Assembly: GCA_049303675.1 (NCBI GenBank)
Contig: JBAQNJ010000001.1
Coordinates: 821,443 to 885,442, forward strand
Direction: 5' to 3'
Length of the DNA stretch: 64,000 nucleotides
DNA from: Microgenomates group bacterium
Lineage (GTDB): Bacteria; Patescibacteriota; Microgenomatia; UBA12405
Shown: positions 1 to 64,000 of the stretch, in pieces
Position numbering within the stretch: the first letter of the stretch is position 1
Layout of the letters: each line of letters opens with the position of its first letter
Notes under the pieces: generated by a model
Told to the model about the DNA's origin: nothing
The model's database searches: none
Seen by the model: only the letters and a program-made list of their open reading frames with translations
Made by a program: the position numbers and the translations under genes

Positions 1-1
1 A

Positions 2-538
2 GAAATTAATCTCGATAATTGGTACAAAAATTTGTCCTATCTATCGCAGGAATTCAACCATTATTACAATCTCAATCTCCGCGAAAACATCACCCTCGGT
101 GATACTCACAAAATTGCTGACAGTAAAATTTTTCAGGCACTCAGCCAGGCCGATGCCTCATTTATCAAAAAATATCCACTAGGTCTCGACACCCCCATGA
201 GCCAACGCTACGGAGGAGAGGAACCCTCTTGGGGACAGATGCAGAAAATCGCTATTGCTAGGATTTTCTATAGAAATAGCCCTGTGATCATTTTGGATGA
301 ACCCACGGCCAGCATCGACGCAGTTTCCGAATACAAAATCTTCAACCAACTTTATAAAAATATTCATCAAAAGACTTTATTGATTGTTTCCCATCGTTTC
401 TCCACCGTCCGCAATGCCAAGAGAATTATTGTTATCGACAAGGGCCAAATTGTTGAGCAGGGGAGCCACGAGGAATTACTGAAAAACAACGGCCTCTATG
501 CCAAATCATTCCATCTCCAAGCCAAAGGGTACAACTAA
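2..538 (+). CDS. ABC transporter ATP-binding domain, C-terminal part (gene starts upstream of window; MsbA-like exporter)
   Basis: ORF 32..538 continues in frame to the window edge; ABC signature region and Walker B (LSGGQ-like '...QMQKIAIARIF...', 'ILDEPTASID'); H-loop 'LLIVSHR'. Confidence 0.8.
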   Translation, partial: EINLDNWYKNLSYLSQEFNHYYNLNLRENITLGDTHKIADSKIFQALSQADASFIKKYPLGLDTPMSQRYGGEEPSWGQMQKIAIARIFYRNSPVIILDEPTASIDAVSEYKIFNQLYKNIHQKTLLIVSHRFSTVRNAKRIIVIDKGQIVEQGSHEELLKNNGLYAKSFHLQAKGYN

Positions 539-765
539 CTAATTATCTGGCACAATTTACCCACACCTCTAAGAACTGCTCCAATGGCAAAATGCTCTAC
601 TGATCTAAATTCAGCCGTTGCACACGACAGCTCATTTCTTAAGGCCTCAACTGGGGTTTTTGGGTCAGCTGTTGCTCGAACAATAAGGCCAATTTGATCT
701 TCCCACTTTCTACCCATCTTGATATTATATTCACCCTTTTCAATCAAAACATCTGAGATCATCAC
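535..765 (-). CDS. hypothetical small protein (76 aa)
   Basis: ORF only; convergent with ABC gene; no recognisable motif. Confidence 0.25.
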   Translation of the reverse strand: MMISDVLIEKGEYNIKMGRKWEDQIGLIVRATADPKTPVEALRNELSCATAEFRSVEHFAIGAVLRGVGKLCQIIS

Positions 766-783
766 CCATTGTACAATGAAATG

Positions 784-857
784 TGACTCCAGGGGGAGTC
801 GAACCCCCGATTACCTGGATGAAAGCCAGGTGTCCTAGGCCACTAGACGATGGAGCC
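784..857 (-). tRNA. tRNA-Glu (anticodon TTC)
   Basis: reverse complement reads GGCTCCATCGTCTAGTGGCCTAGGACACCTGG-CTTTCAT-CCAGG...GGTTCGACTCCCCCTGGAGTCA; cloverleaf with 7-bp acceptor stem and canonical T-loop. Confidence 0.8.
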
Positions 858-882
858 AGTATATCGGATAATATTTTACCAT

Positions 883-1500
883 ATGATCACTATTTTCCAC
901 GGCGATGACCTAGCCCTCAGTCGCCAAACCTATCTTGACCAACTCACCAAGGTTCCTCTATCTTCAGTCTTCCACACTGATTCCAAAAATATCAACCTAA
1001 ATGAAATAAATAATTTTCTCGAAGGCGGATCACTTTTTGCTGACAGTAAAATAATCGCCATCGATAATTTTTTCTCCATTCCCAAAGCCAATCAAGTCAA
1101 GTTGATTAAATTACTAGAAAAATCATCAGTCGATATCCTCCTCTGGCAGGACAAAATGCTCACCGCTGCCCAATTAAAAATACTGCCCAAAGCCATTACC
1201 AATCGCTTCAAGTCCGACAACCATATTTTCCCTTGTCTCAGTTCTCTCAAACCCCACAATTTGGCCAAATTTATGGGTCTTTATCATCAAGTCTGCGCTC
1301 AGGAACTATTTGATCTTTTTTTATATCTTTTAAAGCAAAATTTTCGCAAACAAATTCAAACTCACTCTATATATCCCCAAATTATTTTGGTCAAAACCTA
1401 TTTACAATTAATCGAACTCGAGTTCCAGTTCAAAACAGGCCAATTATCCCTTCCGCGTGAAATTGCCCTAGAACGCGTCCTGATTCCATTGTTGAAATAG
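883..1500 (+). CDS. DNA polymerase III delta subunit-like protein (HolA-like)
   Basis: start moved to Met12 of ORF 850..1500 to clear the tRNA; N-terminal 'IFHGDDLAL...' resembles the HolA N-terminus; weak. Confidence 0.45.
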   Translation: MITIFHGDDLALSRQTYLDQLTKVPLSSVFHTDSKNINLNEINNFLEGGSLFADSKIIAIDNFFSIPKANQVKLIKLLEKSSVDILLWQDKMLTAAQLKILPKAITNRFKSDNHIFPCLSSLKPHNLAKFMGLYHQVCAQELFDLFLYLLKQNFRKQIQTHSIYPQIILVKTYLQLIELEFQFKTGQLSLPREIALERVLIPLLK

Positions 1501-1605
1501 ATTGATATACAAAGTATACCTAAATATAGGTAAAATACACTTTGATACATCAATTAGCAATCAACATCATACTCTGCTAATATATATTTGATAATATAGA
1601 TTTAT

Positions 1606-2007
1606 ATGGCCAACACTATCATCACCAAACCTTGGGGATCAGAGACAATTCTTTCGGAAACAGATTTACCCTACACATTTAAACTATTAAAAATAAATGC
1701 CGGTAAAAAATTATCACTTCAATATCATGACCTAAAACTAGAAACCCTGACCCTTATTTCAGGTCAAACCCAAATCATTTGGGGGCAAAGCGAAACACAA
1801 TTAAAAACAGAAGAAATGGTGGTAGGAATGGGATACACCATCCGCCCCAATATTATCCACCGTTTTGTAGCTATTACTGATTCGCTGTTGGCCGAAGCCT
1901 CAACAGGGGAGGTGGGGACTACCCATCGGCTCCAGGATGATGCAAACCGACCTGACGAAACTGAGGAGTTACGCAGTCAGCCAAATCGTGGTTGGTCAAA
2001 CTCCTAA
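1606..2007 (+). CDS. cupin-domain protein (mannose-6-phosphate isomerase type II-like cupin)
   Basis: 'KPWGSE...' beta-barrel cupin motif; C-terminal ~35 aa look compositionally odd. Confidence 0.55.
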   Translation: MANTIITKPWGSETILSETDLPYTFKLLKINAGKKLSLQYHDLKLETLTLISGQTQIIWGQSETQLKTEEMVVGMGYTIRPNIIHRFVAITDSLLAEASTGEVGTTHRLQDDANRPDETEELRSQPNRGWSNS

Positions 2008-2026
2008 AAAGTGCTACATTTAATTA

Positions 2027-4297
2027 ATGAAAAGTTCAAATACTCTCTGGTTTAAGGATATTCACTTCGAAGATGTCAACATTGTCGGTGGCAAAGGTGC
2101 CAATTTGGGCGAAATGTACAATCTCGGTATTCCTGTCCCCAATGGCTTTGTCGTCACTTCCTCTGCCTATTTTCAATTTATCAAAGACAACAATCTCAAA
2201 TCTCAAATTAGTGATATTCTCAAAACTACCAATGTCGATGAGCCAGATCAATTATTGTCTGCCTCCAAAAAAATAAAAACTCTTATTAAAAAAAGTCCCC
2301 TGCCAGATGCCCTTGCTTTTGAAATCATGTCCAATTACAAAAAGTTATCTGGGTTTATTGGCCTAAGTAACGCTTCCGTTGCCGTCCGCTCCTCCGCTAC
2401 CGCCGAGGATTCAGCTGATGCTTCGTTTGCCGGCCAACAGGAAACTTTTCTCAATGTAGTTGGTGAAGCCAATGTCGTCAACCGTGTCCGTGATTGTTGG
2501 GCCTCTCTTTTTACCCCTCGTTCCATTTTTTATCGAGTCAAGAAAAAATACGACCATTTCCAAGTGGGGGTCGCTGTGCCAATTCAAAAACAAATTCAGT
2601 CAGAAATCTCGGGAATTATGTTTACTGTCAATCCCGTCAGTAACAACAAAAATCAAATTATTATTGAAACAGTTTGGGGACTAGGGGAGTACATAGTTCA
2701 AGGTCAAGTCACTCCTGACCAAATTATTCTCGATAAAAGTAATTGGGGTATTGTTTCCAAAAATCATGTTAGCCAAGATGTCATGTTAGTCAAATCTCAA
2801 AACGAAACTAGCGAAGTCCCTGTCCCCAAATCAAAACAAAACAAGATCAAGATCAGCGACGAGTTTGCTGTCAAAATCGCCAAAGTTGGCCAAAAGTTGC
2901 ACAACCATTATGGCAAACCCCAAGATATCGAATTTGCCATTTTCAAAAATGAATTATTCATCGTCCAAACTCGACCAATCACCACTGTCGCTTCAAACCA
3001 AAAAACCCTCAACTCCCAAACTACCATCACCTCCAAACCAGACCTGACCGGTGAATCAGCCAGCCCCGGCAATGCCACCGGTGTAGTGATGATTATTAAG
3101 TCACCCAAAGAAATCAACAAAGTTCAAAAGGGTCATATCATGGTCACCTCCATGACCTCCCCTGACTTTGTCCCTGCCATGAAAAAAGTTAATGGCATCA
3201 TTACCGACAAGGGTGGCCAAACATCTCATGCCGCTATCGTTAGTCGCGAATTGGGAGTCCCTTGTGTTGTTGGCACTAAAACTGCCACCAAGTTTTTTCA
3301 CGACGGAGATATTGTCACTATCAATGGAACTACTGGCGAAATTTGGTTTGGTGATCTTACCAACAATATAGCACCCATCGCGCCATCTCCCCACCGCGCC
3401 GTAGCGCTTCGTACTGCCACCAAGGTCTATGTCAACCTAGGCGAACCGGAACTGGCAGCTACAATTAGTAAACGTCACGTTGATGGAGTTGGGCTTCTCC
3501 GAGCGGAATTTATGATTGCCAATATCGGCATCCACCCTAAAAAAATGATTGCTGACGGTCGTCAAAAAGAATATATTGAAAAATTGGCCATGAATATAGC
3601 CAAATTTTGCAAGAGTTTTTCGCCTCGGCCAGTTGTCTACCGAGCCACTGATTTTAAAACCAACGAATATCGGTTTTTAAAATGGGGTAAGCTCTACGAA
3701 CCAGAAGAACCCAATCCCTTACTCGGCTTTCGTGGTGCCACTCGATACATCAACAGTCCTGATGTTTTTAGTATGGAGCTGGAGGCCATCAAAATGGTCC
3801 GCAACCGTCTCAATCTCAAAAACCTTTGGCTGATGATTCCCTTTGTCCGCACCCCTCATGAATTATTTTTAGTCAAAAAACTGATTTCTGATCATGGCTT
3901 ACTTCGTTCTCCTACATTCAAATTGTTTATGATGGTCGAGATACCTAGTAATGTAATTCTCCTCGATAAATTTATTGATGTGGGCATCGATGGTATCAGT
4001 ATCGGTAGCAATGACCTGACCATGCTTACACTCGGGCTCGACCGCGACAATGGTGAAGTCGCCAAGGACTTCAACGAAATGGATCCTGCAGTACTGTGGA
4101 GTCTCAAAAGAGCCATTACTAAGGCCAAAAAACGAGGTGTCCTCGCCTCTATTTGTGGCCAAGCCCCTAGCAATCACCCTGAATTAGTGGAAAAACTAGT
4201 CAAGTGGGGTGTGACCTCAATTTCAGTTTCACCCGATGCTATCGACCGCACCCGTGAGATCATTTCTTGGGCAGAGAAAAAAAGAATGGAAAAATAA
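2027..4297 (+). CDS. ppsA: phosphoenolpyruvate synthase / PEP-utilizing enzyme (three domains)
   Basis: N-terminal ATP-grasp 'GGKGANLGEM', phosphohistidine swivel 'GGQTSHAAIVSRELGVPCVVG', C-terminal PEP-utilizing TIM barrel; 756 aa. Confidence 0.85.
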   Translation: MKSSNTLWFKDIHFEDVNIVGGKGANLGEMYNLGIPVPNGFVVTSSAYFQFIKDNNLKSQISDILKTTNVDEPDQLLSASKKIKTLIKKSPLPDALAFEIMSNYKKLSGFIGLSNASVAVRSSATAEDSADASFAGQQETFLNVVGEANVVNRVRDCWASLFTPRSIFYRVKKKYDHFQVGVAVPIQKQIQSEISGIMFTVNPVSNNKNQIIIETVWGLGEYIVQGQVTPDQIILDKSNWGIVSKNHVSQDVMLVKSQNETSEVPVPKSKQNKIKISDEFAVKIAKVGQKLHNHYGKPQDIEFAIFKNELFIVQTRPITTVASNQKTLNSQTTITSKPDLTGESASPGNATGVVMIIKSPKEINKVQKGHIMVTSMTSPDFVPAMKKVNGIITDKGGQTSHAAIVSRELGVPCVVGTKTATKFFHDGDIVTINGTTGEIWFGDLTNNIAPIAPSPHRAVALRTATKVYVNLGEPELAATISKRHVDGVGLLRAEFMIANIGIHPKKMIADGRQKEYIEKLAMNIAKFCKSFSPRPVVYRATDFKTNEYRFLKWGKLYEPEEPNPLLGFRGATRYINSPDVFSMELEAIKMVRNRLNLKNLWLMIPFVRTPHELFLVKKLISDHGLLRSPTFKLFMMVEIPSNVILLDKFIDVGIDGISIGSNDLTMLTLGLDRDNGEVAKDFNEMDPAVLWSLKRAITKAKKRGVLASICGQAPSNHPELVEKLVKWGVTSISVSPDAIDRTREIISWAEKKRMEK

Positions 4298-4299
4298 TT

Positions 4300-4968
4300 T
4301 TAGTGATAGACAATTACCACCTCACCCCGCGAATCACCTCCAAACTCACTTTCCACTGACTCAAACATTTTGGTCATCTCCCTCACTACTCTCACTTCAC
4401 ATTTTGACCCCTCAATTTCCTTAATTATTTTCACCGATTCTTCAGTTCTATTACCTGCCTCAAAAAACATTTTAACTCCCTCAAAACTTTTATATTTTTC
4501 TATCAATTTTTTCTTATCATTTTCTTTTTTAGGTAAAAAACCCAAAAAACAAAACCGCTGGATTGGCAATCCCGACAACACCGCAGCGTTAATAACCGCC
4601 GACATTCCCCCAATTGCAGTATATTTTAACCCCAACTCTTGGCATTTTTTGACTAGTAACCAGCCTGGATCAGAGATCAGGGGAGTCCCAGCATCAGTCA
4701 CCAATCCCACTTCCAATCCCTCCTTCAACATATTTATTACTTCTGGAATTTTCTGAGCTTCAACTTCATCATAAAATGACATTAGTTTTGGTTTATTGGC
4801 AATCTTTAAACTTTGCAGCAAAAATCCTGTCTTGCGAGTATCTTCACACAGCAAGATATCAATCTGTTCCAGCGTCTCAATCGCCCTCAAAGTAATGTCC
4901 TTCAGGTTTCCTATTGGTGTCGAAATTATATACAACATAATTTTTAATTTAAAATTTATCCTATACAA
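4300..4968 (-). CDS. rsmI: 16S rRNA (cytidine1402-2'-O)-methyltransferase RsmI (tetrapyrrole-methylase fold)
   Basis: 'MLYIISTPIGNLKDITLRAIE...' N-terminal motif; true start may be the internal Met at ~4938. Confidence 0.75.
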   Translation of the reverse strand: MYRINFKLKIMLYIISTPIGNLKDITLRAIETLEQIDILLCEDTRKTGFLLQSLKIANKPKLMSFYDEVEAQKIPEVINMLKEGLEVGLVTDAGTPLISDPGWLLVKKCQELGLKYTAIGGMSAVINAAVLSGLPIQRFCFLGFLPKKENDKKKLIEKYKSFEGVKMFFEAGNRTEESVKIIKEIEGSKCEVRVVREMTKMFESVESEFGGDSRGEVVIVYH

Positions 4969-5581
4969 ACTGTCTAATTACTTGCACCACTTTGCCTCTT
5001 ATCTCTACTTCCCGTACATACATTGGCGACATAGTCGAGTTGGCTGGCTGCAGCCGAATCCGCCCTAGTTCTTTGTAATATCTCTTCAGAGTCGCAAAAC
5101 CGTTTTTGAGCACCGCCACCACAATATCTCCATTGTTGGCTTCTTTTTGTTCCTTTATCACCAAATAATCCCCATTAAGTATTCCATCATCAATCATCGA
5201 ATCTCCCTTAGCCTGCAACACATAAGATTTATATGCTGACTTGATAGTCCCTGCAGCCACCGCCAACGTCGCATTGGGGTCAGTATATGGCTCCAGAGGC
5301 GCCCCACAAGCAATGAACCCTAAAACTGGCAATTCAATCATATTTGAGCTATCGTCATGATTTTCATTTTCAATTACCTCAATCCCTCTAACTGCCCCCC
5401 GATACCGTCTAATTAATCCTTTCTTCTCCAATACCGCTAAATGTTCATGTACCGTCGCCAGAGAAGACAGCCCCAAATGAGAAGCAATTTCCGTCAAAGT
5501 CGGAGCGCAAGAATACTTGTTGATATTTTCACTAATAAAATCGAGTATCTGTTTTTGTCTTCTGTATAGAGTTTGGGCCAT
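4961..5581 (-). CDS. lexA: LexA repressor (S24 peptidase)
   Basis: N-terminal winged HTH; cleavage-site region 'VAAG'; catalytic 'GDSM' Ser and Lys ('ATLKRY'). Confidence 0.9.
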   Translation of the reverse strand: MAQTLYRRQKQILDFISENINKYSCAPTLTEIASHLGLSSLATVHEHLAVLEKKGLIRRYRGAVRGIEVIENENHDDSSNMIELPVLGFIACGAPLEPYTDPNATLAVAAGTIKSAYKSYVLQAKGDSMIDDGILNGDYLVIKEQKEANNGDIVVAVLKNGFATLKRYYKELGRIRLQPANSTMSPMYVREVEIRGKVVQVIRQFV

Positions 5582-5645
5582 AACTTATCTTATACGAATA
5601 ATACCCGAAGTCAATAAGTCAAAAACGATGTTATATTTATAAGAC

Positions 5646-7397
5646 ATGTTTTTATTAACACTACTACTATTAATATTTATCCAGCCCCAGTTATCCCTAG
5701 CCAACAGTGAGTTTGATGTCCTCCAAAAAATTGAGTACTCCGTTGACGAAGTAGGCAATGCCAAAGTCACTCAAGAAATAAATTTAACCAACAAAATTTC
5801 CCAAGTCTATTCCAAGGAATATCAGTTGATCATTCACAACTCAAACATTCAAAATATTACTGGCCACGATAAACATGGCAATATCATCAAATCTGTCATT
5901 CCAGAGTCGGACAAGACCACCATCAATCTCCATTTTGATTCACCCACTATTGGCAAAGATCAGACAAATCAATTCTTTTTGTTGTATACCATCGTTGGCT
6001 TTGCCCAACAAAAAGGTAAAACTTGGGAAATTCTCCTCCCTCAGTTTGAAAACCAAATTACCGACTCCCAGCTGGTCGTTTCCCTTAGTGTGCCTACCAG
6101 TTTTGGAGAACTATCCTCGGCAGCAATACCCATTCAAAGCTCACATCTAGTCAACAATCGTCAAAGTATCCAGCTGGCACCAATATCATCATCCTCCAAA
6201 CAGTTGTTTGTTTTTGGCAACAACCAAATTTTTGATTTCAAATTATTATATTTTCTCAAAAATTCCCAATCAGTATCTCAAAACTTGGAAATACCCATCC
6301 CTCCTGATACCAATATTCAAACTATTACTTACCAAAATTTTGACCCATTACCTCAAAATATTAGACAGGACGGCGATGGTAATTGGTTGGCTCAGTACTA
6401 TCTTAGCCCACAACAGGAGTTGGGCATCACCGTTACCGGTCAAGCCAAAATTCATGCATCCCTCAAAAAGCCAATAAATATTGACCCCTCAACTTACCTC
6501 TCTGCCGACAAATACTGGGACACCAATTCACCCGAAATCACTATCATCAAGCACAGTCTATCCACCCCCAAGTCAATCTACGACTATACAATATCTACCC
6601 TGAGCTATGATTATAATCAAATTAATAACGCTAGCCGCAAGGGAGCAACTGCGGCCCTTAGCTCCCCTACAAACTCACTTTGCACCGAGTTTACCGACTT
6701 GTTTGTCACCCTTGCCAGATCAGTAGGCATTCCGGCTCGCGAAATCGAAGGTTATGCCTATAGTAACAACTCCAAAATCAAGCCCACCAATATTGGTACC
6801 GATATTCTCCATGCTTGGCCAGAATTCTATGACCAGCCCCACAAAAACTGGATCCAGATCGACCCTACCTGGGAGAAAACCACCAATGGCATTGACTATT
6901 TTAATGATCTTGATCTCAACCACATCACCTTTGTTATCCATGGACTCAACAGCCAGTCCCCGCCACCTCCAGGATCATACAAACGTGATTCCTCGCAAAA
7001 AACAGTTTATGTTGATTTTGCCAAATCTCCCTTAATTATTCCCGAACAACCACTAAAAATTAAAGTTGATAATAATCAGCTGATTATTACCAATCCCAAT
7101 TTATTCGCTCTGAATAATCAAATAATCCAAACCCACGACAAACAGTGGAGTACCACTCTCGATGTTTTACCCCCACTTTCCATTCATTCAATCAATTTGC
7201 CCAAAATTCCCATTTTGACCCAATTACTCCCCCGATATTCAAATTACCAGTTTACGGTTAATAATCATCAGCAATCCTACGTTCTACTTATTTTAAATCG
7301 CTATCACTATCTCTACTTGAGCATTCTAGTCGGTGTCACTATCTTTGGCCTGTGTGTTGGCGGTATAATACTCACAACCCATCATCATTCAAAATGA
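5646..7397 (+). CDS. secreted, membrane-anchored transglutaminase-like domain protein
   Basis: signal peptide; Cys-His-Asp core region ('SPTNSLCTEFTDLF...', 'ILHAWPEFYD', 'IQIDPTW'); C-terminal TM helix. Confidence 0.6.
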   Translation: MFLLTLLLLIFIQPQLSLANSEFDVLQKIEYSVDEVGNAKVTQEINLTNKISQVYSKEYQLIIHNSNIQNITGHDKHGNIIKSVIPESDKTTINLHFDSPTIGKDQTNQFFLLYTIVGFAQQKGKTWEILLPQFENQITDSQLVVSLSVPTSFGELSSAAIPIQSSHLVNNRQSIQLAPISSSSKQLFVFGNNQIFDFKLLYFLKNSQSVSQNLEIPIPPDTNIQTITYQNFDPLPQNIRQDGDGNWLAQYYLSPQQELGITVTGQAKIHASLKKPINIDPSTYLSADKYWDTNSPEITIIKHSLSTPKSIYDYTISTLSYDYNQINNASRKGATAALSSPTNSLCTEFTDLFVTLARSVGIPAREIEGYAYSNNSKIKPTNIGTDILHAWPEFYDQPHKNWIQIDPTWEKTTNGIDYFNDLDLNHITFVIHGLNSQSPPPPGSYKRDSSQKTVYVDFAKSPLIIPEQPLKIKVDNNQLIITNPNLFALNNQIIQTHDKQWSTTLDVLPPLSIHSINLPKIPILTQLLPRYSNYQFTVNNHQQSYVLLILNRYHYLYLSILVGVTIFGLCVGGIILTTHHHSK

Positions 7398-7813
7398 GAA
7401 AAATATTCAAACTTACCCTATTAATTTCCTTTGCCCTAGTCGCCCAAAACCAGATTTGGGGTAACCTAGACTTTCATAACTCCGCTATTTCCATCATCAA
7501 AGTAGCCTTTATTCTCACCATTTTTGAATTGTTAATTAAACCAATTATTAAAATTATCTTGTTTCCCATAAACCTCCTCACCCTCGGACTTTTTCGGGTA
7601 GTCATCAACACCGTCGGATTCTACATGGCGGCGTTTTTTCTTTCTGATTTTGTCATCACCAATATCCACACTCTACCTCAAAATATTTACGGTCTAAATC
7701 TACCTGCCATCAATTTAATTGGCTTCTGGGCTCACTTGGTGAATTCCACTTCTAACAGTTTTTTGTTATATATATTTAAATCAATTATAAAATCTAAAAA
7801 GGATAAAAAATGA
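7394..7813 (+). CDS. YvlD/DUF360-family membrane protein (putative holin family)
   Basis: 4-TM protein with 'PINLLTLGLFRVVINTVGFY' motif; start set to the Met overlapping the upstream stop (ATGA). Confidence 0.5.
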   Translation: MRKIFKLTLLISFALVAQNQIWGNLDFHNSAISIIKVAFILTIFELLIKPIIKIILFPINLLTLGLFRVVINTVGFYMAAFFLSDFVITNIHTLPQNIYGLNLPAINLIGFWAHLVNSTSNSFLLYIFKSIIKSKKDKK

Positions 7814-8022
7814 AAACAACTTTGATTGTCGTCCAAATAATTATTTCCGTGGTTTTGACCGGATTAATTTTTCTCCAATCAGGTGACGATAATGAATCAC
7901 GCTCCAACATTATGTCTTCCAATACTTTTCAAAAAAGAGGTTGGGAGCGAGCCGTCTATTTCGCCACAATTGCCATTCTAGTATTATTTCTAATTTCATC
8001 AATTATCCAAACTACAATTTAA
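7810..8022 (+). CDS. secG: preprotein translocase subunit SecG
   Basis: 70 aa, two TM helices, 'GLIFLQSG' loop motif typical of SecG. Confidence 0.6.
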   Translation: MKTTLIVVQIIISVVLTGLIFLQSGDDNESRSNIMSSNTFQKRGWERAVYFATIAILVLFLISSIIQTTI

Positions 8023-8032
8023 TTGCTCCAAC

Positions 8033-9367
8033 TTGTCAAAAAAACTTCGTTTTTTTATTGAATATTTTCTCTACTATCTCAAGACATATTCTCTAGTTAT
8101 CATCCTCGGAATAATCTCCGGCTCACTAATTTACACCAACCGTCTTTACTTAATCCAGTTATTTAACAACCTCACCTTTCAAAAAAATAATATTGGCCTC
8201 GAGGGTCTCTATACTATTTCCAATCTTCCTGAAATAGTCTCCAACCAAATCAGTTATGGTATTACCACCCTCTCCGAAAATGACAAAGCTCAGATATCAC
8301 CCATAGTCGACAAAATTGAGGTTGATGAAAATAATCAAAATTACACCATTTTTTTCAAAAATGACATTTATTGGCACAATGGCCGCAAGTTCCAAACATC
8401 AGATCTAAATTTAAACATTGCCGGAGCCCAAATAACCAATAAATCGGCCACTACCATGACCATATCTCTGCCCACCCCCTTTTCTCCCTTATTATCTTTT
8501 CTCAGCCAACCTCTTTTTTATAATCAGGGGCTAATTGGCCTTGGCAAATATCAGGTCGCCGACACCACCTATCAGGACGGTTATCTCAAAACCATTTCCC
8601 TAGTGTCTGTTACCAATAGCCACGATCAAATCTTTTATCATTTTTATCAAAATAGTGACGACTTGATCAACGCCTTCAAATTAGGTGAAGTTAGCCAAAT
8701 TATCACCACATCGCTCAATCAAGACATTTCTTCGTGGCCAAACATCAAAATAAATCCCGATGTCTCCACTAAAAAATATCTAGCTATTTTTTTCAATACT
8801 GAAAAAATTAGCAGCAAATCCCTGCGACAGTCGTTGGCCTATGCCACCCCCAAAACTAGTACCAACAATCGCTGTCTAGGACCCATATCACCAACCTCAT
8901 GGGCCTATAATCCCCAAATAAAACCATACAACTATAATCCCACTCGCGCCAAAGAGTTGTTGGACAAAGAACACCCCTCCCAAATTAATTTAATTATTAC
9001 CGACCGCCAACTATTACCCATTGCCGAAAGTATCAAAAAAAGTTGGCAGGAAAACCTCAGTATCGATACCCACATCAATATCGAGAGTCAAAAGCCTTCC
9101 CTCACCGATTATGAGGCCATTTTGACCTACGGTACAGTGTCTCGTGATCCCGATCAATACACCTTTTGGCATTCCACTCAGATTAATACCAATATTACCC
9201 ACCTCGATAATTCCCGTATTGATAAACTACTAGAAGAGGGTAGACTAATTTCTAATCAAAGTGAACGAAAGCAAATTTATTATGACTTTCAGAAGTTTTT
9301 GCTTGAAGAATCACCAGTTATATTTTTAGAATTTCCCATCTCTTATAATATATCTAGGATAAAATAA
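8033..9367 (+). CDS. extracellular solute-binding protein family 5-like protein (OppA/DppA fold)
   Basis: N-terminal TM; C-terminal 'DPDQYTFWHS...SRIDKLLEEGRLISNQSERKQIYYDFQKFLLEESPVIFL' matches the SBP_bac_5 C-terminal region; no adjacent permease genes. Confidence 0.5.
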   Translation: MSKKLRFFIEYFLYYLKTYSLVIILGIISGSLIYTNRLYLIQLFNNLTFQKNNIGLEGLYTISNLPEIVSNQISYGITTLSENDKAQISPIVDKIEVDENNQNYTIFFKNDIYWHNGRKFQTSDLNLNIAGAQITNKSATTMTISLPTPFSPLLSFLSQPLFYNQGLIGLGKYQVADTTYQDGYLKTISLVSVTNSHDQIFYHFYQNSDDLINAFKLGEVSQIITTSLNQDISSWPNIKINPDVSTKKYLAIFFNTEKISSKSLRQSLAYATPKTSTNNRCLGPISPTSWAYNPQIKPYNYNPTRAKELLDKEHPSQINLIITDRQLLPIAESIKKSWQENLSIDTHINIESQKPSLTDYEAILTYGTVSRDPDQYTFWHSTQINTNITHLDNSRIDKLLEEGRLISNQSERKQIYYDFQKFLLEESPVIFLEFPISYNISRIK

Positions 9368-9369
9368 TT

Positions 9370-9582
9370 ATGAACGAAAAATCACTCACTCCCATCGGTA
9401 TCATCTTATTATCTATCCTCTTCTTGCTGTTATCTTACGCCGGATATATTTCCTACCAGAGTATCGATTGGACAGTGCTCACCCGACTCGAGTCTCAGCC
9501 ACTAGTCCTACCAACTCCAGTTTCTTCACCCTCGGCAGTTGCTTTATCTCCCACTCCCTCCTTAACGCCAACGACAAAGTAG
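9370..9582 (+). CDS. small membrane protein with Pro/Thr/Ser-rich tail
   Basis: ORF with one TM helix; overlaps the convergent GIY-YIG gene at its 3' end. Confidence 0.3.
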   Translation: MNEKSLTPIGIILLSILFLLLSYAGYISYQSIDWTVLTRLESQPLVLPTPVSSPSAVALSPTPSLTPTTK

Positions 9583-9739
9583 CTACTTTTTCCACATAAA
9601 TCAATTCAAAAGATTTAAAGGCTCTCACATACTTGGACCCTTTGCCTGATTGATGTTTTAATATCCTCTTTTCCACGTCACTAGTTTGGCCGGTATATAG
9701 GGTATTTTTATCTGTTCTTAGAATATATACAAAATACAT
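9479..9739 (-). CDS. GIY-YIG nuclease family protein (UPF0213/YhbQ-like)
   Basis: 'FYVYILRTDKNTLYTGQTSDVEKRILKHQSGKGSKY' GIY-YIG motif. Confidence 0.75.
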   Translation of the reverse strand: MYFVYILRTDKNTLYTGQTSDVEKRILKHQSGKGSKYVRAFKSFELIYVEKVATLSLALRREWEIKQLPRVKKLELVGLVAETRVG

Positions 9740-9740
9740 A

Positions 9741-11264
9741 TTAATAATTTGGCAAACTCGGCACTGGCAAGCTCCCCCAATGTGCCATTAAGTAAGGAAA
9801 AGCTACTTCATTGTATATAAATATCCGATAAATTAGATATCCAAAAAACAACCACCAGATATATCTTACTAGCCCTACTTTCGGCCACCTCAGTCTCATC
9901 CCCAAAATCACTATAAACACAAAAAATATATTTCGATAATGGCCAATGCTCGGTACCAAATTTAGAGCCTCTCTTCCCCAGTAATAAGAGCTCGAAAAAG
10001 GAACTAGGAAAAAAGCGATCCCTTTTGCCCAGTTCGGTTTTTGCATAATTTCCCAGATAAATATTCCACTACACGCAGCCAAAAAGGGGATTGACGACAT
10101 CAAATACCATGGATAGTTTGGACTAGGAACCAACAATATTGTCAATAAATGAGCTGCCAGTGGCAAGGTAATAAACAGCACTTTCTTTACCCTTATTCTT
10201 AAAGAAATAATAAAAAAAGAAATCCATCCCCATATCCACCATCCATCAACCGGAAAATTCTTCAGTTTGAGAGCTTCCAATTGGGTCACCATTTTAATAG
10301 CTCCAAAATAACCTCGATGACTGTTGGTAGCAAAAATAGCCACAAACAAATCTTTTTGCAGCCACAAACCCCAACTGATATAAATCAGAATAGGTACGGC
10401 CACCGCCGTCAAAAATATAAAGATGTTTTTGTAAGGGAGTTTATACACTCCCATCAATATTACCAATCCACCCAAAAAACCGATTGCCGGCTCTTTGGTC
10501 AACACTGCCATTCCCCCAATTATTCCCGCCACTATTAGTGTGGCAGTTTCGTAAGCCATACTTTTTCTCTTTTCATATCCCTCAATCGACAAATACACAA
10601 AAATCAAACTCATCAATATCAGTGGCGATACCGCGTTTTCCAAATAAGCCGTTCTCGTGGCCAAGATATAGGTAGGCACGGTTGAGTAGACAATCAGTGC
10701 TATTAAGGGAACCCAAGGATTCCCGTATAACATTAATAATAGTATATACAATAAGCCACCAGTAATAACTGCCATAACTATGGCTGATTTTCTAAAATCA
10801 GCCGGTCTCACTGCCTCCACTGTCTCAACATTATCAGGCATGCCCCATTCATATATCATTCCCCCAATTGGCGGATGATCAAAAAATGGAGCCACCATCA
10901 ATATTTGCTCCTTACCTTTTAAGTAATCGAGCTCTACTACCCCTGTCAATGGTTTTCTGTCTTGTAAAAATTTATTTAAGTCAACATTATCTATCGAGAA
11001 TCCTCCCACTTCCCCTCGAATTGATCCAAACAATTTATTGCCATATTCCCCCGAGTTTAGCGACCAAGCCATTGGCAGACCAGTCTTTTTGAGACTTATT
11101 GCCTGCCAAATATAGTTGTATTCATCAAGGTTGGGCAGAGGATATGTCTCATAATTAAAATATCTCAAAACCAAGCTATGTTTGGATACTAAAATAGCCA
11201 AAAAAATACTCAAAACAAAAAAAATATACCCCCGATATTTCAACCACATACCCAATATTATCAA
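9741..11264 (-). CDS. GT-C fold membrane glycosyltransferase (ArnT/PMT-like, GT39/83)
   Basis: ~12 predicted TM helices; first periplasmic loop carries 'LDEYNY' (DE motif). Confidence 0.5.
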   Translation of the reverse strand: MIILGMWLKYRGYIFFVLSIFLAILVSKHSLVLRYFNYETYPLPNLDEYNYIWQAISLKKTGLPMAWSLNSGEYGNKLFGSIRGEVGGFSIDNVDLNKFLQDRKPLTGVVELDYLKGKEQILMVAPFFDHPPIGGMIYEWGMPDNVETVEAVRPADFRKSAIVMAVITGGLLYILLLMLYGNPWVPLIALIVYSTVPTYILATRTAYLENAVSPLILMSLIFVYLSIEGYEKRKSMAYETATLIVAGIIGGMAVLTKEPAIGFLGGLVILMGVYKLPYKNIFIFLTAVAVPILIYISWGLWLQKDLFVAIFATNSHRGYFGAIKMVTQLEALKLKNFPVDGWWIWGWISFFIISLRIRVKKVLFITLPLAAHLLTILLVPSPNYPWYLMSSIPFLAACSGIFIWEIMQKPNWAKGIAFFLVPFSSSYYWGREALNLVPSIGHYRNIFFVFIVILGMRLRWPKVGLVRYIWWLFFGYLIYRIFIYNEVAFPYLMAHWGSLPVPSLPNY

Positions 11265-11332
11265 ACTTGTTAGCTCAGTGGAACGATTTTCGAACTAAAA
11301 CCAATTTATCGGTGTGTAATTAAAAAGGAAAA

Positions 11333-11674
11333 TTATTCTTCCGGTTCCTGCATTAGCGTTTTTATTTTACCTATGATCGCTTCTCGTGGAATTCCGGTCG
11401 CAAACAACATTGCACCAATCTGAGGATAAGCAGACCATCTTTGATATATTCTCGCTTCCACTGAAGATTCATCTGGCGTAGTACCGGCAACACCATCTAA
11501 GAATCTTACGACAGGACCATCAAAGTCTGGCTTAGAAGCAGTAGCTACCCAAGATTTTAGATCATTATCTAACCATTCTAATTCTTGTCTGTTTAATGCA
11601 GCACCAATATCTCCTTGGCGGACTAATTTAGTAACTTCCTTGTATCTCTCCCATGGTGGAATAAAATCTGTCAT
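11333..11674 (-). CDS. hypothetical protein (113 aa)
   Basis: ORF with local GC seemingly above surroundings; no motif recognised. Confidence 0.35.
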   Translation of the reverse strand: MTDFIPPWERYKEVTKLVRQGDIGAALNRQELEWLDNDLKSWVATASKPDFDGPVVRFLDGVAGTTPDESSVEARIYQRWSAYPQIGAMLFATGIPREAIIGKIKTLMQEPEE

Positions 11675-11785
11675 ATTATCAGTAATTATATCTTATAATG
11701 TTATAAAGTCAACAACAAACTAAGAAATAAATTTTAAAACCAAATATAACCTGTCCTAAGGACTTATTTTAAAATTTTTCTTAAG

Positions 11786-11856
11786 TTACCCTGCATGGAT
11801 TCGAACCACAATAAACAGCTCCAAAGGCTGTTGTCCTACCATTAGACGACAGGGTA
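11786..11856 (-). tRNA. tRNA-Gln (anticodon TTG)
   Basis: rc: TACCCTGTCGTCTAATGGTAGGACAACAGC-CTTTGGA-GCTGT...GGTTCGAATCCATGCAGGGTAA; U1:A72 as in many tRNA-Gln. Confidence 0.7.
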
Positions 11857-11860
11857 AAGG

Positions 11861-11942
11861 TGCCGACGAGAGGACTTGAACCTCCACACCTTGCGGCATA
11901 CGCACCTCAAGCGTACGTGTATACCAATTTCACCACGTCGGC
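11861..11942 (-). tRNA. tRNA-Leu (anticodon GAG)
   Basis: rc: GCCGACGTGGTGAAATTGGTATACACGTACGC-TTGAGGT-GCGTA + long variable arm + GGAGGTTCAAGTCCTCTCGTCGGCA. Confidence 0.8.
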
Positions 11943-11964
11943 AGATTGTTAAAAGAGCTCTATA

Positions 11965-12186
11965 TTATACATCCTTTCTCTCTCTACTTATCACCACCAA
12001 GTCACCTTCGCTAAGTTGGCCAGAGATGACACCTTTACCTCTCTCCATTTGAGCAAGGTCTGTTTTTTCAAATCTTTTTACAAGTGGTAACGGATCGCCG
12101 ACATTTGTATAACCTAGACTATATAAATAATCTCTCAAGGAAAATTTTCCGATACAATTATAGATAATTTTTGAATTTTCTATCAT
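11965..12186 (-). CDS. small hypothetical protein (~73 aa); paralog of 12341..12568
   Basis: ORF 11965..12279 truncated to the internal Met because its N-terminus is a translation of tRNA-Val; C-terminus '...GDLVVISRERKDV' is shared with the neighbouring paralog. Confidence 0.4.
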   Translation of the reverse strand: MIENSKIIYNCIGKFSLRDYLYSLGYTNVGDPLPLVKRFEKTDLAQMERGKGVISGQLSEGDLVVISRERKDV

Positions 12187-12188
12187 AG

Positions 12189-12261
12189 TGGCCGCTGAGG
12201 GACTCGAACCCCCGACCACCCCGATGTAAACGGGATGCTCTACCAACTGAGCTAAGCAGCC
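12189..12261 (-). tRNA. tRNA-Val (anticodon TAC)
   Basis: rc: GGCTGCTTAGCTCAGTTGGTAGAGCATCCCG-TTTACAT-CGGGG...GGGGGTTCGAGTCCCTCAGCGGCCA. Confidence 0.8.
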
Positions 12262-12340
12262 AAAGTGTGAAGTTGCCAACTGTGGGGTTTATCCCCAGTC
12301 CGAATGCTTTCGGACAGCTAAGCAGCCATGCTGCTGTATT

Positions 12341-12568
12341 TTACCAATCTTTATGTTCTCTGACTATTACCACCTGTCCTGCCTCAACGTGTTCAGGATA
12401 ATCAATTTTCTCTCTTCTCAAACCTGTAGCCCGCAATACATATGCCTCACCACTTTTAACATCCATAACTCCTACTCTCACAGAAAAATCCCCCAAACAC
12501 ACATCCAAAATTGCATCACACAAGCTTGATACCTTCATCTCTACGGCATTTGTTACACCCTTAATCAT
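12341..12568 (-). CDS. small hypothetical protein (75 aa); paralog of 11965..12186
   Basis: ORF; C-terminus '...AGQVVIVREHKDW' and ~60% nucleotide identity over the last ~40 nt with the neighbouring paralog. Confidence 0.4.
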   Translation of the reverse strand: MIKGVTNAVEMKVSSLCDAILDVCLGDFSVRVGVMDVKSGEAYVLRATGLRREKIDYPEHVEAGQVVIVREHKDW

Positions 12569-12571
12569 CTG

Positions 12572-12595
12572 AGCGAGAGACGGGACTCGAACCCG
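12572..12595 (-). pseudogene. tRNA-Gly 3' fragment (T-arm plus 3' acceptor), exact duplicate of the 3' end of tRNA-Gly(GCC) at 12866..12939
   Basis: rc 'CGGGTTCGAGTCCCGTCTCTCGCTC' identical to the 3' 25 nt of the intact gene; upstream sequence does not fold into D or anticodon arms. Confidence 0.55.
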
Positions 12596-12610
12596 TTGGC
12601 AGCCTGTCGC

Positions 12611-12862
12611 CTAAGGCGACTGCTCAACCAATTTAACTTTTAACCACTCACGACCCTTACCAGACTTTAAAGACTTTTCTCTTCTTAAGGCATCTATTCT
12701 CGTTGGCATATTTTCACCATAAATTAAATCAAATGGAAAAGTTAGTGAAGTATATTTGGATTTACCAGAATTATGTTCCGACATTCTTCTTTCAATATCG
12801 TTTGTCTGGCCTACATATAGTCGATTGTTTACCCGACTTTTAAGTACGTATACAGTAAACAT
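12611..12862 (-). CDS. GIY-YIG nuclease family protein (UPF0213/YhbQ-like)
   Basis: 'FTVYVLKSRVNNRLYVGQTNDIERRMSEHNSGKSKY' motif; paralog of 9479..9739. Confidence 0.75.
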   Translation of the reverse strand: MFTVYVLKSRVNNRLYVGQTNDIERRMSEHNSGKSKYTSLTFPFDLIYGENMPTRIDALRREKSLKSGKGREWLKVKLVEQSP

Positions 12863-12865
12863 TCT

Positions 12866-12939
12866 GAGCGAGAGACGGGACTCGAACCCGCAGCCTTCTC
12901 CTTGGCAAGGAGATGCTCAACCAATTGAGCTACTCTCGC
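12866..12939 (-). tRNA. tRNA-Gly (anticodon GCC)
   Basis: rc: GCGAGAGTAGCTCAATTGGTTGAGCATCTCC-TTGCCAA-GGAGA AGGCTGCGGGTTCGAGTCCCGTCTCTCGCT. Confidence 0.85.
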
Positions 12940-12943
12940 AATT

Positions 12944-12974
12944 CAGTTAACAGATTTCAGTTAACCGTTTACAG
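12944..12974. repeat. GTTAAC-core repeat, left flank of four-helix-bundle gene: CAGTTAACAG-ATTT-CAGTTAACCGTTTACAG
   Basis: read directly. Confidence 0.65.
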
Positions 12975-13344
12975 TTTTTAGCGACCTTATCAAACCGTAG
13001 AGTATTTTACCAGTTAAATCAGCCTGTGTTAATACCGGATTTACATCAAGTTTCGGATACAATTTATTAATAATTTTACATATTGCGACCACCTCAACCA
13101 GTGACTTTCTCGATATGCCCAAAAACTTAATGAAATCTCTTCTGCTGTCAGAAGCACTACCTTCAGCAATATTAATTGCCACCGATGTTGACGCTCTCCT
13201 GATCTGATCACCTAGACCATGCACTTCAAAACTAGGCAACAAAGTATGTAAAAGATATGAAAACTCTACTAACCTTACGGACTCTTCCCACACTTTTAAC
13301 TTTTCAAAATTCTGCATTTTCCTCTGTATACTGTTAACTGCCAT
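12961..13344 (-). CDS. four-helix-bundle protein (TIGR02436 / '23S rRNA intervening-sequence protein' family)
   Basis: 'LKVWEESVRL...LP..E.HGLGDQIRRASTSVAINIAEGS...FLGISRKSLVEV' family signature. Confidence 0.75.
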   Translation of the reverse strand: MAVNSIQRKMQNFEKLKVWEESVRLVEFSYLLHTLLPSFEVHGLGDQIRRASTSVAINIAEGSASDSRRDFIKFLGISRKSLVEVVAICKIINKLYPKLDVNPVLTQADLTGKILYGLIRSLKTVNG

Positions 13345-13359
13345 CCGTTAACTGTTTAG
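13331..13359. repeat. GTTAAC-core repeat, right flank of four-helix-bundle gene: CTGTTAACTG-CCATC-CGTTAACTGTTTAG (direct orientation relative to the left flank)
   Basis: read directly. Confidence 0.65.
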
Positions 13360-13432
13360 TGCCGAAAGTTGGACTCGAACCAACATCCCAGGTTTTTCAG
13401 ACCAGTGCCGTGACCATCTTGGCTATTTCGGC
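13360..13432 (-). tRNA. tRNA-Phe (anticodon GAA), copy 1
   Basis: rc: GCCGAAATAGCCAAGATGGTCACGGCACTGGT-CTGAAAA-ACCTG GGAT GTTGGTTCGAGTCCAACTTTCGGCA; anticodon stem has one U.U mismatch; 73/73 identical to the copy at 39464..39536. Confidence 0.65.
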
Positions 13433-13513
13433 TTAAGAAGTATTTGTATTATACAAAATAAAAATATTTTTGTTCTACTGTATTCTATCAACAGTTAACT
13501 GTTCGCTGTCGAG

Positions 13514-13595
13514 TGCCGTTGAGAGGACTTGAACCTCCACGCCTTGCGGCATACGCTTCTGAGACGTACGTGTATACCAATTTCACCACAACGGC
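13514..13595 (-). tRNA. tRNA-Leu (anticodon CAG)
   Basis: rc: GCCGTTGTGGTGAAATTGGTATACACGTACGT-CTCAGAA-GCGTA + long variable arm + GGAGGTTCAAGTCCTCTCAACGGCA. Confidence 0.8.
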
Positions 13596-13643
13596 AAATC
13601 AAGGTATTATCTCACGAAACAAATTCAGTTTTTATCTTTACAA

Positions 13644-14186
13644 CTATTTAATAACATCCTCAAACAGTTCTTTAGCGCTAAACACTAATGGCAATTTTAA
13701 AACCTCTTCACGAGTAAACCATTTTGCCTCAATTACTTTACTCTCAACATCATCTCTAGTTTCAGTTGTTTCAGATATAGTTTCAAAAAAGAAAATCACT
13801 CCATGATAATTATATTTTGGTGCAATTGCCTCTCTGAAGACTAAGAAACTTAGTTCCTTAGCCACAATTCCAGTTTCTTCCAATATCTCTCTTTTAGCCG
13901 CAATCTCCAGAGTTTCTCCAAATTCAACCTTACCTCCTGGTATTATCCAATAATCCTTGCCTCCTTCTAATGTTTCCCTAACTAACAAGAACTTGTTTTT
14001 ATTTCTTACCAACACGCCAACTATTACTTTTGGTTTCCTTTTTATCATTTCTAACTGAATCTTAGGCGGAATCGGCCGACAACTACACTCTCGGTTGTGA
14101 TCCGTATGCCACTGAATTCTCTCGTTCAAACTTGCCTTTTTAGGCATCTTGTTCTTCTGGTGCCACTCTTTATTTATCTTCGCCAT
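13644..14186 (-). CDS. NUDIX hydrolase with N-terminal Cys/His-containing extension
   Basis: Nudix box 'GGKVEFGETLEIAAKREILEETG'. Confidence 0.8.
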   Translation of the reverse strand: MAKINKEWHQKNKMPKKASLNERIQWHTDHNRECSCRPIPPKIQLEMIKRKPKVIVGVLVRNKNKFLLVRETLEGGKDYWIIPGGKVEFGETLEIAAKREILEETGIVAKELSFLVFREAIAPKYNYHGVIFFFETISETTETRDDVESKVIEAKWFTREEVLKLPLVFSAKELFEDVIK

Positions 14187-14218
14187 TATTTATTTTATAC
14201 CACTCTCTTTATCTCATC

Positions 14219-14292
14219 TGGAGCGGGATGGGGGAGTCGAACCCCCCATATCAGTTTGGAAAACTGAAGTTATACCGATTAACTAATCCCGC
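14219..14292 (-). tRNA. tRNA-Gly (anticodon TCC), CCA encoded
   Basis: rc: GCGGGATTAGTTAATCGGTATAACTTCAGT-TTTCCAA-ACTGA...GGGGGGTTCGACTCCCCCATCCCGCTCCA. Confidence 0.8.
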
Positions 14293-14382
14293 AACGTACA
14301 AATTACTTCATAATTTTACGTTGCAGAAACGTTAATTTGCAAAGCAAATTTTACGTTTCGCAAAATAAATTAAGGTGCAATC

Positions 14383-14442
14383 TAAGTCGGGCTATGCCTA
14401 GACTAAGTTCATAAGACATAGTCGGGCTACGCCTCGACAAAG
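14383..14442. repeat. two tandem ~24-bp direct repeats (TAAGTCGGGCTA[T/C]GCCT[A/C]GAC[T/A]AAG) between tRNA-Gly and tRNA-Pro
   Basis: read directly: 14383..14407 and 14419..14442. Confidence 0.6.
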
Positions 14443-14458
14443 CTCGTAGAGAGCGAAG

Positions 14459-14532
14459 TCGGGGATACTGGATTCGAACCAGCAACCTCACGGTCCCAAA
14501 CCGTGCGCGCTAGCCAATTGCGCCAATCCCCG
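14459..14532 (-). tRNA. tRNA-Pro (anticodon TGG)
   Basis: rc: CGGGGATTGGCGCAATTGGCTAGCGCGCACGG-TTTGGGA-CCGTG...GCTGGTTCGAATCCAGTATCCCCGA. Confidence 0.8.
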
Positions 14533-14557
14533 TTGCTCGTGTATTTTACACGAATTG

Positions 14558-14642
14558 TGCCGCCAGAGGGGATCGAACCCCCACGCTTGTTGAGAGCACA
14601 AGATTTTAAGTCTTGCGTGTATACCAATTTCACCATGGCGGC
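14558..14642 (-). tRNA. tRNA-Leu (anticodon TAA)
   Basis: rc: GCCGCCATGGTGAAATTGGTATACACGCAAGA-CTTAAAA-TCTTG + long variable arm + GGGGGTTCGATCCCCTCTGGCGGCA. Confidence 0.8.
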
Positions 14643-14691
14643 TAATTGTAGAATGTATTATATAATCAAAAGAACAATTTCCCAACAACCA

Positions 14692-15807
14692 ATGAGCAAA
14701 CCCCAATTCTTTAAAACCACCACCGGACTTCATATACCACTGCCAGTATTTTTCCCCGACGCTACCCGAGCCGTTCTCAAAACCCTCGACAGTGCCGATA
14801 TTGAGTCCACCAAAACTCAAGGAATACTAGTCAATACTTTTCATCTCAACAATTTCCCCGGAGGATCGGTTATAAAAGAACACAAAGGTGTCCGCAACTT
14901 TATGTCATGGAGTGGGGGAGTTATCTCCGATTCCGGTGGCTTCCAAGTTATGTCACTTGCCAAAACCCACGATGGCACCAAAAACCCAGTTTCTGACAAA
15001 GGAGTCAACTTTAAAATCCCCGGAACCAGCAAGAAAATTCTTTTTACCCCCAAAATGAGTATCGATTTTCAAATGCTTCTCAAAACTGATATGGTAGTAG
15101 TGCTTGACGATTTTACCGATCTTCAGGCCAACGAGGCCAAGCAACGAGAAACTGTCGAACGAACCGTTACTTGGGCGCGAGTTTGTAAAAAAATATTTGA
15201 CAAAAATTGCTCTGATCGCAAAATATCACCTGAATCTCGACCCTACTTACTCGGGGTTGTTCAGGGTGGTCACAACTTAGAATTACGTCGAGAATGTACC
15301 CAAAGATTGGTCGAAATTGGCTTTGATGGACTGGGCTATGGCGGTTGGCCCATGACCGACGATGGCGAATTTAATTTTGAAATACCCCGAGTTATTGGCG
15401 AAAATGTCCCCGATGATTATTTGCTCTATGGTCTAGGAGTAGGCAAACCACATGAAATAGTCCACATGGTCAAAATGGGCTGGAATGTCTTTGACTGTGT
15501 CCTACCCACTCGTGATGCCCGCCACAAACGACTCTATGTTTATGATGCCAAAACAATTGATGACATCGACTTGTCTACCGATAAATTTTATAAATATTTT
15601 GTCCCCGACAAGGAAATTCATTATCATGACCGCAATCCTGTCAGTACCGCCTGTGATTGTCTACTTTGCACTCGTTACGATCGTTCTTATCTTCGCCACC
15701 TATTTCAAATCGGCGATATGACAGCGGGCCGCCTCGCCACTATTCACAATCTACGTTTTTATTCTATTCTCATGGAGAAGCTACAACCAATTTATGAAAA
15801 AATTTAA
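14692..15807 (+). CDS. tgt: queuine tRNA-ribosyltransferase (tRNA-guanine transglycosylase)
   Basis: start trimmed to 'MSKPQFF' (ORF 14503.. overlaps three tRNAs); 'LYGLGVGKPHEIVHMVKMGWNVFDCVLPTRDARHKRLYV' and zinc site 'CDCLLCTRYDRSYLRHLF' (CxCxxC...H). Confidence 0.85.
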   Translation: MSKPQFFKTTTGLHIPLPVFFPDATRAVLKTLDSADIESTKTQGILVNTFHLNNFPGGSVIKEHKGVRNFMSWSGGVISDSGGFQVMSLAKTHDGTKNPVSDKGVNFKIPGTSKKILFTPKMSIDFQMLLKTDMVVVLDDFTDLQANEAKQRETVERTVTWARVCKKIFDKNCSDRKISPESRPYLLGVVQGGHNLELRRECTQRLVEIGFDGLGYGGWPMTDDGEFNFEIPRVIGENVPDDYLLYGLGVGKPHEIVHMVKMGWNVFDCVLPTRDARHKRLYVYDAKTIDDIDLSTDKFYKYFVPDKEIHYHDRNPVSTACDCLLCTRYDRSYLRHLFQIGDMTAGRLATIHNLRFYSILMEKLQPIYEKI

Positions 15808-16825
15808 TGCCATAAATTTTGGCTGTCGCGTCAATGCCGCCGAAACCAATCAATTATCCCAACAACTAATTGATCAAGGTTATACTTTTGACGATCAAAA
15901 TCCCGACACTATTATTGTCAACACCTGCGCCATAACCAAGAAAGGTGAATACGAATCAATTTATAATATAAAAAAAATATTAAAAGACAACCCAAACATT
16001 AAAATAATTGCCACTGGTTGTGCTAACCTAGAAAAATTAAAAGACCTCAAAAACGTTACCATCCTCAAAAATGTCGACAAGGACAAAATCCAATCCGTCT
16101 ACACTCCCCAAATCAGCGACAAATTTTCTCGCACCCATCGTTATATGCTCAAAGTACAATCCGGCTGTAGTGTCAATTGTACTTTTTGTATCGTCCCCAC
16201 CCGTCGCACCACCCTCAACTCTCTGTCTATCTCAGATGCTGTGAAAACAGTTAATACCGTCGTAGAAAACGGCTATACCGAAGTTATTATCACTGGTGTC
16301 AATCTGGCTCAATATCTCCCCAGCCTCGCCGATTTGGTAGAAGCACTGCTCACCCAAACCAAAATAAAATTAATTTCATTTGGTTCAGTCCCACTGCTTT
16401 GTATCAACGATAAATTCATTGATCTGTTAACTGTAAACCGTTCACGGTTAACTGACTTTCTCCACATTCCTCTTCAATCAGGATCAAATAAAATCTTAAA
16501 ATTAATGCACCGCCCATATCATAAAGAAAAAATACTCAATACCTTTAAATTACTAACTTCCCCCCTTGTTAAAGGGGGGACCGAGGGGGGATTGAAATTC
16601 GGGACCGACATCATCGTCGGCTTCCCCACCGAAACTGACTCCGACTTTCAAGAAACTTATAATTTATGCCAATCTTTAGGTTTTTCTAAAATTCATGTTT
16701 TCCGCTATTCTCCCCGCCCCGACACACCTGCTCGAGAATTGTTCCTCAAAAGTGCTAAAATCCCTAAAACCGTCATTTTAGAAAGGTCAAAACTACTCCG
16801 TCAACTAACACCAACAAATATATGA
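15794..16825 (+). CDS. radical-SAM methylthiotransferase (MiaB/RimO family), N-terminal MTTase domain plus radical SAM core
   Basis: 'IIVNTCAITKKGE' MTTase N-domain; 'CSVNCTFC' CxxxCxxC; no TRAM domain within this ORF; contains an in-frame GTTAAC-repeat copy and a GC hairpin. Confidence 0.75.
   Translation: MKKFNAINFGCRVNAAETNQLSQQLIDQGYTFDDQNPDTIIVNTCAITKKGEYESIYNIKKILKDNPNIKIIATGCANLEKLKDLKNVTILKNVDKDKIQSVYTPQISDKFSRTHRYMLKVQSGCSVNCTFCIVPTRRTTLNSLSISDAVKTVNTVVENGYTEVIITGVNLAQYLPSLADLVEALLTQTKIKLISFGSVPLLCINDKFIDLLTVNRSRLTDFLHIPLQSGSNKILKLMHRPYHKEKILNTFKLLTSPLVKGGTEGGLKFGTDIIVGFPTETDSDFQETYNLCQSLGFSKIHVFRYSPRPDTPARELFLKSAKIPKTVILERSKLLRQLTPTNI
16434..16467. repeat. GTTAAC-core repeat copy inside the methylthiotransferase coding sequence (CTGTTAACTGTAAACCGTTCACGGTTAACTGAC), in frame
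   Basis: read directly; encodes '…LLTVNRSRLTDF…'. Confidence 0.6.
16561..16579. repeat. GC hairpin with TGTTAA loop (CCCCCT-TGTTAA-AGGGGGG) inside the methylthiotransferase coding sequence
   Basis: read directly; encodes 'PLVKGG'. Confidence 0.55.
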
Positions 16826-17106
16826 AAGTCCATATCGCTTCACTCCACTATGCCAGCCTCGAGAACACCCATCCCATTCCCGCCGTCACTATCAAAAAAA
16901 TAGATATTCCCACAGCCAGAACATTTAGATTCGGCCAAGGCCAAATTTTACATATCGGAAGAGATCCGTTTACTATCAGCGCTCAGGTCATTGTTGACGA
17001 CGAACTAGTCAGGCGTGAAGCCTCCGGTACACCCCTAGATATTTACCAAATGACCTTCCACACCAGAGACCCAAAAAAAGTTAAAGTCGTCTCCATCTTC
17101 CCCTAA
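16822..17106 (+). CDS. possible detached TRAM-like C-terminal segment of the upstream methylthiotransferase (ATGA overlap; split or frameshifted gene?)
   Basis: 94-aa ORF starts with ATG overlapping the upstream stop; weak TRAM-like pattern '...IGRDPFTISAQVIV...'; speculative. Confidence 0.3.
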   Translation: MKVHIASLHYASLENTHPIPAVTIKKIDIPTARTFRFGQGQILHIGRDPFTISAQVIVDDELVRREASGTPLDIYQMTFHTRDPKKVKVVSIFP

Positions 17107-18192
17107 TCATCTTCCAAACCACACTTCCATCTCATCAAACACCTCATATTTAAAAGACACTTCTTGACCCGCAAATCGGGCACCCTGACCCCAGACAAAA
17201 GCCCGCGCCACATCCTCACTCATCTGTGTCGATAATTTATTGAGTACATCTTTTAACGTCTGACCTCGGTGCATTATCAACGGTTCTTTTCTATCTGGTT
17301 CACTCGTTCGTTCCCTCTTTAAATAAACCCTAACCAATCCTAATTTTCTCCACACTGCTTCCTTAAATTCATCAATTCCCATATTTTTATCAGCACTCAT
17401 GTAAAGTCTATTTTCCACCTTTTCCTTCCTCAAATTTGGCTTGGTATCAATTTTGGTCACAATCTCCAACAGAGGAATATAGGTTCTTGATTTACTCAAC
17501 CCATCTATAAATCGGTCAATTGTCTCTACCTTTTCACCCAATTGAATTAGGGCACTTTCAAATCCCATCTCTGAGGCTATTTGCTCTAATTGTTCCATCG
17601 GTAAAATACTAAACGGATCCAATATCCGTAGGCCACCTTTACTGACTCGATTTATAATTATTTTTGGTGGCTGTTGATTTGGCCGCACCCCTGCCTGTTC
17701 CATTTCTTTTTTTATTTTATCTATCCATGCAATTCTATCAATATCAGCCATTAGTATCACCATATCTGATGCTCGGACCACCGACAACACCTTGCGACCA
17801 AAACCTTTGCCTGTCGCCGCCCCCTCAATAATCCCAGGTAAATCCAACATTTGGATGTTTATACCTTTGTATTCCATCATCCCTGGGATTACCCCCAGAG
17901 TAGTAAAGTCATAATTTCCCACCTTTGATTCAGCATTGGTCACTGCATTGAGTAGCGTCGATTTACCCACTGATGGCAGTCCCACCAACACCACCGAAGC
18001 GTCACCCGAATGTTTGATGGCATAGCCCACACCCCCGCCACCTCCAGTTAATTTGGCATCCAACATGTCCTTAAGCCGTGATAGTTTTGCCTTCAATACC
18101 CCATGATGAAATTGGCTACTCTTGTCATAAGGAGTATCCCGCAGCTCTTTCTCCACTGCCTCAATTTTTTTATTAATTTCTTCTGGAATCAT
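17107..18192 (-). CDS. DRG-family (developmentally regulated GTP-binding protein-like) Obg-class GTPase with C-terminal TGS domain
   Basis: strong resemblance to DRG across 'HHGVLKAKLSRLKD...GGGGGVGYAIKHSGDASVVLVGLPSVGKSTLLNAVTN...YDFTTLGVIPGMMEYKGINIQMLDLPGIIEGAATGKG'; TGS-like C-terminus. Confidence 0.8.
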   Translation of the reverse strand: MIPEEINKKIEAVEKELRDTPYDKSSQFHHGVLKAKLSRLKDMLDAKLTGGGGGVGYAIKHSGDASVVLVGLPSVGKSTLLNAVTNAESKVGNYDFTTLGVIPGMMEYKGINIQMLDLPGIIEGAATGKGFGRKVLSVVRASDMVILMADIDRIAWIDKIKKEMEQAGVRPNQQPPKIIINRVSKGGLRILDPFSILPMEQLEQIASEMGFESALIQLGEKVETIDRFIDGLSKSRTYIPLLEIVTKIDTKPNLRKEKVENRLYMSADKNMGIDEFKEAVWRKLGLVRVYLKRERTSEPDRKEPLIMHRGQTLKDVLNKLSTQMSEDVARAFVWGQGARFAGQEVSFKYEVFDEMEVWFGR

Positions 18193-18209
18193 CTGATAAA
18201 ATAGAGAAC

Positions 18210-19553
18210 ATGTTGGTTCTAATACTAATAATTACTTTTTTCCTAAACTACAGTCCTATTTTAGCATCTGAACGCAATATTTTTGGTCTCCACTTAACTC
18301 AAACCAACGATATCTATTCTGCGGCCAAAATAATTAATTCGAGTAACGGCGACTGGGGCTATGCCACCATTGTTATCCGACTCGACCAGCTCAATCGCCA
18401 AAATTGGCAGGAGTTTATGAATAATTGCCGTAAATTCCATATTATACCTATAATCAGATTGGCCACTATCATGGAAAATAATTATTGGAAAAAGCCAGAA
18501 ACTTCCGATATCGATAATTTGGCCTCTTTTCTCAATTCACTCAATTGGCCCACCCAAGAGCAACATATAATATTATTTAACGAAACCAATCACGGTTCCG
18601 AATGGAGTGGGGGAGTCGATGTTAAGTCATTTACCGACATTTCTATCTATACCTATCAAAAATTAAAAAGTCTAAATTCAAATTTTGTGGTAATTAGTGG
18701 TGCTCTAGACCTTGCCGCACCAAATAAAAACAGTGAATTTAAATCAGCTACGGACTTCTTTAAAGAAATTTACACTTATCGTCCCGAATATTTTGACAAT
18801 CTCGATGCTCTGGGCAACCACTATTATCCGCAAAACAGTCCCCGTGATTATAACTGGGAATTAGGACTTCTAAAAAAGCTTGGGGTAAAAAAAACTTTTC
18901 CAGTTTACATTACCGAAACCGGCTGGCCTCATCGCGAGGGCGAGACCAAAAATAACCAATACTTTCTCGCCCAAACATCGGCCAATCTGTTAATCAAATC
19001 TCTAGCTACATGGCAAAAAGACCCCCGAGTTGTGGCGGTTACCCCATTTATTTTCAACTATCCCTTCGAACCATTTGACCACTTTTCTTGGGTTGATAAA
19101 AATGAAAATCTATTGCCAGCTTATCAATCAGTCGTTAATAATCCCAAACAAAAAAATACTCCTTCTCAAATTACCTCTTATGAAATCACTAGCAATCGCT
19201 TGCCATTTATCATTTTAACCGACTCAGAATACTTGGGCGAAATATCAATAAAAAATACTGGCCAATCAATTTGGGGAGAGACTAATTTTTGCTTGCCCCC
19301 TGACTCCACCCCCAATGTCACCATTGATCAAATTTGTACTACCAATAATTTTGTTTATCCCAACCAAATTGAAAAATTCTCTTATAAATTAAAAATAAAA
19401 AATATACCCGATTACAAGGAAAAAACATTTATCAGTTGGCAGGGATTACCTCCTCTAGAAATCACTCCCTTGAATGGAGAAGGCACTATCTATAGTCCTA
19501 AGTTGACACCGCTGCAAAGGTTAGTTCAATATTTCCAAAGCTGGTTTATTTAA
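18210..19553 (+). CDS. secreted glycoside-hydrolase-like TIM-barrel protein (GH5-like?)
   Basis: signal/TM N-terminus; 'ILFNETNHG' (acid/base-like NE[PT]) and 'VYITETGWPH' (nucleophile-like) motifs; family assignment uncertain. Confidence 0.45.
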   Translation: MLVLILIITFFLNYSPILASERNIFGLHLTQTNDIYSAAKIINSSNGDWGYATIVIRLDQLNRQNWQEFMNNCRKFHIIPIIRLATIMENNYWKKPETSDIDNLASFLNSLNWPTQEQHIILFNETNHGSEWSGGVDVKSFTDISIYTYQKLKSLNSNFVVISGALDLAAPNKNSEFKSATDFFKEIYTYRPEYFDNLDALGNHYYPQNSPRDYNWELGLLKKLGVKKTFPVYITETGWPHREGETKNNQYFLAQTSANLLIKSLATWQKDPRVVAVTPFIFNYPFEPFDHFSWVDKNENLLPAYQSVVNNPKQKNTPSQITSYEITSNRLPFIILTDSEYLGEISIKNTGQSIWGETNFCLPPDSTPNVTIDQICTTNNFVYPNQIEKFSYKLKIKNIPDYKEKTFISWQGLPPLEITPLNGEGTIYSPKLTPLQRLVQYFQSWFI

Positions 19554-19593
19554 ACCAAATTATACTTATTACTGATAAAATACAGTTGATTTG

Positions 19594-19666
19594 TCCTCGT
19601 AGCTCAGTTGGATAGAGCGCTTCCCTTCTAAGGAAGAGGTCATTGGTTCGATCCCAATCGAGGATA
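19594..19666 (+). tRNA. tRNA-Arg (anticodon TCT)
   Basis: GTCCTCGTAGCTCAGTTGGATAGAGCGCTTCC-CTTCTAA-GGAAG AGGTC ATTGGTTCGATCCCAATCGAGGATA. Confidence 0.8.
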
Positions 19667-19667
19667 C

Positions 19668-19739
19668 TAAACAGTTGACAGATTACAGTTTACAGAAAAA
19701 ATCTCTGTTAACTGACAACTGTAGACTGTAAACTGATTA
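19668..19739. repeat. cluster of CAGTT[A/G]AC / ACAGTTTACAG / CTGTAAACTG words between the two tRNA-Arg genes (GTTAAC-core repeat family)
   Basis: read directly: 'aaacagttgacagattacagtttacagaaaaaatctctgttaactgacaactgtagactgtaaactg'. Confidence 0.6.
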
Positions 19740-19811
19740 GCGCCTATAGCTCAATGGATAGAGTACCAGTCTTCGGAACTGGTGATGAGGGTCCGATTCC
19801 CCCTGGGCGTA
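19740..19811 (+). tRNA. tRNA-Arg (anticodon TCG)
   Basis: GCGCCTATAGCTCAATGGATAGAGTACCAGT-CTTCGGA-ACTGG...; acceptor stem has two G.U pairs. Confidence 0.7.
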
Positions 19812-19833
19812 CATATTAATTACAAATTAAAAA

Positions 19834-19850
19834 TTACGAATTACGAATTG
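19834..19850. repeat. ATTACGAATTACGAATT motif (reverse complement of the AATTCGTAATTCG repeat seen at 47.03 and 52.07 kb)
   Basis: read directly. Confidence 0.6.
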
Positions 19851-19899
19851 TTAGGTGTTTTTTGTTGATTTGTAAATTATAATCAGTAATTAACAATTT

Positions 19900-19972
19900 G
19901 GGTCGTTAGCTCAGTCGGTAGAGCAATCGCCTCTTAAGCGATTGGTCGTGAGTTCGAGTCTCACACGACCCA
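19900..19972 (+). tRNA. tRNA-Lys (anticodon CTT)
   Basis: GGGTCGTTAGCTCAGTCGGTAGAGCAATCGC-CTCTTAA-GCGAT...GTGAGTTCGAGTCTCACACGACCCA; TATAAT ~18 nt upstream. Confidence 0.85.
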
Positions 19973-19987
19973 CTAGGTAATTTCATT

Positions 19988-20069
19988 GCCGCAGTGGTGA
20001 AATTGGTATACACGTACGCTTTAGGAGCGTATACCGCAAGGTGTGGAGGTTCAAGTCCTCTCTGCGGCA
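19988..20069 (+). tRNA. tRNA-Leu (anticodon TAG)
   Basis: GCCGCAGTGGTGAAATTGGTATACACGTACGC-TTTAGGA-GCGTA + long variable arm + GGAGGTTCAAGTCCTCTCTGCGGCA; followed by T-run. Confidence 0.8.
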
Positions 20070-20090
20070 CTTTTTTTGCTACACTATTTT

Positions 20091-20867
20091 ATGTTCTTGC
20101 TGTTATTAGCCATATTTATCACTTTCTCGGCAAATACTTTTGCCCAAGAGGCGACACCCACACCTCGACTATTTGACCAATATCAAAAGGACTATCTCTT
20201 CCAATATGACCAATATCAAAAGGACTATCTTGTCTATGTAGACAAAAAACGCGTCTATACCAAATACGGTAGCATTACCACTCAAAAAGACAAATTCAAC
20301 GCCGCCGTTACTGCCATCAATAGTCGTAATCGCACCTACAAAGCTTATTTACTTGCTCTGCGCGTCATGCTTGATGAATACAAAAGTGCCGACAACACTC
20401 AAACCGAAAGAAATCAAATTGACCTCTCCAAATGGGAAGATTGGTTCAACGAACAACTAACCGTAGTACCTTCAATTAATAACGATAGCGACCTCACCAA
20501 GTGGATAAATGATTTCAAAGATAAATATATCAGCATCCAACAAGTAATTTACTCTGCTCTTGTCCAGCACGAAATTAATCTCCGTCAGTTGACCCTAAAT
20601 CAAATCCAATCTCTGGCCAACGATATCAAAAACAATCCCCAAATAAAGCCAGAGAGCCAGCAATGGATCAGTAGTTTGACCGTAAAATCGGATCTAGTTA
20701 GCACAAGTTTTACTAATGCCCAAAATTTTACTAAGAAAAGCCAGAGCCAATCCCGTTTTTCCAATTTTTATCCAGACGCCTTGTCTGAACTTAGTAAAAG
20801 CAATAATTATCTCCGGGAAATATCAGCCGACCTAAAATTAACTGTTACCAAGTTTTATCTACCATGA
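20091..20867 (+). CDS. secreted hypothetical protein with tandem 'DQYQKDYL' repeat
   Basis: start trimmed to 'MFLLLLAIFITFSANTFAQEA' (signal peptide) to clear tRNA-Leu; 27-bp tandem DNA repeat at ~20171..20236. Confidence 0.45.
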   Translation: MFLLLLAIFITFSANTFAQEATPTPRLFDQYQKDYLFQYDQYQKDYLVYVDKKRVYTKYGSITTQKDKFNAAVTAINSRNRTYKAYLLALRVMLDEYKSADNTQTERNQIDLSKWEDWFNEQLTVVPSINNDSDLTKWINDFKDKYISIQQVIYSALVQHEINLRQLTLNQIQSLANDIKNNPQIKPESQQWISSLTVKSDLVSTSFTNAQNFTKKSQSQSRFSNFYPDALSELSKSNNYLREISADLKLTVTKFYLP

Positions 20868-21235
20868 ACGACGCCTACCAAAACCAAGATATTAGTGGGA
20901 CCAATCCCTTGGAAAACACACCAGTAGAGACCACCTCCAAAAAACCGCTCAAAATTCCCAGTGACCCCAAAATTAGAATAATAATAATTTTAGGAGCCAT
21001 TGTTTTTGTTTTGTTACTTATTAGCCTAGTCACCACTTTTTTTAGGAAAATATCTCCCACGCCCATCAGAAATACTCCCACGCCAATAATTACTACTATA
21101 CCCCTGCCTACAGAAAACACGGAGGTCAACAACATCCCCCCAGAGCTGCAAGATAAATTTACTCAAATCGACAATCATATCAACACTAACATAAACTTCA
21201 TTCCACCCCAAATCGACACTGAAATAGGGCTTTAA
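20864..21235 (+). CDS. single-pass membrane protein, Pro/Thr-rich
   Basis: ORF with ATGA overlap; one TM helix. Confidence 0.4.
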   Translation: MNDAYQNQDISGTNPLENTPVETTSKKPLKIPSDPKIRIIIILGAIVFVLLLISLVTTFFRKISPTPIRNTPTPIITTIPLPTENTEVNNIPPELQDKFTQIDNHINTNINFIPPQIDTEIGL

Positions 21236-21798
21236 TTTTTTCTCGACAAATATGCACCTGTCTCAGTGCTCACCGAGATTTCTTCTCCCACTTTGATAAA
21301 CAGAGGAACTAGTACTTTGGCCCCCGTCTCTAGCGTAGCATTCTTCATGGCGCTAGTGGCCGTATCGCCCTTAATCGAATTTTCTGATTCCACCACTTTC
21401 AAAACAATACTTTTTGGCAAAGTTAACCCCACCGGTTTTTCTTCGTAAAACTTAATTCTATACAAAATTCCCTCTTTTAAATATTCTTTGTCATCACCAA
21501 TGATTACCGCTGGTACCATATATTGTTCAAATGTTCGTGGCTCGATAAACACATAATTTTCTCCATCAAAATACGAATACTCGGCCTCATGTGTCTCTAC
21601 CAATACTTCGTCAATTTTTTCTCCAGATTTATAGGTATATTCCACCACTCTACCCGAATATAGTGACTTTAGTTTAGTTTTATAAAAAGCTGATCCCTTA
21701 CCAGGGGACACAAAAGTAATGTCTACCACCATATGTGGCTCTTCGTGAAATATTATATAAATTCCCTTTTTTAGTTGTGCTGTTGATATCATTCCCAT
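21232..21798 (-). CDS. efp: elongation factor P
   Basis: 'KGSAFYKTKLKSL' region; C-terminal 'ATLETGAKVLVPLFIKVGEEISVSTETGAYLSR'. Confidence 0.9.
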   Translation of the reverse strand: MGMISTAQLKKGIYIIFHEEPHMVVDITFVSPGKGSAFYKTKLKSLYSGRVVEYTYKSGEKIDEVLVETHEAEYSYFDGENYVFIEPRTFEQYMVPAVIIGDDKEYLKEGILYRIKFYEEKPVGLTLPKSIVLKVVESENSIKGDTATSAMKNATLETGAKVLVPLFIKVGEEISVSTETGAYLSRKN

Positions 21799-21839
21799 AA
21801 TCCGTATTGTAAACCAATTCTAGATTCATCGCAACCAGT

Positions 21840-22097
21840 TCACTTGACTTCTTTAGCCAATCTATTGGCCAGTTCGATTCTGACTCCAATTTTGGCTCTA
21901 ACTGATTCTAAGGCTACTTGTCTCCTTCTTAGCATCTCACTGCCATCTTCCAATAAAATTGTAGTATTTCTACGACTAATTACTCTTCTATCTAGTACGG
22001 CTGATATTCCCTCCTCTTGGGCAACATTTTCTATCAATTTTCTCAAGTTGTTGTCCAATACTTTTCTCTTTTTTTCATACAGATTCATATAATCCAT
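21840..22097 (-). CDS. hypothetical protein (85 aa)
   Basis: ORF only. Confidence 0.3.
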   Translation of the reverse strand: MDYMNLYEKKRKVLDNNLRKLIENVAQEEGISAVLDRRVISRRNTTILLEDGSEMLRRRQVALESVRAKIGVRIELANRLAKEVK

Positions 22098-22234
22098 AAT
22101 CTACCACTTCAACGCCTGTTCGTAAAGGTTGTAAGTACTTTAATGACATATTCACTTATACACCAATCATCCGCCAAAGGCGGATTGTATTTTGTGGCAA
22201 AATTTTCCCTAGTCATATATTTAATCCCTCTAAA

Positions 22235-22254
22235 TCTCCCCTTAACAGGGGAGA
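22235..22254. repeat. GC hairpin with TTAACA loop (TCTCCCC-TTAACA-GGGGAGA) immediately upstream of the DUF559 gene
   Basis: read directly. Confidence 0.6.
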
Positions 22255-22275
22255 CTTTATGATTAATAATTAAAC

Positions 22276-22692
22276 ATGAAACTTGTTGTCCCCGAAGCGG
22301 TCAATAGCAAAAGAATGTGTGTAGGATATCTTGAGCAATTGACACACATGTCCAGAAAAAACAGGAACAACCCCACAGCGGCAGAGGATAAAATTTGGCA
22401 AGAAGTTTTACGGAAAAGACAAACCGGCTACCTGTTTCTCAGACAAAAGCCAATTTATAGATTCATTACTGATTTCTATTGTGCTGAATTAAAACTCGCT
22501 ATAGAAATAGATGGCAGTTCACACAACAACAAAAAATGCACAGACAAACTTCGTGACCAATTTCTTAAACAAATAGGTATAGACACAATCAGATTTACAA
22601 ATAACGAGATAATCTACAATATAAATGATGTTAAAAATAAACTAATTGCAGTCTTACCCCCTCGTGTTAAAGAGGGGGGAGGGGGAGATTAA
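22276..22692 (+). CDS. DUF559 endonuclease-domain protein (Vsr/restriction-endonuclease-like fold)
   Basis: 'RQKPIYRFITDFYCAELKLAIEIDGSSHN...DKLRDQFLKQIGIDTIRFTNNEI' matches the DUF559 signature. Confidence 0.75.
   Translation: MKLVVPEAVNSKRMCVGYLEQLTHMSRKNRNNPTAAEDKIWQEVLRKRQTGYLFLRQKPIYRFITDFYCAELKLAIEIDGSSHNNKKCTDKLRDQFLKQIGIDTIRFTNNEIIYNINDVKNKLIAVLPPRVKEGGGGD
22657..22678. repeat. GC hairpin with GTGTTAAA loop (CCCCCTC-GTGTTAAA-GAGGGGG) inside the 3' end of the DUF559 gene
   Basis: read directly; encodes 'PPRVKEGGGG'. Confidence 0.6.
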
Positions 22693-22798
22693 GACCAAAA
22701 AATTACAAAAAAAATCCCAGAGCATGCTTTTTAGAGGAGCCACCCCGGGATCTAGCCGCAACTATAACAAATTATATAAGACATGTCAAGGTACGTAA

Positions 22799-23413
22799 CT
22801 AAAACTTACCATTTTCTATTTCTTCGATGAACTGGCGAACTCCGTATGCCCACGAACCATTTGAATGGGGGCAATACTTTTTCATGATCAATTCTGGTGT
22901 ATTCAATCCCTTGTCAAAGTACTGCCTCTTCAAATATTCTGCATACGTTCTCAAGGCTATATCATAGCTCTCAAATTTGAGTGTCCCTGCGCTATTGATA
23001 CCATAACCCCAGCAATTGTGAGAATTCTCGGGAATTTTCTTACATAAATTCGACTCTTGCTGGGCAATTGCCACTATCCAATAATATTCAAAATTATATG
23101 TTTTAGACAAGTCAAAAATTAGTTCCGAATATGGTGCTAGAGGGGACTTGTATTTCTCTAAATATCTTTTAATCAAAAGGGGTCTGGCATCATCCGTCAC
23201 CACCCTTTCTGACACTCCCAAAACAGAGCTGTCAGCTGCATCAACACTGGAAGCTAGAACAACATTTGACCCAGCCTTAGCCAATTTAGATGGTTTGTTT
23301 CCTGCACTATTATTATTTAATAGCAAAATCTCCACCAAAGCTACTACCAACAATAGTGTTGTCAAAACTCCAATAAAAACAAATCTACTTATATCTCTAA
23401 TTAAATCTTGCAT
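22799..23413 (-). CDS. membrane-anchored lysozyme-like (transglycosylase/glucosaminidase-like) protein
   Basis: N-terminal TM; 'YYWIVAIAQQESN...CWGYGINS' resembles lysozyme-like catalytic Glu region. Confidence 0.45.
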   Translation of the reverse strand: MQDLIRDISRFVFIGVLTTLLLVVALVEILLLNNNSAGNKPSKLAKAGSNVVLASSVDAADSSVLGVSERVVTDDARPLLIKRYLEKYKSPLAPYSELIFDLSKTYNFEYYWIVAIAQQESNLCKKIPENSHNCWGYGINSAGTLKFESYDIALRTYAEYLKRQYFDKGLNTPELIMKKYCPHSNGSWAYGVRQFIEEIENGKF

Positions 23414-23448
23414 CTTATTTATTAGTTCATGATATCATAGGCAACACT

Positions 23449-24255
23449 ATGACAACCAATACCCCCGTCTTTACCCCCAATCCCGACAAAACTTTCGTTA
23501 TTAAGGCCACATTCACTGTGCCTACTATTGACAAACAATACCAAAAAGTTCTCACCTCTGCCCAATCAAATATGGATATCAAAGGATTCCGCAAAGGCAA
23601 GGCACCACTGGATATGGTCAAAGATCGTCTCCATGATCACGTCTTAATAGAGGAAACTTTGACCGGATTAATTACGACAATGTATGGGGAAATTATCAAA
23701 ACAAATCACCTCCACCCCATCATCCAACCCCAACTGAAAATTGTCAACCCACCACTGACTCTCGACAAAGAATGGCAAATTGAAGTTACCGGATGTGAGC
23801 TCCCTGAGATCAAGCTAAGTGATAAATATCAAGACGAAATCAAAAAAATAAATAAGGCAGCCAAAGACGATAATGATCGGCTTAATCAGACAATCAGCTG
23901 TCTACTAAAATCATCAACCGTTGATTTACCTGAGATACTGGTCAAAAACGACGTCGAAAATAAATTATCACAGCTAGTTGATCAGACCGAACAAGCAGGA
24001 CTGACTGTCCAAGCCTATCTAAAATCAAAAAATACTACTTTAGACCAGTACAAAAAAGATTTGGAGACTCAAATTCACCAAGAATGGATTACCAATCTGG
24101 CTATCGACAATATAGCCAAAACCAACAAGATTGATGTCTCTCAGGCAGAAGTTGATGATATTATCTCCAAAAACAAAGATATGGCCAAAAATCTCAATTT
24201 AGTCTACTACCTCCTCACCCAGCAAAAAGTCTTCCAATTTTTGAAGAATCTCTAA
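23449..24255 (+). CDS. tig: trigger factor, short form (N-terminal ribosome-binding and C-terminal domains; PPIase domain apparently absent)
   Basis: 'GFRKGKAP' signature loop of the trigger-factor N-domain; 268 aa. Confidence 0.75.
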   Translation: MTTNTPVFTPNPDKTFVIKATFTVPTIDKQYQKVLTSAQSNMDIKGFRKGKAPLDMVKDRLHDHVLIEETLTGLITTMYGEIIKTNHLHPIIQPQLKIVNPPLTLDKEWQIEVTGCELPEIKLSDKYQDEIKKINKAAKDDNDRLNQTISCLLKSSTVDLPEILVKNDVENKLSQLVDQTEQAGLTVQAYLKSKNTTLDQYKKDLETQIHQEWITNLAIDNIAKTNKIDVSQAEVDDIISKNKDMAKNLNLVYYLLTQQKVFQFLKNL

Positions 24256-24280
24256 ACTAACCCACATGGTATAATCCGCC

Positions 24281-24853
24281 ATGGCAGGTGTTGTCGGGAA
24301 CAAAAAAGATCCCAAAAAACTCCACAAGAGCAACAATTTCAGTAATGAATCCATTGCTGAGAATCAACCGTCTACTATCCCCAGTCCTCACAAGCTAACT
24401 TTACGCGGTATTTTGGGTCTTGGTCAGACTATTGAATTCAATAAAAGCTCAGGTAACACTCATGAGATATTTTCAGGAATAAACCATTTACAACAAGAAC
24501 AAACCGTTCTCTTCGACCAGCGACAAAAAGAGCTGGAAAAATCACTAATCGAACTCCGCGAAGCCATAAAGGGTTTGGCCGATACCACCGACAATCTCGG
24601 AAAAGATGTCCAAAATGTTGTGGTCAGTGAAATAGTCGATGTCTCCGAATATCAGGTTAATTTTTTTGTTCGTGTCCGCAATTTTATTCTCGGGGTAAAA
24701 CAAAGCATTTCCGAGACCAGTCTCTGGGTCCAATCTTTTGCCGCCAAGAAGAAGAAGAGAAACTATTTTTGGAATACCGCCAAAAATAAGAAAAAGGGTG
24801 GCGACGCCTTTATGTTTTCCGACGAATCATCCGTTGCCCGATCTGTAGGCTAA
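24281..24853 (+). CDS. hypothetical protein (190 aa)
   Basis: ORF only; Lys-rich C-terminus. Confidence 0.35.
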   Translation: MAGVVGNKKDPKKLHKSNNFSNESIAENQPSTIPSPHKLTLRGILGLGQTIEFNKSSGNTHEIFSGINHLQQEQTVLFDQRQKELEKSLIELREAIKGLADTTDNLGKDVQNVVVSEIVDVSEYQVNFFVRVRNFILGVKQSISETSLWVQSFAAKKKKRNYFWNTAKNKKKGGDAFMFSDESSVARSVG

Positions 24854-24858
24854 ATAAT

Positions 24859-25062
24859 ATGAATATAAGATTTGATCCCATCGAAAAAATGCTATCAGAA
24901 GTAAACCTAGCATTCAACCAAAGAAAAGTAGTAATGAAAAAGTTAGAAGGTATACCACTCACCGAGGGACAAAAAGACAAGATAGATGCCGCCGAGCAAA
25001 AAATAGAGGATAAAATAATTAAACCCTTAGAAGAGGTACTGAACGCCGTTCATAGTAACTGA
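24859..25062 (+). CDS. hypothetical small protein (67 aa)
   Basis: ORF only; tandem with a similar-sized ORF. Confidence 0.3.
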   Translation: MNIRFDPIEKMLSEVNLAFNQRKVVMKKLEGIPLTEGQKDKIDAAEQKIEDKIIKPLEEVLNAVHSN

Positions 25063-25073
25063 GCTATCAAAAT

Positions 25074-25280
25074 ATGAATGAATTAAATACATCTGAAAAA
25101 AGCCTGATGATATTAAACCGTGTAATGAATATCAGACGAGAAATCAATATCGTTTTTGATGATAACCAACAAAATTTAACCCAAGACAACATTACTGAGT
25201 TTGAATTATTAGACCAAATCATTGAAACAAATCTAATTCTACCTCTAACTCAAAGATATAGTTCACTAAACTCCAACTAA
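25074..25280 (+). CDS. hypothetical small protein (68 aa)
   Basis: ORF only. Confidence 0.3.
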   Translation: MNELNTSEKSLMILNRVMNIRREINIVFDDNQQNLTQDNITEFELLDQIIETNLILPLTQRYSSLNSN

Positions 25281-25320
25281 AGATTTTTATTTTACCTATT
25301 TTTGCTATAATCCCATCTAC

Positions 25321-25394
25321 GAGTCTATAGCTCAGTTGGCTAGAGCGTCTCATTGACATTGAGAAGGTCAGAGGTTCAAGTCCTCTTAGACTCA
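25321..25394 (+). tRNA. tRNA-Val (anticodon GAC)
   Basis: GAGTCTATAGCTCAGTTGGCTAGAGCGTCTCA-TTGACAT-TGAGA AGGTC AGAGGTTCAAGTCCTCTTAGACTCA. Confidence 0.85.
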
Positions 25395-27063
25395 CTAGAG
25401 AATACATCGGGTAGTTTATACACCTTTGTGAATATCGGATTTAGCGTATAGTTGGTAACTTTCTTATCTTTAATAGTAAAGTTCAAGAACACTTTTCTTA
25501 GTATAAAATCTAGCTGTCTCAGTGCCTTAGCTTTTTCCACTTCCTGTGGGATAATCTTTACTAGTTCAAGAAATTCATCAAAGGTCTTTGGAATCCGTTT
25601 TGATATCTCTAATTCATACCGAACTCTTTTTAATTCACCTTTGACTTCTGCCAGCCTATCTTCCATTTTAGTCAAATCACCTTCATAACTTTCAACCAAT
25701 CTCCTTTTATCACGCTGTTTCTCGTACCGCAAAATGTACTGCCTAATTGTCAATGCCTGTTTCTCTTTTTGACTTTCCTCAGCCGAAAGCGATCGTCTCA
25801 TACTATCCAATTCTTTAATTTTTTCCTCAGATGCCACCTTAAATTCCTTTTTGTATTCCTCATATCCCTCCTCGACTTTTATTGTAGCCCTCTTTAACAA
25901 ATCAGTAGCAAAATTCACCACTACTTTTGCCCGAACTGACTTATTGTGAAAAATGCAACCCTCTGTTTCGCAACGGAAATAAAATCGATTTACTTTTTGT
26001 TTTGTATGATGGGAAATCCCTGTCGACATTTCCTCTCCACAGTACCCACAAACAACTCTCTGCCTAAGCAAGTCCGCCTTTACAGTCCCGCCTCTTCTCG
26101 CCACAAATGCACCCCCGACCTTACCACCATTTACTTGTAAAAATTGGTCAGGTGTAACCATTGGTCGAAAATCATAAAAATCACCCAAGATACAAACCCT
26201 TGGGATGTTTTCTCCATAACTTAAGACTCCCTCATAAATTGGATTCTTTAACATCCTTGACACCATCTGTTTATCAAAGACACACAACTGATGTTTACCT
26301 CCACCAGTACCAACGGCCATTTTATATTTTTTACTATTCAAATATTCGGCAATTTCTTTCTCTCCTGTTTTGTCCAATCTCATAAACCATGCCTGTTTAA
26401 TATATGCCCAATATTTATCATCTGGCCTCAAAAATCCATTCGCATCCTTATAGTAACCATGTTTCGTTCGATTCAACTGTTTCCCTTTTTTAAGAGCATT
26501 ATTAATGCCTCTTATAACCGATTCTGAAAGATGGTCAGTATATTGTTTAGCCATTACAAACAACATCCCCAACAAAGTTTTGCCTGAAGGATTGTTCTCA
26601 AACTTAACTGTTTTGAATTGTAAATCTTTAATGATTCCCCGATCCAACAAATCAATAATTTCCCCCGCCTCCTTCAAGTTCCGACTTAGCCTGTCAGGGT
26701 GCCAAGATATAATACCGTCAATCTACCCGCCTTAATATCTTCAAGCATTTTCGAAAATAACGGTCTAATACCCGATTCTTTAGCCGACTCTGATTCCTGA
26801 ATTATTCTCTCGTCTTCCTTCCCTGAAATTAGCTTCAAATCCCTATCTTTTACTATTTCCAAACATTCCTCTACTTGAGCTGGTAGCGACTCCACCTGAT
26901 TATCTTTCTCGTCTGTCGACTTACGGGCATAAATCACATACCTAAAACTGTTTGGGTCAATTTTTTCTAACCTAGCGTTCATTATCTCACCAATTTCCTG
27001 AGCCAACTCCACCACTGTCATTGCTCCCTGTTTTTCCCCTATAGTATTATTTTCATTATTCAC
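25376..27063 (-). pseudogene. large serine recombinase (resolvase catalytic domain, recombinase domain, zinc ribbon, coiled coil) interrupted by a -1 frameshift at ~26722-26724
   Basis: N-terminal ORF 26686..27063 has 'YARKSTDE...'; C-terminal ORF 25376..26677 (TTG start) has the recombinase domain and Cys4 ribbon ('CGYCG...C..C'). My hand translation shows the conserved '...KAGR|IDGIISWHPDRLSRN' motif split between two frames; the 3' end overlaps tRNA-Val by 19 nt. Confidence 0.7.
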
Positions 27064-27320
27064 TAAATCAGTATAAAACTCCTACTCACCTAAATCAAAG
27101 ATTCGCCAGCGAAAGCTAAAAGTCGTCTCAGTACCCACAACAGACCATCTCCATCACATCACCAAAACCCATAGGTCTAACATAAATATAATTTCCCATA
27201 CTAATATCACCACGCGAAATATCCTCAATTGCAGTGGCAATATTTTCATTCGCCTAGCGAATCCTATTAGAGAAAACACACAAATCGGTCTCTAATTCTG
27301 CGACCCAAAATTATTATCTT

Positions 27321-27944
27321 CTATTTCCCTTTCCCTTTATCTCCACGTCTTTTTAATCCAGATGTATTTGGCGTTACCCTCCATCCCATAATTGAACCAT
27401 CAACTGCACTTAAATCAAAGGGGGGATTGCTCCCGTCAGGAGTCACGTCGGAAAGTAGAGTCAACTCTCCATTTTTTTTACCAACACACGTCAAGTGTAA
27501 ATTTGTCTGACCAGCTTCATCCTCAACTGTACAAAGGGCTAAATACCTGCCCCCCGCATCAATCGTTTTATCTATTTCCGCAATTGTACAATCTTCAAAA
27601 ATAAACTTGTGATCTCTTAAGCCCATGCCAAAATCCGTATCAGTTTTTCTCATCCTACCAATATACTGATGTATTTTTCCGATCTCGGTGTCTAGTTCTG
27701 GAAACTCACCTTCTAAACTTTTTATCTCACTTACCGCCATACCTCTCTCCAAAAGTGTTTTTCGTGTTGACATCAAGTTAGCAGCCCCCTTTAACATATC
27801 CCCATACCTTTCAACAATAGAGTCAGTATCTGGTTGAACTCCCACCGCAGTACCTAATGCCTTTGGCACACAAGCTTTTTCGGTTGCCCTTTGAAGAATT
27901 GATCCCTTCCCTAAATTTTCAATAAAAACCTTGGTACTTACCAT
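27321..27944 (-). CDS. hypothetical protein (207 aa)
   Basis: ORF only; Lys/Gly-rich C-terminal tail. Confidence 0.4.
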   Translation of the reverse strand: MVSTKVFIENLGKGSILQRATEKACVPKALGTAVGVQPDTDSIVERYGDMLKGAANLMSTRKTLLERGMAVSEIKSLEGEFPELDTEIGKIHQYIGRMRKTDTDFGMGLRDHKFIFEDCTIAEIDKTIDAGGRYLALCTVEDEAGQTNLHLTCVGKKNGELTLLSDVTPDGSNPPFDLSAVDGSIMGWRVTPNTSGLKRRGDKGKGK

Positions 27945-28054
27945 ATAGTATTATATCATAAAGTCCTATAACATTTCATGATCTCCATAAAATAGGCCTG
28001 GCTAAAAAACTCAACGGCAAACCACATTCAATATTTAGACCAATTACTCATGCA

Positions 28055-28375
28055 TCAGAAAGCATCTGTTACACCAACAGATAAAATTGTTGGAATTTTG
28101 TTTACAGGGGGAACAGGTAAAGGGGGAGAGATTGGGGTAACTTTTGGAACCCTTGGCACAGGCTTAACTGAATATAATGCCCTTAAAATGTAGTCTCCGT
28201 CCAAATAACCCCTATAATCTCCAGATCTGTCCCAAACCAAATTCCCTTCTATCCATCCCAAATATTCACCATCTCTAGAAAACAAATAGTCTCCTTGTAT
28301 AAAACCTAAATAAATTCCATTTGATTTAAAAATATATTTCATATTATATGTTTTCCTTTCTGATAAGGGCTTCAA
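28055..28375 (-). CDS. repeat protein with ~4 copies of an 11-12-aa 'G-x-Y-L-G-x-I-x-G' motif and a Pro-rich C-terminus
   Basis: 'NGIYLGFIQGDYLFSRDGEYLGWIEGNLVWDRSGDYRGYLDGDYIL'; overlaps the upstream protease gene by 32 nt. Confidence 0.4.
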   Translation of the reverse strand: MKPLSERKTYNMKYIFKSNGIYLGFIQGDYLFSRDGEYLGWIEGNLVWDRSGDYRGYLDGDYILRALYSVKPVPRVPKVTPISPPLPVPPVNKIPTILSVGVTDAF

Positions 28376-29060
28376 CTTTTATCTCAGGCTCCGAATGTGA
28401 GGGAATATATGCACATGGAACAGCATAGCCTATCCCCAATTGTAGATTATCTATGATAGCTCTATATATTGAAATTGTGTCAACTCCCCAAACAGAAGAT
28501 GCCCCATTTGGCATTCTTTCAACCATGGTCAACAAATTAGATTGTTCACGCCTCTTTGCATTGATCACACCAATGACATTACCATCTGAATTCATTAGGG
28601 GGCAACCACTATTTCCGCCATTAACTGTACCGTCTACTAAGTAGTTTGTAATTCCAGCAGCATCCTTAATTATTGCAGCTAATATACCCTGATGAGTGGT
28701 TAAGGAAAATAAATCAAGTGGAAAACCAGAATAAATAACAGTCATCCCTTCAGAAATATTTTCTGCACTAGCCTGCATGAGTGGCATGTGGGAATCATCT
28801 GTAACCTGCAATAATGCAAGATCGTGCTCTTCATCTCTCAATAAAATCTTCGCTGGTTTTGGATCCTGTTCATCAGAAAACTTAACCAACGCCGCACCCC
28901 CGCCAGTATTTGACACAACATGATTACAAGTAACAATAATTCCTGGCCTATGAAAAACAAAACCACTACCCTTACTTTTAGTTCTATTACTTTCATCAAC
29001 TATCAGTACCAAAACAACACTCGGCTTAATTTTTGCAACCACGGAAGAGAAACCATTCAT
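28344..29060 (-). CDS. trypsin-like serine protease domain protein (S1 family)
   Basis: catalytic triad context: 'VTCNHVV' (His), 'HDLALLQV' (Asp), 'GNSGCPLMNSDGNVIGV' (Ser). Confidence 0.7.
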   Translation of the reverse strand: MNGFSSVVAKIKPSVVLVLIVDESNRTKSKGSGFVFHRPGIIVTCNHVVSNTGGGAALVKFSDEQDPKPAKILLRDEEHDLALLQVTDDSHMPLMQASAENISEGMTVIYSGFPLDLFSLTTHQGILAAIIKDAAGITNYLVDGTVNGGNSGCPLMNSDGNVIGVINAKRREQSNLLTMVERMPNGASSVWGVDTISIYRAIIDNLQLGIGYAVPCAYIPSHSEPEIKVEALIRKENI

Positions 29061-29313
29061 CAGACTTATGATATCACCTCATTGTGGTTTTTAAACTTGT
29101 TTGACCGTTATATAAAATGGATAAAAATGATATAGGATAAGTTTTTGGACCAAGTTCCGTTTTCAGTCAAACCCCTACGGTACCCCGACGGCACCCGCCA
29201 CATAGATTTTAGGAAGAGGGAAGTGGTCTAACTAGTTTTTACTACCCCAACCATCCACCATACCTCATTTAGCTTCAAACAATGCAAAACGACTCACTAA
29301 TGAGCCATTACCT

Positions 29314-29592
29314 TTACCCAAACATAGTTGGTATATAGCTGTTACCTAGTTCAAGAAACTTTATGTTATTGATTATGCCTTCTTCTTTTAGGTCAACAAC
29401 TACGCCACCTACGCCAAAAACTTGACCTGTCTTCAAACCATCACCACTGGACATTCCGCCACCAGTACCACTTAAAGTTGTTTTGATTTCATATAAGTTT
29501 AATTTATCGATAAGTTCGTACAAATCATTACTTTGATACATTTGTTTATTGATTAATCTACTAACTCCCCGATTATAACACCACTGGTGCAA
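29314..29592 (-). CDS. hypothetical Gly-rich small protein (92 aa)
   Basis: ORF only. Confidence 0.3.
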   Translation of the reverse strand: MHQWCYNRGVSRLINKQMYQSNDLYELIDKLNLYEIKTTLSGTGGGMSSGDGLKTGQVFGVGGVVVDLKEEGIINNIKFLELGNSYIPTMFG

Positions 29593-29739
29593 ACTGATTT
29601 TCTAGCTCTTTATAGCCACCACTGATATAATCAGACAGGCTGATATTAAACTCTTCCACTTTTTCTAGGTTACTAAAAGCAAAATTAAAAAGTTCAAGAA
29701 CAGTATCATTACCCTCACTGAACCTAATCTAGAATTGCT

Positions 29740-29815
29740 AGAGCGGTCCGAAAGCTTTCGGACAGGTCAGAGGGAAGTTTATCCACCTGTGACGGAAGCC
29801 CTGTCAGATTCACAA
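29740..29815 (+). ncRNA. candidate structured RNA / leader: perfect palindrome GGTCCGAAAGCTTTCGGACAGG followed by CAGG...CCTG and GACAGG...CCTGTC pairings
   Basis: read directly; lies 5' of a small ORF whose annotated ATG (29735) is inside the structure; no T-run after the first hairpin. Confidence 0.3.
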
Positions 29816-29818
29816 AAT

Positions 29819-30064
29819 ATGCCTAAAAGAAACTTATCGTTACAATTCGAATGTGGAGAGGTAGTGTCAGGAGAACTAATAACCGGCACCGAAATTCAAT
29901 ACGGTATTGGTGGAATTTATAGACGAAGTCAACTACTAAACACTTACTTATCTCACACAGAAGTACACCAAGCTGAAATAGCAACAATACTAGATGGGGA
30001 AACTCCCATTGGAACAGTAACTCGTACTATCGGTGGTGCAAACTTTAGTTTCACCACTACCTAG
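29819..30064 (+). CDS. hypothetical small protein (81 aa)
   Basis: ORF 29735..30064 trimmed to the internal Met after the palindrome; followed by a strong terminator. Confidence 0.35.
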   Translation: MPKRNLSLQFECGEVVSGELITGTEIQYGIGGIYRRSQLLNTYLSHTEVHQAEIATILDGETPIGTVTRTIGGANFSFTTT

Positions 30065-30085
30065 CCCATTCGTGGGTAGTTTTTG
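30063..30085 (+). terminator. rho-independent terminator (CCCATTCGTGGG + TTTTT)
   Basis: read directly. Confidence 0.6.
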
Positions 30086-30139
30086 TATCCACTAACTGGG
30101 CCATCCGATTTCTTCTTATTTATTCTATAATATTCCTAT

Positions 30140-31930
30140 ATGTCACAAAATGACGCCTTACAACACAATGACGACAATCTCTACAAAATCCGCCATAGCG
30201 CCGAGCATATCCTGACGGAGGCCATGCAGCGAGTTTTTGGCGCCGACAAGTTTTTTATGGCCATGGGGCCAGCCACCGATGATGGTTTTTATTTTGATTT
30301 CGAACCACTTGGCGATTTCAAAATTTCTGAAACAGATTTTCCGGCAATTGAAGCCGAAATGACTAAAATAGTCAAAGAAAATTTACCTATAGTTAGGTCC
30401 GAAATTAGTCTAGAAGAAGCCAAAAAAATGTTTGTCAATAATCCTTATAAAATGGAATGGCTCGAGTCAATTAAGGACCGCGATGAAGTTATTTCGATTT
30501 ATAAAACCGGCGACGAATTTGTCGATCTTTGTGCCGGCCCTCATGTCAATTACACCGCCAAAGTCAAGGCCTTTAAACTACTCTCTATCGCCGGTGCCTA
30601 TTGGCACGGCGATGAAAAAAACAAAATGCTCACCCGTATCTACGGCACCGCCTTTGAGAATAAAGAAGAGTTGGCCAAATTCGTCACCAATCTCGAAGAA
30701 GCCCACAAAAGAGACCATCGAAAATTGGGTAAAGAACTAGGTCTATTCACTTTTTCTGAATTAATTGGTAGTGGATTGCCACTTTATACTCCCAAAGGGG
30801 CTCTGATCAGGCTAGCTGTCAATAATTACGTCGAAGAAACCCAAAAAAAACAAGGTTATACTCAAGTTTGGACACCTCAAATAGCCAAGGCTAAGCTGTT
30901 TCAAGTCTCTGGTCACTATGACAAATACAAAGACAGCATGTTTAGAGTGGTCAGCAACTATTCCGATGAAGAATTTTTTCTCAAGCCAATGAATTGTCCC
31001 CAGCATACCCAAATATATGCCTCAGAGGCCCATAGCTATCGTGATTTACCACTTCGCTTTGCCGATTTTGCCATGCTATATCGAGATGAAAAACCTGGGG
31101 AATTAAATGGCCTAGCTCGAGTCCGTGCCTTTTCCCAAGACGACTGTCATATTTTTTGTCGTGAAGATCAAGTCGACGCCGAAATTGATATGGCTCTACA
31201 AATGACCAAAGAAATTATGGGGACTTTTGGACTCAAGTATAAATATCGCCTGTCCACCCGCGATCCCTCTCATCCTGAAAAATATTTAGGTGACCCAAAA
31301 ATTTGGGATAAGGTAGAAAAATGGGCTGTCGATATTATGAAGCGCAATCATATTGAATATTTTGATGGCCCAGGTGAAGCCGCTTTCTATGCTCCCAAAA
31401 TGGACTTAATCGCCACCGATGCTCTTGGTCGAGAATGGCAATTATCTACAGTTCAAATCGATTATGTCATGCCCGAAAGATTTGGTCTAGAATACACCGC
31501 TGCCGATGGCACCAAGCAGCGTCCTATCATGCTCCACCGAGCTATCGTTGGCTCACCCGAGCGTTTTATGATGATCATGATTGAACATTTCGCTGGTGCA
31601 TTTCCAGTTTGGCTATCCCCAGTCCAAGCTAAAATTATTCCTATTACCGATGCCCAGCATGGGTATGCACGGACTGTCGAAGCAGAATTAAGAGCAAGCA
31701 ACATTAGGGTAGAAATTGACGATCGCTCCGAAAAAATGCAGGCCAAAATTCGCGATGCCCAGATGCAAAAGATTCCCTTTATGCTGGTTATTGGTGGCCG
31801 CGAAGCCGACTCTGACTCTGTGGCTGTCCGTCAACGCGACGGCCAAGACCTCGGCGCTGTCAAAGTTGATCAATTTTTATCCCAAATTAAGGATTTAATT
31901 AACACAAAGTCTCTTAATCTGATAAAATAA
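30140..31930 (+). CDS. thrS: threonyl-tRNA synthetase
   Basis: class II aaRS core, 'HRKLGKELGLF', C-terminal anticodon-binding domain; 596 aa (no N-terminal TGS domain). Confidence 0.9.
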   Translation: MSQNDALQHNDDNLYKIRHSAEHILTEAMQRVFGADKFFMAMGPATDDGFYFDFEPLGDFKISETDFPAIEAEMTKIVKENLPIVRSEISLEEAKKMFVNNPYKMEWLESIKDRDEVISIYKTGDEFVDLCAGPHVNYTAKVKAFKLLSIAGAYWHGDEKNKMLTRIYGTAFENKEELAKFVTNLEEAHKRDHRKLGKELGLFTFSELIGSGLPLYTPKGALIRLAVNNYVEETQKKQGYTQVWTPQIAKAKLFQVSGHYDKYKDSMFRVVSNYSDEEFFLKPMNCPQHTQIYASEAHSYRDLPLRFADFAMLYRDEKPGELNGLARVRAFSQDDCHIFCREDQVDAEIDMALQMTKEIMGTFGLKYKYRLSTRDPSHPEKYLGDPKIWDKVEKWAVDIMKRNHIEYFDGPGEAAFYAPKMDLIATDALGREWQLSTVQIDYVMPERFGLEYTAADGTKQRPIMLHRAIVGSPERFMMIMIEHFAGAFPVWLSPVQAKIIPITDAQHGYARTVEAELRASNIRVEIDDRSEKMQAKIRDAQMQKIPFMLVIGGREADSDSVAVRQRDGQDLGAVKVDQFLSQIKDLINTKSLNLIK

Positions 31931-31937
31931 CTAATTC

Positions 31938-32483
31938 ATGGCTACTTATCGAAATCAAAATCAAAACAAAAAGTTTTATCGTATTAATCAGTATATTCAG
32001 GCAACTGAAGTCCGCCTGATCGACGAAGAAGCCAAACAAATTGGCGTACTGTCTATTTCCGAGGCTCGCAAAATGGCTGCCGAAACCGGCCTCGACCTAG
32101 TCGAAGTCGCCCCCATGGCCAAACCACCAGTTGTCAAACTCATTGAGTTCACCAAGTTCAAATATCAAGAAGCCAAAAAGATGAAAGCCGAGAAAAAGGG
32201 GATTCAAGGTGGCCAAATGAAAGAGATTCAAATGACACCTTTTATTAGTGACAACGATTACGATACCGGAATCAAAAAATCCATCAAATTTTTGACTACT
32301 GGAAATAAAGTCCGTCTTAATATAAAATTCCAAGGTCGCCAGATTCAACGAAAAGAGTTTGGCTATGATTTAATCGAAAGATACAAAAAAGATCTTCTCG
32401 ATTATGGTTCACCCGAAGGGGAAGCCAAACTAATGGGCAAGAGGTTGCAATTCATGCTAACCCCCACCAAAAAAAAACAATAA
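31938..32483 (+). CDS. infC: translation initiation factor IF-3
   Basis: 'INQYIQATEVRLIDEEAKQIGVLSISEARKMAAETGLDLVEVAP...PVVKLIEF'. Confidence 0.9.
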   Translation: MATYRNQNQNKKFYRINQYIQATEVRLIDEEAKQIGVLSISEARKMAAETGLDLVEVAPMAKPPVVKLIEFTKFKYQEAKKMKAEKKGIQGGQMKEIQMTPFISDNDYDTGIKKSIKFLTTGNKVRLNIKFQGRQIQRKEFGYDLIERYKKDLLDYGSPEGEAKLMGKRLQFMLTPTKKKQ

Positions 32484-32487
32484 ATAT

Positions 32488-32697
32488 ATGAAAAAACCAA
32501 GCAAACGCTATCGTATCCGCAAATCAGTTAGTAGCCGATTTGAAGTCACCAAAAATGGTGTAGTTTTACGCGAATCTTCATTCCATCGTCATCTTCGTCG
32601 CACCAAGAGCAAAAAACAACTCCGTCGCTTAAAGGGCAAGCACCATGTCTTGGGTCGTTTTGCATTAAAAGTTAAGCGAATGCTAGGATTTAGATAG
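32488..32697 (+). CDS. rpmI: 50S ribosomal protein L35
   Basis: 69-aa basic protein in the conserved infC-rpmI-rplT position. Confidence 0.8.
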   Translation: MKKPSKRYRIRKSVSSRFEVTKNGVVLRESSFHRHLRRTKSKKQLRRLKGKHHVLGRFALKVKRMLGFR

Positions 32698-32737
32698 CTT
32701 TACAAACTTTAAACTTTATAACTTTATAAACTAATAT

Positions 32738-33079
32738 ATGCGCGTTAAAACTGGAATAGTCCGTCACCAACATCACAAAAAAGTCCTAGAGGCAGCCAAG
32801 GGTTTTTGGATGACTCGTCACAAGAGATACAAGGTAGCTCACCAAGCAGTCATGCATTCTGGCAATTACGCCTACGAAGGTCGACGTATTCGCCGTCGTG
32901 ATATGCGTCGATTGTGGATTGTCCGTCTCAACGCTGCTCTCAAGCCATTTGAAGTCCGCTACTCCACTTTCATTAATTTAATGAAAACCAAAAAAGTTGA
33001 TCTCAATCGTAAAATGCTCACCGAGATTGCTATCCAATATCCTGATACTTTCAAATCCATCGTCGCCTTTATAAAATAG
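32738..33079 (+). CDS. rplT: 50S ribosomal protein L20
   Basis: 'MRVKTGIVRHQHHKKVLEAAKGFW...RRDMRRLWIVRLNAA' L20 signature. Confidence 0.9.
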   Translation: MRVKTGIVRHQHHKKVLEAAKGFWMTRHKRYKVAHQAVMHSGNYAYEGRRIRRRDMRRLWIVRLNAALKPFEVRYSTFINLMKTKKVDLNRKMLTEIAIQYPDTFKSIVAFIK

Positions 33080-33104
33080 GGTACGGGGATTCACTTAAAT
33101 TTTT

Positions 33105-33139
33105 AAGCTCTCCGATAGCTATCGGAGAGCTTTTGTTTT
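33105..33139 (+). terminator. rho-independent terminator (perfect 12-bp-stem hairpin AAGCTCTCCGATAGCTATCGGAGAGCTT + TTTGTTTT) abutting the pheS-fragment ATG
   Basis: read directly; no SD sequence between the hairpin and the ATG at 33140. Confidence 0.65.
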
Positions 33140-33640
33140 ATGCAACTAGAAGAAATAAAAAAAGAAATAGAAAAATGTTCAACGGCAGCTGATTTGGAAA
33201 ATATTCGTATAAAATATCTAGGTAGAACTGGTCTAATTAATGCCGAATTTTCCAAAATAAAGTCTGCCCCAGACCATAAACTTTTTGGTATAGAGTTAAA
33301 TGAATTAAAAAAATCAGTTGAAGAATTAATCGAAACAAAAAATTCTTCCCTTGGTCACGAAATAAAATCAATCAAAAAAAATATATCAGTAGCTTCAATA
33401 AAAAAAATCGGACATTTACATCCTTTAACAATAACTGAGCGTCAACTCAACGAAGTTTTCCGCAAACTAGGCTTCTCCATCTACAATTCTCCTGAGATTG
33501 TCACTGATGAGTACAATTTTGAGCGCCTGAATGTCCCCAAAAATTACCCTGCCCGTGACATGAAAGAGATTGGACCCATTACAATTATCAAAGTTGAAAT
33601 AGCAGATAATATCTCGACAATATTTTACGAATTAAAATAA
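33140..33640 (+). pseudogene. pheS: phenylalanyl-tRNA synthetase alpha subunit, N-terminal 141 codons only (homology ends after 'NYPARDM' at ~33563; tail is unrelated)
   Basis: 'LENIRIKYLGRTGLIN' and 'GHLHPLTITERQLNEVFRKLGFSIYNSPEIVTDEYNFERLNVPKNYPARDM' align to PheS residues ~25-155; the catalytic core and pheT are absent from the window. Confidence 0.7.
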
Positions 33641-33701
33641 TTTACATAATATAAGTTATTGACCGATTTCATCATTGATAGAGTATAATTCCACCAGCTA
33701 A

Positions 33702-35183
33702 ATGGCAAAAGTTACTTTTACTATCTCAGGGTTATCGAAAAAATTCATATTCAAGACAATCGGCAAAGACATCTCAGCATTACAAAAAAAACTTTTTCGC
33801 TTGCAAATTGCCACCAAACTTCCTCCAGAATTTTTACCTCTCCATGCGTGTTTATTAAAAAAAAATAATATTGGTATTCTCTTGACCGGTCCGAGCCAAT
33901 CTGGCAAATCAACACTAGCTACTTTACTTAACCAAATAGGTTTTGAGCCTCTAGCAAATGATTTTGTTGCAGTTACCTCTGAAAAAAATAAATTGATGGC
34001 CAGTGATATTAATTACCAATCAAATAGTAACCACTACTTACCAACACCCATTGATTATATATTCGCTTTAAACTCAAAAGATGAACTTGATATCAGCAGA
34101 ATGTCCAAAAAGGTATTTAGACATTTTTATATAGAACAACTACAACCACTATCACACAAGTCAGTTTTGCCCTTAACAAAAAGACCACTGTTTAAACAAT
34201 TGTTTCTGAAACATATTAGCCTAGGAAACAGAAAAAACCCAGTGAAATGGCTCAAAAGCATAAAGTATATTATGTCTTTGTCAATACCAAAAAAAGTTGG
34301 AATTTTTGGGTTAGGTACAATTGGCCAAGATATATCAAGCCTACTTCTTACCCAATCAAATTTAAGTGAATTACATCTATTTACCCGCGATCAAATTAAA
34401 CTAGCTTCTTTCGTTTTAGATTTAAAAAGTGCCAACCAAAAACTAGTAATTATTGCTCATACAAAAGTCGAGGACTTTTTTAACAGTAGTGATATCGTAA
34501 TTCTGTGTTTTAGAGAAGACGTATCCGTAACCTCTAGTCCCCAAGTTGAAGAAAGAGTTAAGAAACTTCTTCCCCACTCAAAGATTATTTGGGATCTCAG
34601 TCGTGTTACTCGTAAGGTTGGATTTACGGGCAGTATTTTAATGGTTACTAACCCAGTCGACTTGCTCTCTTCGCTACTCTACAACTTTTCATGGTTAAAT
34701 GATCAGAACCAGTCAGATGACCAAGGGCTGTTTTCAAACCAAATACTTGGAGTGGGAATTGGCTTAGACTATAAACGTTTAAAGACCTTCAAGCAGACGG
34801 AGAAATTAGAATTAGTTGGTCCACACGGTAGCGATTTACAACTTGCTCAGGTCAAAAACGGAATATTAACAGAGGCAAATTCAAAATACCTAGCCGGCGT
34901 CATAAGTTATTCCGATAAAATTCGACTTGGTTGTGCCCGAACTAGGGTGGGTCCAGTATATGAAATAAACAAAATTCTCACTACACTCTTGATAGGGAAA
35001 GGAATCATCAGAGCCTCTGGTTTATACCACTCAGGCATATTTTTAGGTAATATCTGGAGAATCAAGAATCACATTCCCAGCACTAACTATATTTTGGATA
35101 AAAAATTACAAAAAAAACTGGATCAGATATCCGCTAAACAAAACGATTTGTTGCAAACAACTAAAATCGATTTGTTTAGGTAG
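33702..35183 (+). CDS. two-domain fusion protein: N-terminal HprK-like P-loop kinase domain plus C-terminal L-lactate/malate dehydrogenase-like domain
   Basis: N: 'IGILLTGPSQSGKSTLATLLNQIGFEPLANDFVAV' (HprK C-domain-like Walker A). C: 'KKVGIFGLGTIGQD' (GxGxxG), 'LMVTNPVDLL' (NPVD), 'ILGVGIGLDYKRL' (LDxxR), 'VGPHGSDL' (catalytic His). Confidence 0.6.
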   Translation: MAKVTFTISGLSKKFIFKTIGKDISALQKKLFRLQIATKLPPEFLPLHACLLKKNNIGILLTGPSQSGKSTLATLLNQIGFEPLANDFVAVTSEKNKLMASDINYQSNSNHYLPTPIDYIFALNSKDELDISRMSKKVFRHFYIEQLQPLSHKSVLPLTKRPLFKQLFLKHISLGNRKNPVKWLKSIKYIMSLSIPKKVGIFGLGTIGQDISSLLLTQSNLSELHLFTRDQIKLASFVLDLKSANQKLVIIAHTKVEDFFNSSDIVILCFREDVSVTSSPQVEERVKKLLPHSKIIWDLSRVTRKVGFTGSILMVTNPVDLLSSLLYNFSWLNDQNQSDDQGLFSNQILGVGIGLDYKRLKTFKQTEKLELVGPHGSDLQLAQVKNGILTEANSKYLAGVISYSDKIRLGCARTRVGPVYEINKILTTLLIGKGIIRASGLYHSGIFLGNIWRIKNHIPSTNYILDKKLQKKLDQISAKQNDLLQTTKIDLFR

Positions 35184-35250
35184 TTCTTCTGCTTGACACC
35201 TAAGTATCGAGTATGTATCATTACCAGCAAATAAGAAAATTACCAAGTTT

Positions 35251-36333
35251 ATGTCACATAATTGCCGAGAATATAAAATTAGACCAGCCGAACCAAGTGA
35301 TGCACCCGAACTAGTTGAACTAGTTAAAAATGGTATGCCAGGCTATCCATTTGAATCTGTATATCGTGAACAATCAGTCAAAGAATCCATTGAAAGTCCA
35401 ACCTCATATAGAGTAATTGCTGAAAGAAAGGGCAAAGTTGTCGGAACCGCAGTCCTAGGTGAAACTGGTGAGTACCAACAAGAAATCAAAAGGGTTGTAG
35501 TCTCACCAACTGAGCGAGGCAATGGTCTCGCTAGCACCATGACCAAACACCTAGCCGATAAGGCCACTGCAGCAGGTATCGTCCCATGGCTAGATGCTAG
35601 AACCAGAGAACCCGCCATGCAGCAAGCTGGTCTAAGCGCTGGTATGCATGCCATGTCTCTCGAAAAAGGCAAACATCTAGTTTATAACCATTTAGATAGT
35701 CAAGGACAAGAAGTTGGCCCAGCTCGGGAAACTATGGTAAACGAAACATTACTAACAAAAGACCCTCAAGAATTGACTGGTGGACTAAAAAGATGGGGTC
35801 ATAATTTATTAAAAACTCTAGCGGCAAACATGGAAGATTCATTTTCTCCTCCACCCAAAGATGTAAGTATTGTAAATAAAGAAATACCTAGTGCTAGAGA
35901 AGTTAAGGAAAAAATTGAGAGAGGGATTAGAAACCTGTCACCAAGCACCGTTCAAAGGACTTCAAACCCCGACATCGTTATCCTCTCAGAACACCAAACA
36001 TCTATGGTAGTAGTCACGCCGGATGCATCAGCATTTGTTTTGACCAAACCAAACGTCGGACTAAAGAAGATGGTCGAAACAGGTGAAAAAATTGGACTAC
36101 AAACCATCACCGCATATATTGATATTGGTGATATTAAATCACAACGACATTTACGAGACGCAGATATGTCTCCAACTATGGTTCGCTTAAATCAAAACAA
36201 AAGGTGTGAACCTATAACCTATCAAGTAGGTTGGAGAAAAACGGCCAATAGCTTTAACCAGTGTGTCGACGAAATCAAAGTTGCCCCTGAAGCAGAACGT
36301 CAAATTCGAGACATCATCAAAAGAATTCCGTAA
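35251..36333 (+). CDS. GNAT-family N-acetyltransferase domain protein with ~200-aa C-terminal extension of unknown function
   Basis: 'IRPAEPSDAPELVELVK...VVGTAVLGE...VVVSPTERGNGLASTMTKHLADKA' GNAT motifs A/B. Confidence 0.6.
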   Translation: MSHNCREYKIRPAEPSDAPELVELVKNGMPGYPFESVYREQSVKESIESPTSYRVIAERKGKVVGTAVLGETGEYQQEIKRVVVSPTERGNGLASTMTKHLADKATAAGIVPWLDARTREPAMQQAGLSAGMHAMSLEKGKHLVYNHLDSQGQEVGPARETMVNETLLTKDPQELTGGLKRWGHNLLKTLAANMEDSFSPPPKDVSIVNKEIPSAREVKEKIERGIRNLSPSTVQRTSNPDIVILSEHQTSMVVVTPDASAFVLTKPNVGLKKMVETGEKIGLQTITAYIDIGDIKSQRHLRDADMSPTMVRLNQNKRCEPITYQVGWRKTANSFNQCVDEIKVAPEAERQIRDIIKRIP

Positions 36334-36348
36334 GTATATAATTAGACA

Positions 36349-37425
36349 ATGAAAAACGAATTGTTGAAAATATTAACCAAGCTTGTCAGCTTCCAAACAA
36401 CCAACGACCAGCCAGAAAATATTACCAAATGCTTTGACTATATAGATAGCCAGTTATCTTTTTATCCCTTCGCCAAAAAAATATATATCCAAAATGGGGT
36501 AGAATCACGTGTCTGGAGTACAAAAAAATCCCTAAACACGGAATATATTCTAAATGCTCATATTGATGTAGTACCTGCAGATCAAAAACTTTTTAAGCTC
36601 CACCTTCAACAAGACAAACTAAATGGCAGGGGAGTGTCCGACATGAAATTCTCGATTGCCTCCTACATTTGTATTTTAAAAGATATCTATACTGCTACAA
36701 AGAAGCTACCGTCCATTGCCCTTATGTTGACTTCAGACGAAGAGCTTGGTGGCTATAACGGTGTCAACTACTTGGTTAATCAAATTGGATATAGTGCCTC
36801 TGTCGTTATGGTACCCGATGGTGGAGAGAATAACAAAATAGTTGAAAACGCCAAGGGTGTGTTGCATTTACAAATTAGTTCCACTGGTATTCCCGCCCAC
36901 GCTGCCAGACTTTGGGAAGGGGAATCTGCAATTGAAAAATTAGCTCAGGCTATTGTCAATTTACGAAAAATATATCCTTATCCGTCAAAATCTGTTTGGA
37001 AAAACACCCTAAATATAGGTAAAATACAAGGTGGCACTCAAACTAATCAAGTTCCGGATTCAGCTTTTATGTATCTCGACATCCGCTATCTCCCCACTAC
37101 CAACACTGATATTGTAGTAAAAAAAATAGCCAATGCCTGCCCCAATTGTCAAGTTAAAACAATTATTAATGGTGAGGCTTTTCATATAGACAAAAACAAT
37201 AAATATATTAGCAGGTGGGCCAAGTTAATTTCAAATGGCAAACAGGTTTATATTAATGAAAACATAGCTTCAGATGGTCGATACTTCTCTGCCAAAAACA
37301 TTCCGGTAATTGTTTCCAAACCAATTGGTGGACTAATTCACCACCATGATGAATGGACTAGCCTATCTTCCCTCATGGAATTTACTAACAATCTGAAAAA
37401 ATTTTTGACAAATGACACTGACTAG
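36349..37425 (+). CDS. M20-family metallopeptidase/deacylase (ArgE/DapE/CPG2-like)
   Basis: 'LNAHIDVVP', 'GRGVSDMKFSIA', 'LMLTSDEELGG' metal-binding motifs. Confidence 0.7.
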   Translation: MKNELLKILTKLVSFQTTNDQPENITKCFDYIDSQLSFYPFAKKIYIQNGVESRVWSTKKSLNTEYILNAHIDVVPADQKLFKLHLQQDKLNGRGVSDMKFSIASYICILKDIYTATKKLPSIALMLTSDEELGGYNGVNYLVNQIGYSASVVMVPDGGENNKIVENAKGVLHLQISSTGIPAHAARLWEGESAIEKLAQAIVNLRKIYPYPSKSVWKNTLNIGKIQGGTQTNQVPDSAFMYLDIRYLPTTNTDIVVKKIANACPNCQVKTIINGEAFHIDKNNKYISRWAKLISNGKQVYINENIASDGRYFSAKNIPVIVSKPIGGLIHHHDEWTSLSSLMEFTNNLKKFLTNDTD

Positions 37426-37744
37426 ACTAAAAGGAATTGGTATTGGCAACTCAAAAGGGAGTGGCCGAGTTTTAATCATTAGTTCACATCAGGATTTTGC
37501 CAAAGTCAAGGGTAATGAGGTCCTCGTGGTCCAAAATGCCACACCCGATTTCATTGTAATTCTCAAAAAAGTAAAATGTCTTATCACCGATCAAGGCGGA
37601 GCCACTTCTCATATCGCCATTGTTTGTCGTGAGTTGTCCATACATGCCATTATTGCCACCGGCCTAGCCACAGCCAAATTCCATAATAACGATGAAATTT
37701 ACTTTGATACAACAAAAGGAACTGTCACCAGATATGATCCATAA
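37412..37744 (+). CDS. stand-alone PEP-utilizing-enzyme mobile (phosphohistidine swivel) domain protein
   Basis: 'LITDQGGATSHIAIVCRELSIHAIIATG' matches the swivel His motif (compare 'GGQTSHAAIVSRELGVPCVVG' in ppsA of this window); 110 aa. Confidence 0.65.
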   Translation: MTLTRLKGIGIGNSKGSGRVLIISSHQDFAKVKGNEVLVVQNATPDFIVILKKVKCLITDQGGATSHIAIVCRELSIHAIIATGLATAKFHNNDEIYFDTTKGTVTRYDP

Positions 37745-38483
37745 ATCACTTCAACTACTCCATAAAACATTAATTAGTTATCCGTCAATCGTCACTAATT
37801 ACTTTGACAAGTGGGGGATCAGGCCAGAGAACTTGATCACCCGTCTTTCCGACACCAATTTTCATGGAGGCATTGAATCAAAGATTATTTCAATCCACAA
37901 CCTCCCCTCAAAAAAATATTCCACTACATTAGACATAGGTCCAGAAACGGGGATAGAAATATTTCTACTTTCAGAGATATCTGCCCATCTTCAAGTAGCC
38001 GACCCAGATGAAGACAATTTAATTCTATTAAAATCTATTACCGACAAGGCCCTTCCAATTTATTCAAAAAATATCAAATATATCCCCTGTGGACTAGATA
38101 ACAGCCATACCTATCTAGCAGAAAATTCATACTATACCCAACTAAAAAAAATACAAAAAAATTCAATTCCTACGTTTTACCATCTCACTTCCACCTCAGA
38201 ACTGGCCAATCTAGATTCAAAATTTGACCTAATCTATATCCACAAAATTATATCCACTATTAGTCGTTCACAAAAAACCCCAGCCAACTCAATATTTCAT
38301 AAATCACTTGACACGCTTTTTACTAAACTAAATAAAAAAGGCATTATTTCTTGGACTGAGCCAAAATTCTTCTGGGATCAACAAAAATTGACTATACCTG
38401 ATAAATATAAGACAAAAGTTATAGACTATCAACTCTCCAACACAGCTGACAATTATCGACAACTATTAATAACTCATGATTAA
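37734..38483 (+). CDS. hypothetical protein, possible class I SAM-methyltransferase-like
   Basis: start trimmed to Met15 to reduce overlap; 'TLDIGPETGIEIFLLSE' loosely resembles MTase motif I; weak. Confidence 0.3.
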   Translation: MIHKSLQLLHKTLISYPSIVTNYFDKWGIRPENLITRLSDTNFHGGIESKIISIHNLPSKKYSTTLDIGPETGIEIFLLSEISAHLQVADPDEDNLILLKSITDKALPIYSKNIKYIPCGLDNSHTYLAENSYYTQLKKIQKNSIPTFYHLTSTSELANLDSKFDLIYIHKIISTISRSQKTPANSIFHKSLDTLFTKLNKKGIISWTEPKFFWDQQKLTIPDKYKTKVIDYQLSNTADNYRQLLITHD

Positions 38484-39444
38484 CCCCCGCTTAAATCCCT
38501 GGAACATTTATGGAAATTTTTCCAATCCAGACCCATCCATTACCGCCAACGTATATGCCAATGGTCATGAATGGTACAACTCTTACATGCCACCTTTTTT
38601 TTTGCTAAAAGACAAGCAACAAATCGCCAACATCAGAAAGAAACTTGATAAAGAATATATACAATATATATCAACAATATTTTCACCAAAAAATAGACTA
38701 AAAACAATCAAATTGCAATATTACCGAATCAAAAAATTTTTTAGCTTATCGAAAAAATTGATTCCAGAATTTGAGAAAATCGACGATCTCCAAAAACTGA
38801 ATCAACTACTTTATAAGTCAATCAATCTGATGCAGACATACCTAAACCCACTAGAGGCCATTGTCACCGGTAAACGTTCTTTATACAACCCGATTCCTCA
38901 TATTTTTAAAAACCAACATACCCAAATTGAATCACTAAAAAAATCACCCTCCTTAGAAACAATTTTTATTCCCATGTCAATAATTTTCACACACCGAAAA
39001 ACATTTTCAATTGAATATAAAAAAGTATTCAAGTATCTTACCTCCACTTTATTTTGTACCTCCAGAGATCTTCAGTTTGCCTTTAAATATGTTGAGAAGA
39101 CCTATCACTATAGTCACTTTATGGAATTATTTGACGCCCAACATGTTGTCAAACAAAATTATCACAAAATATTACACCTATCAGAACTCACACCTACCCA
39201 AGAATTTGTACACCATCTTCAGACAATCAGTGGTATTTTAACATGGTCAAAATATATCCCGATATCATACAAACCACTCCACTTTCGCTATTTTTGTGAA
39301 ATAGAAACATATTCAATTCTCTTAAATACACCCGAGGTAAAAGCATCAGAATTTCTCAAAAAAGAACTGTCGATCAAATCAAACTCAGGCTCAGAAAAGT
39401 TTGCCAAAACTATTTTTGCATTTAAATATTTTAACCATTTCTAA
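38476..39444 (+). CDS. hypothetical protein (322 aa)
   Basis: ORF overlapping the upstream stop; no motif recognised. Confidence 0.35.
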   Translation: MINPRLNPWNIYGNFSNPDPSITANVYANGHEWYNSYMPPFFLLKDKQQIANIRKKLDKEYIQYISTIFSPKNRLKTIKLQYYRIKKFFSLSKKLIPEFEKIDDLQKLNQLLYKSINLMQTYLNPLEAIVTGKRSLYNPIPHIFKNQHTQIESLKKSPSLETIFIPMSIIFTHRKTFSIEYKKVFKYLTSTLFCTSRDLQFAFKYVEKTYHYSHFMELFDAQHVVKQNYHKILHLSELTPTQEFVHHLQTISGILTWSKYIPISYKPLHFRYFCEIETYSILLNTPEVKASEFLKKELSIKSNSGSEKFAKTIFAFKYFNHF

Positions 39445-39463
39445 TGTGATATCATCATGTCAA

Positions 39464-39536
39464 GCCGAAATAGCCAAGATGGTCACGGCACTGGTCTGAA
39501 AAACCTGGGATGTTGGTTCGAGTCCAACTTTCGGCA
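39464..39536 (+). tRNA. tRNA-Phe (anticodon GAA), copy 2 (73/73 identical to 13360..13432)
   Basis: GCCGAAATAGCCAAGATGGTCACGGCACTGGTCTGAAAAACCTGGGATGTTGGTTCGAGTCCAACTTTCGGCA. Confidence 0.65.
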
Positions 39537-39685
39537 CTAGATGTCTGTTCTTTGCGGTACACTCCTTTTTCTTATTTCTATCATCGTTGTCTCTATTTTT
39601 TTTTGATATTCTACCAGTTTATAACTCCCGTCTTTAATCCACGGTAGAAGATTATCTTTTTTTGTTTCATTTTTTGTAGTCATAC

Positions 39686-39712
39686 AACAAAAAACCTCCC
39701 TTTCGGGAGGTT
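39686..39712 (-). terminator. rho-independent terminator for the decarboxylase gene (CCTCCC-TTTC-GGGAGG + T-run on minus strand)
   Basis: read directly. Confidence 0.55.
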
Positions 39713-39834
39713 CCTAATTTAAATCTATAATGAGATTACAAGTTAGGCCCCCCTAAGGAAGGCATAAAAAAGAAGAATTGGACACCCTTCATTACTTGTA
39801 ACACTAATCAATTATATACTAGTAATTGCATCTG

Positions 39835-41415
39835 TCAACCCGTCCGCGCTTCGATGGCATCAAAAATTAGTTTTTCCAAATTATCCACAGCGTCGTCCAA
39901 TATACCGTCAGTTGTCCATGGATTCATAATACAGGCTCTCCATGTCCACAATTTTCTCTCCTTAGTATCTGTTTCATCAAGTAAATCAGTTTCGGAAAAA
40001 TAATAACCACCTGGATTCTGAAAATCATTATCTAAAACATGCCTTGTTTTTGTAATGAAGCAGTGAAATGCTTCACTGTGTCCGTCTAAGTTTAATTTAG
40101 CCAAAACATCATCCCTCAGGGTAAAACATAATAAATTTAGTTCTGGGTCATGAAATGGACGTAAATATGTTGACTCCTTCAGCCTTGCATGAAGATGATT
40201 TATTCTATCAAGTGCCATATCAAAACTAGTTTGGAGTCCTTCCCTTCCCAAAGTATCCATCATCGCTTTGACTACCAATATTCCTCCAGCCCCTCCCGAT
40301 CCTTCAATTCTTTTAGAGCCTAATCCAGCCGTCCCTTCAATTAAAGATTTTGCGATCCTAGGCCTATCTTTTTCAAATTCTTCGGATTTATCAGCCATAT
40401 TTATCCCAATATAATTAGCTTTCACCCCTTTGGCTAATCCTGCATGTTTCCTCGCATCTTTGAAGCAGACGGCCCCACTACTTCCATTATATGGACCATA
40501 CAAGTTTTTGTGGACATCAAATACAACCGCATCATATTCTGGCAAGCCATCAAATTTATCACCAACCCTAGATAGTCTATACGGTGCACCATAGGCAGCA
40601 TCTCCAATCGTAAAGATTTCATTTTCACAAGCAATTCTATTTATCTCAACCCCGTCATCAACCAGCCCAGTTTCCGTTTCTCCCATGATTCCGATAATCG
40701 CCATTACAGGAATTCCCTTTGATTCCGCCTCACGAATTTTGTTTCTAAGATCATCTAGCGACATCTTTAAACCACATGTTTTTAATGTTTGTATTTTTAT
40801 ATTGTGATTTGGTCCACCCAATAAATCCACTGCCTTCGGAATAGAGTAATGGGCCATATCAGTAGTTAGCACCCAAACTTCATCAGGAAATCTTGTTCCA
40901 GCTTGTTCATACTTGGCTTCCATTTCTTTTCGAGCAACTGCAAGAGCAGTGAAATTGGCCATAGTCCCACCAGAACAAAATGTACCACTAGCTTTTTCCT
41001 TATCATAACCAATAATATCTAAGATATGTCCCATCGATTGATGTTCCAAACGTGTTTCTACCATACTCACCTCAGGCGCTACTGTGTTTGAACCTAATTC
41101 TGTCGACAGCAAATTTGCTACCAGTGCCGGAATAGGTACCTCAGTCAACATATGGCCCAAATAATTACTTGTAAACCTCCTAGCTCCTGACATTTGAACA
41201 AAACTATCGTTCATACCAGCCATCAGCTCCAAATTATTTTCCGAACCTTCGGCCAACAACTCTTTCAATAGTTTCTCTGCCAGAAACTCTCTATCCTCCT
41301 GTTGATTAGCAAAAGCCGCCAAAACTCTGCTTACCTCAACCTCCGAGTGATCAGTAGAAGTTGGTCTTTCTTTTATTGCTTTTGTCATAAAAAAAAGCCC
41401 CGCATAGCGGGGCAA
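39835..41415 (-). CDS. PLP-dependent group II decarboxylase (glutamate/tyrosine/aspartate decarboxylase-like)
   Basis: 'FCSGGTMANFTALAVARK', PLP-Lys 'FDVHKNLYG'; 526 aa. Confidence 0.75.
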   Translation of the reverse strand: MPRYAGLFFMTKAIKERPTSTDHSEVEVSRVLAAFANQQEDREFLAEKLLKELLAEGSENNLELMAGMNDSFVQMSGARRFTSNYLGHMLTEVPIPALVANLLSTELGSNTVAPEVSMVETRLEHQSMGHILDIIGYDKEKASGTFCSGGTMANFTALAVARKEMEAKYEQAGTRFPDEVWVLTTDMAHYSIPKAVDLLGGPNHNIKIQTLKTCGLKMSLDDLRNKIREAESKGIPVMAIIGIMGETETGLVDDGVEINRIACENEIFTIGDAAYGAPYRLSRVGDKFDGLPEYDAVVFDVHKNLYGPYNGSSGAVCFKDARKHAGLAKGVKANYIGINMADKSEEFEKDRPRIAKSLIEGTAGLGSKRIEGSGGAGGILVVKAMMDTLGREGLQTSFDMALDRINHLHARLKESTYLRPFHDPELNLLCFTLRDDVLAKLNLDGHSEAFHCFITKTRHVLDNDFQNPGGYYFSETDLLDETDTKERKLWTWRACIMNPWTTDGILDDAVDNLEKLIFDAIEARTG

Positions 41416-41524
41416 AATTACCTAATAAATGTAAAGCAGAAAAAATTTATAAATAATTTTTCTATCATATTAGTCGCATTATATCACTAGCACAATGTTT
41501 GGAAATAACCAAATTCTTATAGGA

Positions 41525-41869
41525 TTATTTTGATCTCAATAAGTCGGTGAACATCACTTCTCCAAACTTTTTAGCACTGGGATCTCTACTTAGTCCGTCC
41601 TCGACCAAATCCAACATTGCTCCTGCCGCCAATGGTGCTCTGATTACTTCTGTTGTCCTATATAGTCTATTGTGCTCAACCGGCAACCGCTCAATGCCCA
41701 CACTTCTTAATGTCATTTGGGTGTCACTATTCATCTCTCCACCCCTAAATCCATTTGTGGCAATTACTATTTCCCAAGCCAGTTTACGCATGTCTAGATC
41801 AGCAGGATTAGACGTTTTTACTATTTGTACAAATTCTTTTTTTAGTTGATCCATTTCTATCATGGGCAT
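41525..41869 (-). CDS. hypothetical protein (114 aa)
   Basis: ORF only. Confidence 0.3.
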   Translation of the reverse strand: MPMIEMDQLKKEFVQIVKTSNPADLDMRKLAWEIVIATNGFRGGEMNSDTQMTLRSVGIERLPVEHNRLYRTTEVIRAPLAAGAMLDLVEDGLSRDPSAKKFGEVMFTDLLRSK

Positions 41870-42345
41870 ATTTTATCACGACAACACCTACTTTACATTT
41901 TCCCCGATTATTTGTATATTTGACCCAATGACCTCTTTACGTCTTATTTCTATTTATAAACTTATTCACCCGCTAGCCGGAGGAATATTGACGTAAACAG
42001 TCCCCAAGTCAATTTAGCCCCTCCGGCAACGGAGGGGCTTTTTGTATCTTTGTTAATTATTTAAACAAAAAAATATGTCATCACAAATAGACAAGTGGAT
42101 AGAGCAACGTCGGTTAGCTCAAGAATTATCCAAAAAACAACGTCAAAATCTGGCCGATGTTGCAAAAATAGTAACCAGCAACATCCATCTTTTCCAGCCC
42201 AGAAATGTTGAAACAAAAGTTGCTGTCACCAAGTCAGAGTCAACTTCCAAACCCTAGTTTCGTCTCTAGCACTCCAAACAAATGAGTGCTAACAACAATA
42301 TCTAAACAGATACTTCCTATTTTTAGATAATATTTCTATATCAAT

Positions 42346-44967
42346 CTAATTCGAACTAGGTAACACTGTTACAATCGGCAGGGGAGTAATTGTCGGAACA
42401 GGCGTATTTGTCGGTGTTGGGCTAGGTGCCCAATCCCAAGGTTTATTCACCCCAATCTTAATTTCCTTACTGTAACTCGCTCCATCAACATCGCTGACTA
42501 CCGCCTTGAGACTATAAGTGCCATCACTTAGACCAATATCACCCTCAAATGGTCTCTCGGTCCATGACTTTTTTTCGACATCATTTACCAGCAGTTTTAC
42601 TTGAGTTATTTTTTTGAGGGAATTGGTACTTATTTTGACATTAAAAGTCCCTCCCACCGTCGATCTGTCACTCGGGCTATCAAAACTAGCCGAAACAGTG
42701 CCATCGTTGCGACAATAATCGCTTGGCGGGCTGTACATATCTTTATTTGGCTGCTGGGCAATCCAGCCATCTATTCCCTGTTGCCATCGATTGACCCCAT
42801 CTTTAGAAATAGGATCATCTTCTTTGAGCCTAATATATTCTTTCTCATCAAAATTGTTGTTGGCTACATCTTCAGGTGGTGCAATACCTCCGCCAGCTGG
42901 CGGATTACCTTTACAGACTTTTAATTTCAAATGGATTGGATCATTTATATTAGGTTGGGTTCCATCGATAAAATACATCGAAGTTGCAGGAAATCCATCA
43001 TGAGCTGCATATCCGGAAATTTTATCCACTTCAACTTGAACAATCGACGATGGGATAGGGAAATCTTGCTTTGGTCGTGTGGGCAATGTAGCTAGCATGA
43101 TCCTTTTCCAGATCGGACTGGCACCAGACACACCCGAAGCCACTTTGAGCATTGGGGTATTGTTATTATTCCCCACCCAAACTGTCGCTAATAAATTTGG
43201 CGTCCAGCCAATTGTCCAATTATCTTTTTTGTCATTAGTAGTTCCCGTTTTTACTGCCACTTGATAACCAGATACCTGCAATCCGTTGACGGCCCCAAAG
43301 GTAAGTATCCGATTATTGTTATCAGACAAGATATTGGAAATAATAAATGCTTCCTGAGGACTCATCACTTTTTTTCCTTCGACTTGTTTGAATTCTTCCA
43401 AAATACGTCCATCACGACCAACTACTTTGAGTATCCCCACTGGCTCGACCTTTAGCCCACCATTGGCAAAAGCTCCATAGGCCGAGGCCAAATCAATCAT
43501 CTTTACTTCCGCACCTCCCAAAGTGACTGCCAAGCCATATTTTTTCAGATTTTCCGTTGTTGGTTCGAGCGTCGTCATTCCCATGTCGTAGGCTTGCCTC
43601 AACATATTGGACAGTCCGACGTTAGCCAACGTTTTCACTGCTACCGTATTTATTGAATTACCTAGAGCTTGGGCCAAGCTCATCGGACCATTAAACTTAC
43701 CATTATAATTTTGCGGGCTATAATCTTTTTGTCCCACCACTGTCGAAGCAAAAGTCACCGGAGTGTCCATTACCATCGAGGCCGCCGAATAGCCTTTCCT
43801 AATAGCAGTCAAATATGTCACTGGTTTAATCGCCGACCCTGGCTGTCTCAAACCCTGAGTGACTACATTAAATTTGCCGTCTGTTTTGTCGCTAAAATAT
43901 CCCCGCGAACCCACCATTGCCAAGACTTGACCGTTAGTTGGATCCAACACCACTGCCGCACCATTACTAATTCCCAGTTTTTCGGCCTTGTCAATTTCTT
44001 CCGCTACAATTGTTTGCACCTGATTTTGAATTTTTAGATCCAGTGTAGTGGTTACTTTCAGACCACTACCATCGACCACATCTGCCCCATAAGTTCTGGT
44101 CAATAAATCTTTGATCCAAAAGACAAAGTGCTGGGCTTGTATTTGGGTTTTATTATCATGAAACTTGTAACTTTTTACTTCCTCCATTGTCTTCTTTTCT
44201 GTCTCGGCATCAATATAACCATCCTCTTTCATTCTCGCCAAAACATGGCCCGTTCTATCAATATAAAGGGTTGGGGTTGCCGAAAAAGGGGAGTAAGCAT
44301 TTGGACGTTGGGGTAACCCCGCCAATATGGCCGATTCTGTTAGATTCAAGTCTTTGACCTCTTTATTAAAATACTGTTTGGCGGCCGGTCCCACTCCCCA
44401 GTCAGCGCCACCATATGGTGCCTCGTTCAGATACATTAATAATATTTCACTTTTCTTATACTTTGCCTCGATCTGGACAGCCAATATAAATTCCTTGACC
44501 TTTCGGGTAACACTCACATCAGAATTAAGGAGTACATTTTTGACTAATTGTTGAGTTAGAGTTGACCCGCCAGTTAACTTATGAAAATAAAACACATTTT
44601 TGACAATCCGCAGTGGTGCCAGTGGATCAAACCCCTGATGTTTGTAAAAATCTTTGTCCTCAACTGCCACTGTCGCGTTTTTGAGTGCGTCGGGGACATC
44701 CTCCCAGACTACTGGCACCCGTTTAGCATCCTTGTAAACATCGTAGATCAGCTCTCCATTACGATCATATATCTGGGTGGAAAAACCATCACGCCGAACC
44801 ACCTTGTTGGGGGTCGGTAAATCCTTGGAGTACCATACAAAAGAAATTAAAATGAGGGCATAACCGACCAAAAATATCCCCAACAATACGGCAAAAAACC
44901 TGTACCAAAACCATTTTTCTCCCCAACCAATTTTTTTTAGCCAAAAAGCTACTTTACGATTTCTCAT
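42346..44967 (-). CDS. class A penicillin-binding protein (glycosyltransferase GT51 plus transpeptidase) with C-terminal Ig-like, Pro/Thr-rich extension
   Basis: 'GGSTLTQQLVKN' (GT51), 'SGSAIKP' (SxxK), N-terminal TM anchor; 873 aa. Confidence 0.9.
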   Translation of the reverse strand: MRNRKVAFWLKKIGWGEKWFWYRFFAVLLGIFLVGYALILISFVWYSKDLPTPNKVVRRDGFSTQIYDRNGELIYDVYKDAKRVPVVWEDVPDALKNATVAVEDKDFYKHQGFDPLAPLRIVKNVFYFHKLTGGSTLTQQLVKNVLLNSDVSVTRKVKEFILAVQIEAKYKKSEILLMYLNEAPYGGADWGVGPAAKQYFNKEVKDLNLTESAILAGLPQRPNAYSPFSATPTLYIDRTGHVLARMKEDGYIDAETEKKTMEEVKSYKFHDNKTQIQAQHFVFWIKDLLTRTYGADVVDGSGLKVTTTLDLKIQNQVQTIVAEEIDKAEKLGISNGAAVVLDPTNGQVLAMVGSRGYFSDKTDGKFNVVTQGLRQPGSAIKPVTYLTAIRKGYSAASMVMDTPVTFASTVVGQKDYSPQNYNGKFNGPMSLAQALGNSINTVAVKTLANVGLSNMLRQAYDMGMTTLEPTTENLKKYGLAVTLGGAEVKMIDLASAYGAFANGGLKVEPVGILKVVGRDGRILEEFKQVEGKKVMSPQEAFIISNILSDNNNRILTFGAVNGLQVSGYQVAVKTGTTNDKKDNWTIGWTPNLLATVWVGNNNNTPMLKVASGVSGASPIWKRIMLATLPTRPKQDFPIPSSIVQVEVDKISGYAAHDGFPATSMYFIDGTQPNINDPIHLKLKVCKGNPPAGGGIAPPEDVANNNFDEKEYIRLKEDDPISKDGVNRWQQGIDGWIAQQPNKDMYSPPSDYCRNDGTVSASFDSPSDRSTVGGTFNVKISTNSLKKITQVKLLVNDVEKKSWTERPFEGDIGLSDGTYSLKAVVSDVDGASYSKEIKIGVNKPWDWAPSPTPTNTPVPTITPLPIVTVLPSSN

Positions 44968-45106
44968 TTTATGAGTAGACTCAAAAATGGTGTAATTCCT
45001 CCTAGTAACAGGGCCAACATCGCCACTATTAATACAAATTTGGTAACCCCCTTACGGTTTATCTTTTTACCCAATATCCTCATAGCTAAATGATAACATA
45101 GAAAAG

Positions 45107-47023
45107 ATGACTGATATTAATAGTCTTGTTGGAATTGGCCCCAAAACTGCTACTGCCTTTCGCCAGATCGGCATCGATCTGGTTGAAAATTTGCTTGACT
45201 ATTATCCTTATCGCTATCTCGATTTTTCCCACACCTTAAAAATTGCCGATTATGATCAAATTTCTCCAGCTACTTATAGTGGTATTGTTCTCAATTTCCA
45301 AAACGTATATACCCGCAGTCACAAAAATATTCAAAAAGCCACTATCAAGGATAGTACCGGCACTCTTGATTTAATTTGGTTTAACTCTCCCTATCTTGCC
45401 AAAATTATTAAAGTTGACGAAATAGTCAATGTCGCTGGTATTGTTAGTCTATACAAACACAGGCCAACTATTATTGCCCCAATGTTGGGTCAAAAAACTG
45501 GCAGAATTATCCCTCTTTACCATCAAGCCCCTGGACTAAGGTCATCCCAGATTGAAAAAATTTTTCACCAGAATCACTCTCAAATTTTCAAAAACATCAC
45601 TGACCCCCTACCTTTATCAATTATTACAAAATATCGGCTGGGTAACTTACTGGATACTTTGACCGAAATTCATTTTCCAACTAGTCAAAAAAACATTTCC
45701 ACTGCTCAGTTGCGTCTTTCTCTGGACCAAGCCCTCCAACTATTGGCTACCTCCAATATTCAAAAAAATATTCTTAATCAAAAAAGAGTTGCCAAAAAAA
45801 TGTCCAAAGTTACACCAATTAATTTTCTACCCTACGAACTGAGCCAATCACAAAAATTATCATGGCAAGAAATCCAAAACGATCTCCTGTTATCCGTTCC
45901 TTGTCATCGGTTGATTTCTGGCGATGTCGGTAGTGGTAAAACCATTATTGCCCTATTGGCCGCCCATATGGCCAGTATCAACCACCAGATCTCCTTGATT
46001 ATTGCTCCCACCCAAGTATTGGCCAAACAGCATTTTGAATTTTTCTCCAATATTCTCCCCCATACTCCCATTATATTTCTCGATAAAAAAACAAAAAAAA
46101 TACCTAGAAACGCCATTATTATCTCCACTCACACCGCCTTTTATAAAGATACAAAGTTCATCAAACAAATCTCGTTGTTAATTATCGACGAGCAACACAA
46201 ATTTGGGGTTAACCAGAGAAACTTTTTGAGTTCCCTTCCCCACCCACCCCACACCATTTCCCTGACAGCTACCCCCATTCCCCGTACTCTAGCCCTATCG
46301 ATTTACGGCCACCTCGATATTTCTTATTTGGACCATTTAGACCGCTGGCACCCAGTCAAAACATTTGTGGTCCCTCCTCCAAAACAAAATAGTTGTTACC
46401 AGTGGCTTGACCAACATATTCAAAAAACCCATCAACAAGCATTTATTGTCTGTCCCTTTATCGAAGACTCCGACACCCTTACCACCGTTAAATCAGTCAC
46501 CAGCGAGTTTGGAAACTTAAAATTATTATTGCCCCACCTTAAACTAGGGCTTATTCATTCCCAGATTAAGTTAGCCCAGCGCCAAAAAATATTTAATGAC
46601 TTTGCCTCAAATAAAATTAATATATTGGTTACTACCCCTATAATCGAAGTGGGCATCGATTATCCCAATGCCGGTGTAATTATAATTCAATCAGCCGATC
46701 GTTTTGGATTGGCCTCACTTCACCAATTGCGAGGACGAGTTGGTAGAGGAGTCGAATTAGGCTATTGTTATTTATTTTCACCAAGGGACAATAGTCGATT
46801 AACTTATCTCGCCAGCCATTACGAGGGCCGACAATTGGCCGAGTTTGATCTCCAGACCCGCGGTCAAGGTAAATTATTTTCTACCATTCAGCACGGACAT
46901 TTCCCCCTCAATACCCAATCGATCGAATTGGCCACCAAAATAATCAAGGATTTAATCAAAGAAAAGTTTGATTTAAATAAATTAACCTCCAACGGTGAAA
47001 AAATAACCAGTTTAAGTAATTAG
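45107..47023 (+). CDS. recG: ATP-dependent DNA helicase RecG
   Basis: N-terminal 'LVGIGPKTATAFRQIGIDLVENLLDYYPYRYLDF', Walker A 'GDVGSGKT', 'DEQHKFGV', helicase C-domain. Confidence 0.85.
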   Translation: MTDINSLVGIGPKTATAFRQIGIDLVENLLDYYPYRYLDFSHTLKIADYDQISPATYSGIVLNFQNVYTRSHKNIQKATIKDSTGTLDLIWFNSPYLAKIIKVDEIVNVAGIVSLYKHRPTIIAPMLGQKTGRIIPLYHQAPGLRSSQIEKIFHQNHSQIFKNITDPLPLSIITKYRLGNLLDTLTEIHFPTSQKNISTAQLRLSLDQALQLLATSNIQKNILNQKRVAKKMSKVTPINFLPYELSQSQKLSWQEIQNDLLLSVPCHRLISGDVGSGKTIIALLAAHMASINHQISLIIAPTQVLAKQHFEFFSNILPHTPIIFLDKKTKKIPRNAIIISTHTAFYKDTKFIKQISLLIIDEQHKFGVNQRNFLSSLPHPPHTISLTATPIPRTLALSIYGHLDISYLDHLDRWHPVKTFVVPPPKQNSCYQWLDQHIQKTHQQAFIVCPFIEDSDTLTTVKSVTSEFGNLKLLLPHLKLGLIHSQIKLAQRQKIFNDFASNKINILVTTPIIEVGIDYPNAGVIIIQSADRFGLASLHQLRGRVGRGVELGYCYLFSPRDNSRLTYLASHYEGRQLAEFDLQTRGQGKLFSTIQHGHFPLNTQSIELATKIIKDLIKEKFDLNKLTSNGEKITSLSN

Positions 47024-47050
47024 TAATTAGTAATTCGTAATTCGTAATTA
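47017..47050. repeat. 7-bp tandem TAATT[A/C]G x4.5 (contains AATTCGTAATTCGTAATT) immediately upstream of the rpmF promoter
   Basis: read directly. Confidence 0.6.
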
Positions 47051-47068
47051 GTTTGTTATAATAGCTCC

Positions 47069-47224
47069 ATGACAGCAGTACCCAAACATTGGCCCAGTAG
47101 TCGTCGACAAGGCCGTCGTCGCGCCACTCACACCGGCCCCACCATCCAAAAACCCATCACCTGCAAACATTGTGGTCAGCCAAAATTGGCTGGATTCCAA
47201 TGTCCAAATTGCAAACAAAATTAA
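47069..47224 (+). CDS. rpmF: 50S ribosomal protein L32 (51 aa; absent from the ORF track because <60 aa)
   Basis: translation MTAVPKHWPSSRRQGRRRATHTGPTIQKPITCKHCGQPKLAGFQCPNCKQN; L32 'VPK..SK...RRR' start and CxxC...CxxC zinc ribbon; TGtTATAAT extended -10 at 47054..47062. Confidence 0.8.
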   Translation: MTAVPKHWPSSRRQGRRRATHTGPTIQKPITCKHCGQPKLAGFQCPNCKQN

Positions 47225-47230
47225 ACAAAA

Positions 47231-47599
47231 GTGAAAAGCCATCAAGACCCCAGACATCTCCGTCGAATAAAAAACATGCAGTCACTATTTGCCTACAACA
47301 TGGGTAACAGTGAGCCATCAACCCCAGACTCGACTGACATAATTAGTCATCTGTCAGAAATTGATTCCCAAATTAGTACTTACGCCCCCAAATGGCCCAT
47401 CGACAAAATAAATCAAGTCGACTTAGCTATCCTCCGTTGTGCAATCTGGGAATTAACATTTTCCCAAAAAACTCCGCCAAAAGTTGTTGTCGATGAATCG
47501 ATTGAGTTGGCCAAAGAATTTGGCACCGACACCAGTTCATCATTTATTAACGGCTGTCTCGGCGGTATTCTCAAAACTAATGACTCCATCACTAACTAA
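47231..47599 (+). CDS. nusB: transcription antitermination factor NusB
   Basis: 'RHLRRIKNMQSLFAY', 'DLAILRCAIWEL', 'VVVDESIELAKEFG' NusB pattern. Confidence 0.8.
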   Translation: MKSHQDPRHLRRIKNMQSLFAYNMGNSEPSTPDSTDIISHLSEIDSQISTYAPKWPIDKINQVDLAILRCAIWELTFSQKTPPKVVVDESIELAKEFGTDTSSSFINGCLGGILKTNDSITN

Positions 47600-48275
47600 C
47601 TTACAAAAACTACTCGGTACCAAATACAAAAAACCCGAATTATTGGAACTTGCCCTAATTCACCGGTCATATCTTAACGAAAACCGTTCCCTTGGCCTAG
47701 TCTCCAACGAAAGATTAGAATTTTTAGGCGACGCGGTGCTCGAACTGTGGACTACCGAAAAACTCTATCATTTATTTCCTAGTTTACCCGAAGGCGATCT
47801 TACCAACCTCCGCTCCTTGATTGTTTGCACCCAAAGTTTGGCCAAAGTGGCCGATACCATCAGCTTAGGAGAATATATTCAATTGAGCCGCGGCGAAGAA
47901 AGCCATGGTGGTCGTCAAAACCAATCAATTTTGGCTGATGCCCTCGAAAGTGTTATTGGTAGTCTCTATCTCGATCAGGGTTACCCCGCTATCGACAAAT
48001 TGCTAAATTCACTTCTCGATAATCAAATCAAAGAAGTTTCCCAACAAAAAGTTTTCAAAGATCCCAAAAGCACCTTCCAAGAAATTGCTCAATCGAAGAG
48101 GGGAGTTACCCCACACTATGTCACTATTACCGAAACAGGTCCTGATCACAAAAAAATATTTGAGGTCGCCGCCTATATTGGCACTGATCTAATTGCCGAA
48201 GGTAAGGGTAATTCCAAACAAAAAGCCGAAGAATCCGCCGCCATCGCCGCCACCAAAGTTTTGACAAATGGATAA
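47580..48275 (+). CDS. rnc: ribonuclease III
   Basis: start trimmed to 'MTPSLTNLQKLLG'; 'ELALIHRSY', 'ERLEFLGDAVLEL' RNase III signature; C-terminal dsRBD. Confidence 0.85.
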   Translation: MTPSLTNLQKLLGTKYKKPELLELALIHRSYLNENRSLGLVSNERLEFLGDAVLELWTTEKLYHLFPSLPEGDLTNLRSLIVCTQSLAKVADTISLGEYIQLSRGEESHGGRQNQSILADALESVIGSLYLDQGYPAIDKLLNSLLDNQIKEVSQQKVFKDPKSTFQEIAQSKRGVTPHYVTITETGPDHKKIFEVAAYIGTDLIAEGKGNSKQKAEESAAIAATKVLTNG

Positions 48276-48321
48276 TTACATTAAAGAATTAAATCATTAA
48301 AAATTGATTAAAAATTAAAAA

Positions 48322-48350
48322 TTAAAAATTGTAAATTAATTTGGTATAAT
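48322..48350 (+). promoter_or_regulatory. probable promoter of rpsP: A-tract UP-like region plus extended -10 (TGgTATAAT) 8 nt before the ATG region
   Basis: 'aaaaattaaaaattaaaaattgtaaattaatttggtataat'. Confidence 0.45.
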
Positions 48351-48357
48351 CTCTCCT

Positions 48358-48681
48358 ATGCTTAAGATAAAACTATACCCCAAGGGTAAAAAACATCAAC
48401 GAACTTTTCGGATTGTCATTGCCGAATCACGCACCAAATTTAATGGTAAATTTGTCGACGACATCGGCTTTTACACTCCCCAAACCAAAACTCTCCAAGT
48501 GGACATGGAAAAACTCAAATCATGGACCGTCAAGGGAGCCCAATTAACCCTCGGTGTCGACAAACTAGTCAATCCTAGTAAATATCCCAAAAAAGTCAAA
48601 GTCAAACCAGTCAAAACCGAAGAGGTCACCCCAGCCGAAACTGTCGCTGAAACTGTTACAGAGCCAGCAGCCCAAGCATAA
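48358..48681 (+). CDS. rpsP: 30S ribosomal protein S16
   Basis: 'MLKIKLYPKGKKHQRTFRIVIAESRTKFNGKFVDDIGFYTP'. Confidence 0.85.
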   Translation: MLKIKLYPKGKKHQRTFRIVIAESRTKFNGKFVDDIGFYTPQTKTLQVDMEKLKSWTVKGAQLTLGVDKLVNPSKYPKKVKVKPVKTEEVTPAETVAETVTEPAAQA

Positions 48682-48683
48682 TT

Positions 48684-48917
48684 ATGGCCAATATTCAAGA
48701 CACCCTCGATTACTTGCTAAAAAGCGTCGTCACCGACTCCTCTTCAATTGTTATCGACACACAAGAGACAGACGGGGTAACCATCTTTGAAGTTACCGCT
48801 GCTGCCGAAATTATTGGCCAACTGATTGGTAAAGAAGGCAAAGTTATCAAGTCCATTCGCACCATCCTCAACTTGGCCTATCCTGATATCCGCTACTCAC
48901 TCGAAATCAAGGGTTAA
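48684..48917 (+). CDS. KH-domain RNA-binding protein (YlqC/UPF0109-like)
   Basis: 'IIGQLIGKEGKVIKSIRTIL' KH GxxG loop; conserved position after rpsP. Confidence 0.8.
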   Translation: MANIQDTLDYLLKSVVTDSSSIVIDTQETDGVTIFEVTAAAEIIGQLIGKEGKVIKSIRTILNLAYPDIRYSLEIKG

Positions 48918-49692
48918 ATGGGTCTCTCTTTTGATATTCCACAAAAATCGGTTTTTCACTAGTGCTGCCATCGCCTTTTTCAGCAATAACATAGCTACCC
49001 AGACCTGATATCACATCCATTTCTTCTTTTTTGAGTGTTAATTCTGCCAAAGTTAATTTATTAATATCCAGAGCGATAGCATCATCGATATAAAAGGCGG
49101 AGATTTCCAAATCAAGCTTAGCCAAACTCCCTGTATTACTCATTTTAAATGTAGAAATAGACAGAATTGGTAAAGTTCTCTCCATCGCTTTGATTAGCTC
49201 CAGATATCTATCCTTTGGTCCGGTAATCACGACTTTAATCGGAATTCGTGACACTCCTTTACTCGACGCTACCGGTTGAGCATTATTATCGATAACCCCT
49301 GGATTTATCAAAAAGCTATCGATTTGAAAATCATAACGGGTAATTACTTTTCGAATTACATTTACCAACAGATAAGAGTTTTTTTGGGGCATTATCGCGC
49401 TCGATAAAGATTCTTCATTTTGTTGCAATTCAGTCGGATCAATTGATTGAATATACCGTGTTTTGTCCACAATTATCTGGGTTTGTCGCTTCAGTTCTGT
49501 CAAACTTTTTTGGATACTCCTAATCTCCTCAAACTTTGGCACAAACACCAAATTAGTACTGACAATAATCATTAATATGATGATTAGCATGGGCACAAAA
49601 ATTATTACATTGGCCGAATCAATTCCAAAAATTTTATCAGGAATATCCAGTTTTAAATTCATTTTAAGGTTACCTCCATTGTAAAATTCCAT
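48907..49692 (-). CDS. type IV pilus assembly protein PilO-like (bitopic membrane protein)
   Basis: position downstream of pilM/pilN; N-terminal TM followed by a coiled-coil region. Confidence 0.45.
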   Translation of the reverse strand: MEFYNGGNLKMNLKLDIPDKIFGIDSANVIIFVPMLIIILMIIVSTNLVFVPKFEEIRSIQKSLTELKRQTQIIVDKTRYIQSIDPTELQQNEESLSSAIMPQKNSYLLVNVIRKVITRYDFQIDSFLINPGVIDNNAQPVASSKGVSRIPIKVVITGPKDRYLELIKAMERTLPILSISTFKMSNTGSLAKLDLEISAFYIDDAIALDINKLTLAELTLKKEEMDVISGLGSYVIAEKGDGSTSEKPIFVEYQKRDPFNP

Positions 49693-50207
49693 TCGTTGTT
49701 TTGGAGTCGTAGACCAGTTAGTTTGGCAGAAGTCAATTTTTCACTCTGACCTCCGTTAATATCCTCGATAGTTTTCTCCAACAAATCCACATTTTCTCTA
49801 GTTGTCGTCACTCCCTTGACTTCAAACACCCCTCCATCCCGTAAATCATAGCTTGTCAGGTTAATTGTTGAAGGAAACAAGCTTTGGATTGTCTCAAAGG
49901 AACTACCATATTCAAATCGAGTACTCAGTACTCCACCTACCATTTTCGCCTTATATTTTAGTTTTTGACTAGTGACAATATCACTCTGCAGTGAATTATA
50001 ACTTTCCTGAACTTGTTTTTTGTTGGCACTGGCTCTTTTAACCGATACATTCATTATCCCCGTCAACAAAAATAATACTCCCCCAATAGCAATCCATAAT
50101 ATTAACAAAACAATCGTCGCCAAGCCCACTTTTCTTTGCAGTTTAATTCTAGTCGCCTGAAACTTGGCCTTTGAGGGAATTAAATTCAAATTCATGACAC
50201 TGGTCAT
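49659..50207 (-). CDS. type IV pilus assembly protein PilN-like
   Basis: 'NLNLIPSK' N-terminus, single TM; follows pilM. Confidence 0.55.
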   Translation of the reverse strand: MTSVMNLNLIPSKAKFQATRIKLQRKVGLATIVLLILWIAIGGVLFLLTGIMNVSVKRASANKKQVQESYNSLQSDIVTSQKLKYKAKMVGGVLSTRFEYGSSFETIQSLFPSTINLTSYDLRDGGVFEVKGVTTTRENVDLLEKTIEDINGGQSEKLTSAKLTGLRLQNNEWNFTMEVTLK

Positions 50208-51232
50208 ACCAACCCCCTTAAGGCCAGTCCAACAGCCAAACTAAATCGACAACCCTCAGTCGTCAAATCCAGAGGTAAGACTATTTTAGTAGTATTCATT
50301 TTGACAAATGGTTGAATTACTTGTACTTCGATACCCAGTATTTTTGTCAATTCCTCCGCCAATCCGGGTAAATTGGCACCACCACCACTCAACACCAACA
50401 AATCGGCTGGCTTATTTTGTTCATCTCTAAAAGAGGCCAAGGCTCGGCGAATCTCCTCGGCCATACTGGTAAATACTGGCGTAATCGCATTTTTTATCTT
50501 GCCCTCCAATTCCATTTCCTTTAGTCCGTAGGCTTTTTTGTATTCCTCGGCCGAGGCCATATCCAAACCCAAGTTTATCGAAATCGCTCGAGTCAACGAT
50601 TCACCACCTACAGACATCGCCCGAGTGAAATAAACTTTACTAGCATTAATACAGACAATGTCGGAATATTTTTCGCCCATGTCAACCAAAAGCATTCCTG
50701 CCGTAGCCGACACCGATTCGACCACAGCTCGTCGCATAGCCACAGCGGGGGATTCGAGTGCCGCCAAATCGATACCCAATATTTTAAATAATTTTACATA
50801 CGAGGCAATCAATTCGTTGCGAGCCGCAATCGCAAAGACTGTCAATCGCCCTGATTCATCTGTCTCCAACACCTCATAATCAATCGATACTTGGTCCAGA
50901 GGGTAAGGGACAAAAGTCTCAGCTTCAAATTTTAGAGCATCCCGCACCTCACTCTCTTTGAGTGGTGGCAGGCGAATCAATCGGGAAACTACCTCATCTT
51001 CGGGCAAACTTGTCACTACTTGAGTTGGTTTTATCTTTAGATCACCCAACAACAATTTGATGGCGTTTGCCACCTCTGTCATGGCCTTGCCCGAAGGATC
51101 GTTTTTGGTCCAATCGACTTGGGGTGTCTTGGTCTCCCCAATCGAATCTAGTACCATTCCCGAAGTACTGTTGGAGATAGATACCAGCTTGATGCTCCCG
51201 ATGCCGATATCCAATCCAATTGTATTACTCAT
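50204..51232 (-). CDS. pilM: type IV pilus assembly ATPase-fold protein PilM
   Basis: actin-like 'IGLDIGIGSIKLV' N-terminus; 342 aa. Confidence 0.8.
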   Translation of the reverse strand: MSNTIGLDIGIGSIKLVSISNSTSGMVLDSIGETKTPQVDWTKNDPSGKAMTEVANAIKLLLGDLKIKPTQVVTSLPEDEVVSRLIRLPPLKESEVRDALKFEAETFVPYPLDQVSIDYEVLETDESGRLTVFAIAARNELIASYVKLFKILGIDLAALESPAVAMRRAVVESVSATAGMLLVDMGEKYSDIVCINASKVYFTRAMSVGGESLTRAISINLGLDMASAEEYKKAYGLKEMELEGKIKNAITPVFTSMAEEIRRALASFRDEQNKPADLLVLSGGGANLPGLAEELTKILGIEVQVIQPFVKMNTTKIVLPLDLTTEGCRFSLAVGLALRGLV

Positions 51233-51254
51233 ACTTCAGTATAAACATTATTTC

Positions 51255-52088
51255 CTAGTTACTCAACACATTTCCATATGTAGTAATCGCTTCCATAGCA
51301 AAGGCCGGCAACTGATAGAGCTTGGTCACATTAATTTTACGACTCGCCCCTGTGGCCGCTGCACTATCTCCCGCCATTCCCGTCGAGCTAATAACTATTC
51401 CCTGTACCGGGAAAGCCGACCCACCATCACCATACAAATACATCCTCGCTCCACTCCCAATTGGTTTAATCGATAACAATAGGGGTACAATTCCTCCCCC
51501 TAGAGGTGTCGTCAATGCTATTTCTCTATAGCCAGTTATACAGTTTCCCGAGCCAGCCACCGGACCGGTATCACTAAAACCAGAGACATAGCCGGCACTG
51601 GTATTGAATCCCTGATGAGCCACTATAAAATTTGACCCAGCATCCCGATAAAAATAGTCCACCTTCAGTGCTCCGCCAAATCCACTATTAACACATACCG
51701 ATAAATTAGTCCCCGTATAATATGTGGCATAATCAAGACCGCCATCAGCTAGGTGACCCACCAACCAATACTGCAATGTATTATTTACTAGTGTTAATTG
51801 GTTATAATTTATGGTCGTTCCCTGGCCAATATTTGTGACTTTGACATTGGCCCGACTCAGACTGTCCATGGCCACAAATTTGGTCTCGCCAGTGCCTAGA
51901 TAATATTCAATTCCCGACTCGGCGGCATTAAACGCTTGTTTTAATTGCTCCTCATTGGTATCTATTTTGGTGTCAACAACCGTCTTTCTCGACACCGACA
52001 ATCCGACTGTCATCACCACCGCCGAAATCAACAAGACTATTAGTGCCACCTGTCCTTTGTTTTTATTAATTCGTAATTCGTAATTCAT
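51255..52088 (-). CDS. membrane-anchored hypothetical protein in pilus locus (pseudopilin/PilX-like?)
   Basis: N-terminal hydrophobic helix without the canonical G-F-T-L-I-E prepilin motif; first codons overlap the TAATTCG repeat. Confidence 0.4.
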   Translation of the reverse strand: MNYELRINKNKGQVALIVLLISAVVMTVGLSVSRKTVVDTKIDTNEEQLKQAFNAAESGIEYYLGTGETKFVAMDSLSRANVKVTNIGQGTTINYNQLTLVNNTLQYWLVGHLADGGLDYATYYTGTNLSVCVNSGFGGALKVDYFYRDAGSNFIVAHQGFNTSAGYVSGFSDTGPVAGSGNCITGYREIALTTPLGGGIVPLLLSIKPIGSGARMYLYGDGGSAFPVQGIVISSTGMAGDSAAATGASRKINVTKLYQLPAFAMEAITTYGNVLSN

Positions 52089-52093
52089 AATTA
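52067..52093. repeat. TAATTCGTAATTCGTAATTCATAATTA repeat (third copy of the AATTCGTAATTCG family)
   Basis: read directly; overlaps the start codon region of the minus-strand gene 51255..52088. Confidence 0.6.
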
Positions 52094-52097
52094 TTAA

Positions 52098-54968
52098 TTA
52101 ATTTTGTCTCCATCCTGATAAAACTTTTAGAAAACTACCAGGTAAATTAAACCATAAATCCGGTCGATAATTTATCACCACTGACGGTGCTGAATTGTTA
52201 TCAAGCGGATCAGTAAAGTCCCGAGAGAAGGCAATGTTGCCATAAGTACTCGATGAATATAGTGACCCACTGATAGTCAGAGCAGTAGCTGCTGCTCCAC
52301 TGGTACTAATTCCACCATCTGCCACAAAAATCCCCGCCGATTGAGTCACTAAATCTGAAAAATTAATTGTCCCCTTAGAAATAATTATTAATGAATTTCC
52401 CAAATTTACAGTGTTATTTACATCTATATCCAAATCACCATTCACAAAGACAACTCCCGTTCCACCCACCGCCAAAACATTGGACATAGTAGAATTAGCC
52501 GGCATAGTTACTCCGTACCCGTAGCTCAAAAAATATTTATCATAAAAATATTGATAACTATATTTGTCCAAAGAGGACAATGTATCCAATTCTTTGTACC
52601 AATTATTAGGACTGCCATAATCACAACCAGTTTGGCCGAGGGCACATCCACCATTGGTAATAGAATTCGCGGTAATTAATCCATTATTGGTAATCGACAT
52701 TGCTGGAACACAACTCGGACTATAAACACAAGTCGAAGGTATAGCATTTGAGAGATTTCCCCGTACCTCAATTCCACCACCAACTACCTGATACCAGCGA
52801 CTCTGGGCCCCTGTCGAAGCAAAATCAACTAGTAGTACCGCCGAACTTGATGTATAAGGATCAATCACACTCTCTGTCAATGCTAGTTGAGGGCCACAAC
52901 TGGTTGTCCCCACCCCCAAATCTATCCAGCGTACGCTAGCTACACTCCCAGTAATATCTGCATTTGGAGAAGCGGTATATGTCTTGCCCCATATAACATT
53001 ATCCGAACCATAGGCAGAATCAGTTGTAGCATCAATTCGAACTGCCGTCCCCACCGTCGGGGTAAAATCAGCATAATTAAAATTCATATTGGAACCAGCC
53101 GGAGTATTATAACCAGCCCCCGAGGGACACTGAGCTCCCAGTGCCGAATCGGCAGCATCATACATATTTCCCAATACAGAGACATTACAACTCCACACCT
53201 TCCAAGTATATGGCGAGGCCACCCAACCAGTGTCTGACGTGGTATCAGTTAATCTTGTTTCAATAACATAGAGGTTGTTATCACCAACGCCAGTATAATC
53301 CACCACAGCACTCGCCCCCACCGACACTGCCGCCGAAGTAGTCCCAATTACCAAATTGGTAATTGTCCCATTCCAACGCATTTGGGCCGTTTTGATATCA
53401 TTACTGCCATCGGCATCACTCAGAGTAAAATAAAAAGTGACTAGGCGAGGGGAGGCATCATTGGCAAAACCACTTTTACAAATTTGATTTTTGTTACCTG
53501 TATCCATCGCCACCACTGTCCCCACACTATTTTTATAGACCATTGAATCAACTACTGGACCTTGATTCAGGCTAAAAGCCCAAACAGTCGACCATATAAT
53601 GTTGCCATTGCCGTTATTGGCCCCCACTTTCCAATACCATATCCCCGAAGCCAGTGCCGACACTACATGATTTATATCGGTTGTCCCTGTCACATAGACC
53701 CCATCGCTAGCTACATCACAAGGGTCTAGCGAATTTCTACCATAACATAGGTCATATTTTTGTTGAAGTGGACAGGCTCCCCACTGGACACCACTCAGAG
53801 CATTCCATTGGAGATTAATCGATGTCACCACTTGATTGTTGGTCGGAGACGCCAGTGTCGGGGCTATCGGATCAGTGCCAGTCATGGTGCCATAACACGA
53901 TACCCCCGGACAGTTACTGTTGCATGTCTGGGTACCGCAAGTATTGGCCACACAGGGCGAGCTAGCCACCGAGCAATCAGGGGTACAGCCACTACCCGAT
54001 GTTGGTACTGGTGTTCCAGCCCCACTCCCTGGACACGACCCACAGCTTGGACCACCACAATTATCACAATTACCTACCCCCCCACAAGCAATGCTCGGAT
54101 CAAACCCAGGACAATACGCACTCGGCGCACTCTCGCAAGTCAATGGATGACAAACAGCAGACGTTGGTGCAGCTCCATCAACCGGACAAACAATTGTATT
54201 ATTTAGCCTCAATACTTCGTTGCAATAGTTTCCACCGTCAACACAATTAATACTACTGTAACATTTTACATGGGCAGTGCCATCATTGGCACCACCCGCT
54301 TGATTGCATGTCTGATCACAATAACTCGACCCATGATTACAGACATTACCAGCATCTATTTTTTCACACGAACAAGTCCCATTTGGTGCTCTCGCAATTC
54401 CCGTGGCACAAGTCACACCACCACAGGCTGCTTGTCCCCACTCTCCACAAACAGGAGTCGGAGTCGCTGTAGGTGTTGGGGGAACCGGTGTCGCTGTCAG
54501 TGCCGCGTTGCCACAACAATGCCCATTACTACAATTCCCCGAACCAGATGGATATCCCTCAGAAGCGCAAGTCCCAATTGATGTCTTCAAACACCACGAT
54601 CCCGAGGCACAGACTGGTACCGGAGTACTCGTCGGTGGCTTGGGAGTCGAAGTTGCCTTTGGACAAGCACCCCAAGAACCAGAGCTACTACACGTTGCCC
54701 CACAAGCACTAGTCGACCCTGGGGTACAGCCACTCCAAGATGAAGCACATGACTTTGACCTCACACTACTCCCTGGACATGATCCAGCCGAGGCACCTCC
54801 ACAGGAAGCATAAGTTGACTTAGTAGCGCATGTACAATCGATCAATGAATTCCAACAGGTACATGATCCAGTATTGACACACCCAGCCAGCACATTTTTA
54901 GACGCTCCATGCCAGCAAAATATCCCGATTACAAAAGCAAATAATATCCAATATTTTTTAATTGGCAC
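52098..54968 (-). CDS. large secreted Cys/Gly/Thr/Pro-rich protein (956 aa) with Cys-rich N-terminal half and beta-helix-like C-terminal half; candidate pilus-associated adhesin
   Basis: signal peptide; dozens of Cys in CxxxC / CxC spacing; PT-rich linkers; the ORF is compositionally GC-richer and the opposite strand is littered with spurious ORFs. Confidence 0.6.
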   Translation of the reverse strand: MPIKKYWILFAFVIGIFCWHGASKNVLAGCVNTGSCTCWNSLIDCTCATKSTYASCGGASAGSCPGSSVRSKSCASSWSGCTPGSTSACGATCSSSGSWGACPKATSTPKPPTSTPVPVCASGSWCLKTSIGTCASEGYPSGSGNCSNGHCCGNAALTATPVPPTPTATPTPVCGEWGQAACGGVTCATGIARAPNGTCSCEKIDAGNVCNHGSSYCDQTCNQAGGANDGTAHVKCYSSINCVDGGNYCNEVLRLNNTIVCPVDGAAPTSAVCHPLTCESAPSAYCPGFDPSIACGGVGNCDNCGGPSCGSCPGSGAGTPVPTSGSGCTPDCSVASSPCVANTCGTQTCNSNCPGVSCYGTMTGTDPIAPTLASPTNNQVVTSINLQWNALSGVQWGACPLQQKYDLCYGRNSLDPCDVASDGVYVTGTTDINHVVSALASGIWYWKVGANNGNGNIIWSTVWAFSLNQGPVVDSMVYKNSVGTVVAMDTGNKNQICKSGFANDASPRLVTFYFTLSDADGSNDIKTAQMRWNGTITNLVIGTTSAAVSVGASAVVDYTGVGDNNLYVIETRLTDTTSDTGWVASPYTWKVWSCNVSVLGNMYDAADSALGAQCPSGAGYNTPAGSNMNFNYADFTPTVGTAVRIDATTDSAYGSDNVIWGKTYTASPNADITGSVASVRWIDLGVGTTSCGPQLALTESVIDPYTSSSAVLLVDFASTGAQSRWYQVVGGGIEVRGNLSNAIPSTCVYSPSCVPAMSITNNGLITANSITNGGCALGQTGCDYGSPNNWYKELDTLSSLDKYSYQYFYDKYFLSYGYGVTMPANSTMSNVLAVGGTGVVFVNGDLDIDVNNTVNLGNSLIIISKGTINFSDLVTQSAGIFVADGGISTSGAAATALTISGSLYSSSTYGNIAFSRDFTDPLDNNSAPSVVINYRPDLWFNLPGSFLKVLSGWRQN

Positions 54969-55001
54969 AATTAATTAAACCACAATGCCCCGATATTTGC
55001 A

Positions 55002-55439
55002 CTACTCTTTGAACCCACACACCCGATAGCCGTTACTTATCGCCATCAATACTTTACTTGTTTGTGGATCAATGGCCAGATTGACCATGTCCCCCTGACA
55101 AAATGCCGTATTGTAGGCATTTTTATCACTACTGGGGACTATGCGCAGTCCTTCGCCACGGGTATTTTGCTTAGGGATAATCAGTTGAGTCTCATTATCA
55201 ATTTGAAACTTTTTATCCTGTCCATTGACAGTCATTTCTAGTATATCGGCAGCAGCATCCCAACTAACCACTACTCCAGCCACACTACTTGTCTGGGTCT
55301 TCACCCCATTTCTCTCTACCACGTTAGTCTCGGTAGTCCTCCCTGCTTTTTCTAAGATGACATTTTTTTTAACAAATCTAAAAAACCCTATTACTATCAA
55401 TCCCAAAACAACAATAATTATCAAAATATTTCTACTCAC
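55002..55439 (-). CDS. membrane-anchored hypothetical protein (145 aa)
   Basis: N-terminal TM; ORF. Confidence 0.4.
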   Translation of the reverse strand: MSRNILIIIVVLGLIVIGFFRFVKKNVILEKAGRTTETNVVERNGVKTQTSSVAGVVVSWDAAADILEMTVNGQDKKFQIDNETQLIIPKQNTRGEGLRIVPSSDKNAYNTAFCQGDMVNLAIDPQTSKVLMAISNGYRVCGFKE

Positions 55440-55461
55440 AAATTATTCTAACATGATTTTT

Positions 55462-56814
55462 TTACTTACCAGCCACTCCCAACAATATCACCATATACTC
55501 ATCAAGCTTGTCCCATTCAATGTAATATCCTGGCTGACTATCAATAATTGCCTGAGATATAGTATAATCAGCCTCAGGATTTCTTTTTTTTGCCGCATCC
55601 ACGCTAGTCTGATCACACATTACTGTAATTGATACAGATCCATTCATCATGTCATATATTATTCCTCTATTATTTAAAGGAAATGTTTTCAAATCTTGGG
55701 CCGCTCTTAATAGATGTAGTCCATCTTTATTTTCTGCCGGGAAAAGATAGACCGGCACTGACGTCCCATTGTACTCAAAAGTAGTTATCGCCACCGGCTG
55801 GACATCTGATGTAGCTAGTCTGTAATATCCATTTCCCCTATCTCCATCTCCATTAAATCTTGGTCCGATATTTTCTTTACCAACCCTCTCTAGATATTTT
55901 TGAAACTCAGCGTCGATTCTCTTCATATCATCTTTCCATAACTCATGTTCTTCAATTGGACTATGTATCCACATCGCTTGTTTGAGGACATCAGCTACTT
56001 CATAAGACTTGAGTCCAGTAAATTTGTCAAACAAATTGTTTTCAAATCGATTATGGAGCTTCCCTTCGGTATCAAAATTACCCAATATTCTCCCTTGATT
56101 ATCATAGACGATACTTCCCACAATTTTTGAATCCACTGGTATCCCTGTCTCGGCGTACATCTCGGGGGAGATGACTAATTTTGTTGGTGTTTTTGTGGTT
56201 TCCTGTTGTGCCGGTTGAGTTGGTGTCTCCCGATTTTGGGGTATTAACGGGCCAGCTGAATATTGCACCATGTCCTCCATTTCACTCCTCCAAGTGTTTG
56301 CCTCACCGCTACCAAGTACTACACTCTTGTCATGTGAAAAAACTATAGCCTGGCCAAGTTCATCAAATTCCCAGATAGGTACCTGAACCAGATTTCCTGT
56401 AGCTCGATCAATAGTCCGGTAACCATAAACTGTTTTACCTGCTTCTTCACCTACAATCAGTGTCTCACCGATTGGATAATAGTCGCTTCCCACCTGATAA
56501 TTAGCCACTTCATAATGAGACTTGCCATCACCATCAGACACTTGACAAAAACCATAAGCAATAGTTTCATCGTCAACTTGTGCCTGCATCATCCTTTCAG
56601 AACCTTCGACATAATTAGGGTATTTTTTTGCACAAAAATTTTTTATCACATCCAAATTCTTTTTTGCAGCATCGGCATAGGCACCCAGCAAGTCGGCATT
56701 TTTACGAGTAATGTTTACCGGTTGAGCCACTATCGGTGCACATTCCGTAAGTACCGCAGCAGCAGTAGCTAACCCAGCCAACTTTAAAAAATCTCTTCTA
56801 TTTAGATTTCGCAT
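55462..56814 (-). CDS. secreted hypothetical protein with twin-arginine-like signal (MRNLNRRDFLKLAGLATAAAV)
   Basis: RRDFLK motif plus hydrophobic stretch plus 'TECAP'. Confidence 0.5.
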   Translation of the reverse strand: MRNLNRRDFLKLAGLATAAAVLTECAPIVAQPVNITRKNADLLGAYADAAKKNLDVIKNFCAKKYPNYVEGSERMMQAQVDDETIAYGFCQVSDGDGKSHYEVANYQVGSDYYPIGETLIVGEEAGKTVYGYRTIDRATGNLVQVPIWEFDELGQAIVFSHDKSVVLGSGEANTWRSEMEDMVQYSAGPLIPQNRETPTQPAQQETTKTPTKLVISPEMYAETGIPVDSKIVGSIVYDNQGRILGNFDTEGKLHNRFENNLFDKFTGLKSYEVADVLKQAMWIHSPIEEHELWKDDMKRIDAEFQKYLERVGKENIGPRFNGDGDRGNGYYRLATSDVQPVAITTFEYNGTSVPVYLFPAENKDGLHLLRAAQDLKTFPLNNRGIIYDMMNGSVSITVMCDQTSVDAAKKRNPEADYTISQAIIDSQPGYYIEWDKLDEYMVILLGVAGK

Positions 56815-56983
56815 ATAGTATCATTTTACTCCTCTTCACCCCAATAATCAATCCTATAATATATGTATATAACAGATGTGTATCTACTTTAATCTATTTC
56901 AATCTAAATCTATCCTCCAAACTATCTAAAATCACCTCTAGATATCTCATAGTTCTCCTAGTTCCTCACCAGAGGTGAAAGTA

Positions 56984-57526
56984 CTAACTTAAATATTTCT
57001 CTAATTCCTTTACACCCCACAGTTTTGATTCACTAGCAAATCTCATCAAAGCAAAACTCGGTTTATGGGAAAATCCAAAATATTCAACTTTTTTACCAAG
57101 ATCTTTTACTTTTTTTATTGCCGGTATTAAATCGGTATCCGAAGAAATTAAGACTAAGGTATCATAAGTTTCTTCATATGCTCCCACCAACATATCAACC
57201 GACATGTTTACATCAACACCTTTTTCATGGTAAACACCATCATTTTTTAGTAAATATCCAAATACAACTTTAATATTTTGTTTATTTAGGTTTCCTGTTA
57301 ATTTTCTCTGTTCTTTGAATAATCGAAAACTTTTTGTATTGCCCACCTCTGTTCTTACTGCTCCCACATGATACCTAACTTCTGTTAGTTTTTTGTCGGC
57401 CACTAGATCTTTGATAAACAAATCATAACGAAAATTCATCAATCCTTTTTGTGGAAACTTCAAATCAATTAATTTATGGAAAAAATTGCTCCCATCAATT
57501 ATCACTAATACGCGTTCACTCGTCAT
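56984..57526 (-). CDS. NYN-domain (LabA-like, PIN-like nuclease fold) protein
   Basis: 'VLVIIDGSNF', 'KGVDVNMSVDMLV', 'DTLVLISSDTDLIPAIKKV' NYN Asp residues. Confidence 0.7.
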   Translation of the reverse strand: MTSERVLVIIDGSNFFHKLIDLKFPQKGLMNFRYDLFIKDLVADKKLTEVRYHVGAVRTEVGNTKSFRLFKEQRKLTGNLNKQNIKVVFGYLLKNDGVYHEKGVDVNMSVDMLVGAYEETYDTLVLISSDTDLIPAIKKVKDLGKKVEYFGFSHKPSFALMRFASESKLWGVKELEKYLS

Positions 57527-57678
57527 ATTTTTTCAAAAAAACACCCGCGAGCATTGCTGGTCGCGGGGGATGTTATTAATCAGATTATAACTGAAAACAG
57601 GTAAATTAACAATAATCAAATTGACCAAAACTACCATAAATTATTCTATCACTATTTACACATATCTTTTATTCAAAG

Positions 57679-58197
57679 CTAGTTCCTCACCACCACACTC
57701 GAGTTAAAAGTCTTGCTGTTTCCTGCCACAGGGGAGACGGCTGTATCTCCTGATGACAAATTGAAAAGCAAGTTTACCTTCGCCACCCGATCCGCCGTAT
57801 CAGGATACAAATCGCATCTGGCAAAATTATCACACCCCGTCACTTTGACTGAATTGGTAGTCAAATCAAAGTTGCCATTAGCCGATTCTGAGGCAATTTT
57901 TGAATTTTCATAACACACCAAATTGGTCACTTGTCCGTCATCTATATTGGTCAGCGCCAAAGTGCTCCCCGCACTCACTCCATCAACCACACAACTCACC
58001 CCAATACCAGCAGTCATCATAATGTTGTTTCGAATCTCACGAGTCACTAGGGCACCGTTTTGCTCTACCAAATCGGCCACAGCTACCCTATTTTTAGCCT
58101 TAAATGAATTGGCCAATATACTCGTTACCGTAATCATAATTATGGCCAATACTCCTACCACCACCAACATTTCAATCAAAGTAAACCCTCTTTTCAT
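57679..58197 (-). CDS. type IV pilin-like protein (prepilin N-terminus MKRGFTLIEMLVV)
   Basis: class III signal peptide G|FTLIE. Confidence 0.8.
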   Translation of the reverse strand: MKRGFTLIEMLVVVGVLAIIMITVTSILANSFKAKNRVAVADLVEQNGALVTREIRNNIMMTAGIGVSCVVDGVSAGSTLALTNIDDGQVTNLVCYENSKIASESANGNFDLTTNSVKVTGCDNFARCDLYPDTADRVAKVNLLFNLSSGDTAVSPVAGNSKTFNSSVVVRN

Positions 58198-58598
58198 TTT
58201 TTGGAAAAAAATCTATTAGAACTACTCATAGTTTGATTACTACCCCAACCGACAGTTACCGTCGCATTGATACATTCCACCACTGTTGGACTACATCCTA
58301 GTCCGCTCACCTGTGATGGAGTCACTCGATAATTGTAGTCTCCGCTCACATGGTTTTGGCCCATGTCCAGCCAATAAATTGAGTTTAGATTCCAAAATGA
58401 AGTGGCGTCCGCCGACTTGGATTCCACCATCCCCTCAATCACATTTTGCGACAATTCTACCGCCTTTTTCCGTTCATAACTCTTGCTCTTGGCTCCCAAT
58501 GATTGGACCAACAAAAACACCACCCCTGATACCACTACCGCAATCAGTCCTATCGAGAAAACCACTTCAATTAAACTTTGCCCCATTTGTTTTTTCAT
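58194..58598 (-). CDS. pseudopilin-like protein with atypical N-terminus (MKKQMGQSLIEVVFSIGLIAVV)
   Basis: G|QSLIE variant of the prepilin motif. Confidence 0.55.
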   Translation of the reverse strand: MKKQMGQSLIEVVFSIGLIAVVVSGVVFLLVQSLGAKSKSYERKKAVELSQNVIEGMVESKSADATSFWNLNSIYWLDMGQNHVSGDYNYRVTPSQVSGLGCSPTVVECINATVTVGWGSNQTMSSSNRFFSKK

Positions 58599-59113
58599 AA
58601 TATCGATTCCGTCACCGCCCCAAATGAATTAATAATTACTTGACGAGTATTACCAACGTTTGCAGACGTTATAGTCACTCCCACGGCCGCAGCTGAGCTA
58701 AGGGGATAGCTACTATAAGAGGGTAGGGGATCCTTGCCCAGCAGTTTTCCATTACCCGCAGCAAACAATAAATCGCCAAAATTTAAACTGGTAAAAATGA
58801 TTCCACTCCCACCGACATATTTTGAACTAAAACTGTTTCCCACTCCTGTCGAATTATTTACCGGCATAATTGATACCCATCCATCAGTCGTTAGGGTCAC
58901 TGCCACATAATCCAAATCCACAAAACCTGTGGTAGTCTGGTTGGAAACTGCGGTAGATCTGGCCAAATCAAACATCGTCACTAGCTCAGTCATGGCCGCA
59001 TTCAAATTTTCTCCCGAGCTAAATCGAGTCACTGCCACCGAGACACCAGTAATCAACAGCATACTAATACTAATCACCACCATCAATTCAATCAAAGTAA
59101 AACCCCGCTTCAT
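58595..59113 (-). CDS. type IV pilin-like protein (MKRGFTLIELMVV)
   Basis: prepilin motif. Confidence 0.8.
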   Translation of the reverse strand: MKRGFTLIELMVVISISMLLITGVSVAVTRFSSGENLNAAMTELVTMFDLARSTAVSNQTTTGFVDLDYVAVTLTTDGWVSIMPVNNSTGVGNSFSSKYVGGSGIIFTSLNFGDLLFAAGNGKLLGKDPLPSYSSYPLSSAAAVGVTITSANVGNTRQVIINSFGAVTESIL

Positions 59114-59131
59114 ACTATCATTGTAAACTAT

Positions 59132-59524
59132 TTAAGGATTGGTTATCCGATAATTACAAGTTACCGTGCCACAACTACCTGCGGGGGATATATTGGTCGA
59201 TCCCAAATCCTCCATATAAGCACTAATCGTATAAGTATAGTTAGTCGAAGAATACAAATAATCATATGTCTTTGGATCGGTTGGTAAAGCTTGGAGATAG
59301 CTCGGCACCAGAGTATCAGCCGAGGCTGGGTACGTCCCCCCTACCTGTCGAGCTAATTCTAGGGCTACTGCCATTTTCTGTAAATCTGACATCCGTCGAC
59401 TATCCCTCGCCCGTTTGTTGGTCCCCCCAAAACTAACCATCGTTACCGCCGTCAGCACGGCAATAATTGTAATTACTACTATTAGTTCTATTAATGTAAA
59501 TCCCGTTTCTCTTTTTGTTACCAT
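59132..59524 (-). CDS. type IV pilin-like protein (…ETGFTLIELIVV)
   Basis: prepilin motif. Confidence 0.8.
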   Translation of the reverse strand: MVTKRETGFTLIELIVVITIIAVLTAVTMVSFGGTNKRARDSRRMSDLQKMAVALELARQVGGTYPASADTLVPSYLQALPTDPKTYDYLYSSTNYTYTISAYMEDLGSTNISPAGSCGTVTCNYRITNP

Positions 59525-59559
59525 TTTTAAATTCTGTTAAATTCTTAAATTTTTTCTAA

Positions 59560-59982
59560 CTATTGTTGATTTTTAACACAATAATATTGTTTAGTCCCCA
59601 ATGTAGCAAAATTACAATCGGCATTGACTGTATTGGCACCTGTTGTCCCTTCAATAATGCTACAAATGCAATAATCAGTGCCCGAAATTATGGTCGAAAA
59701 AGTGTAACCCGCTCCCCGAGGGTCCAGCGGCACCGCCTCCAAAATTGTCTGTGTCCCTACCGACCACGCACTACTCAAGTTTACTGGATATGAAGAGCTA
59801 CTCAGCATATAGTATTGCTCGGCCGCTTTTTGCACCAAGCTTAGATCCTGCATTCTCTTGGCATCCCGTGCCTTTTTCTGGGCCGAGCCAAATGACACAA
59901 TTGCTATTGCTGTCAGTATGGCAATAATTGAAATACTCACCAATAGTTCAAATAGTGTAAACCCAAATTCTTTTCTTTTCAT
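59560..59982 (-). CDS. type IV pilin-like protein (…EFGFTLFELLVS)
   Basis: prepilin motif. Confidence 0.75.
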   Translation of the reverse strand: MKRKEFGFTLFELLVSISIIAILTAIAIVSFGSAQKKARDAKRMQDLSLVQKAAEQYYMLSSSSYPVNLSSAWSVGTQTILEAVPLDPRGAGYTFSTIISGTDYCICSIIEGTTGANTVNADCNFATLGTKQYYCVKNQQ

Positions 59983-60023
59983 TTTATTTATTAAATTCTG
60001 TTAAATTTTTAAATTTTATTAAA

Positions 60024-60446
60024 CTATTTTGCACATACCGCATACACCTTGTCAGCGGTAAAACCTACCCCCACCCCACAAAGACCACCCCCAAATCCGC
60101 ATTTGTTCTGCGAATCAGTATCATCATTGCCCACTCCCGCTTCCAGTACAGAACAGAGGACAAATCCATCACCATTATCAGTTTGGGCATAGGTATAACC
60201 TAGACTAACAATGTTACTCATATAACCTGTCATTCCTACTCCAATAGTAGCCGGATATGATTGGTTGTCATTGTAATAGAGACGCAGGGCAGTTTTCATC
60301 GCCGACATATCCTGAATTTTCTGGGCATCACGAGCCCTCTCCCGCGCCCCCATAAAATTGGGTAATAGTATCGCCATCATACTGGCCATAATGGCAATTG
60401 CTACCAATAGCTCCACTAGAGTAAAGCCTGTCTCTTTAGTATCCAC
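60024..60446 (-). CDS. type IV pilin-like protein (…ETGFTLVELLVA)
   Basis: prepilin motif. Confidence 0.8.
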   Translation of the reverse strand: MDTKETGFTLVELLVAIAIMASMMAILLPNFMGARERARDAQKIQDMSAMKTALRLYYNDNQSYPATIGVGMTGYMSNIVSLGYTYAQTDNGDGFVLCSVLEAGVGNDDTDSQNKCGFGGGLCGVGVGFTADKVYAVCAK

Positions 60447-60915
60447 TCACTTCCTCCAAACTAGTATTGGGACTAACCACTCCATAACAATAAGTCCGCC
60501 CTCCGCAACTATAACTTCCACTACATTCATGATCTGAGGTATTTTCCAGCTGGGCAAATAATCCGTATTTTTTGGGATTTATAGCCGTGTCTACCTTGTA
60601 GCAATACGGATAAGCCGTCAAATAGTTTTCCACTGGCATTTTTTTCATATAGACATATGGTGGGTTGGAAGCGTCGACAAACGTCCCACCGGTAGTCAAA
60701 TCAATTGCCTCTTTAACTGGGAAAAATCCATAATCAGTGAAATACATCTGTAGTGCCTTGGAAACACCGTTTAGATCCCCCTTGCGGGCCACATCATTGG
60801 CCTTTTTCTTGGCGGTAGAAAACTGGGACACCGTCACAATAGTCAATATCGAAATAATCGTAATCACCACTAACAACTCAATTAAAGTAAAGCCCCTCCT
60901 CATATTATTAATCAT
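60436..60915 (-). CDS. type IV pilin-like protein (…RRGFTLIELLVV)
   Basis: prepilin motif. Confidence 0.8.
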   Translation of the reverse strand: MINNMRRGFTLIELLVVITIISILTIVTVSQFSTAKKKANDVARKGDLNGVSKALQMYFTDYGFFPVKEAIDLTTGGTFVDASNPPYVYMKKMPVENYLTAYPYCYKVDTAINPKKYGLFAQLENTSDHECSGSYSCGGRTYCYGVVSPNTSLEEVSGY

Positions 60916-60928
60916 ACTGTTTTTTTAA

Positions 60929-61582
60929 TTAATTACAAATTCGGCCATTATTGCAACAGCTAACCTGACAACCAGCCTTACAATTATTATCTACATAGGC
61001 ATTCAAGTGATCGGCATCACGGCTCAGTGACTGGCAACCATCACTGTAAACATCATAACAGTCTCCAAATACGGTATTACAACTCACCGGATCAGGCAAC
61101 ACCTCGTCATACCAATTAATATTACTACTCGAAACTCCATAGTTCACGTCATTACTAGTTAGGGACCCATCTCCAAAGTGATAATTTGACCCCTGATCGT
61201 ACCAACCTATGGGAATATGGGCATCTTTTTTATACAATAAATCGGTTAGGAGGATATAAGTCTTGGGACAACTAGCACCTGTATAAATTTTGTAGGCACC
61301 ACCTTTTGGATCACAGGGCCAATTTGGCAGCCAGGGAGCAAAACCATTACCTCTGCAAGTCAAACTATCGATCATTGTCTGATCAGGGAAACATTCCCTG
61401 TCATTAAAGTATTCCTCAAACGCCACTTTTATTCGGGCCAAATCTTTTTTTCTTTGTGAATCTTGGGCTCGATTTATTAGTGCTCCTGGATTTAGAGCCA
61501 TCAGACCCATCAATGCCATAATAATAATCAATGTTAATACAATCAAAAACTCAATTAATGTAAAACCACTCTTTAAAACCAT
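60929..61582 (-). CDS. type IV pilin-like protein, Cys-rich C-terminal domain (…KSGFTLIEFLIV)
   Basis: prepilin motif; 217 aa. Confidence 0.75.
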   Translation of the reverse strand: MVLKSGFTLIEFLIVLTLIIIMALMGLMALNPGALINRAQDSQRKKDLARIKVAFEEYFNDRECFPDQTMIDSLTCRGNGFAPWLPNWPCDPKGGAYKIYTGASCPKTYILLTDLLYKKDAHIPIGWYDQGSNYHFGDGSLTSNDVNYGVSSSNINWYDEVLPDPVSCNTVFGDCYDVYSDGCQSLSRDADHLNAYVDNNCKAGCQVSCCNNGRICN

Positions 61583-62316
61583 CTATATACATAATATAAT
61601 ATTTTCTCCCCATAAATATAAGCAACCATTGTCCCCGCGATCAAAAACGGCCCAAAGGCAATTTTAGTATTTTTTTTATATTTTTTGAAAAACATTAGCC
61701 CCAATCCAACTATCGCCCCACTAATAAAAGCCACATAAAAGGCCACAATAATTCTCGGCCAACCAAGAATTAATCCCATAAACAAGGCATATTTAACATC
61801 ACCCATCCCCATGCCTTTACCTCTGGTACCAATGTGTAAAATTAATAAAAACAAAAACGCTCCAATTCCACTTATCAAATTTTGCCATCCCAATATCAAT
61901 GATATCGCTATCAAAAGATAAGTTGAAAAATCCGGTAAAATCATGTGTTTTAGATCAAATACCGCCGAAAAAACCAACAAAGTAATCATCACCAATCCAA
62001 CATAATTGGTACCAAACATCACAAATAATATTCCTGTTGTTAACTCTACTACAGGATAATATCCCGATAATTTTTGGTGACAACATTTACTTTTGCCTCC
62101 CAGCATAATCCAAGAAACAATCGGGATGTTTTCATACCATCGCAACTGCCTGCCACAAAAGTCACAAAAACTCCTATCTTTATTTTTTAAATTTTTAAAT
62201 TCTGTTAAATTTTTTCTTAATTTATATTTAACCTCTGTCCGATAGACCATCATATTCACAAAACTGCCACAACAAATTCCGATCAAAAACAAAACAATAT
62301 ATATAAATGCAGTCAC
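61573..62316 (-). CDS. pilD: prepilin peptidase (A24 family)
   Basis: 'CDFCGRQLRWYENIPIVSW' N-terminal Cys motif; polytopic membrane protein with conserved Asp-containing loops. Confidence 0.75.
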   Translation of the reverse strand: MTAFIYIVLFLIGICCGSFVNMMVYRTEVKYKLRKNLTEFKNLKNKDRSFCDFCGRQLRWYENIPIVSWIMLGGKSKCCHQKLSGYYPVVELTTGILFVMFGTNYVGLVMITLLVFSAVFDLKHMILPDFSTYLLIAISLILGWQNLISGIGAFLFLLILHIGTRGKGMGMGDVKYALFMGLILGWPRIIVAFYVAFISGAIVGLGLMFFKKYKKNTKIAFGPFLIAGTMVAYIYGEKILYYVYRWF

Positions 62317-62329
62317 AAATCATTCTACC

Positions 62330-62363
62330 AATAAAAAATCCCTCCGAAAGCTTTCGGAGGGAT
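62330..62363 (-). terminator. rho-independent terminator after the major-pilin-like gene (ATCCCTCCGAAAG-CTTTCGGAGGGAT + T6 on minus strand)
   Basis: read directly. Confidence 0.65.
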
Positions 62364-62381
62364 TTAAGTTACATTTTTCGA

Positions 62382-63089
62382 TTACTCCGGTACACATCTA
62401 AACATTCCGGTAGTCCCATCCAACAATGGAGTCGACCAACCAGCAGCAGTAACCGCCAGTGCCGCACAAGTCCGACCACCACTCGCATCACCCACCTTGA
62501 CTAACTCCTTGGTTCCTGTTGCTCCCCACGCACTATCTGAATTATAAAGACAATAAAGTTTGTCTACCAACTGTCTATTTGATTTAGCTTTTGGTATATA
62601 ACATACATACACCGATCCACCCGAACCAGTAGACTTGACTAAGTACAAAGAATTTTCATAGCTATCGCCTGGTACCTGGAACTCTCCCTTACCTGCAAAA
62701 GATGTCTTCAATTCATCATTTTCAATCAGCTTACCCAAATCTGCCCCACTAGTATTACAACCGCCCTCTATGGATGAAGAAGTAGTTGTCGGACCATAAC
62801 AAATTCCGAATCCAACCCGATCTGAACGATAGATAACGGAATCATCCACAGTTATTGGTGTTGTCTCGGTAAATTGCATCCATGGATAGGCTGAACCATT
62901 CACATAATAGCGCTCATAAGCATTCATCACCTCAGCCGCATCATTTTGGACAGTCGAATCCTTGGCTTTATTGGCTTGCTCAATAGGGTTGATGGTCGCC
63001 AAGACAGCCACTGAGAGGATGGCGATCAGCGCAATAACGATTAATAGTTCTACCAGCGTAAAAGCTTTTTGAGCTATAGTTCTTTTCAT
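62382..63089 (-). CDS. type IV pilin (candidate major pilin; MKRTIAQKAFTLVELLIVIALIAIL)
   Basis: prepilin motif; first pilin after pilC; followed by a strong terminator. Confidence 0.75.
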   Translation of the reverse strand: MKRTIAQKAFTLVELLIVIALIAILSVAVLATINPIEQANKAKDSTVQNDAAEVMNAYERYYVNGSAYPWMQFTETTPITVDDSVIYRSDRVGFGICYGPTTTSSSIEGGCNTSGADLGKLIENDELKTSFAGKGEFQVPGDSYENSLYLVKSTGSGGSVYVCYIPKAKSNRQLVDKLYCLYNSDSAWGATGTKELVKVGDASGGRTCAALAVTAAGWSTPLLDGTTGMFRCVPE

Positions 63090-63133
63090 TTATTTTTATA
63101 AAATAATATTAATTCTTAATTCATTATTTACCA

Positions 63134-64000
63134 CTAAAATTGGCTTGTCAAGTTATAGATTGGCATGATGACTGCTACAACCAAGAATGCCACACCCAGA
63201 CCGAGCACAATCATAATTATTGGCTCAATGGCCGAGGTCAGGGCCTTGACCGATTGTTCAGCCTCGGTGGCAAAATAATCCGAGGCCCGCAGCAATACCT
63301 CATCCAGTTTACCTGTCGCCTCACCAGTCGACACCATCTGTTCCACGATTATGGGAAATACCCCCGTTTCTTCAAACGAATTGGAAATCGGGAACCCCTT
63401 TTGCACCCTCTCGGCAATTTTAATATAAGCCCGAAAGTACACTTCATTACCCGCCACTTTAGAGACAATTCGCACGGCCTCGACTAGACCAATACCTGCT
63501 CCCAGTAACATTGATAATGTTCGCAGAGTATTGGCCAACATGGTTTTCTTATTTAGTTCACCCATAATTGGGATTTTCAATTTATAGGTATCTATTTTGA
63601 GCATCATGTCAGAATTTTTTGAAGCTACCTTCATCCCCATGATCCAACCCACCACCAAAAAAGGGAATATAAACCACCATTTGGCCACAAAATTGGACAT
63701 GTCCATTAGAGCTTGAGTCGAGGCAGGCATCTTTGACCCAAAATCAGCGTATAGTCCCATTAATTTTGGTACTACAAATATCATCATTATAAATGCCACA
63801 ATAATCATCCCTATAATCACAATTACCGGATATATCATCGCTCCCTTGACCTTGCCATTAAATTCATTTTGGTTTTCCATACTGGTAGCCAGTTTAGCTA
63901 AGATTTCCTCCAGTACCCCCGCTTCTTCTCCAGCACTAATCGAGGCAATATAAGCTTCACCAAATTCATTTTCATATTTGGCCATGGACTTCCCCAGAGG
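63134..64000 (-). CDS. pilC: type IV pilus assembly platform protein PilC (GspF family), 3' part; gene continues beyond the window end
   Basis: T2SS-F domain motifs ('…LEEILAKLA…', '…GEATGKLDEVL…'); three TM segments. Confidence 0.75.
   Translation of the reverse strand, partial: PLGKSMAKYENEFGEAYIASISAGEEAGVLEEILAKLATSMENQNEFNGKVKGAMIYPVIVIIGMIIVAFIMMIFVVPKLMGLYADFGSKMPASTQALMDMSNFVAKWWFIFPFLVVGWIMGMKVASKNSDMMLKIDTYKLKIPIMGELNKKTMLANTLRTLSMLLGAGIGLVEAVRIVSKVAGNEVYFRAYIKIAERVQKGFPISNSFEETGVFPIIVEQMVSTGEATGKLDEVLLRASDYFATEAEQSVKALTSAIEPIIMIVLGLGVAFLVVAVIMPIYNLTSQF

Follow-up and report, generated by a model that had tools for sequence, protein, structure and literature searches.

The window, a 64,000-nt stretch from the genome of a Microgenomates group bacterium, contains two genuine tRNA-Phe(GAA) genes that give one identical tRNA. 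In the account that we consider probable as a whole, copy 1 is ancestral, copy 2 was made within the lineage and lies in a replaced pheST locus, the stem mismatches of both copies are inherited, and a phenylalanine attenuator converges on copy 2. Duplication of a tRNA gene is in itself an ordinary event. Across a whole CPR class, most tRNA-Phe genes have U.U at 28:42, which is useful to tRNA annotators and to studies of PheRS identity elements, and a broken canonical pheST in a minimal genome of ~1 Mb raises the testable question of where the essential PheRS is encoded. Classical Phe attenuators, moreover, operate, or at least are conserved, in Patescibacteria, where they precede pheS-pheT, tRNA-Phe and a DAHP-synthase-like gene.

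Two tRNA-Phe genes with one sequence

Copy 1 occupies positions 13360-13432 on the minus strand and copy 2 positions 39464-39536 on the plus strand. The first-pass annotation had described two 100% identical genes on opposite strands, with isotype and anticodon assigned by eye, and our data agree on all these points: the copies are identical at 73/73 nt, ARAGORN, one of the two tRNA callers proposed there as a check, returns tRNA-Phe(gaa) at 13359-13432(-) and 39464-39537(+), and Rfam model RF00005 scores 65.3 bits for each copy, exactly at 13360-13432 and 39464-39536 and far over its gathering score of 29. The ARAGORN order likewise agrees with the placement of copy 1 within a minus-strand tRNA array.

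The anticodon loop (CTGAAAA) has 7 nt, with U33, the anticodon GAA and a purine at 37; the discriminator is A73 (gene end ...GGCA), the D loop (GATGG) contains G18G19, and the T loop reads TTCGAGT. Two non-standard pairs are present in the Rfam alignment, U28.U42 and, in the D stem, A13.C22, and apart from these no defects were found. The earlier description of a cloverleaf that is canonical except for U28.U42 was therefore right about that pair and missed the other. CCA is encoded by none of the 16 tRNA genes in the window, so that the tRNA-Phe genes require its post-transcriptional addition.

Beyond the tRNA, the copies share just 2 nt at the 5' end (AA) and 3 nt at the 3' end (CTA). When the 100 nt on either side are compared between the copies, identity is 33% and 27%, which is the random level. 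A CTA trailer follows 6 of the 16 window tRNAs and is a common motif in this genome, and we reject it as proof of a duplication that reached beyond the tRNA.

The second copy, or its placement, could be a mis-join or chimera at the repeat. The repeat is short, and short-read contigs do break there: in independent assemblies of runs SRR28062869 and SRR28062879, contigs stop after exactly 30 nt of the 78-nt repeat on three of its four sides (contig ends at 39491, ~39510 and 13386 in window coordinates), and on the fourth side the contig ends in tRNA-Leu. The pattern fits a de Bruijn graph with k=31, a value deduced from the breaks themselves and not a documented parameter, and the position of the breaks on three sides means that both tRNA contexts are present in the reads. 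Both junctions of copy 2 are confirmed by Logan contigs (L087, L088, L102), as is the junction between the truncated pheS (pheS') and the accessory segment described below (L002, L003); in total, independent Logan assemblies from two runs recover the pheS' junction and three of the four flank-tRNA junctions. The pheS' protein has two NCBI protein accessions and occurs on four contigs, of which two belong to the 0.2-1 Mb length class, and the assembled order keeps both the conserved tRNA array and the rplT-PBP1a synteny. An assembly artefact is, against this evidence, extremely improbable.

Inherited mismatches in the stems

For comparison, 78 complete Shapirobacteria-type tRNA-Phe genes were assembled from a scan of ~80 species. 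Position 28:42 is U.U in 61 of these genes, G.U in 10, A-U in 3, C-G in 3 and G-C in 1, and 13:22 is unpaired in every one of the 78 (A.C in 72, A.A in 6). Covariation was tested on 33 distinct orthologue sequences, in which the acceptor and T stems are 100% paired, with 5 and 4 covarying pairs respectively, and 11 pairs change on both sides. The only unpaired positions in this set are 13:22 (33/33) and 28:42 (U.U in 19/33); paired cells amount to 92.5% versus 82% in shuffles, a value that 0 of 500 shuffles reach. Because U.U is the majority state, U28.U42 and A13.C22 appear to be inherited lineage traits of this tRNA and not signs of decay. A pseudogene verdict, named in the first-pass annotation as one that would speak against it, was not obtained, and we reject this candidate on the grounds of the frequency of U28.U42, the unpaired 13:22 of all orthologues and the lack of other defects.

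A disrupted pheST locus

Relatives share the conserved order tig-DUF5660-tRNA-Val-thrS-infC-rpmI-rplT-pheS-pheT / PBP1a-recG. At this locus the window has pheS', a 166-aa ORF at 33140-33640(+) whose homology is restricted to PheS residues 1-146 (nt 33140-33568) and stops just past the PARDM motif. A tblastn alignment with a relative's PheS ends at residue 146 of 328, and the match to Pfam tRNA-synt_2d covers profile positions 10-66 of 246 only; the product is an incomplete class II catalytic core that fails as PheS in the test with PF02912 and PF01409. Neither the PheS C-terminus nor PheT, nor an intact pheS or pheT, was found in the window by tblastn, and the 998,417-bp contig harbours none of the 120 top homologues of a Shapirobacteria PheS. 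Look-ups of protein clusters likewise yielded no accessions for the candidate PheS proteins. What had been annotated as an island carrying pheS is a disrupted pheST locus, in which PheS is reduced to residues 1-146 and pheT is absent. The remnant is 65% identical to PheS of the closest relative, a typical value, and no protein compared exceeds 73% identity. Its GC3 of 0.27 might suggest foreign DNA, an idea that we reject, as the N-terminal part of PheS has a GC3 below that of its neighbours in three of four relatives.

Judging from gene order and homology, an accessory segment of ~8.7 kb (33569 to ~42300) appears to have replaced PheS residues 147 to the end together with all of pheT. Six plus-strand genes fill 33702-39444(+): an HprK-like/Ldh-N fusion (493 aa), a GNAT (360 aa), an M20 deacylase of ArgE/DapE type (358 aa), a PEP-utiliser swivel domain (110 aa) and two genes of no assigned function (263 and 322 aa). 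Copy 2 sits after these six genes downstream of the truncated pheS, 19 nt past the stop of the 322-aa gene, and abuts the stop codon of a 48-aa gene with which it is convergent. Further on follow, on the minus strand, a group II PLP-dependent decarboxylase of 517 aa (39835-41388), a 114-aa gene of no assigned function (41525-41869), which is the last gene of the segment, and the syntenic PBP1a gene (42346-44967). GC3 of the accessory genes is 0.30-0.36 as against 0.39-0.44 in most core genes.

A link of these genes to phenylalanine is a candidate only. We reject a defence system (PADLOC gave 0 matches to the accessory genes) and a phage origin: the sole PHROG match among them is a generic acetyltransferase family, hit by the GNAT, and no viral contig was found with this type of tRNA-Phe or with the 48-aa family. 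A conserved mobile cassette is rejected as well, since the homologues that the HprK/Ldh fusion has in Paceibacterota, in Woesebacteria and on another contig lie in unrelated neighbourhoods, and none of the other accessory genes recurs near them.

A predicted phenylalanine attenuator facing the second copy

The minus strand opposite copy 2 carries the elements of a predicted attenuator. A promoter (39811-39838, TTGACA-16-TATAAT, a 12/12 consensus match) precedes a leader peptide ORF with four consecutive Phe codons, found by ORF scan at 39736-39792 (MKGVQFFFFMPSLGGPNL, followed by a stop), and an intrinsic terminator at 39690-39715 (CCUCCC GAAA GGGAGG + U6). Alternative pairings are available as 1:2 (CCUUCC/GGGGGG) and 2:3 (GGGGGG.../...CCUCCC), with computed folding energies of -9.5 kcal/mol for 1:2, -18.3 for 2:3 and -15.7 for the 3:4 hairpin. 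The top Rfam match of the region 39686-39793(-) is Phe_leader RF01859, with 28.0 bits (E=0.01) under a gathering score of 55. Homologous leaders reach 32.6 and 25.6 bits, again top-ranked and sub-threshold, and by the Rfam criterion (25-33 bits versus 55) the leaders fall outside the family. These homologous leaders stand before pheS-pheT (L108 and L104/L110) or before tRNA-Phe-pheS-pheT (L067, the same contig as L105), and in L108, L110 and L067 they are followed by the same terminator as in the window. The whole arrangement points to a classical ribosome-mediated Phe leader-peptide attenuator. In several cases the start codon of the leader is close to the -10 element, and the leader mRNA may be leaderless. 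A full-text literature search found no paper that joins leader-peptide attenuation with the Candidate Phyla Radiation.

A possible second Phe-rich leader lies at 41397-41505(-), with a promoter TTTCCA-16-(TG)TATAAT at 41505-41478, an ORF at 41468-41418 (MIEKLFINFFCFTFIR, followed by a stop) and, immediately before the ATG of the decarboxylase, a terminator GCCCCGC-TAT-GCGGGGC+T8 at 41413-41397. It is tentative, because no antiterminator was found.

Downstream of the attenuator lies the 48-aa gene (39537-39683, minus strand), which is not called in the public annotation and whose TAG stop codon reads, on the other strand, as the CTA just after copy 2. Its product, which contains no Phe, is one of a conserved family of small proteins that carry the motif LPWIKDGSYK..EWQ and, C-terminally, RTxI. 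A search of 1.84 billion representative proteins gave three homologues (E = 8e-7 to 1e-4), and comparison of the family with PDB and Pfam found nothing; a 545-aa 'member' of the P0146 cluster proved to be an IS66 transposase unrelated to it. The N-terminal extension of one homologue (P0148) translates the same terminator sequence, which means that the junction between terminator and 48-aa gene is conserved. We thus have a rare conserved small protein under a putative Phe attenuator.

How the locus may work

Copy 2 has no good promoter of its own. Its sequence context suggests that it is probably co-transcribed with the upstream genes from the GNAT to the 322-aa gene, and that it would be cut out by RNase P and RNase Z. 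On the opposite strand, scarcity of charged tRNA-Phe would make the ribosome stall on the four Phe codons and mask segment 1; the 2:3 antiterminator would then form and permit read-through into the 48-aa gene. With plentiful tRNA-Phe, the 3:4 terminator would form instead. In relatives, a homologous attenuator would control pheS-pheT or tRNA-Phe-pheS-pheT, which argues that the second tRNA-Phe belongs to a neighbourhood that senses Phe-tRNA and is not an integration site. That copy 2 lies beside the attenuator might be a coincidence; the putative target, the 48-aa protein, has no assigned function and contains no Phe. The closest relative compared (L094, ThrS 85% identical) has neither leader nor second tRNA at the locus, and the genome with the order leader-tRNA-pheST (L067) is more distant (ThrS 57% identical).

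A bolder reading, which we think quite unlikely, would treat the locus as a Phe-tRNA-responsive module in a ~1-Mb genome: the canonical pheS-pheT would have been destroyed with no vertically inherited replacement, PheRS would be xenologous or unusually encoded, and the attenuator would sense charged tRNA-Phe, switch on the 48-aa protein and drive antisense transcription into the second tRNA-Phe and its operon. If true, a CPR bacterium would have a feedback circuit on its tRNA-Phe supply of a sort not described before.

Alternatively, the present order might be a relic, in which copy 2 was once transcribed from the attenuator as in L067 and was then flipped by a local inversion of ~226 bp. In L067 the tRNA begins right after the same terminator tail (...GGTTTTTTGTTG followed by GCC), and the homology of the window to L067 stops at exactly this boundary between terminator tail and tRNA start. 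However, the junction between terminator and 48-aa gene is conserved in an unrelated contig, as the P0148 extension documents, and the 48-aa protein retains the RTxI end of its family, so that the segment from terminator to tRNA would be native and not an inverted fragment; nor did inspection reveal inverted repeats at the putative breakpoints. The conserved junction weakens the inversion, which we regard as very unlikely.

Origin of the second copy

Copy 1 is part of the array Leu(taa)-Pro-Gly(tcc)-Leu(cag)-Phe-Gly(gcc)-Val(tac)-Leu(gag)-Gln, and the order of tRNAs around tRNA-Phe is kept in most of 82 loci of related species. An extended -10 element (TGTATAAT) lies ~15 nt upstream of the gene. 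Because the array is conserved across Candidatus Shapirobacteria, copy 1 is the ancestral housekeeping gene. A second matching tRNA-Phe occurs in only one of ~80 other species, and no tRNA is found at the pheS locus of the relatives L091-L095; copy 2 thus appears to be a lineage-specific, derived paralogue of exactly tRNA size.

The tRNA-Phe of the window equals the commonest Shapirobacteria sequence, which is identical at 19 loci, except for the change of G7:C66 to A7:U66. Both window copies have A7:U66, a pair absent from every other U.U-type gene in the set of 78, which suggests that the copies became identical within the lineage, whether copy 1 was recently copied or an older second tRNA-Phe underwent gene conversion. 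Duplication and gene conversion predict the same present-day sequence.

Copy 2 might instead have come in with the accessory segment by horizontal transfer, the donor being a very close relative, and would then owe its identity to copy 1 to the extreme conservation of tRNA-Phe. One identical tRNA-Phe at 19 loci of different species makes identity weak evidence of recency, the composition of the accessory genes differs from that of most core genes, and in another Shapirobacterium a Phe leader is joined to a second tRNA-Phe of divergent sequence. The absence of A7:U66 from all other sampled U.U-type sequences, on the other hand, means that the donor would have to be nearly conspecific, and no other genome with the accessory segment was found; an exact-match look-up of L20 gave a match in this strain only. 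We consider such an arrival unlikely and prefer an origin within the lineage.

The first-pass annotation had attributed the identity to recent duplication or gene conversion linked to the island. Recent copying or conversion within the genome is borne out by A7:U66, whereas the signature of an island integration is lacking. On the latter interpretation, copy 2 would be the att site of a tRNA-targeting island, inserted by an integrase in or beside tRNA-Phe. The tRNA-Phe genes pheU and pheV are classic island integration sites in E. coli (PMC11537424, PMC6174562), the GC3 of the accessory genes is below that of most core genes, and the window also has a serine integrase element beside tRNA-Val(gac). 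That integrase, however, is 12 kb away, split into two ORFs and associated with tRNA-Val, and the stretch from 33.6 to 42.3 kb gave no match to an integrase or recombinase in Pfam, NCBIfam or PHROGs. The comparison of flanks, proposed earlier as a way to recognise an att remnant, gave the random-level identities reported above. The window has no partial tRNA-Phe copy (the 3' 25-mer at <=3 mismatches matches the two full copies only), and a search for flanking direct repeats found none. Moreover, relatives have no tRNA at the locus that could serve as target, and the left end of the segment is inside pheS, not at a tRNA. Integration at copy 2 is already largely refuted, and we judge it highly improbable.

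Comparison with known systems

Like E. coli pheU/pheV, the window has two identical tRNA-Phe(GAA) genes at separate loci with accessory DNA beside one of them (PMC11537424, PMC6174562). In E. coli, islands enter the 3' end of the tRNA via an integrase and leave direct repeats, whereas here there is neither integrase nor repeat and the tRNA lies between two convergent genes in a replaced pheST locus. The pattern resembles the concerted evolution of multi-copy tRNA and rRNA genes by gene conversion, in that identity is limited to the RNA-coding sequence with sharp ends and a lineage-specific compensatory change is common to both copies. In contrast to that case, conversion is here inferred and not seen directly, and a fresh duplication would give the same pattern equally well. 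Homogenisation is also not general: in the one other species that has two such genes, six positions distinguish them.

The pheM leader of E. coli lies directly upstream of pheS-pheT, after rplT. With pheM and with the pheA leader family RF01859 the predicted attenuator shares the promoter, the short ORF with a Phe run, the mutually exclusive 1:2, 2:3 and 3:4 hairpins and the intrinsic terminator, and the attenuators of L108, L110 and L067 resemble pheM also in their position directly upstream of the pheS-pheT operon. Unlike these systems, the host is a Patescibacterium (CPR) and the RF01859 score is below the gathering threshold; unlike pheM, the window attenuator precedes the gene of the 48-aa protein and not pheST.

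The operon of L067 (Shapirobacteria MAG SO_2016_GW1_37) has the order Phe leader - tRNA-Phe - pheS - pheT and shares with the window a terminator identical at 25/26 positions, the rplT-PBP1a neighbourhood and a Phe-rich leader that has a second tRNA-Phe next to it. Its tRNA, however, is on the leader strand, encodes CCA, differs from the array copy and is followed by an intact pheS-pheT, whereas the tRNA of the window is convergent with the leader and identical to the array copy, and lies in a locus where pheST is broken.

Two identical tRNA-Phe genes of a lineage-typical form

ARAGORN predicts 16 tRNA genes in the window, among them tRNA-Phe(gaa) at 13359-13432 on the minus strand (copy 1) and at 39464-39537 on the plus strand (copy 2), and the Rfam tRNA model scores 65.3 bits at each locus (gathering score 29), with the coordinates 13360-13432 and 39464-39536 of the first-pass annotation. 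Two 100%-identical tRNA-Phe(GAA) genes had been described there, correctly so: both tools call them and their 73-nt sequences are the same. The shared stretch extends beyond the tRNAs by two nucleotides at the 5' side (AA) and three at the 3' side (CTA); past these the flanks show 27-33% identity, which is random, so that comparing them revealed no further shared sequence. Nor is the common CTA evidence of a longer duplicated unit, because CTA directly follows the discriminator in 6/16 of the window's tRNA genes, and CT in 10/16. This CT/CTA suggests a preferred 3'-trailer motif for processing; none of the 16 genes encodes CCA.

On three of four sides, independent short-read contigs run exactly 30 nt into the shared stretch (78 nt) and end there, the pattern that a de Bruijn graph, presumably of k=31, is expected to give at a true repeat, and they reproduce the junctions of accessory segment to tRNA and of tRNA to attenuator. 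By exact match of the truncated PheS protein encoded upstream, the window falls on JBAQFH010000001.1 (998,417 bp) of assembly GCA_049287145.1, annotated as 'Microgenomates group bacterium'; the protein has two NCBI protein accessions and is present also in the Logan assemblies of SRR28062869 and SRR28062879.

The U28.U42 mismatch reported earlier for the anticodon stem reappears in the Rfam alignment, which also marks A13.C22 in the D stem as non-standard. With one genome taken per species and positions 27, 28, 42 and 43 left free, a pattern scan returned 82 loci and showed this tRNA-Phe type to be characteristic of Candidatus Shapirobacteria and Microgenomates close to them. Of these genes 78 are complete, and in them 28:42 is U.U in 61, G.U in 10, A-U in three, C-G in three and G-C in one, and 13:22 is A.C in 72 and A.A in six. 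Across the 33 distinct sequences the cloverleaf is strongly backed by covariation (0/500 shuffles reached the observed values), pairing is 100% in the acceptor stem, where five pairs covary, and in the T stem, where four do, and only 13:22 and 28:42 are systematically unpaired. Since the mismatches are a lineage trait and the cloverleaf covaries, pseudogene status is ruled out for both copies. The mismatch and the tRNA duplication are both ordinary.

Copy 1 stands in exactly the array order in which tRNA-Phe occurs at most related loci, Leu(taa)-Pro(tgg)-Gly(tcc)-Leu(cag)-Phe-Gly(gcc)-Val(tac)-Leu(gag)-Gln(ttg). A second matching gene was found by the scan in only one other species, where it is solitary (locus L067) and differs at six positions from the array copy of the same genome (L070). 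The window sequence is the commonest Shapirobacteria tRNA-Phe, common to 19 loci, with the compensatory change of G7:C66 to A7:U66, which is carried by both window copies and by no other U.U-type sequence among the 78 complete genes. It follows that the two copies became identical inside this lineage, either because copy 1 was copied recently or through gene conversion, two routes that fit the data equally; the recent duplication or conversion initially proposed is thus supported. The conserved array also holds small accessory genes (12961-14186 and 12600-12870), encoding a 23S rRNA intervening-sequence protein, a GIY-YIG protein and a NUDIX hydrolase; gaps between the same array tRNAs range across species from <100 nt to several kb, and this variable spacing marks the array as an insertion hot spot.

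A disrupted pheST locus

Relatives keep the order EF-P, tig, DUF5660, tRNA-Val(gac), thrS, infC, rpmI, rplT, pheS and pheT, followed by a convergent PBP1a gene and then recG. (Between PBP1a and recG of the related metagenomic contig L095, ARAGORN reports an amber-suppressor-like 'tRNA-Pyl(cta)' and a tRNA-Ile(aat), at 13672-13886, minus strand.) The window matches this order save for two deviations, an element after tRNA-Val(gac) and a changed pheS-pheT region. Here the ORF after rplT has only 166 aa; it matches the Pfam PheS core profile at positions 10-66 of 246 only, and its alignment with a relative's PheS is confined to residues 1-146 and stops at nt 33568, just past PARDM. A search with a relative's proteins detected neither the PheS C-terminus nor PheT anywhere in the 64-kb window. 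From 33569 to about 42300, the 3' part of pheS and pheT are replaced by six plus-strand genes (an HprK-like/Ldh-N fusion, a GNAT, an ArgE/DapE-type M20 deacylase, a PEP-utiliser swivel domain and two unknowns) and three minus-strand genes (a 48-aa gene, a group II PLP decarboxylase and a 114-aa unknown), and copy 2 sits within the same segment. The 'pheS island' of the first-pass annotation is in fact a disrupted pheST locus, with PheS residues 1-146 only and no pheT.

GC3 is 0.30-0.36 in the accessory genes versus 0.39-0.44 in most core genes. The pheS remnant looks resident, not foreign, because a low GC3 like its own, and an identity to the nearest relative like its 65%, are typical of the PheS N-terminal domain. 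A conserved cassette can be rejected for the accessory segment, since homologues of its first gene, the HprK-like/Ldh-N fusion, sit in unrelated neighbourhoods in other Patescibacteria. No defence signature was found in the segment, and its one PHROG match is a generic acetyltransferase. It likewise holds no integrase, partial tRNA repeat or flanking direct repeat, which leaves the earlier idea of an att-site remnant unsupported. The two unknown proteins encoded after the stand-alone swivel domain (110 aa, 37412-37744) might provide its partner domains; elsewhere in the window lies a gene for a full-length PEP synthase/PPDK-like enzyme (756 aa, 2027-4297).

The other deviation is an element of about 4.3 kb (25321-29711), inserted between tRNA-Val(gac) and thrS, where relatives have a gap of about 170 nt. 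It encodes a large serine integrase (phrog_95) split into two ORFs (26686-27063 and 25376-26677), the second overlapping the 3' end of tRNA-Val with its own 3' end, a trypsin-like protease resembling defence-system protease domains, and three unknown genes. An imperfect direct repeat beginning AAAGTTCAAGAACA lies at 25478 and 29689.

The main question raised by the locus is where PheRS is encoded. The window's 998-kb contig carries none of the 120 best homologues of a Shapirobacteria PheS; the closest relative's PheS ranks seventh among them, so a vertically inherited copy should appear in this set. No protein compared exceeds 73% identity to the pheS remnant. The PheRS may be a xenologue too divergent to rank there, or may be encoded on another contig; foreign replacement of aminoacyl-tRNA synthetases is documented in CPR, including the TyrRS of Shapirobacteria (PMC5370408). 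Plus-strand GC skew is uniformly negative over 1-64000 (-0.03 to -0.38, mostly -0.15 to -0.35), through gene blocks on either strand, and the absence of a sign change suggests that the window lies within a single replichore with unusually strong strand asymmetry.

Expression of copy 2 and a second candidate leader

Only weak promoter-like matches were found for a promoter of copy 2 itself. A 322-aa gene ends 19 nt before it, an 11/12 promoter lies ahead of the GNAT gene, and 35.2-39.46 kb holds no convincing terminator on the plus strand. The simplest reading of this arrangement is that copy 2 would be co-transcribed with the five upstream genes (GNAT to the 322-aa gene) and then processed by RNase P/Z. 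Read-through of the neighbouring attenuator would run antisense across it.

A second, weaker Phe-rich leader candidate, with an extended -10 promoter, the ORF MIEKLFINFFCFTFIR-stop and a 7-bp GC hairpin plus T8 adjoining the ATG of the decarboxylase, lies directly upstream of the PLP decarboxylase. Folding found no antiterminator, and a ribosome at the stop codon would have to shield the hairpin; we consider it rather doubtful that this leader is real. Strong terminator hairpins adjoin start codons at 33105-33132 (plus strand, before the pheS remnant) and at 41397-41413 (minus strand, before the PLP decarboxylase), and the 3' arm of each could act as a Shine-Dalgarno sequence; 'terminator plus RBS' may be a recurrent design.

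A putative phenylalanine attenuator and its relatives

Next to copy 2 on the right, in minus-strand orientation, a perfect promoter, TTGACA-16-TATAAT (39838-39811), precedes the leader ORF MKGVQFFFFMPSLGGPNL-stop (39792-39736; codons AUG AAG GGU GUC CAA UUC UUC UUU UUU AUG CCU UCC UUA GGG GGG CCU AAC UUG UAA) and an intrinsic terminator, CCUCCC-GAAA-GGGAGG-U6 (39715-39690). In predicted folds, segment 1 (CCUUCC, just past the Phe codons) pairs with segment 2 (GGGGGG) at -9.5 kcal/mol, segment 2 and its flanks with segment 3 (CCUCCC) at -18.3 kcal/mol, and segments 3 and 4 form the terminator at -15.7 kcal/mol. Judged from sequence, the layout is that of a textbook ribosome-mediated attenuator. 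Phe_leader is the best-matching Rfam model here, full length and in the correct orientation, at 28 bits, below the threshold of 55; the same model is the top sub-threshold match in the related loci L110 (32.6 bits) and L067 (25.6 bits).

Downstream of the terminator follows a 48-aa ORF (39683-39537, minus strand), uncalled in public annotation, whose SD-like GGGAGG is the 3' arm of the terminator and whose stop TAG is the complement of the CTA after copy 2. A full scan of 1.84 billion representative proteins gave three homologues of 57-65 aa (E = 8e-7 to 1e-4), which have in common the motif N(I/L)LPWI(K/R)D(G/D)SY..E(W/Y)Q and, in two of the three, a C-terminal RTxI; no Pfam, PDB or viral relative of the family was found. 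The annotated N-terminal extension of one homologue (P0148) is the translation of the very same terminator sequence, so the terminator-to-gene junction is kept in another organism. This conservation makes the predicted attenuator and the small gene a genuine module, and it argues against a 226-bp inversion that split the leader from the tRNA.

A metagenome scan with the terminator sequence as query found the same terminator upstream of pheS-pheT behind the Phe-rich leaders MTTNKSFSFFFNFTSQV-stop (L108) and MNATLTVYFFFTSFNGR-stop (L104/L110), and upstream of a DAHP-synthase-like gene behind the F/Y-rich leader MSIGKQQFYFYYFYLSNGRLFAGVRS-stop (L111, about 1750-1905). A GC-rich stretch of about 390 nt with an 84-aa ORF separates leader and pheS in L104/L110. 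Only about 7-18 nt separate the start codons of the leader ORFs from the -10 hexamer (window 39792-39816; L067 about 350-384; L104, L108), and these ORFs are without a Shine-Dalgarno sequence; their mRNAs may be wholly or almost leaderless. The PheT of L067 (1593-4109) has 838 aa versus 585-616 aa in relatives, and its extra C-terminal region matches the C-terminal part of the AlaRS model (PF01411, profile 449-552).

The site is of moderate interest for its Phe attenuator, the conserved small gene under it, a pheST locus broken in a ~1-Mb genome, and a parallel operon. This last is found in another Shapirobacterium, on the contig of L067 (= L105), where the solitary second tRNA-Phe comes directly after the leader MTKAVSLSFAFFFFTGPRGRIA-stop and a terminator that matches the window's at 25/26 positions, with pheS and pheT next in line: an operon of leader, tRNA-Phe and pheST.

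What the first reader, a model, noticed from the sequence alone, without database searches (positions are those of the whole stretch)
16434..16467. Intergenic-type GTTAAC repeat inserted in frame inside the MiaB/RimO-like methylthiotransferase gene
The 34-nt string CTGTTAACTGTAAACCGTTCACGGTTAACTGAC lies within the coding sequence and encodes '…LLTVNRSRLTDF…'. It has the same architecture as the inter-tRNA repeats (two GTTAAC half-sites around CTGTAAAC). A second G/C hairpin with a TGTTAA loop, which encodes 'PLVKGG', sits 100 nt downstream at 16561..16579. Repeat elements that insert in frame and are tolerated by the protein are rare and usually family-specific, as with MITE- or REP-like in-frame insertions.
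Basis: seen in the sequence. Interest (0 to 1): 0.5.

Follow-up and report, generated by a model that had tools for sequence, protein, structure and literature searches.

The report
Intergenic repeats inside a tRNA-modification gene
A tRNA-modifying enzyme gene of an uncultured Microgenomates (CPR) bacterium holds two kinds of intergenic repeat DNA in frame: a stretch of coding sequence that mimics the genome's 7-base repeat arrays without changing protein length, and a true 40-base hairpin insertion that matches the ends of a small DUF559 nuclease gene unit.

Summary
The string exists, at 16424-16456 rather than 16434-16467. Its likeness to the inter-tRNA repeats is real. These repeats are arrays of 7-nt units (CTGTWAA). 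A matrix built only from intergenic units scores the coding site at 31.0 bits; the next non-array site scores 16.4, and nothing reaches 18 bits in 1.26 Mb of other loci. Given the protein, P is about 1e-6.

It is not an insertion. Residues 211-221 have the same length in 40 orthologs and in solved RimO/MiaB structures. They lie in a confidently folded helix-strand linker and keep L211 and R218. I read it as coding sequence overwritten by array sequence, which is inferred.

The real insertion is the second feature, 16557-16597. It is a 40-nt GC hairpin element in a disordered loop and is present in 22 of 41 orthologs. It is far better conserved in DNA than the host gene, and compensatory changes maintain its stem. 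The same element forms the inverted ends of DUF559 nuclease genes (window 22223-22694 and three other genomes). It also lies solo in spacers, in a second mtaB loop and in ligA. The closest analogues are Rickettsia palindromic elements and REP/RAYT. No description was found. Mobilisation by DUF559 is inferred.

The parts
15794..16825 (+). Host gene: MiaB/RimO-family radical SAM methylthiotransferase, MtaB-like, 343 aa, with no TRAM domain
   Evidence: Pfam UPF0004 (E 3e-16) and Radical_SAM (E 1.4e-19). NCBIfam TIGR00089 scores 257.2, above its 251 cut-off. TIGR01579 (MtaB) scores 282.7, below its 357 cut-off. It is 100% identical to an NCBI 'Microgenomates group bacterium' protein on a 998-kb contig.
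16424..16458 (+). Heptad-array-like coding patch, not an insertion: CTGTTAA CTGTAAA CCGTTCA CGGTTAA CTGACTT, encoding L211-D221 (LLTVNRSRLTD) plus the first two bases of the F222 codon
   Evidence: PWM 31.0 bits against a background maximum of 16.4. P = 1.1e-6 given the protein. Length is conserved in orthologs and in PDB homologues. pLDDT is about 95. T213, V214, N215, R216, T220 and D221 are rare in orthologs (0-5 of 40), while L211 and R218 are kept. The departures from the unit consensus in units 3 and 4 (CCGTTCA, CGGTTAA) are the ones that avoid an in-frame TAA and encode R-S-R (sequence).
16557..16597 (+). Solo 40-nt GC hairpin element, the true in-frame insertion, encoding S256-K268 (SPLVKGGTEGGLK). 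Stem-loop at 16559-16580 and G-rich tail GAGGGGGGATTGAAA at 16583-16597
   Evidence: nhmmer E 2.4e-8 and fold. It lies in the loop between helix 244-255 and strand 268-275, with pLDDT below 50 at residues 260-264. It is present in 22 of 41 orthologs, and the loop varies from 11 to 48 aa. It matches L085 at 38/39 nt where the gene is 71% identical, and L081 at 34/39 where the gene is 61% identical.
22223..22256 (-). Left inverted end of the DUF559 unit: the same hairpin element in reverse orientation, just upstream of the ORF. Its loop supplies a -35-like TTAACA hexamer
   Evidence: nhmmer E 4.5e-5; fold -18.2 kcal/mol, z -3.6; promoter-like match at 22242-22270, 10 of 12 positions. The same arrangement occurs in L089, L091 and L092.
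22276..22692 (+). DUF559 (Vsr-like PD-(D/E)XK endonuclease fold) ORF, 138 aa. Its C-terminal tail LPPRVKEGGGGD and its stop codon are encoded by the right-hand element
   Evidence: Pfam PF04480, E 5.6e-28. Most of 45 homologues inspected end in the same type of tail, and several read through an upstream copy at the N-terminus.
22654..22694 (+). Right inverted end of the DUF559 unit (hairpin element, forward orientation)
   Evidence: nhmmer E 1.3e-6 and fold. It shares the loop TGTTAA with the other two window copies, whereas the copies aligned from the other genomes nearly all carry TGTCAA.
12940..12985 (-). Heptad array between the 5' end of tRNA-Gly(GCC) and the stop of the PF05635 ORF
   Evidence: PWM 32.5 bits. 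It forms an inverted repeat with 13324-13354: 31 nt, 84% complementary.
12961..13344 (-). ORF of the 23S rRNA intervening-sequence protein family (four-helix bundle), bracketed by heptad arrays
   Evidence: Pfam PF05635, E 2.9e-23. A 71%-identical homologue in L088 also lies directly after a tRNA 3' end and has heptad arrays on both sides.
13324..13360 (+). Heptad array between the PF05635 ORF start and the 3' end of tRNA-Phe
   Evidence: PWM 30.1 and 29.7 bits; inverted repeat.
13478..13512 (+). Weaker heptad array abutting the 3' end of tRNA-Leu(CAG)
   Evidence: PWM 20-22 bits; member of direct repeat family D3.
19668..19740 (.). ORF-less pair of inverted heptad arrays filling the spacer between tRNA-Arg(TCT) and tRNA-Arg(TCG)
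   Evidence: PWM 35.1 bits (-) and 34.8 bits (+). It folds into a long hairpin: -22.6 kcal/mol, z -4.4.

Best explanation
Two unrelated families of intergenic repeat DNA have become part of the mtaB-like coding sequence, in two different ways.

(A) 16424-16458 is not an insertion. It is a length-neutral stretch of about 35 nt in which the codons, and several non-essential residues, conform to this genome's heptad arrays (CTGTWAA). These arrays bracket a 23S-rRNA-IVP-family ORF and fill tRNA spacers 3 kb to either side. The key residues L211 and R218 and the reading frame are preserved. The most likely origin is copying of array sequence into the gene, by short-tract ectopic conversion or template switching with the nearby arrays. 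This would have acted on a segment that already resembled them, with selection keeping only the changes the fold tolerates. That origin is inferred.

(B) 16557-16597 is a genuine in-frame insertion of a complete 40-nt GC-rich hairpin element: a C-rich arm, a TTGTYAAA loop, a G-rich arm, then GRGGGGATTGAAA. The same element forms both inverted ends of small DUF559 nuclease gene units. It also occurs as solo copies in spacers and in frame in other loops. It is tolerated in mtaB because it lies in a disordered loop between a helix and a strand of the radical-SAM barrel, where it is translated as a Pro/Gly-rich peptide (SPLVKGGTEGGLK).

Shown: the repeat-family membership, the insertion status, the fold context, the hairpin covariation and the DUF559 association.

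Inferred: that the element spreads as DNA, possibly mobilised in trans by the DUF559 nuclease, in the way REPs relate to RAYT or RPEs spread in Rickettsia.
For: (A) The PWM was trained only on intergenic units. It gives 31.0 bits at the coding site, against 16.4 for the best other site in 128 kb of both strands, and nothing reaches 18 bits in 1.26 Mb. Recoding gave 0/3000 and 0/150. The exact P is 1.1e-6, and the observed score is almost the maximum the protein allows. There is no length change against 40 orthologs or against RimO/MiaB structures. The segment is confidently folded. Orthologs' DNA at this place scores -15 to +9.6 bits, and none has the string. The residues at 213-216 and 220-221 are rare in the family (0-5 of 40), while L211 (39/40) and R218 (38/40) are kept. 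The arrays are real repeats with partners: they bracket the PF05635 ORF here and in L088.

(B) The loop length varies from 11 to 48 aa, and 22 of 41 orthologs carry a PLxKGG-type peptide. pLDDT is below 50 at residues 260-264. Element identity is 38/39 and 34/39 where the host genes are 71% and 61% identical, with 42-46% identity at third positions. The stem is 93.8% paired; 6 of 9 pairs show compensatory changes; 0 of 500 shuffles reach the observed score; slid controls score lower.

The same element forms inverted ends of DUF559 ORFs in four genomes. Most of 45 DUF559 homologues have element-encoded tails. Solo copies occur at the EF-P spacer in L081, L082 and L094, where the window and L089 have the whole unit. 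Other in-frame copies lie in the N-terminal loop of mtaB (L081, L082, L093) and in ligA of L091, where there is a 17-residue gap against PDB 4glw. All three window copies share the loop variant TGTTAA, whereas nearly all copies aligned from other genomes have TGTCAA.
Against: (A) No donor array with the same unit order was found in the 64 kb. The best match is 10+10 identical nt with one extra heptad, or 18/22. Conversion normally needs longer initial homology. Three orthologs (L085, L084, L089) show their own significant 7-nt periodicity at the same place with different units. That fits an older or recurrent process, or a function, better than a single recent event. No strain closer than 77% identity exists in the databases searched, so polarity and timing cannot be read.

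(B) The exact mtaB variant (24-mer) occurs in JGI metagenomes only at this site in mtaB orthologs: 3 hits, all mtaB. This copy could therefore be old, vertically inherited and conserved by selection rather than recently mobile. Copy number per genome is unknown, with only about 1 copy per 5-20 kb seen. No target-site duplication was seen. No experiment links DUF559 to the element.
Confidence: 0.65

Rival explanations
1. The likeness of 16424-16456 to the inter-tRNA arrays is coincidence. An AT-rich codon usage applied to a Leu/Thr/Asn-rich consensus (LLTxNxSRL[ST]xF) produces TTAACT and AAC strings.
For: The family consensus does favour TTA-ACT and AAC. Recoded versions of the gene reach up to 27.4 bits. 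The L089 ortholog reaches 9.6 bits by itself. The site was picked post hoc from a whole window.
Against: The exact P is 1.1e-6 given the protein. Recoding gave 0/3000 at gene level and 0/150 at window level. The score is 15 bits above any other site in the window, and nothing reaches 18 bits in 1.26 Mb. The variable residues are themselves atypical for the family and are the ones the array dictates.
Confidence: 0.07
2. The coding patch is a functional cis-element selected in place. It would be a binding site for whatever factor recognises the heptad arrays, or an RNA hairpin. This would tie the tRNA-modification gene to the neighbouring tRNA clusters through regulation, a transcription roadblock or RNA processing.
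For: The codon choice is near the maximum possible match. The patch can form a 9-bp hairpin, -9.2 kcal/mol, z -2.05. Orthologs L085, L084 and L089 also show significant 7-nt periodicity at the same position, P 0.0002-0.008. The gene sits between TGT and tRNA clusters that carry the arrays.
Against: The orthologs' units differ (CTCGTAA, CNAGTTA, CTTTYAA) and do not match the window's PWM. Five of nine orthologs show no significant periodicity at the 1% level. No factor is known. The hairpin is weak.
Confidence: 0.2
3. The PLVKGG loop is an ordinary, vertically inherited protein-level insertion that was lost repeatedly. Its likeness to DUF559 tails reflects convergent Gly-rich low-complexity sequence, not a DNA element.
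For: The exact 24-mer was found only in mtaB orthologs. The insertion is always at the same loop position.
Against: Nucleotide identity in the element (87-97%) far exceeds that of the host gene, which is 42-46% at third positions. The stem is kept by compensatory changes. Copies with the same 40-nt architecture lie in non-coding spacers and at both ends of DUF559 ORFs, in the reverse orientation on the left. The extended variant GGGAGA..CGGC.AAGCCGAGAGGGATT is shared by the L092 DUF559 end and the L093 mtaB loop. The window's copies share a genome-specific loop variant.
Confidence: 0.08
4. The hairpin elements are host structural motifs (terminator or mRNA-stabiliser type, like many REPs). On this view the DUF559 genes are homing nucleases that insert next to or into them, so the hairpins are targets rather than ends of a mobile unit. 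The solo copies would then be the ancestral state.
For: Solo copies occupy the same EF-P spacer site in L081, L082 and L094 where the window and L089 have the full unit. All sit just past a conserved terminator-like hairpin. The Vsr/DUF559 fold includes a group I intron homing endonuclease (PMC3424549).
Against: This does not explain in-frame copies inside mtaB and ligA. Both ends of the DUF559 unit are complete copies in inverted orientation, not two halves of a split target.
Confidence: 0.2

Closest known systems
Rickettsia palindromic elements (RPEs; Ogata et al. 2000, 2002, as reviewed in PMC10969869)
   Same: Both are dispersed palindromic repeats found in frame inside unrelated housekeeping genes, translated as extra peptide in places compatible with the fold, and also present in non-coding DNA.
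   Different: RPEs are about 100-150 bp, are AT-rich like their hosts, and have no known associated nuclease gene. This element is 40 nt, is GC-rich in a 40% GC genome, and forms the inverted ends of DUF559 ORFs. No sequence relationship was tested or is expected.
REP / REPIN elements with their RAYT transposase (PMC2817692, PMC3116915, PMC3733652; seen in the listing, not read)
   Same: Both are 20-40-nt imperfect GC-rich palindromes whose stems are kept by compensatory change, with solo copies scattered in spacers. In both, a small nuclease-type gene is flanked by two copies in inverted orientation.
   Different: The flanked gene is DUF559 (PD-(D/E)XK, Vsr-like), not an IS200/IS605-type Y1 transposase. 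There is no GTAG or CGTC head. Copies occur inside genes. Copy number is unknown.
Intervening sequences (IVS) of 23S rRNA that carry the PF05635 ORF (established knowledge; Pfam family name)
   Same: The heptad arrays bracket a PF05635 ORF as 31-nt inverted repeats that could form a processing stem.
   Different: Here the unit lies between tRNA genes, not in 23S rRNA. In L088 the flanking arrays are direct rather than inverted. The arms are built of 7-nt units. An ORF-less array pair and a coding-sequence copy also exist.
MITEs that create in-frame fusions (ERIC, BOX, Correia, Nezha; PMC10969869)
   Same: These are short non-autonomous repeats that can lie within ORFs.
   Different: The solo copy is one end (one hairpin plus tail), not a pair of terminal inverted repeats. 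No target-site duplication and no DDE transposase partner were seen.

Membership tests
MiaB/RimO/MtaB radical SAM methylthiotransferases (host gene) | N-terminal UPF0004 domain with three conserved Cys | tested here: met
   PF00919, E 3e-16. C11, C45 and C76 are invariant in 41 sequences.
MiaB/RimO/MtaB radical SAM methylthiotransferases (host gene) | Radical SAM CxxxCxxC motif and domain | tested here: met
   PF04055, E 1.4e-19. C125, C129 and C132 are invariant. TIGR00089 scores 257.2, above its 251 cut-off.
MiaB/RimO/MtaB radical SAM methylthiotransferases (host gene) | C-terminal TRAM domain; equivalog score for MtaB (TIGR01579) | tested here: not met
   There is no TRAM hit, and the protein ends at residue 343, at profile position about 360 of 416. 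TIGR01579 scores 282.7, below its 357 cut-off. All close orthologs are equally short.
In-frame palindromic repeat insertions of the RPE type | Member of a dispersed repeat family with copies in non-coding DNA | tested here: met
   About 25 copies were found in about 270 kb of Microgenomates loci, in spacers, at DUF559 ends and in coding loops.
In-frame palindromic repeat insertions of the RPE type | In-frame presence in unrelated genes, absent from orthologs | tested here: met
   mtaB helix-to-strand loop in 22 of 41 orthologs; mtaB N-terminal loop in L081, L082 and L093; ligA in L091, with a 17-aa gap against PDB 4glw.
In-frame palindromic repeat insertions of the RPE type | Insertion site compatible with the fold (surface loop) | tested here: met
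   In the AF2 model (mean pLDDT 90.5) the insertion is the only internal segment with pLDDT below 50 (residues 260-264). It lies between helix 244-255 and strand 268-275.
   There is no length difference from 40 orthologs or from RimO/MiaB structures.
In-frame palindromic repeat insertions of the RPE type | Sequence homology and size (about 100-150 bp) of the Rickettsia RPE families | tested here: not met
   The element is 40 nt and GC-rich. Homology to RPE sequences was not tested.
REP/RAYT (REPIN) systems | 20-40-nt imperfect palindrome with a stem maintained across copies | tested here: met
   A 9-bp stem, 93.8% paired. Six pairs show compensatory changes and 0 of 500 shuffles reach the observed score.
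REP/RAYT (REPIN) systems | Associated gene flanked by inverted copies is a RAYT (Y1 transposase of the IS200/IS605 type) | tested here: not met
   The flanked ORF is PF04480 DUF559 (E 5.6e-28), with weak hits only to other PD-(D/E)XK families. The arrangement is analogous.
REP/RAYT (REPIN) systems | Conserved GTAG or CGTC head; strictly extragenic location; more than 100 copies per genome | tested here: not met
   The alignment shows no GTAG or CGTC head, and copies occur inside genes. Copy number cannot be tested with 64 kb of this genome.
23S rRNA IVS elements (for the heptad arrays) | PF05635 ORF bracketed by inverted repeats able to form a stem | tested here: met
   PF05635, E 2.9e-23. Arms of 31 nt, 84% complementary.
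23S rRNA IVS elements (for the heptad arrays) | Located inside a 23S rRNA gene and excised from the rRNA | tested here: not met
   It lies between tRNA-Phe and tRNA-Gly. Rfam finds only tRNAs in the window. Excision cannot be tested here.
Phase-variable simple sequence repeats in coding DNA | Perfect or near-perfect tandem units prone to slippage | tested here: not met
   The five units are all different (CTGTTAA, CTGTAAA, CCGTTCA, CGGTTAA, CTGACTT).

The most novel reading that the evidence does not exclude
DUF559 (Vsr-like) nuclease genes with 40-nt hairpin-containing inverted ends would be the autonomous form of a previously undescribed selfish-DNA system in CPR/Microgenomates. Their solo ends would spread into spacers and, in frame, into loops of essential genes such as mtaB and ligA. 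This would be a REP/RAYT-like or RPE-like system built on a PD-(D/E)XK nuclease. In parallel, a second repeat class (7-nt arrays associated with 23S-rRNA-IVP ORFs and tRNA ends) would be able to overwrite coding sequence without changing its length.
Probability: 0.35. Interest if true: 0.8.

Novelty: new variant of a known kind. Interest (0 to 1): 0.6.

Why it matters
In-frame 'selfish' palindromes in essential genes are best documented for Rickettsia RPEs (PMC10969869). Finding an analogous but much shorter GC hairpin element in tiny CPR genomes suggests the phenomenon may be wider than thought.

It also gives a concrete, testable role for DUF559, a very widespread domain of unknown function: it may be the nuclease partner of a hairpin repeat. 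The association of DUF559 ORFs with inverted hairpin ends was consistent across the four genomes and about 45 homologues examined.

It also matters for annotation. Pro/Gly-rich tails and loop inserts in CPR proteins (PLVKGG..., SLVKGR...ERD) are translated repeat DNA, not functional motifs.

The length-neutral, array-mimicking coding patch is odd in its own right. It suggests that repeat arrays can imprint their sequence on neighbouring genes. The 7-nt periodicity at the same position in some orthologs is unexplained.

Tried and rejected
1. GTTAAC enrichment was rejected: 12 sites against 16.5 expected. The signal lies in the 7-nt unit arrays, not in the hexamer.

2. The search for related loci on genome contigs returned mostly distant MiaB/MtaB homologues. 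Only L001-L006 were CPR-like, so close orthologs were fetched one by one.

3. The metagenome scan for CCCCTTGTYAAAGGGGGGACCGAG gave 3 hits, all at the same mtaB site. The pattern was too specific to reveal dispersed copies.

4. The recurrent C-terminal tails 'QTTLPSHQKPxI' in orthologs looked like a third repeat. They are the antisense reading of the conserved C-terminus (..FDEMEVWFGR) of the convergent GTPase gene, which overlaps mtaB in those genomes.

5. The hairpin string 'SSLRGASSDEAIS' in the same loop of L084 was suspected, from memory, to be a GIY-YIG-associated repeat. No other copy was found in any fetched locus, so nothing is claimed.

6. Rfam gave only tRNAs in the window and nothing for 22680-22810.

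7. The literature searches found no paper linking DUF559 to repeats, none on heptanucleotide repeats in CPR, and none on in-frame palindromes in Patescibacteria. The library is incomplete.

8. DNA for the closest PF05635 homologue (P0122, 86% identity) could not be fetched.

9. The conserved 50-nt motif after the DUF559 unit was considered as a small RNA. It is more simply the intrinsic terminator of the convergent 204-aa gene.
Full report
**Context**

The finding lies in ORF 15794-16825 (+), 343 aa. The ORF has a UPF0004 domain and a radical SAM domain. It passes the MiaB/RimO family cut-off (TIGR00089). It scores highest with the MtaB model (TIGR01579) but falls below that model's cut-off, because it lacks the C-terminal TRAM domain. 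It is identical to a protein of an NCBI 'Microgenomates group bacterium' on a 998-kb contig. The nearest other sequences are 74-77% identical and mostly Candidatus Shapirobacteria. The gene follows TGT, converges on a GTPase gene, and sits between two tRNA clusters. The window is 39.9% G+C.

**Observation check**

The quoted string is present once, at 16424-16456 (33 nt). It encodes L211-D221. The GC hairpin CCCCCCTTGTTAAAGGGGGG is at 16560-16579 and encodes P257-G262.

GTTAAC itself is not enriched: 12 sites against 16.5 expected. The 8-mer GTTAACTG/CAGTTAAC occurs at 9 places: 6 in tRNA spacers, 2 in this string and 1 elsewhere.

**What the inter-tRNA repeats are**

Read in register, they are arrays of 7-nt units with consensus C-T-G-T-[TA]-A-A. 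The arrays are at 12940-12985 (-), 13324-13360 (+), 13478-13512 (weaker), 19668-19695 (-) and 19705-19739 (+).

- The first two arrays are 31-nt inverted repeats, 84% complementary. They bracket ORF 12961-13344 (-), which belongs to Pfam PF05635, the 23S rRNA intervening-sequence protein family.
- The 19668-19740 pair has no ORF. It fills the spacer between two tRNA-Arg genes and folds into a long hairpin (z -4.4).
- A 71%-identical PF05635 homologue from another sample (L088) also sits directly after a tRNA 3' end. It has heptad arrays on both sides (CAGTCAA CAGTCAA CAGTTAA...), and these score 32-35 bits with the window's matrix.

So the arrays are a heritable companion of this ORF lineage and of tRNA ends. 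Other AT-rich heptad arrays (AATTACG/AATTAAA types) lie in several spacers of the window and of related loci.

**Is the coding string one of them?**

Statistically, yes. A log-odds matrix built only from 21 intergenic units, summed over four consecutive units, gives these scores:

| Site | Score |
|---|---|
| Coding site 16424-16451 | 31.0 bits |
| True intergenic arrays | 30-35 bits |
| Best other site on either strand of the window | 16.4 bits |
| Any site in 1.26 Mb of other fetched loci | below 18 bits |

The protein was then held fixed and codons drawn from the window's usage. None of 3000 recoded mtaB genes and none of 150 recodings of all 55 long ORFs reached 31 bits; the maxima were 27.4 and 22.2. 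An exact enumeration gives P = 1.1e-6, and the observed score is 31.0 of a possible 31.48.

The departures from the unit consensus in units 3 and 4 (CCGTTCA, CGGTTAA) are the ones that avoid an in-frame TAA and encode R-S-R. This can be read directly from the sequence.

**Is it an insertion?**

No.

- In an alignment of 41 orthologs the segment has the same length within 2 residues. L211 is conserved in 39/40, R218 in 38/40, F222 in 35/40 and H224 in 40/40.
- Solved RimO (4jc0) and MiaB (7mjz) align through it with a single 1-residue gap.
- The AlphaFold model (mean pLDDT 90.5) places it as the end of helix 206-214, a short linker, and strand 222-224, with pLDDT about 94-95.
- No ortholog whose DNA I could read has the string. 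Their scores with the window's matrix are -15 to +9.6 bits.
- The residues the array dictates (T213, V214, N215, R216, T220, D221) are rare in the family, at 0-5 of 40.

The simplest reading is that array sequence was copied over a tolerant, already somewhat similar stretch of the gene. Candidate mechanisms are short-tract ectopic conversion or template switching; arrays lie about 3 kb to either side. Selection would then have kept the frame and the two key residues. This step is inferred. No exact donor is present in the window; the best partial matches are 10+10 nt with one extra unit, and 18/22.

**An unexpected complication**

The same position of the gene has the gene-wide highest lag-7 autocorrelation in the orthologs L085 and L089 as well (top 0.1% of windows), and is in the top 0.5% in L084. 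The units there are different: CTCGTAA, CTTTYAA and CNAGTTA. Recoding nulls give P = 0.0002 (L085), 0.0006 (L084), 0.008 (L089) and 0.001 (window). L082 is marginal (P 0.027), and L081, L083, L002 and L003 show nothing.

This hints at an older array-derived segment, at recurrent imprinting in each genome, or at a DNA/RNA-level function. I cannot decide between these.

**The second feature is the real insertion**

Residues 256-267 form the loop between helix 244-255 and strand 268-275. This loop holds the only internal stretch with pLDDT below 50, residues 260-264. RimO and MiaB are 3-6 residues shorter there.

Among 41 orthologs the loop varies from 11 to 48 residues. Twenty-two carry a P-[LSR]-x-[VSI]-K-[GRE]-G...G-G-[FL] peptide, sometimes with extra G-rich units, and the nearest relatives differ in state.

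At DNA level the insert is a 40-nt element: a C-rich arm, a (T)TGTYAA(A) loop, a G-rich arm, 2-4 nt, then GRGGGGATTGAAA.

| Comparison | Element identity | Host gene nt identity | Third-position identity |
|---|---|---|---|
| Window vs L085 | 38/39 | 71% | 46% |
| Window vs L081 | 34/39 | 61% | 42% |

Across 16 copies the 9-bp stem is 93.8% paired. Six pairs change on both sides (C-G to U-A), 0 of 500 shuffles reach the observed score, and all slid controls score lower.

**The element is dispersed and tied to DUF559**

In the window, two more copies bracket ORF 22276-22692 in inverted orientation, at 22223-22256 (-) and 22654-22694 (+). That ORF is Pfam DUF559, E 5.6e-28. The right copy encodes the protein's tail LPPRVKEGGGGD and its stop codon. 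The same layout occurs in three other genomes, L089, L091 and L092:

TTTTCAATC..CCCCTTTGACAAGGGG - DUF559 ORF - CCCCTTGTCAAAGGGG..GATTGAAAA

Most of 45 inspected homologues (51-80% identity) end in tails such as PLVKGGRGD, SLVKGRDGEAERD, IPLLSKRG or PLLVKGGVRGGL. Several read through an upstream copy (PSLTRGG...). These are the same peptides as in the mtaB loops. For example, the P0058 loop SLVKGRDGEAERDL matches the P0241 tail.

Solo copies occur at these places:
- in the EF-P spacer of L081, L082 and L094, where the window and L089 have the whole unit;
- in other spacers;
- in the N-terminal loop of mtaB in L081, L082 and L093;
- in frame in NAD-dependent DNA ligase of L091, where solved LigA (4glw) shows a 17-residue gap.

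L093 has five copies within 2.4 kb around mtaB. All three window copies share the loop TGTTAA, whereas nearly all copies aligned from the other genomes have TGTCAA. This points to within-genome homogenisation or common descent of a genome's copies.

One caveat applies. The exact 24-mer of the mtaB copy was found in JGI metagenomes only at this mtaB site. This particular copy may therefore be old and conserved rather than recently moved.

**Mechanism**

Shown: repeat membership, insertion status, fold context, covariation and the DUF559 association.

Inferred: the hairpin element propagates as DNA and persists where it lands in frame in a flexible loop, being translated into a Pro/Gly-rich peptide. 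The DUF559 nuclease, a Vsr-like PD-(D/E)XK fold grouped with a group I intron homing endonuclease in PMC3424549, is the obvious candidate for the enzyme that moves it or homes next to it. The left end also supplies a -35-like hexamer (TTGACA, or TTAACA here) 17 nt from AATAAT, upstream of the ORF.

**Comparison with known systems**

The closest analogues are Rickettsia palindromic elements, which are in-frame, fold-compatible insertions (PMC10969869), and REP/RAYT, in which a hairpin repeat flanks its nuclease gene in inverted orientation.

The element fails defining features of both. It lacks the size and sequence of RPEs. It has no GTAG/CGTC head and no Y1 transposase, and unlike REPs it is not restricted to extragenic DNA. 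The heptad arrays resemble the inverted repeats of 23S rRNA IVS elements that carry the same ORF family, but here they lie between tRNA genes.

I found no description of either phenomenon in the searchable literature.

**Verdict**

- The 'insertion' reading is wrong for the string it was made for and right for the second hairpin.
- The system around the hairpin (DUF559 units with hairpin ends, and solo copies in frame in essential genes) looks like an undescribed variant of known selfish-repeat systems.
- The length-neutral array patch remains partly unexplained.

Noticed in passing
window 11780-14650: The minus-strand tRNA cluster is interrupted by small ORFs. These are a GIY-YIG nuclease ORF (12611-12862) and two paralogous 74-75-aa ORFs with no Pfam hit (11965-12190 and 12341-12568, ending ..VVISRERKDV and ..VVIVREHKDW). 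A perfect 28-nt duplicate of the tRNA-Gly 3' part lies at 12568-12595 and 12863-12890, and further tRNA fragments lie at 12583-12638. This looks like repeated insertion of selfish ORFs at tRNA genes, or possibly intron or integration remnants.
   Followed up: partly
window 19810-19859, 47008-47059, 48295-48342, 52056-52106; L092 14025-14076 and 18593-18637; L091 5738-5873: AT-rich arrays of 7-nt units (AATTACG, AATTAAA, ATTACAG types) occupy many intergenic spacers of this and related Microgenomates genomes. One lies in the rpmH-dnaA spacer of L092. Their function is unknown.
   Followed up: partly
L085 6007-6043; L089 3875-3909; L084 mtaB region 1: Orthologs of mtaB show their own significant 7-nt periodicity at the position that matches window 16424-16458, with different units. 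L085 has a perfect CGTAACT x2.
   Followed up: partly
L091 3026-3085 (-): There is an in-frame copy of the GC hairpin element inside NAD-dependent DNA ligase of a Candidatus Shapirobacteria genome (GCA_016188545.1). It adds about 17 residues (..LPFLSKRGLRQQSEGEIES..) relative to solved LigA structures.
   Followed up: yes
window 16822-17106: A 94-aa ORF with no Pfam hit lies between mtaB and the convergent GTPase gene. In orthologs (L082, L084) the two genes instead overlap tail to tail. That overlap gives mtaB the recurrent C-terminal 'QTTLPSHQKPxI', which is antisense to the GTPase C-terminus.
   Followed up: partly
window 22693-22760 (-): A roughly 50-nt hairpin plus U-run (GAUCCCGGGGUGGCUCC..GCUCUGGGAUUUUUUUU) is conserved almost base for base in the window, L081, L082, L089 and L094, immediately beside the DUF559 unit or the solo hairpin. 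It is probably the intrinsic terminator of the convergent 204-aa gene. It has no Rfam match.
   Followed up: partly
L084 4425-4465: In the closest ortholog that lacks the GC element, the same loop holds a different hairpin-like string: TCGTCATTGCGAGGAGCTTCAAGCGACGAAGCAATCTCG, encoding SSLRGASSDEAIS. P0007, P0027 and P0028 have related peptides. No other copy was found in the fetched loci.
   Followed up: partly
window 15794-16825 and all close orthologs: This whole clade of MtaB-like enzymes (327-379 aa) lacks the TRAM RNA-binding domain that defines canonical MiaB, MtaB and RimO.
   Followed up: no

Follow-up and report, generated by a model that had tools for sequence, protein, structure and literature searches.

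The interval between the tRNA-Val(GAC) gene and thrS of this Microgenomates (Patescibacteria) genome is best read, with a probability that we put at roughly 0.8, as a small integrative island of about 4.4-4.7 kb at the 3' end of the tRNA gene, whose integrase has been pseudogenised by a genuine deletion of one nucleotide. The integrase is a large serine recombinase (LSR). By itself its frameshift shows only a stranded island, and a lone pseudogene is ordinary; the value of this one lies in giving an entry point to a clade of serine integrases that resemble the tyrosine integrases targeting tRNA genes. The features of the island and of its borders are collected in Table 1, with positions counted in the window, that is the whole stretch of 64,000 nucleotides that was analysed.

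Table 1. Features of the tRNA-Val(GAC)-thrS interval, in window coordinates.
Feature	Position	Strand	Remarks
tRNA-Val(GAC), intact	25321..25395 (ARAGORN); 25321-25394 (Rfam, 72.3 bits)	+	
C-terminal LSR ORF, 433 aa (TTG start)	25376..26677	-	End of catalytic domain, Recombinase, Zn ribbon with 4 conserved Cys, K/E-rich stretch, C-terminal tail
Untranslated 15 codons IDGIISWHPDRLSRN with D-R-L-x-R catalytic motif (DRLSR)	26678..26722	-	C-terminal frame, between TAG and first ATG/GTG/TTG
N-terminal LSR ORF, 125 aa	26686..27063	-	Y-A-R-K-S-T nucleophile motif (S49), 11-codon out-of-frame tail
Frameshift point	26722..26724	-	Codon alignment with P0002
Promoter-like site TTGATT-17-TATACT, upstream of recombinase	27070..27098	-	Consensus match only
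Hypothetical protein, 207 aa	27321..27944	-	No family match
4-fold beta-flower (Bflower, PF21784) protein	28055..28375	-	NCBI: 95 aa, 28055-28342
Trypsin-like serine protease (Trypsin_2)	28344..29060	-	Resembles protease modules of defence proteins
Hypothetical protein, 92 aa	29314..29592	-	ORF list
tRNA-Val-derived relic	29738..29813	+	Matching blocks collinear with tRNA-Val
81-aa ORF and terminator-like hairpin (30064-30077, T-run)	29819..30090	+	Between relic and thrS promoter; absent from empty-site relatives
thrS	30140..31930	+	Host gene directly after tRNA-Val(GAC) in empty-site relatives; outer limit of insertion

Six-frame translation of the window resolved the LSR into two ORFs on the minus strand and reproduced exactly both frames that a preliminary description of this DNA had translated by hand. 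The N-terminal ORF runs out in LEDIKAGRLTVLYLGTLTG followed by a stop codon; the -1 frame reads IDGIISWHPDRLSRNLKEAGE directly after a stop and is open down to the TGA at 25378-25376. The switch between them lies directly after the AGA codon 26724-26722, with base 26722 used again in the ATT of the continuing frame. Fusing the two frames at this junction gives a protein of 562 aa whose Pfam Resolvase domain (PF00239) spans the junction unbroken (residues 43-195, profile 2-144/145, E=4e-22). Behind it come a Recombinase domain (PF07508; 32.2 bits against a cut-off of 21.1) and then Zn_ribbon_recom (PF13408), which scores 23.9 bits, slightly below its cut-off of 25.3. In the alignment of homologues the zinc-ribbon cysteines C339, C342, C365 and C370 are invariant, and Y45, R47, S49, Q56, D124, R125, L126 and R128 of the repaired protein fit columns conserved to at least 90%; a K/E-rich stretch occupies approximately residues 400-480. 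The best PHROG match is phrog_95, annotated 'integrase' (2e-50). As had been described, the split falls in a conserved motif: the junction borders, on the N-terminal side, the block G113..G117 I118..H122 P123 D124 R125 L126..R128 N129, whose conservation among the aligned homologues is 90% or more. The true start of the gene is likely ATG 27021 rather than GTG 27063, judging by a GGGAG upstream and by the N-termini of homologues. For the C-terminal ORF, the previously noted TTG start agrees with the ORF list, which gives TTG at 26677, and annotators differ between this codon (433 aa) and an ATG (392 aa).

The nature of the lesion is visible in a comparison with the closest relative, P0002, an intact protein of 530 aa with 60% identity to the window LSR. 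Codon by codon the window reads GCG GGT AGA, then TT, then GAC GGT, where P0002 reads GCG GGG AAA ATT GAC GGT; a single nucleotide is therefore missing, at 26722. The junction takes the deletion form GGTAGATTGAC, the corresponding intact-allele form being GGTAGAATTGAC. Residues essential in the integrase Bxb1 are R8, S10, Q22, D81, R82, L83 and R85 (PMC12884075). In the window gene the N-terminal ORF contains the nucleophile motif R-x-S (R47, S49), and D124-R125-L126-x-R128 is encoded by the 15 codons 26722-26678, which are part of neither ORF. With the D-R-L-x-R motif outside both, neither fragment, nor the two together, is catalytically complete, and we infer that no catalytically competent recombinase could be produced from this gene. 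It is an LSR by its domains but is not read in one uninterrupted frame, and counts as a pseudogene within the serine integrase family rather than as one of its working members. Since the remainder of the gene is nearly undamaged, its loss probably happened recently: of the 128 columns that are conserved across 13 or more of 14 homologues it keeps 116, and its 12 departures are mostly conservative replacements (R/K, L/M, T/S, M/I, F/Y). The first of three readings originally offered for the split, that of a decaying integrase or fossil element, is supported, and annotators should mark one pseudogene here, not two 'recombinase family proteins'.

The good state of the C-terminal ORF, 433 aa with its conserved residues kept and no further lesions, could also speak for exaptation, that is for its expression as a non-catalytic binder of the att site or tRNA gene, or for reassembly of the two pieces. 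We find this improbable. A recent pseudogene would be expected to lack further lesions just as well, the annotations share no start codon and a clear ribosome-binding site was not seen. As D-R-L-x-R is in neither piece, catalysis would also be beyond any reassembly.

The second reading of the preliminary description, that the cells carry an intact gene and the base was lost through an indel of sequencing or assembly, seems quite improbable to us. Single-base indels are a frequent artefact in metagenome-assembled genomes (MAGs), and a second truncated gene, pheS, is found 7 kb away. All the assemblies moreover derive from one population and probably from one study, so that a systematic error or an intact minority allele is conceivable. 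Against this, the window DNA, frameshift included, recurs with 100% identity in a 998,417-bp contig of GCA_049287145.1, a Microgenomates-group MAG, and both split ORFs are present in the k-mer-based Logan assemblies of two separate runs, SRR28062879 and SRR28062869; the identity of these three directly compared DNA records to the window is 100% over 2-21 kb including the junction. In a further NCBI assembly (998,299-bp contig) the 125-aa and 433-aa pieces are annotated as separate proteins. The same split in four assemblies, two of them from different Logan runs, makes an assembler-specific error unlikely, and the junction sequence, GGGTAGATTGAC, contains no homopolymer run.

The third of these readings, in which a programmed -1 ribosomal frameshift or slippage in transcription would let the cell make full-length integrase in a low, regulated amount, can practically be set aside, although the required shift is indeed -1 and an SD-like AAGGCGGG stands just upstream, because we found neither a slippery site nor downstream structure nor a homologue with a split. 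The site, G GGU AGA UUG, holds no X_XXY_YYZ heptamer and no homopolymer. With a TAG of the -1 frame directly 5' of the junction, the sole slip allowed is that of the P-site tRNA-Arg from AGA to UAG, on which this tRNA is unable to re-pair. The 83 nt downstream are no more structured than their shuffles (MFE -14.6 kcal/mol against a mean of -16.7, z=+0.76). Among the 120 homologues listed, 119 are single proteins of 530-606 aa with no frameshift, the remaining entry being the fragment from the genome itself; the 60% relative at the same tRNA is likewise unsplit, and most tblastn matches in 80 genome loci are contiguous across the frameshift site.

Pseudogenisation of an island integrase being the reading that we keep, we turn to the borders of the island. 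The last 20 nt of the tRNA-Val gene (25376-25395), read antisense, form the final codons of the LSR (..S E S K R T) and its TGA stop, in agreement with the 19-nt overlap reported earlier; depending on whether Rfam or ARAGORN sets the tRNA end, it amounts to 19-20 nt including the stop codon. Relatives found through their ThrRS in metagenomes (56-86% identity) share the order DUF5660 protein, tRNA-Val(GAC), thrS, and in eight of them (L088, L093, L095, L096, L097, L099, L137 and L148) the spacer between tRNA and thrS is 20-50 nt long and contains only a TTCTATAAT-type box. The spacer of the window measures 4.7 kb, with 4,819 nt from the start of the tRNA to thrS. The difference identifies the stretch from 25396 to about 30100 as an insertion; the comparison with relatives lacking the segment, which had been proposed as a check, thus confirmed it.

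Other relatives carry unrelated genes at the same spot, which makes the tRNA-Val/thrS site a variable hotspot. The two inserts that we scanned, those of L090 and L098, hold genes for PMT_2 glycosyltransferases, GH8 and RadC, and one gene is common to the inserts of L090, L091, L092, L139 and L141. We considered whether such inserts could be decayed copies of the window island, and mostly they are not; short DNA is shared only by L098, which has the relic described below (about 82% identical, 8 nt after tRNA-Val), and by L086, whose insert of about 430 nt also contains the terminator-like hairpin at 30064-30090. The G+C content of the island, 0.35-0.39, shows no contrast with the flanks. Comparison of the acceptor stem between the window and locus L001 did not reveal which part of the tRNA gene is element-derived, since in both the 3' strand matches the 5' strand.

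An intact attR was sought by exact and mismatch-tolerant scans for the 3' end of tRNA-Val and by Smith-Waterman alignment over 27-30.2 kb, and nothing rose above shuffled controls: there is no repeat of at least 14 nt with up to 2 mismatches, and the best 20-mer, with 14/20 matches, is at chance level. The attachment-site repeat suggested between 27 and 30 kb is accordingly represented only by a degenerate relic, one that clearly derives from tRNA-Val. Within it CTAGAGCG matches the D arm of tRNA-Val exactly and AGGTCAGAGG matches the variable loop and T stem in 10/10 positions at collinear spacing; an 18-nt palindrome stands where the anticodon arm would be, the T-loop contains an insertion of about 22 nt, and AAGCCCTGTCAGATTCAC agrees with the tRNA 3' end in 14/18 positions. 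An Rfam scan of 25.0-30.3 kb returned only the tRNA-Val itself and gave the relic no match, and the fold of the relic is unremarkable (z=-1.4). A search by eye for inverted-repeat symmetry of putative P and P' arms gave nothing convincing. We take the relic as the most likely distal end of the recombinase element, whose extent would in that case be approximately 25376-29800 (about 4.4 kb). Three origins are compatible with it: a displaced fragment of the host gene, an arm of the element, or the scar of an older event.

The island cargo was searched against PADLOC and PHROGs, with matches for the protease only and none for the 207-, 106-, 92- and 109-aa ORFs. The best PADLOC matches of the Trypsin_2 protease are the protease modules of RT-Protease_XI (5e-21), LmuA and PDC-M35A. 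This defence-like cargo may be the reason why the island has been retained.

To place the pseudogene among its relatives we fetched 80 genome loci encoding proteins of 30-57% identity, nearly all of them from MAGs of Patescibacteria, or CPR; 11 are cut by a contig end, leaving 69 that could be assessed. In 61 of these 69 (about 90%) the recombinase ORF enters the antisense 3' end of a tRNA gene. L033, with an ORF that overlaps an antisense tRNA-Val, narrowly misses the counting range, at L062 and L079 an antisense tRNA-Pro lies 90-240 nt further downstream, and five of the assessable loci have no antisense tRNA. The targets are tRNA-Pro (39), Val (8), Leu (4), Asp (3), Arg (2), Gly (2) and Ala, Glu and Lys (1 each), and P0002, the closest relative, is on tRNA-Val(GAC) like the window gene. 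The overlap between ORF and tRNA has modes at 20-22 nt, where the antisense T-loop gives a TGA, and at 56-58 nt, and the proteins end in unconserved C-terminal tails translated from antisense tRNA (for example ..GLEPLT.. or ..RIRTE..).

Several of these elements can be delimited by a repeat of the tRNA 3' end. Exact copies of 18-22 nt are found 3.2-5.1 kb upstream at L015, L028 and L045 and a 13-nt copy about 5.5 kb upstream at L026, and in all four the identity ends at the same position of the T-loop within 1-2 nt (..GGACTCG/AACC, the slash marking the end). L085 has a match of 16/18 about 5.6 kb upstream. Controls of the repeat search gave one hit each. The elements delimited in this way are 3-6 kb long and carry genes for DUF4352, HTH, EEP-nuclease with HD, peptidase S51 and DUF2806 proteins, and no phage or conjugation genes. 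A scan of IMG/VR with the family alignment found no relatives in viral contigs, which leaves no free or phage form in which attP could be examined. We lean slightly towards the view that these enzymes form a Patescibacteria-wide LSR clade that targets tRNA T-loops site-specifically, with an attP half-site that would provide the replacement tRNA 3' end and overlap the last codons of the integrase. Such a clade would mobilise non-viral cargo islands of 3-6 kb and have converged on the strategy by which tyrosine integrases use tRNA genes.

Extrapolating from clade members on other tRNAs, the window enzyme would, before the lesion, have inserted the element, as a circle, in the T-loop region of the tRNA-Val gene. 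The integrase-proximal half-site of attP on the circle would be a copy of the last 20 nt or so of the target tRNA, overlapping the last codons of the integrase. The serine recombinase would cross over in the T-loop, where the T stem could lend attB a natural dyad symmetry, and the crossover would join the 5' part of the host gene to the 3' part supplied by the element; the tRNA would thereby be rebuilt and the host 3' end moved to the far junction. If the antisense T-loop offers no stop codon, the ORF would terminate in host sequence, and its tail would not be the same in the free form as in the integrated one. In the window the only recombinase has been lost by frameshift and the distal site is degenerate, and on these grounds the island would now be fixed and locked in place.

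It has been stated that tRNA genes are not among the known targets of serine integrases (PMC4383910). In the survey of Mageeney et al. (2020), 14 of 297 predicted S-Ints (4.9%) used tRNA genes, against 44.5% of Y-Ints, and the authors described such use by S-Ints as not reported before and called for experimental proof; the near-absence of serine integrases at tRNA genes was used to argue that the mechanism of the tyrosine enzymes drives the preference (PMC7192596). The preliminary description had called the overlap of recombinase and tRNA the usual geometry of tRNA-integrated elements. On the above figures (4.9%, PMC7192596; PMC4383910) this does not hold for serine integrases in general, the geometry being usual for tyrosine integrases, and it does hold for the clade of the window LSR (61/69). 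Durrant et al. (2022) do not mention tRNA, and we found no relevant description in the searchable literature that combines serine integrase or recombinase, tRNA and Patescibacteria or CPR. If our view of the clade is correct, LSRs at tRNA 3' ends with T-loop-bounded repeats would constitute a natural counter-example to a mechanistic preference restricted to tyrosine enzymes, and would offer integrases of compact size whose natural attB sites are highly conserved. The clade also hints at how minimal islands with defence-like cargo move in the ultra-small genomes of CPR bacteria.

The repaired window protein resembles characterised LSRs (phiC31, Bxb1, A118 and TP901-1, CcrA/B/C, XisF) in having a Resolvase domain with the Ser nucleophile and D-R-L-x-R, a Recombinase domain, a four-Cys Zn ribbon and a length of about 550 aa. 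The similarity is only distant: the NCBIfam XisF model gives 71 bits against a cut-off of 375, the Ccr models score far below their cut-offs, and the sole PDB match by sequence is 3g13, to the catalytic domain (E=3e-6). Characterised LSRs also target typically protein-coding or intergenic sites whereas the window clade adjoins tRNA genes, and unlike theirs the window gene is frameshifted. In its layout the island resembles the tRNA islands of tyrosine integrases (the Islander/TIGER signature), with an integrase gene at the island end beside an intact tRNA gene, a degenerate tRNA-derived relic at what is most likely the far end and no counterpart in relatives. The displaced tRNA 3' copy of clade members reaches the T-loop, as in the T-loop sublocation class of Williams (2002). 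That class was originally defined by a tyrosine integrase, however, whereas the window enzyme is of the unrelated serine family and its ORF physically enters the tRNA gene.

The window island is also comparable to 'grounded' or defective prophages and islands, having a single lesion in the integrase, an unrecognisable distal att site and cargo that has been kept; it differs from them in its size of about 4.5 kb, in carrying no phage or conjugation genes and in residing in a Patescibacteria genome of about 1 Mb. A further parallel is with the SSV1-type archaeal integrases, since the putative att site of the clade overlaps the coding sequence of the integrase, so that integration would alter the ORF after the crossover. 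In several clade members the likeness extends to a stop codon that lies past the repeat, in host-derived tRNA sequence. The SSV enzymes are tyrosine recombinases whose gene is split in two by integration, whereas in the clade the effect would be confined to a few non-conserved residues of the C-terminal tail.

The large serine recombinase (LSR) of the window, split by a 1-nt deletion, was compared with its relatives at 80 genome loci (L006-L085), nearly all from Patescibacteria/CPR MAGs. In 61 of the 69 assessable relatives the LSR reading frame enters an antisense tRNA gene through its 3' end (tRNA-Pro in 39, tRNA-Val in 8, others in the remainder), as it does in the window. Abutment on a tRNA is a property of the whole LSR clade and no oddity of the window locus. 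At five of the loci (L015, L028, L045, L026 and L085) the 3' end of the tRNA recurs as a direct repeat that delimits an element of this clade, and in all four loci inspected the repeat ends at one common T-loop position. The repeat-bounded elements are 3-6 kb long with a small and miscellaneous cargo, in which neither phage nor conjugation genes were found. The family is common in Patescibacteria MAGs, in contrast to IMG/VR, where no relatives were detected among 2.9 million viral contigs. Separately, at three loci (L078, L079 and L062) only a partial LSR protein match was seen though the contig runs on, with an antisense tRNA about 90-430 nt past the apparent stop; they are probably further interrupted copies.

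The island of about 4.5 kb holding the split LSR lies between tRNA-Val(GAC) and thrS. Among the loci of thrS relatives (L086-L165) this spacer measures 20-50 nt in eight relatives and 0.2-6.1 kb in others, where it is filled with unrelated genes; two inserts that were scanned carry PMT_2 glycosyltransferase, GH8 and RadC genes, and none of the long spacers of these other relatives contains a recombinase. The spacer is a variable hotspot. The island's own cargo includes a trypsin-like protease that matches the PADLOC protease modules of RT-Protease_XI, LmuA and PDC-M35A. The protease gene and the downstream Bflower-domain gene overlap at the start of the latter when its largest possible reading frame is taken. 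It is possible that the pair forms a two-gene defence or conflict module carried by the island.

Elsewhere in the window, pheS is truncated to 166 aa versus 327-334 aa in relatives, and of the class II core only the initial ~60 positions follow the N-domain. The absent C-terminal half was found nowhere in the 64 kb, and a 493-aa HprK-like/Ldh_1_N reading frame comes after the truncated gene. Of the 16 tRNA genes in the window, 14 lie within its first 20 kb (783-20070), and 13 of these fall into two loose clusters, one at 11.8-14.6 kb and the other at 19.6-20.1 kb; the Arg-Arg-Lys-Leu cluster is syntenic with relatives.

Features of the window and of related loci
Feature	Position	Strand	Remark
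LSR/tRNA overlap	window 25376-25395		
Protease + Bflower-domain gene	window 28055-29060	-	island cargo
tRNA-Val-derived relic	window 29738-29813		
Truncated pheS	window 33140-33640	+	166 aa
Relic counterpart	L098 3870-3928		~82% conserved
Pseudo-tRNA-Pro	L028 2342-2425		56-nt insert
Partial LSR	L078 1722-2789		
Partial LSR	L079 966-2081		
Partial LSR	L062 3870-5117		
tRNA 3'-end direct repeat	L015 1144/6203		exact, within 18-22 nt range
tRNA 3'-end direct repeat	L028 2342/5477		exact, within 18-22 nt range
tRNA 3'-end direct repeat	L045 3923/7593		exact, within 18-22 nt range
tRNA 3'-end direct repeat	L026 2007/7539		13 nt
tRNA 3'-end direct repeat	L085 371/5913		16/18 match

At the likely far end of the island lies a relic derived from tRNA-Val, in which an 18-nt palindrome stands where the anticodon arm would be and the T-loop contains an insert of ~22 nt. 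It matches no Rfam family, and one relative (L098) has a counterpart directly 3' of its tRNA-Val. A pseudo-tRNA-Pro, its insert placed exactly at the presumed T-loop crossover position, was also observed at the far end of the element of another clade member (L028), and it shares the architecture of the window relic.
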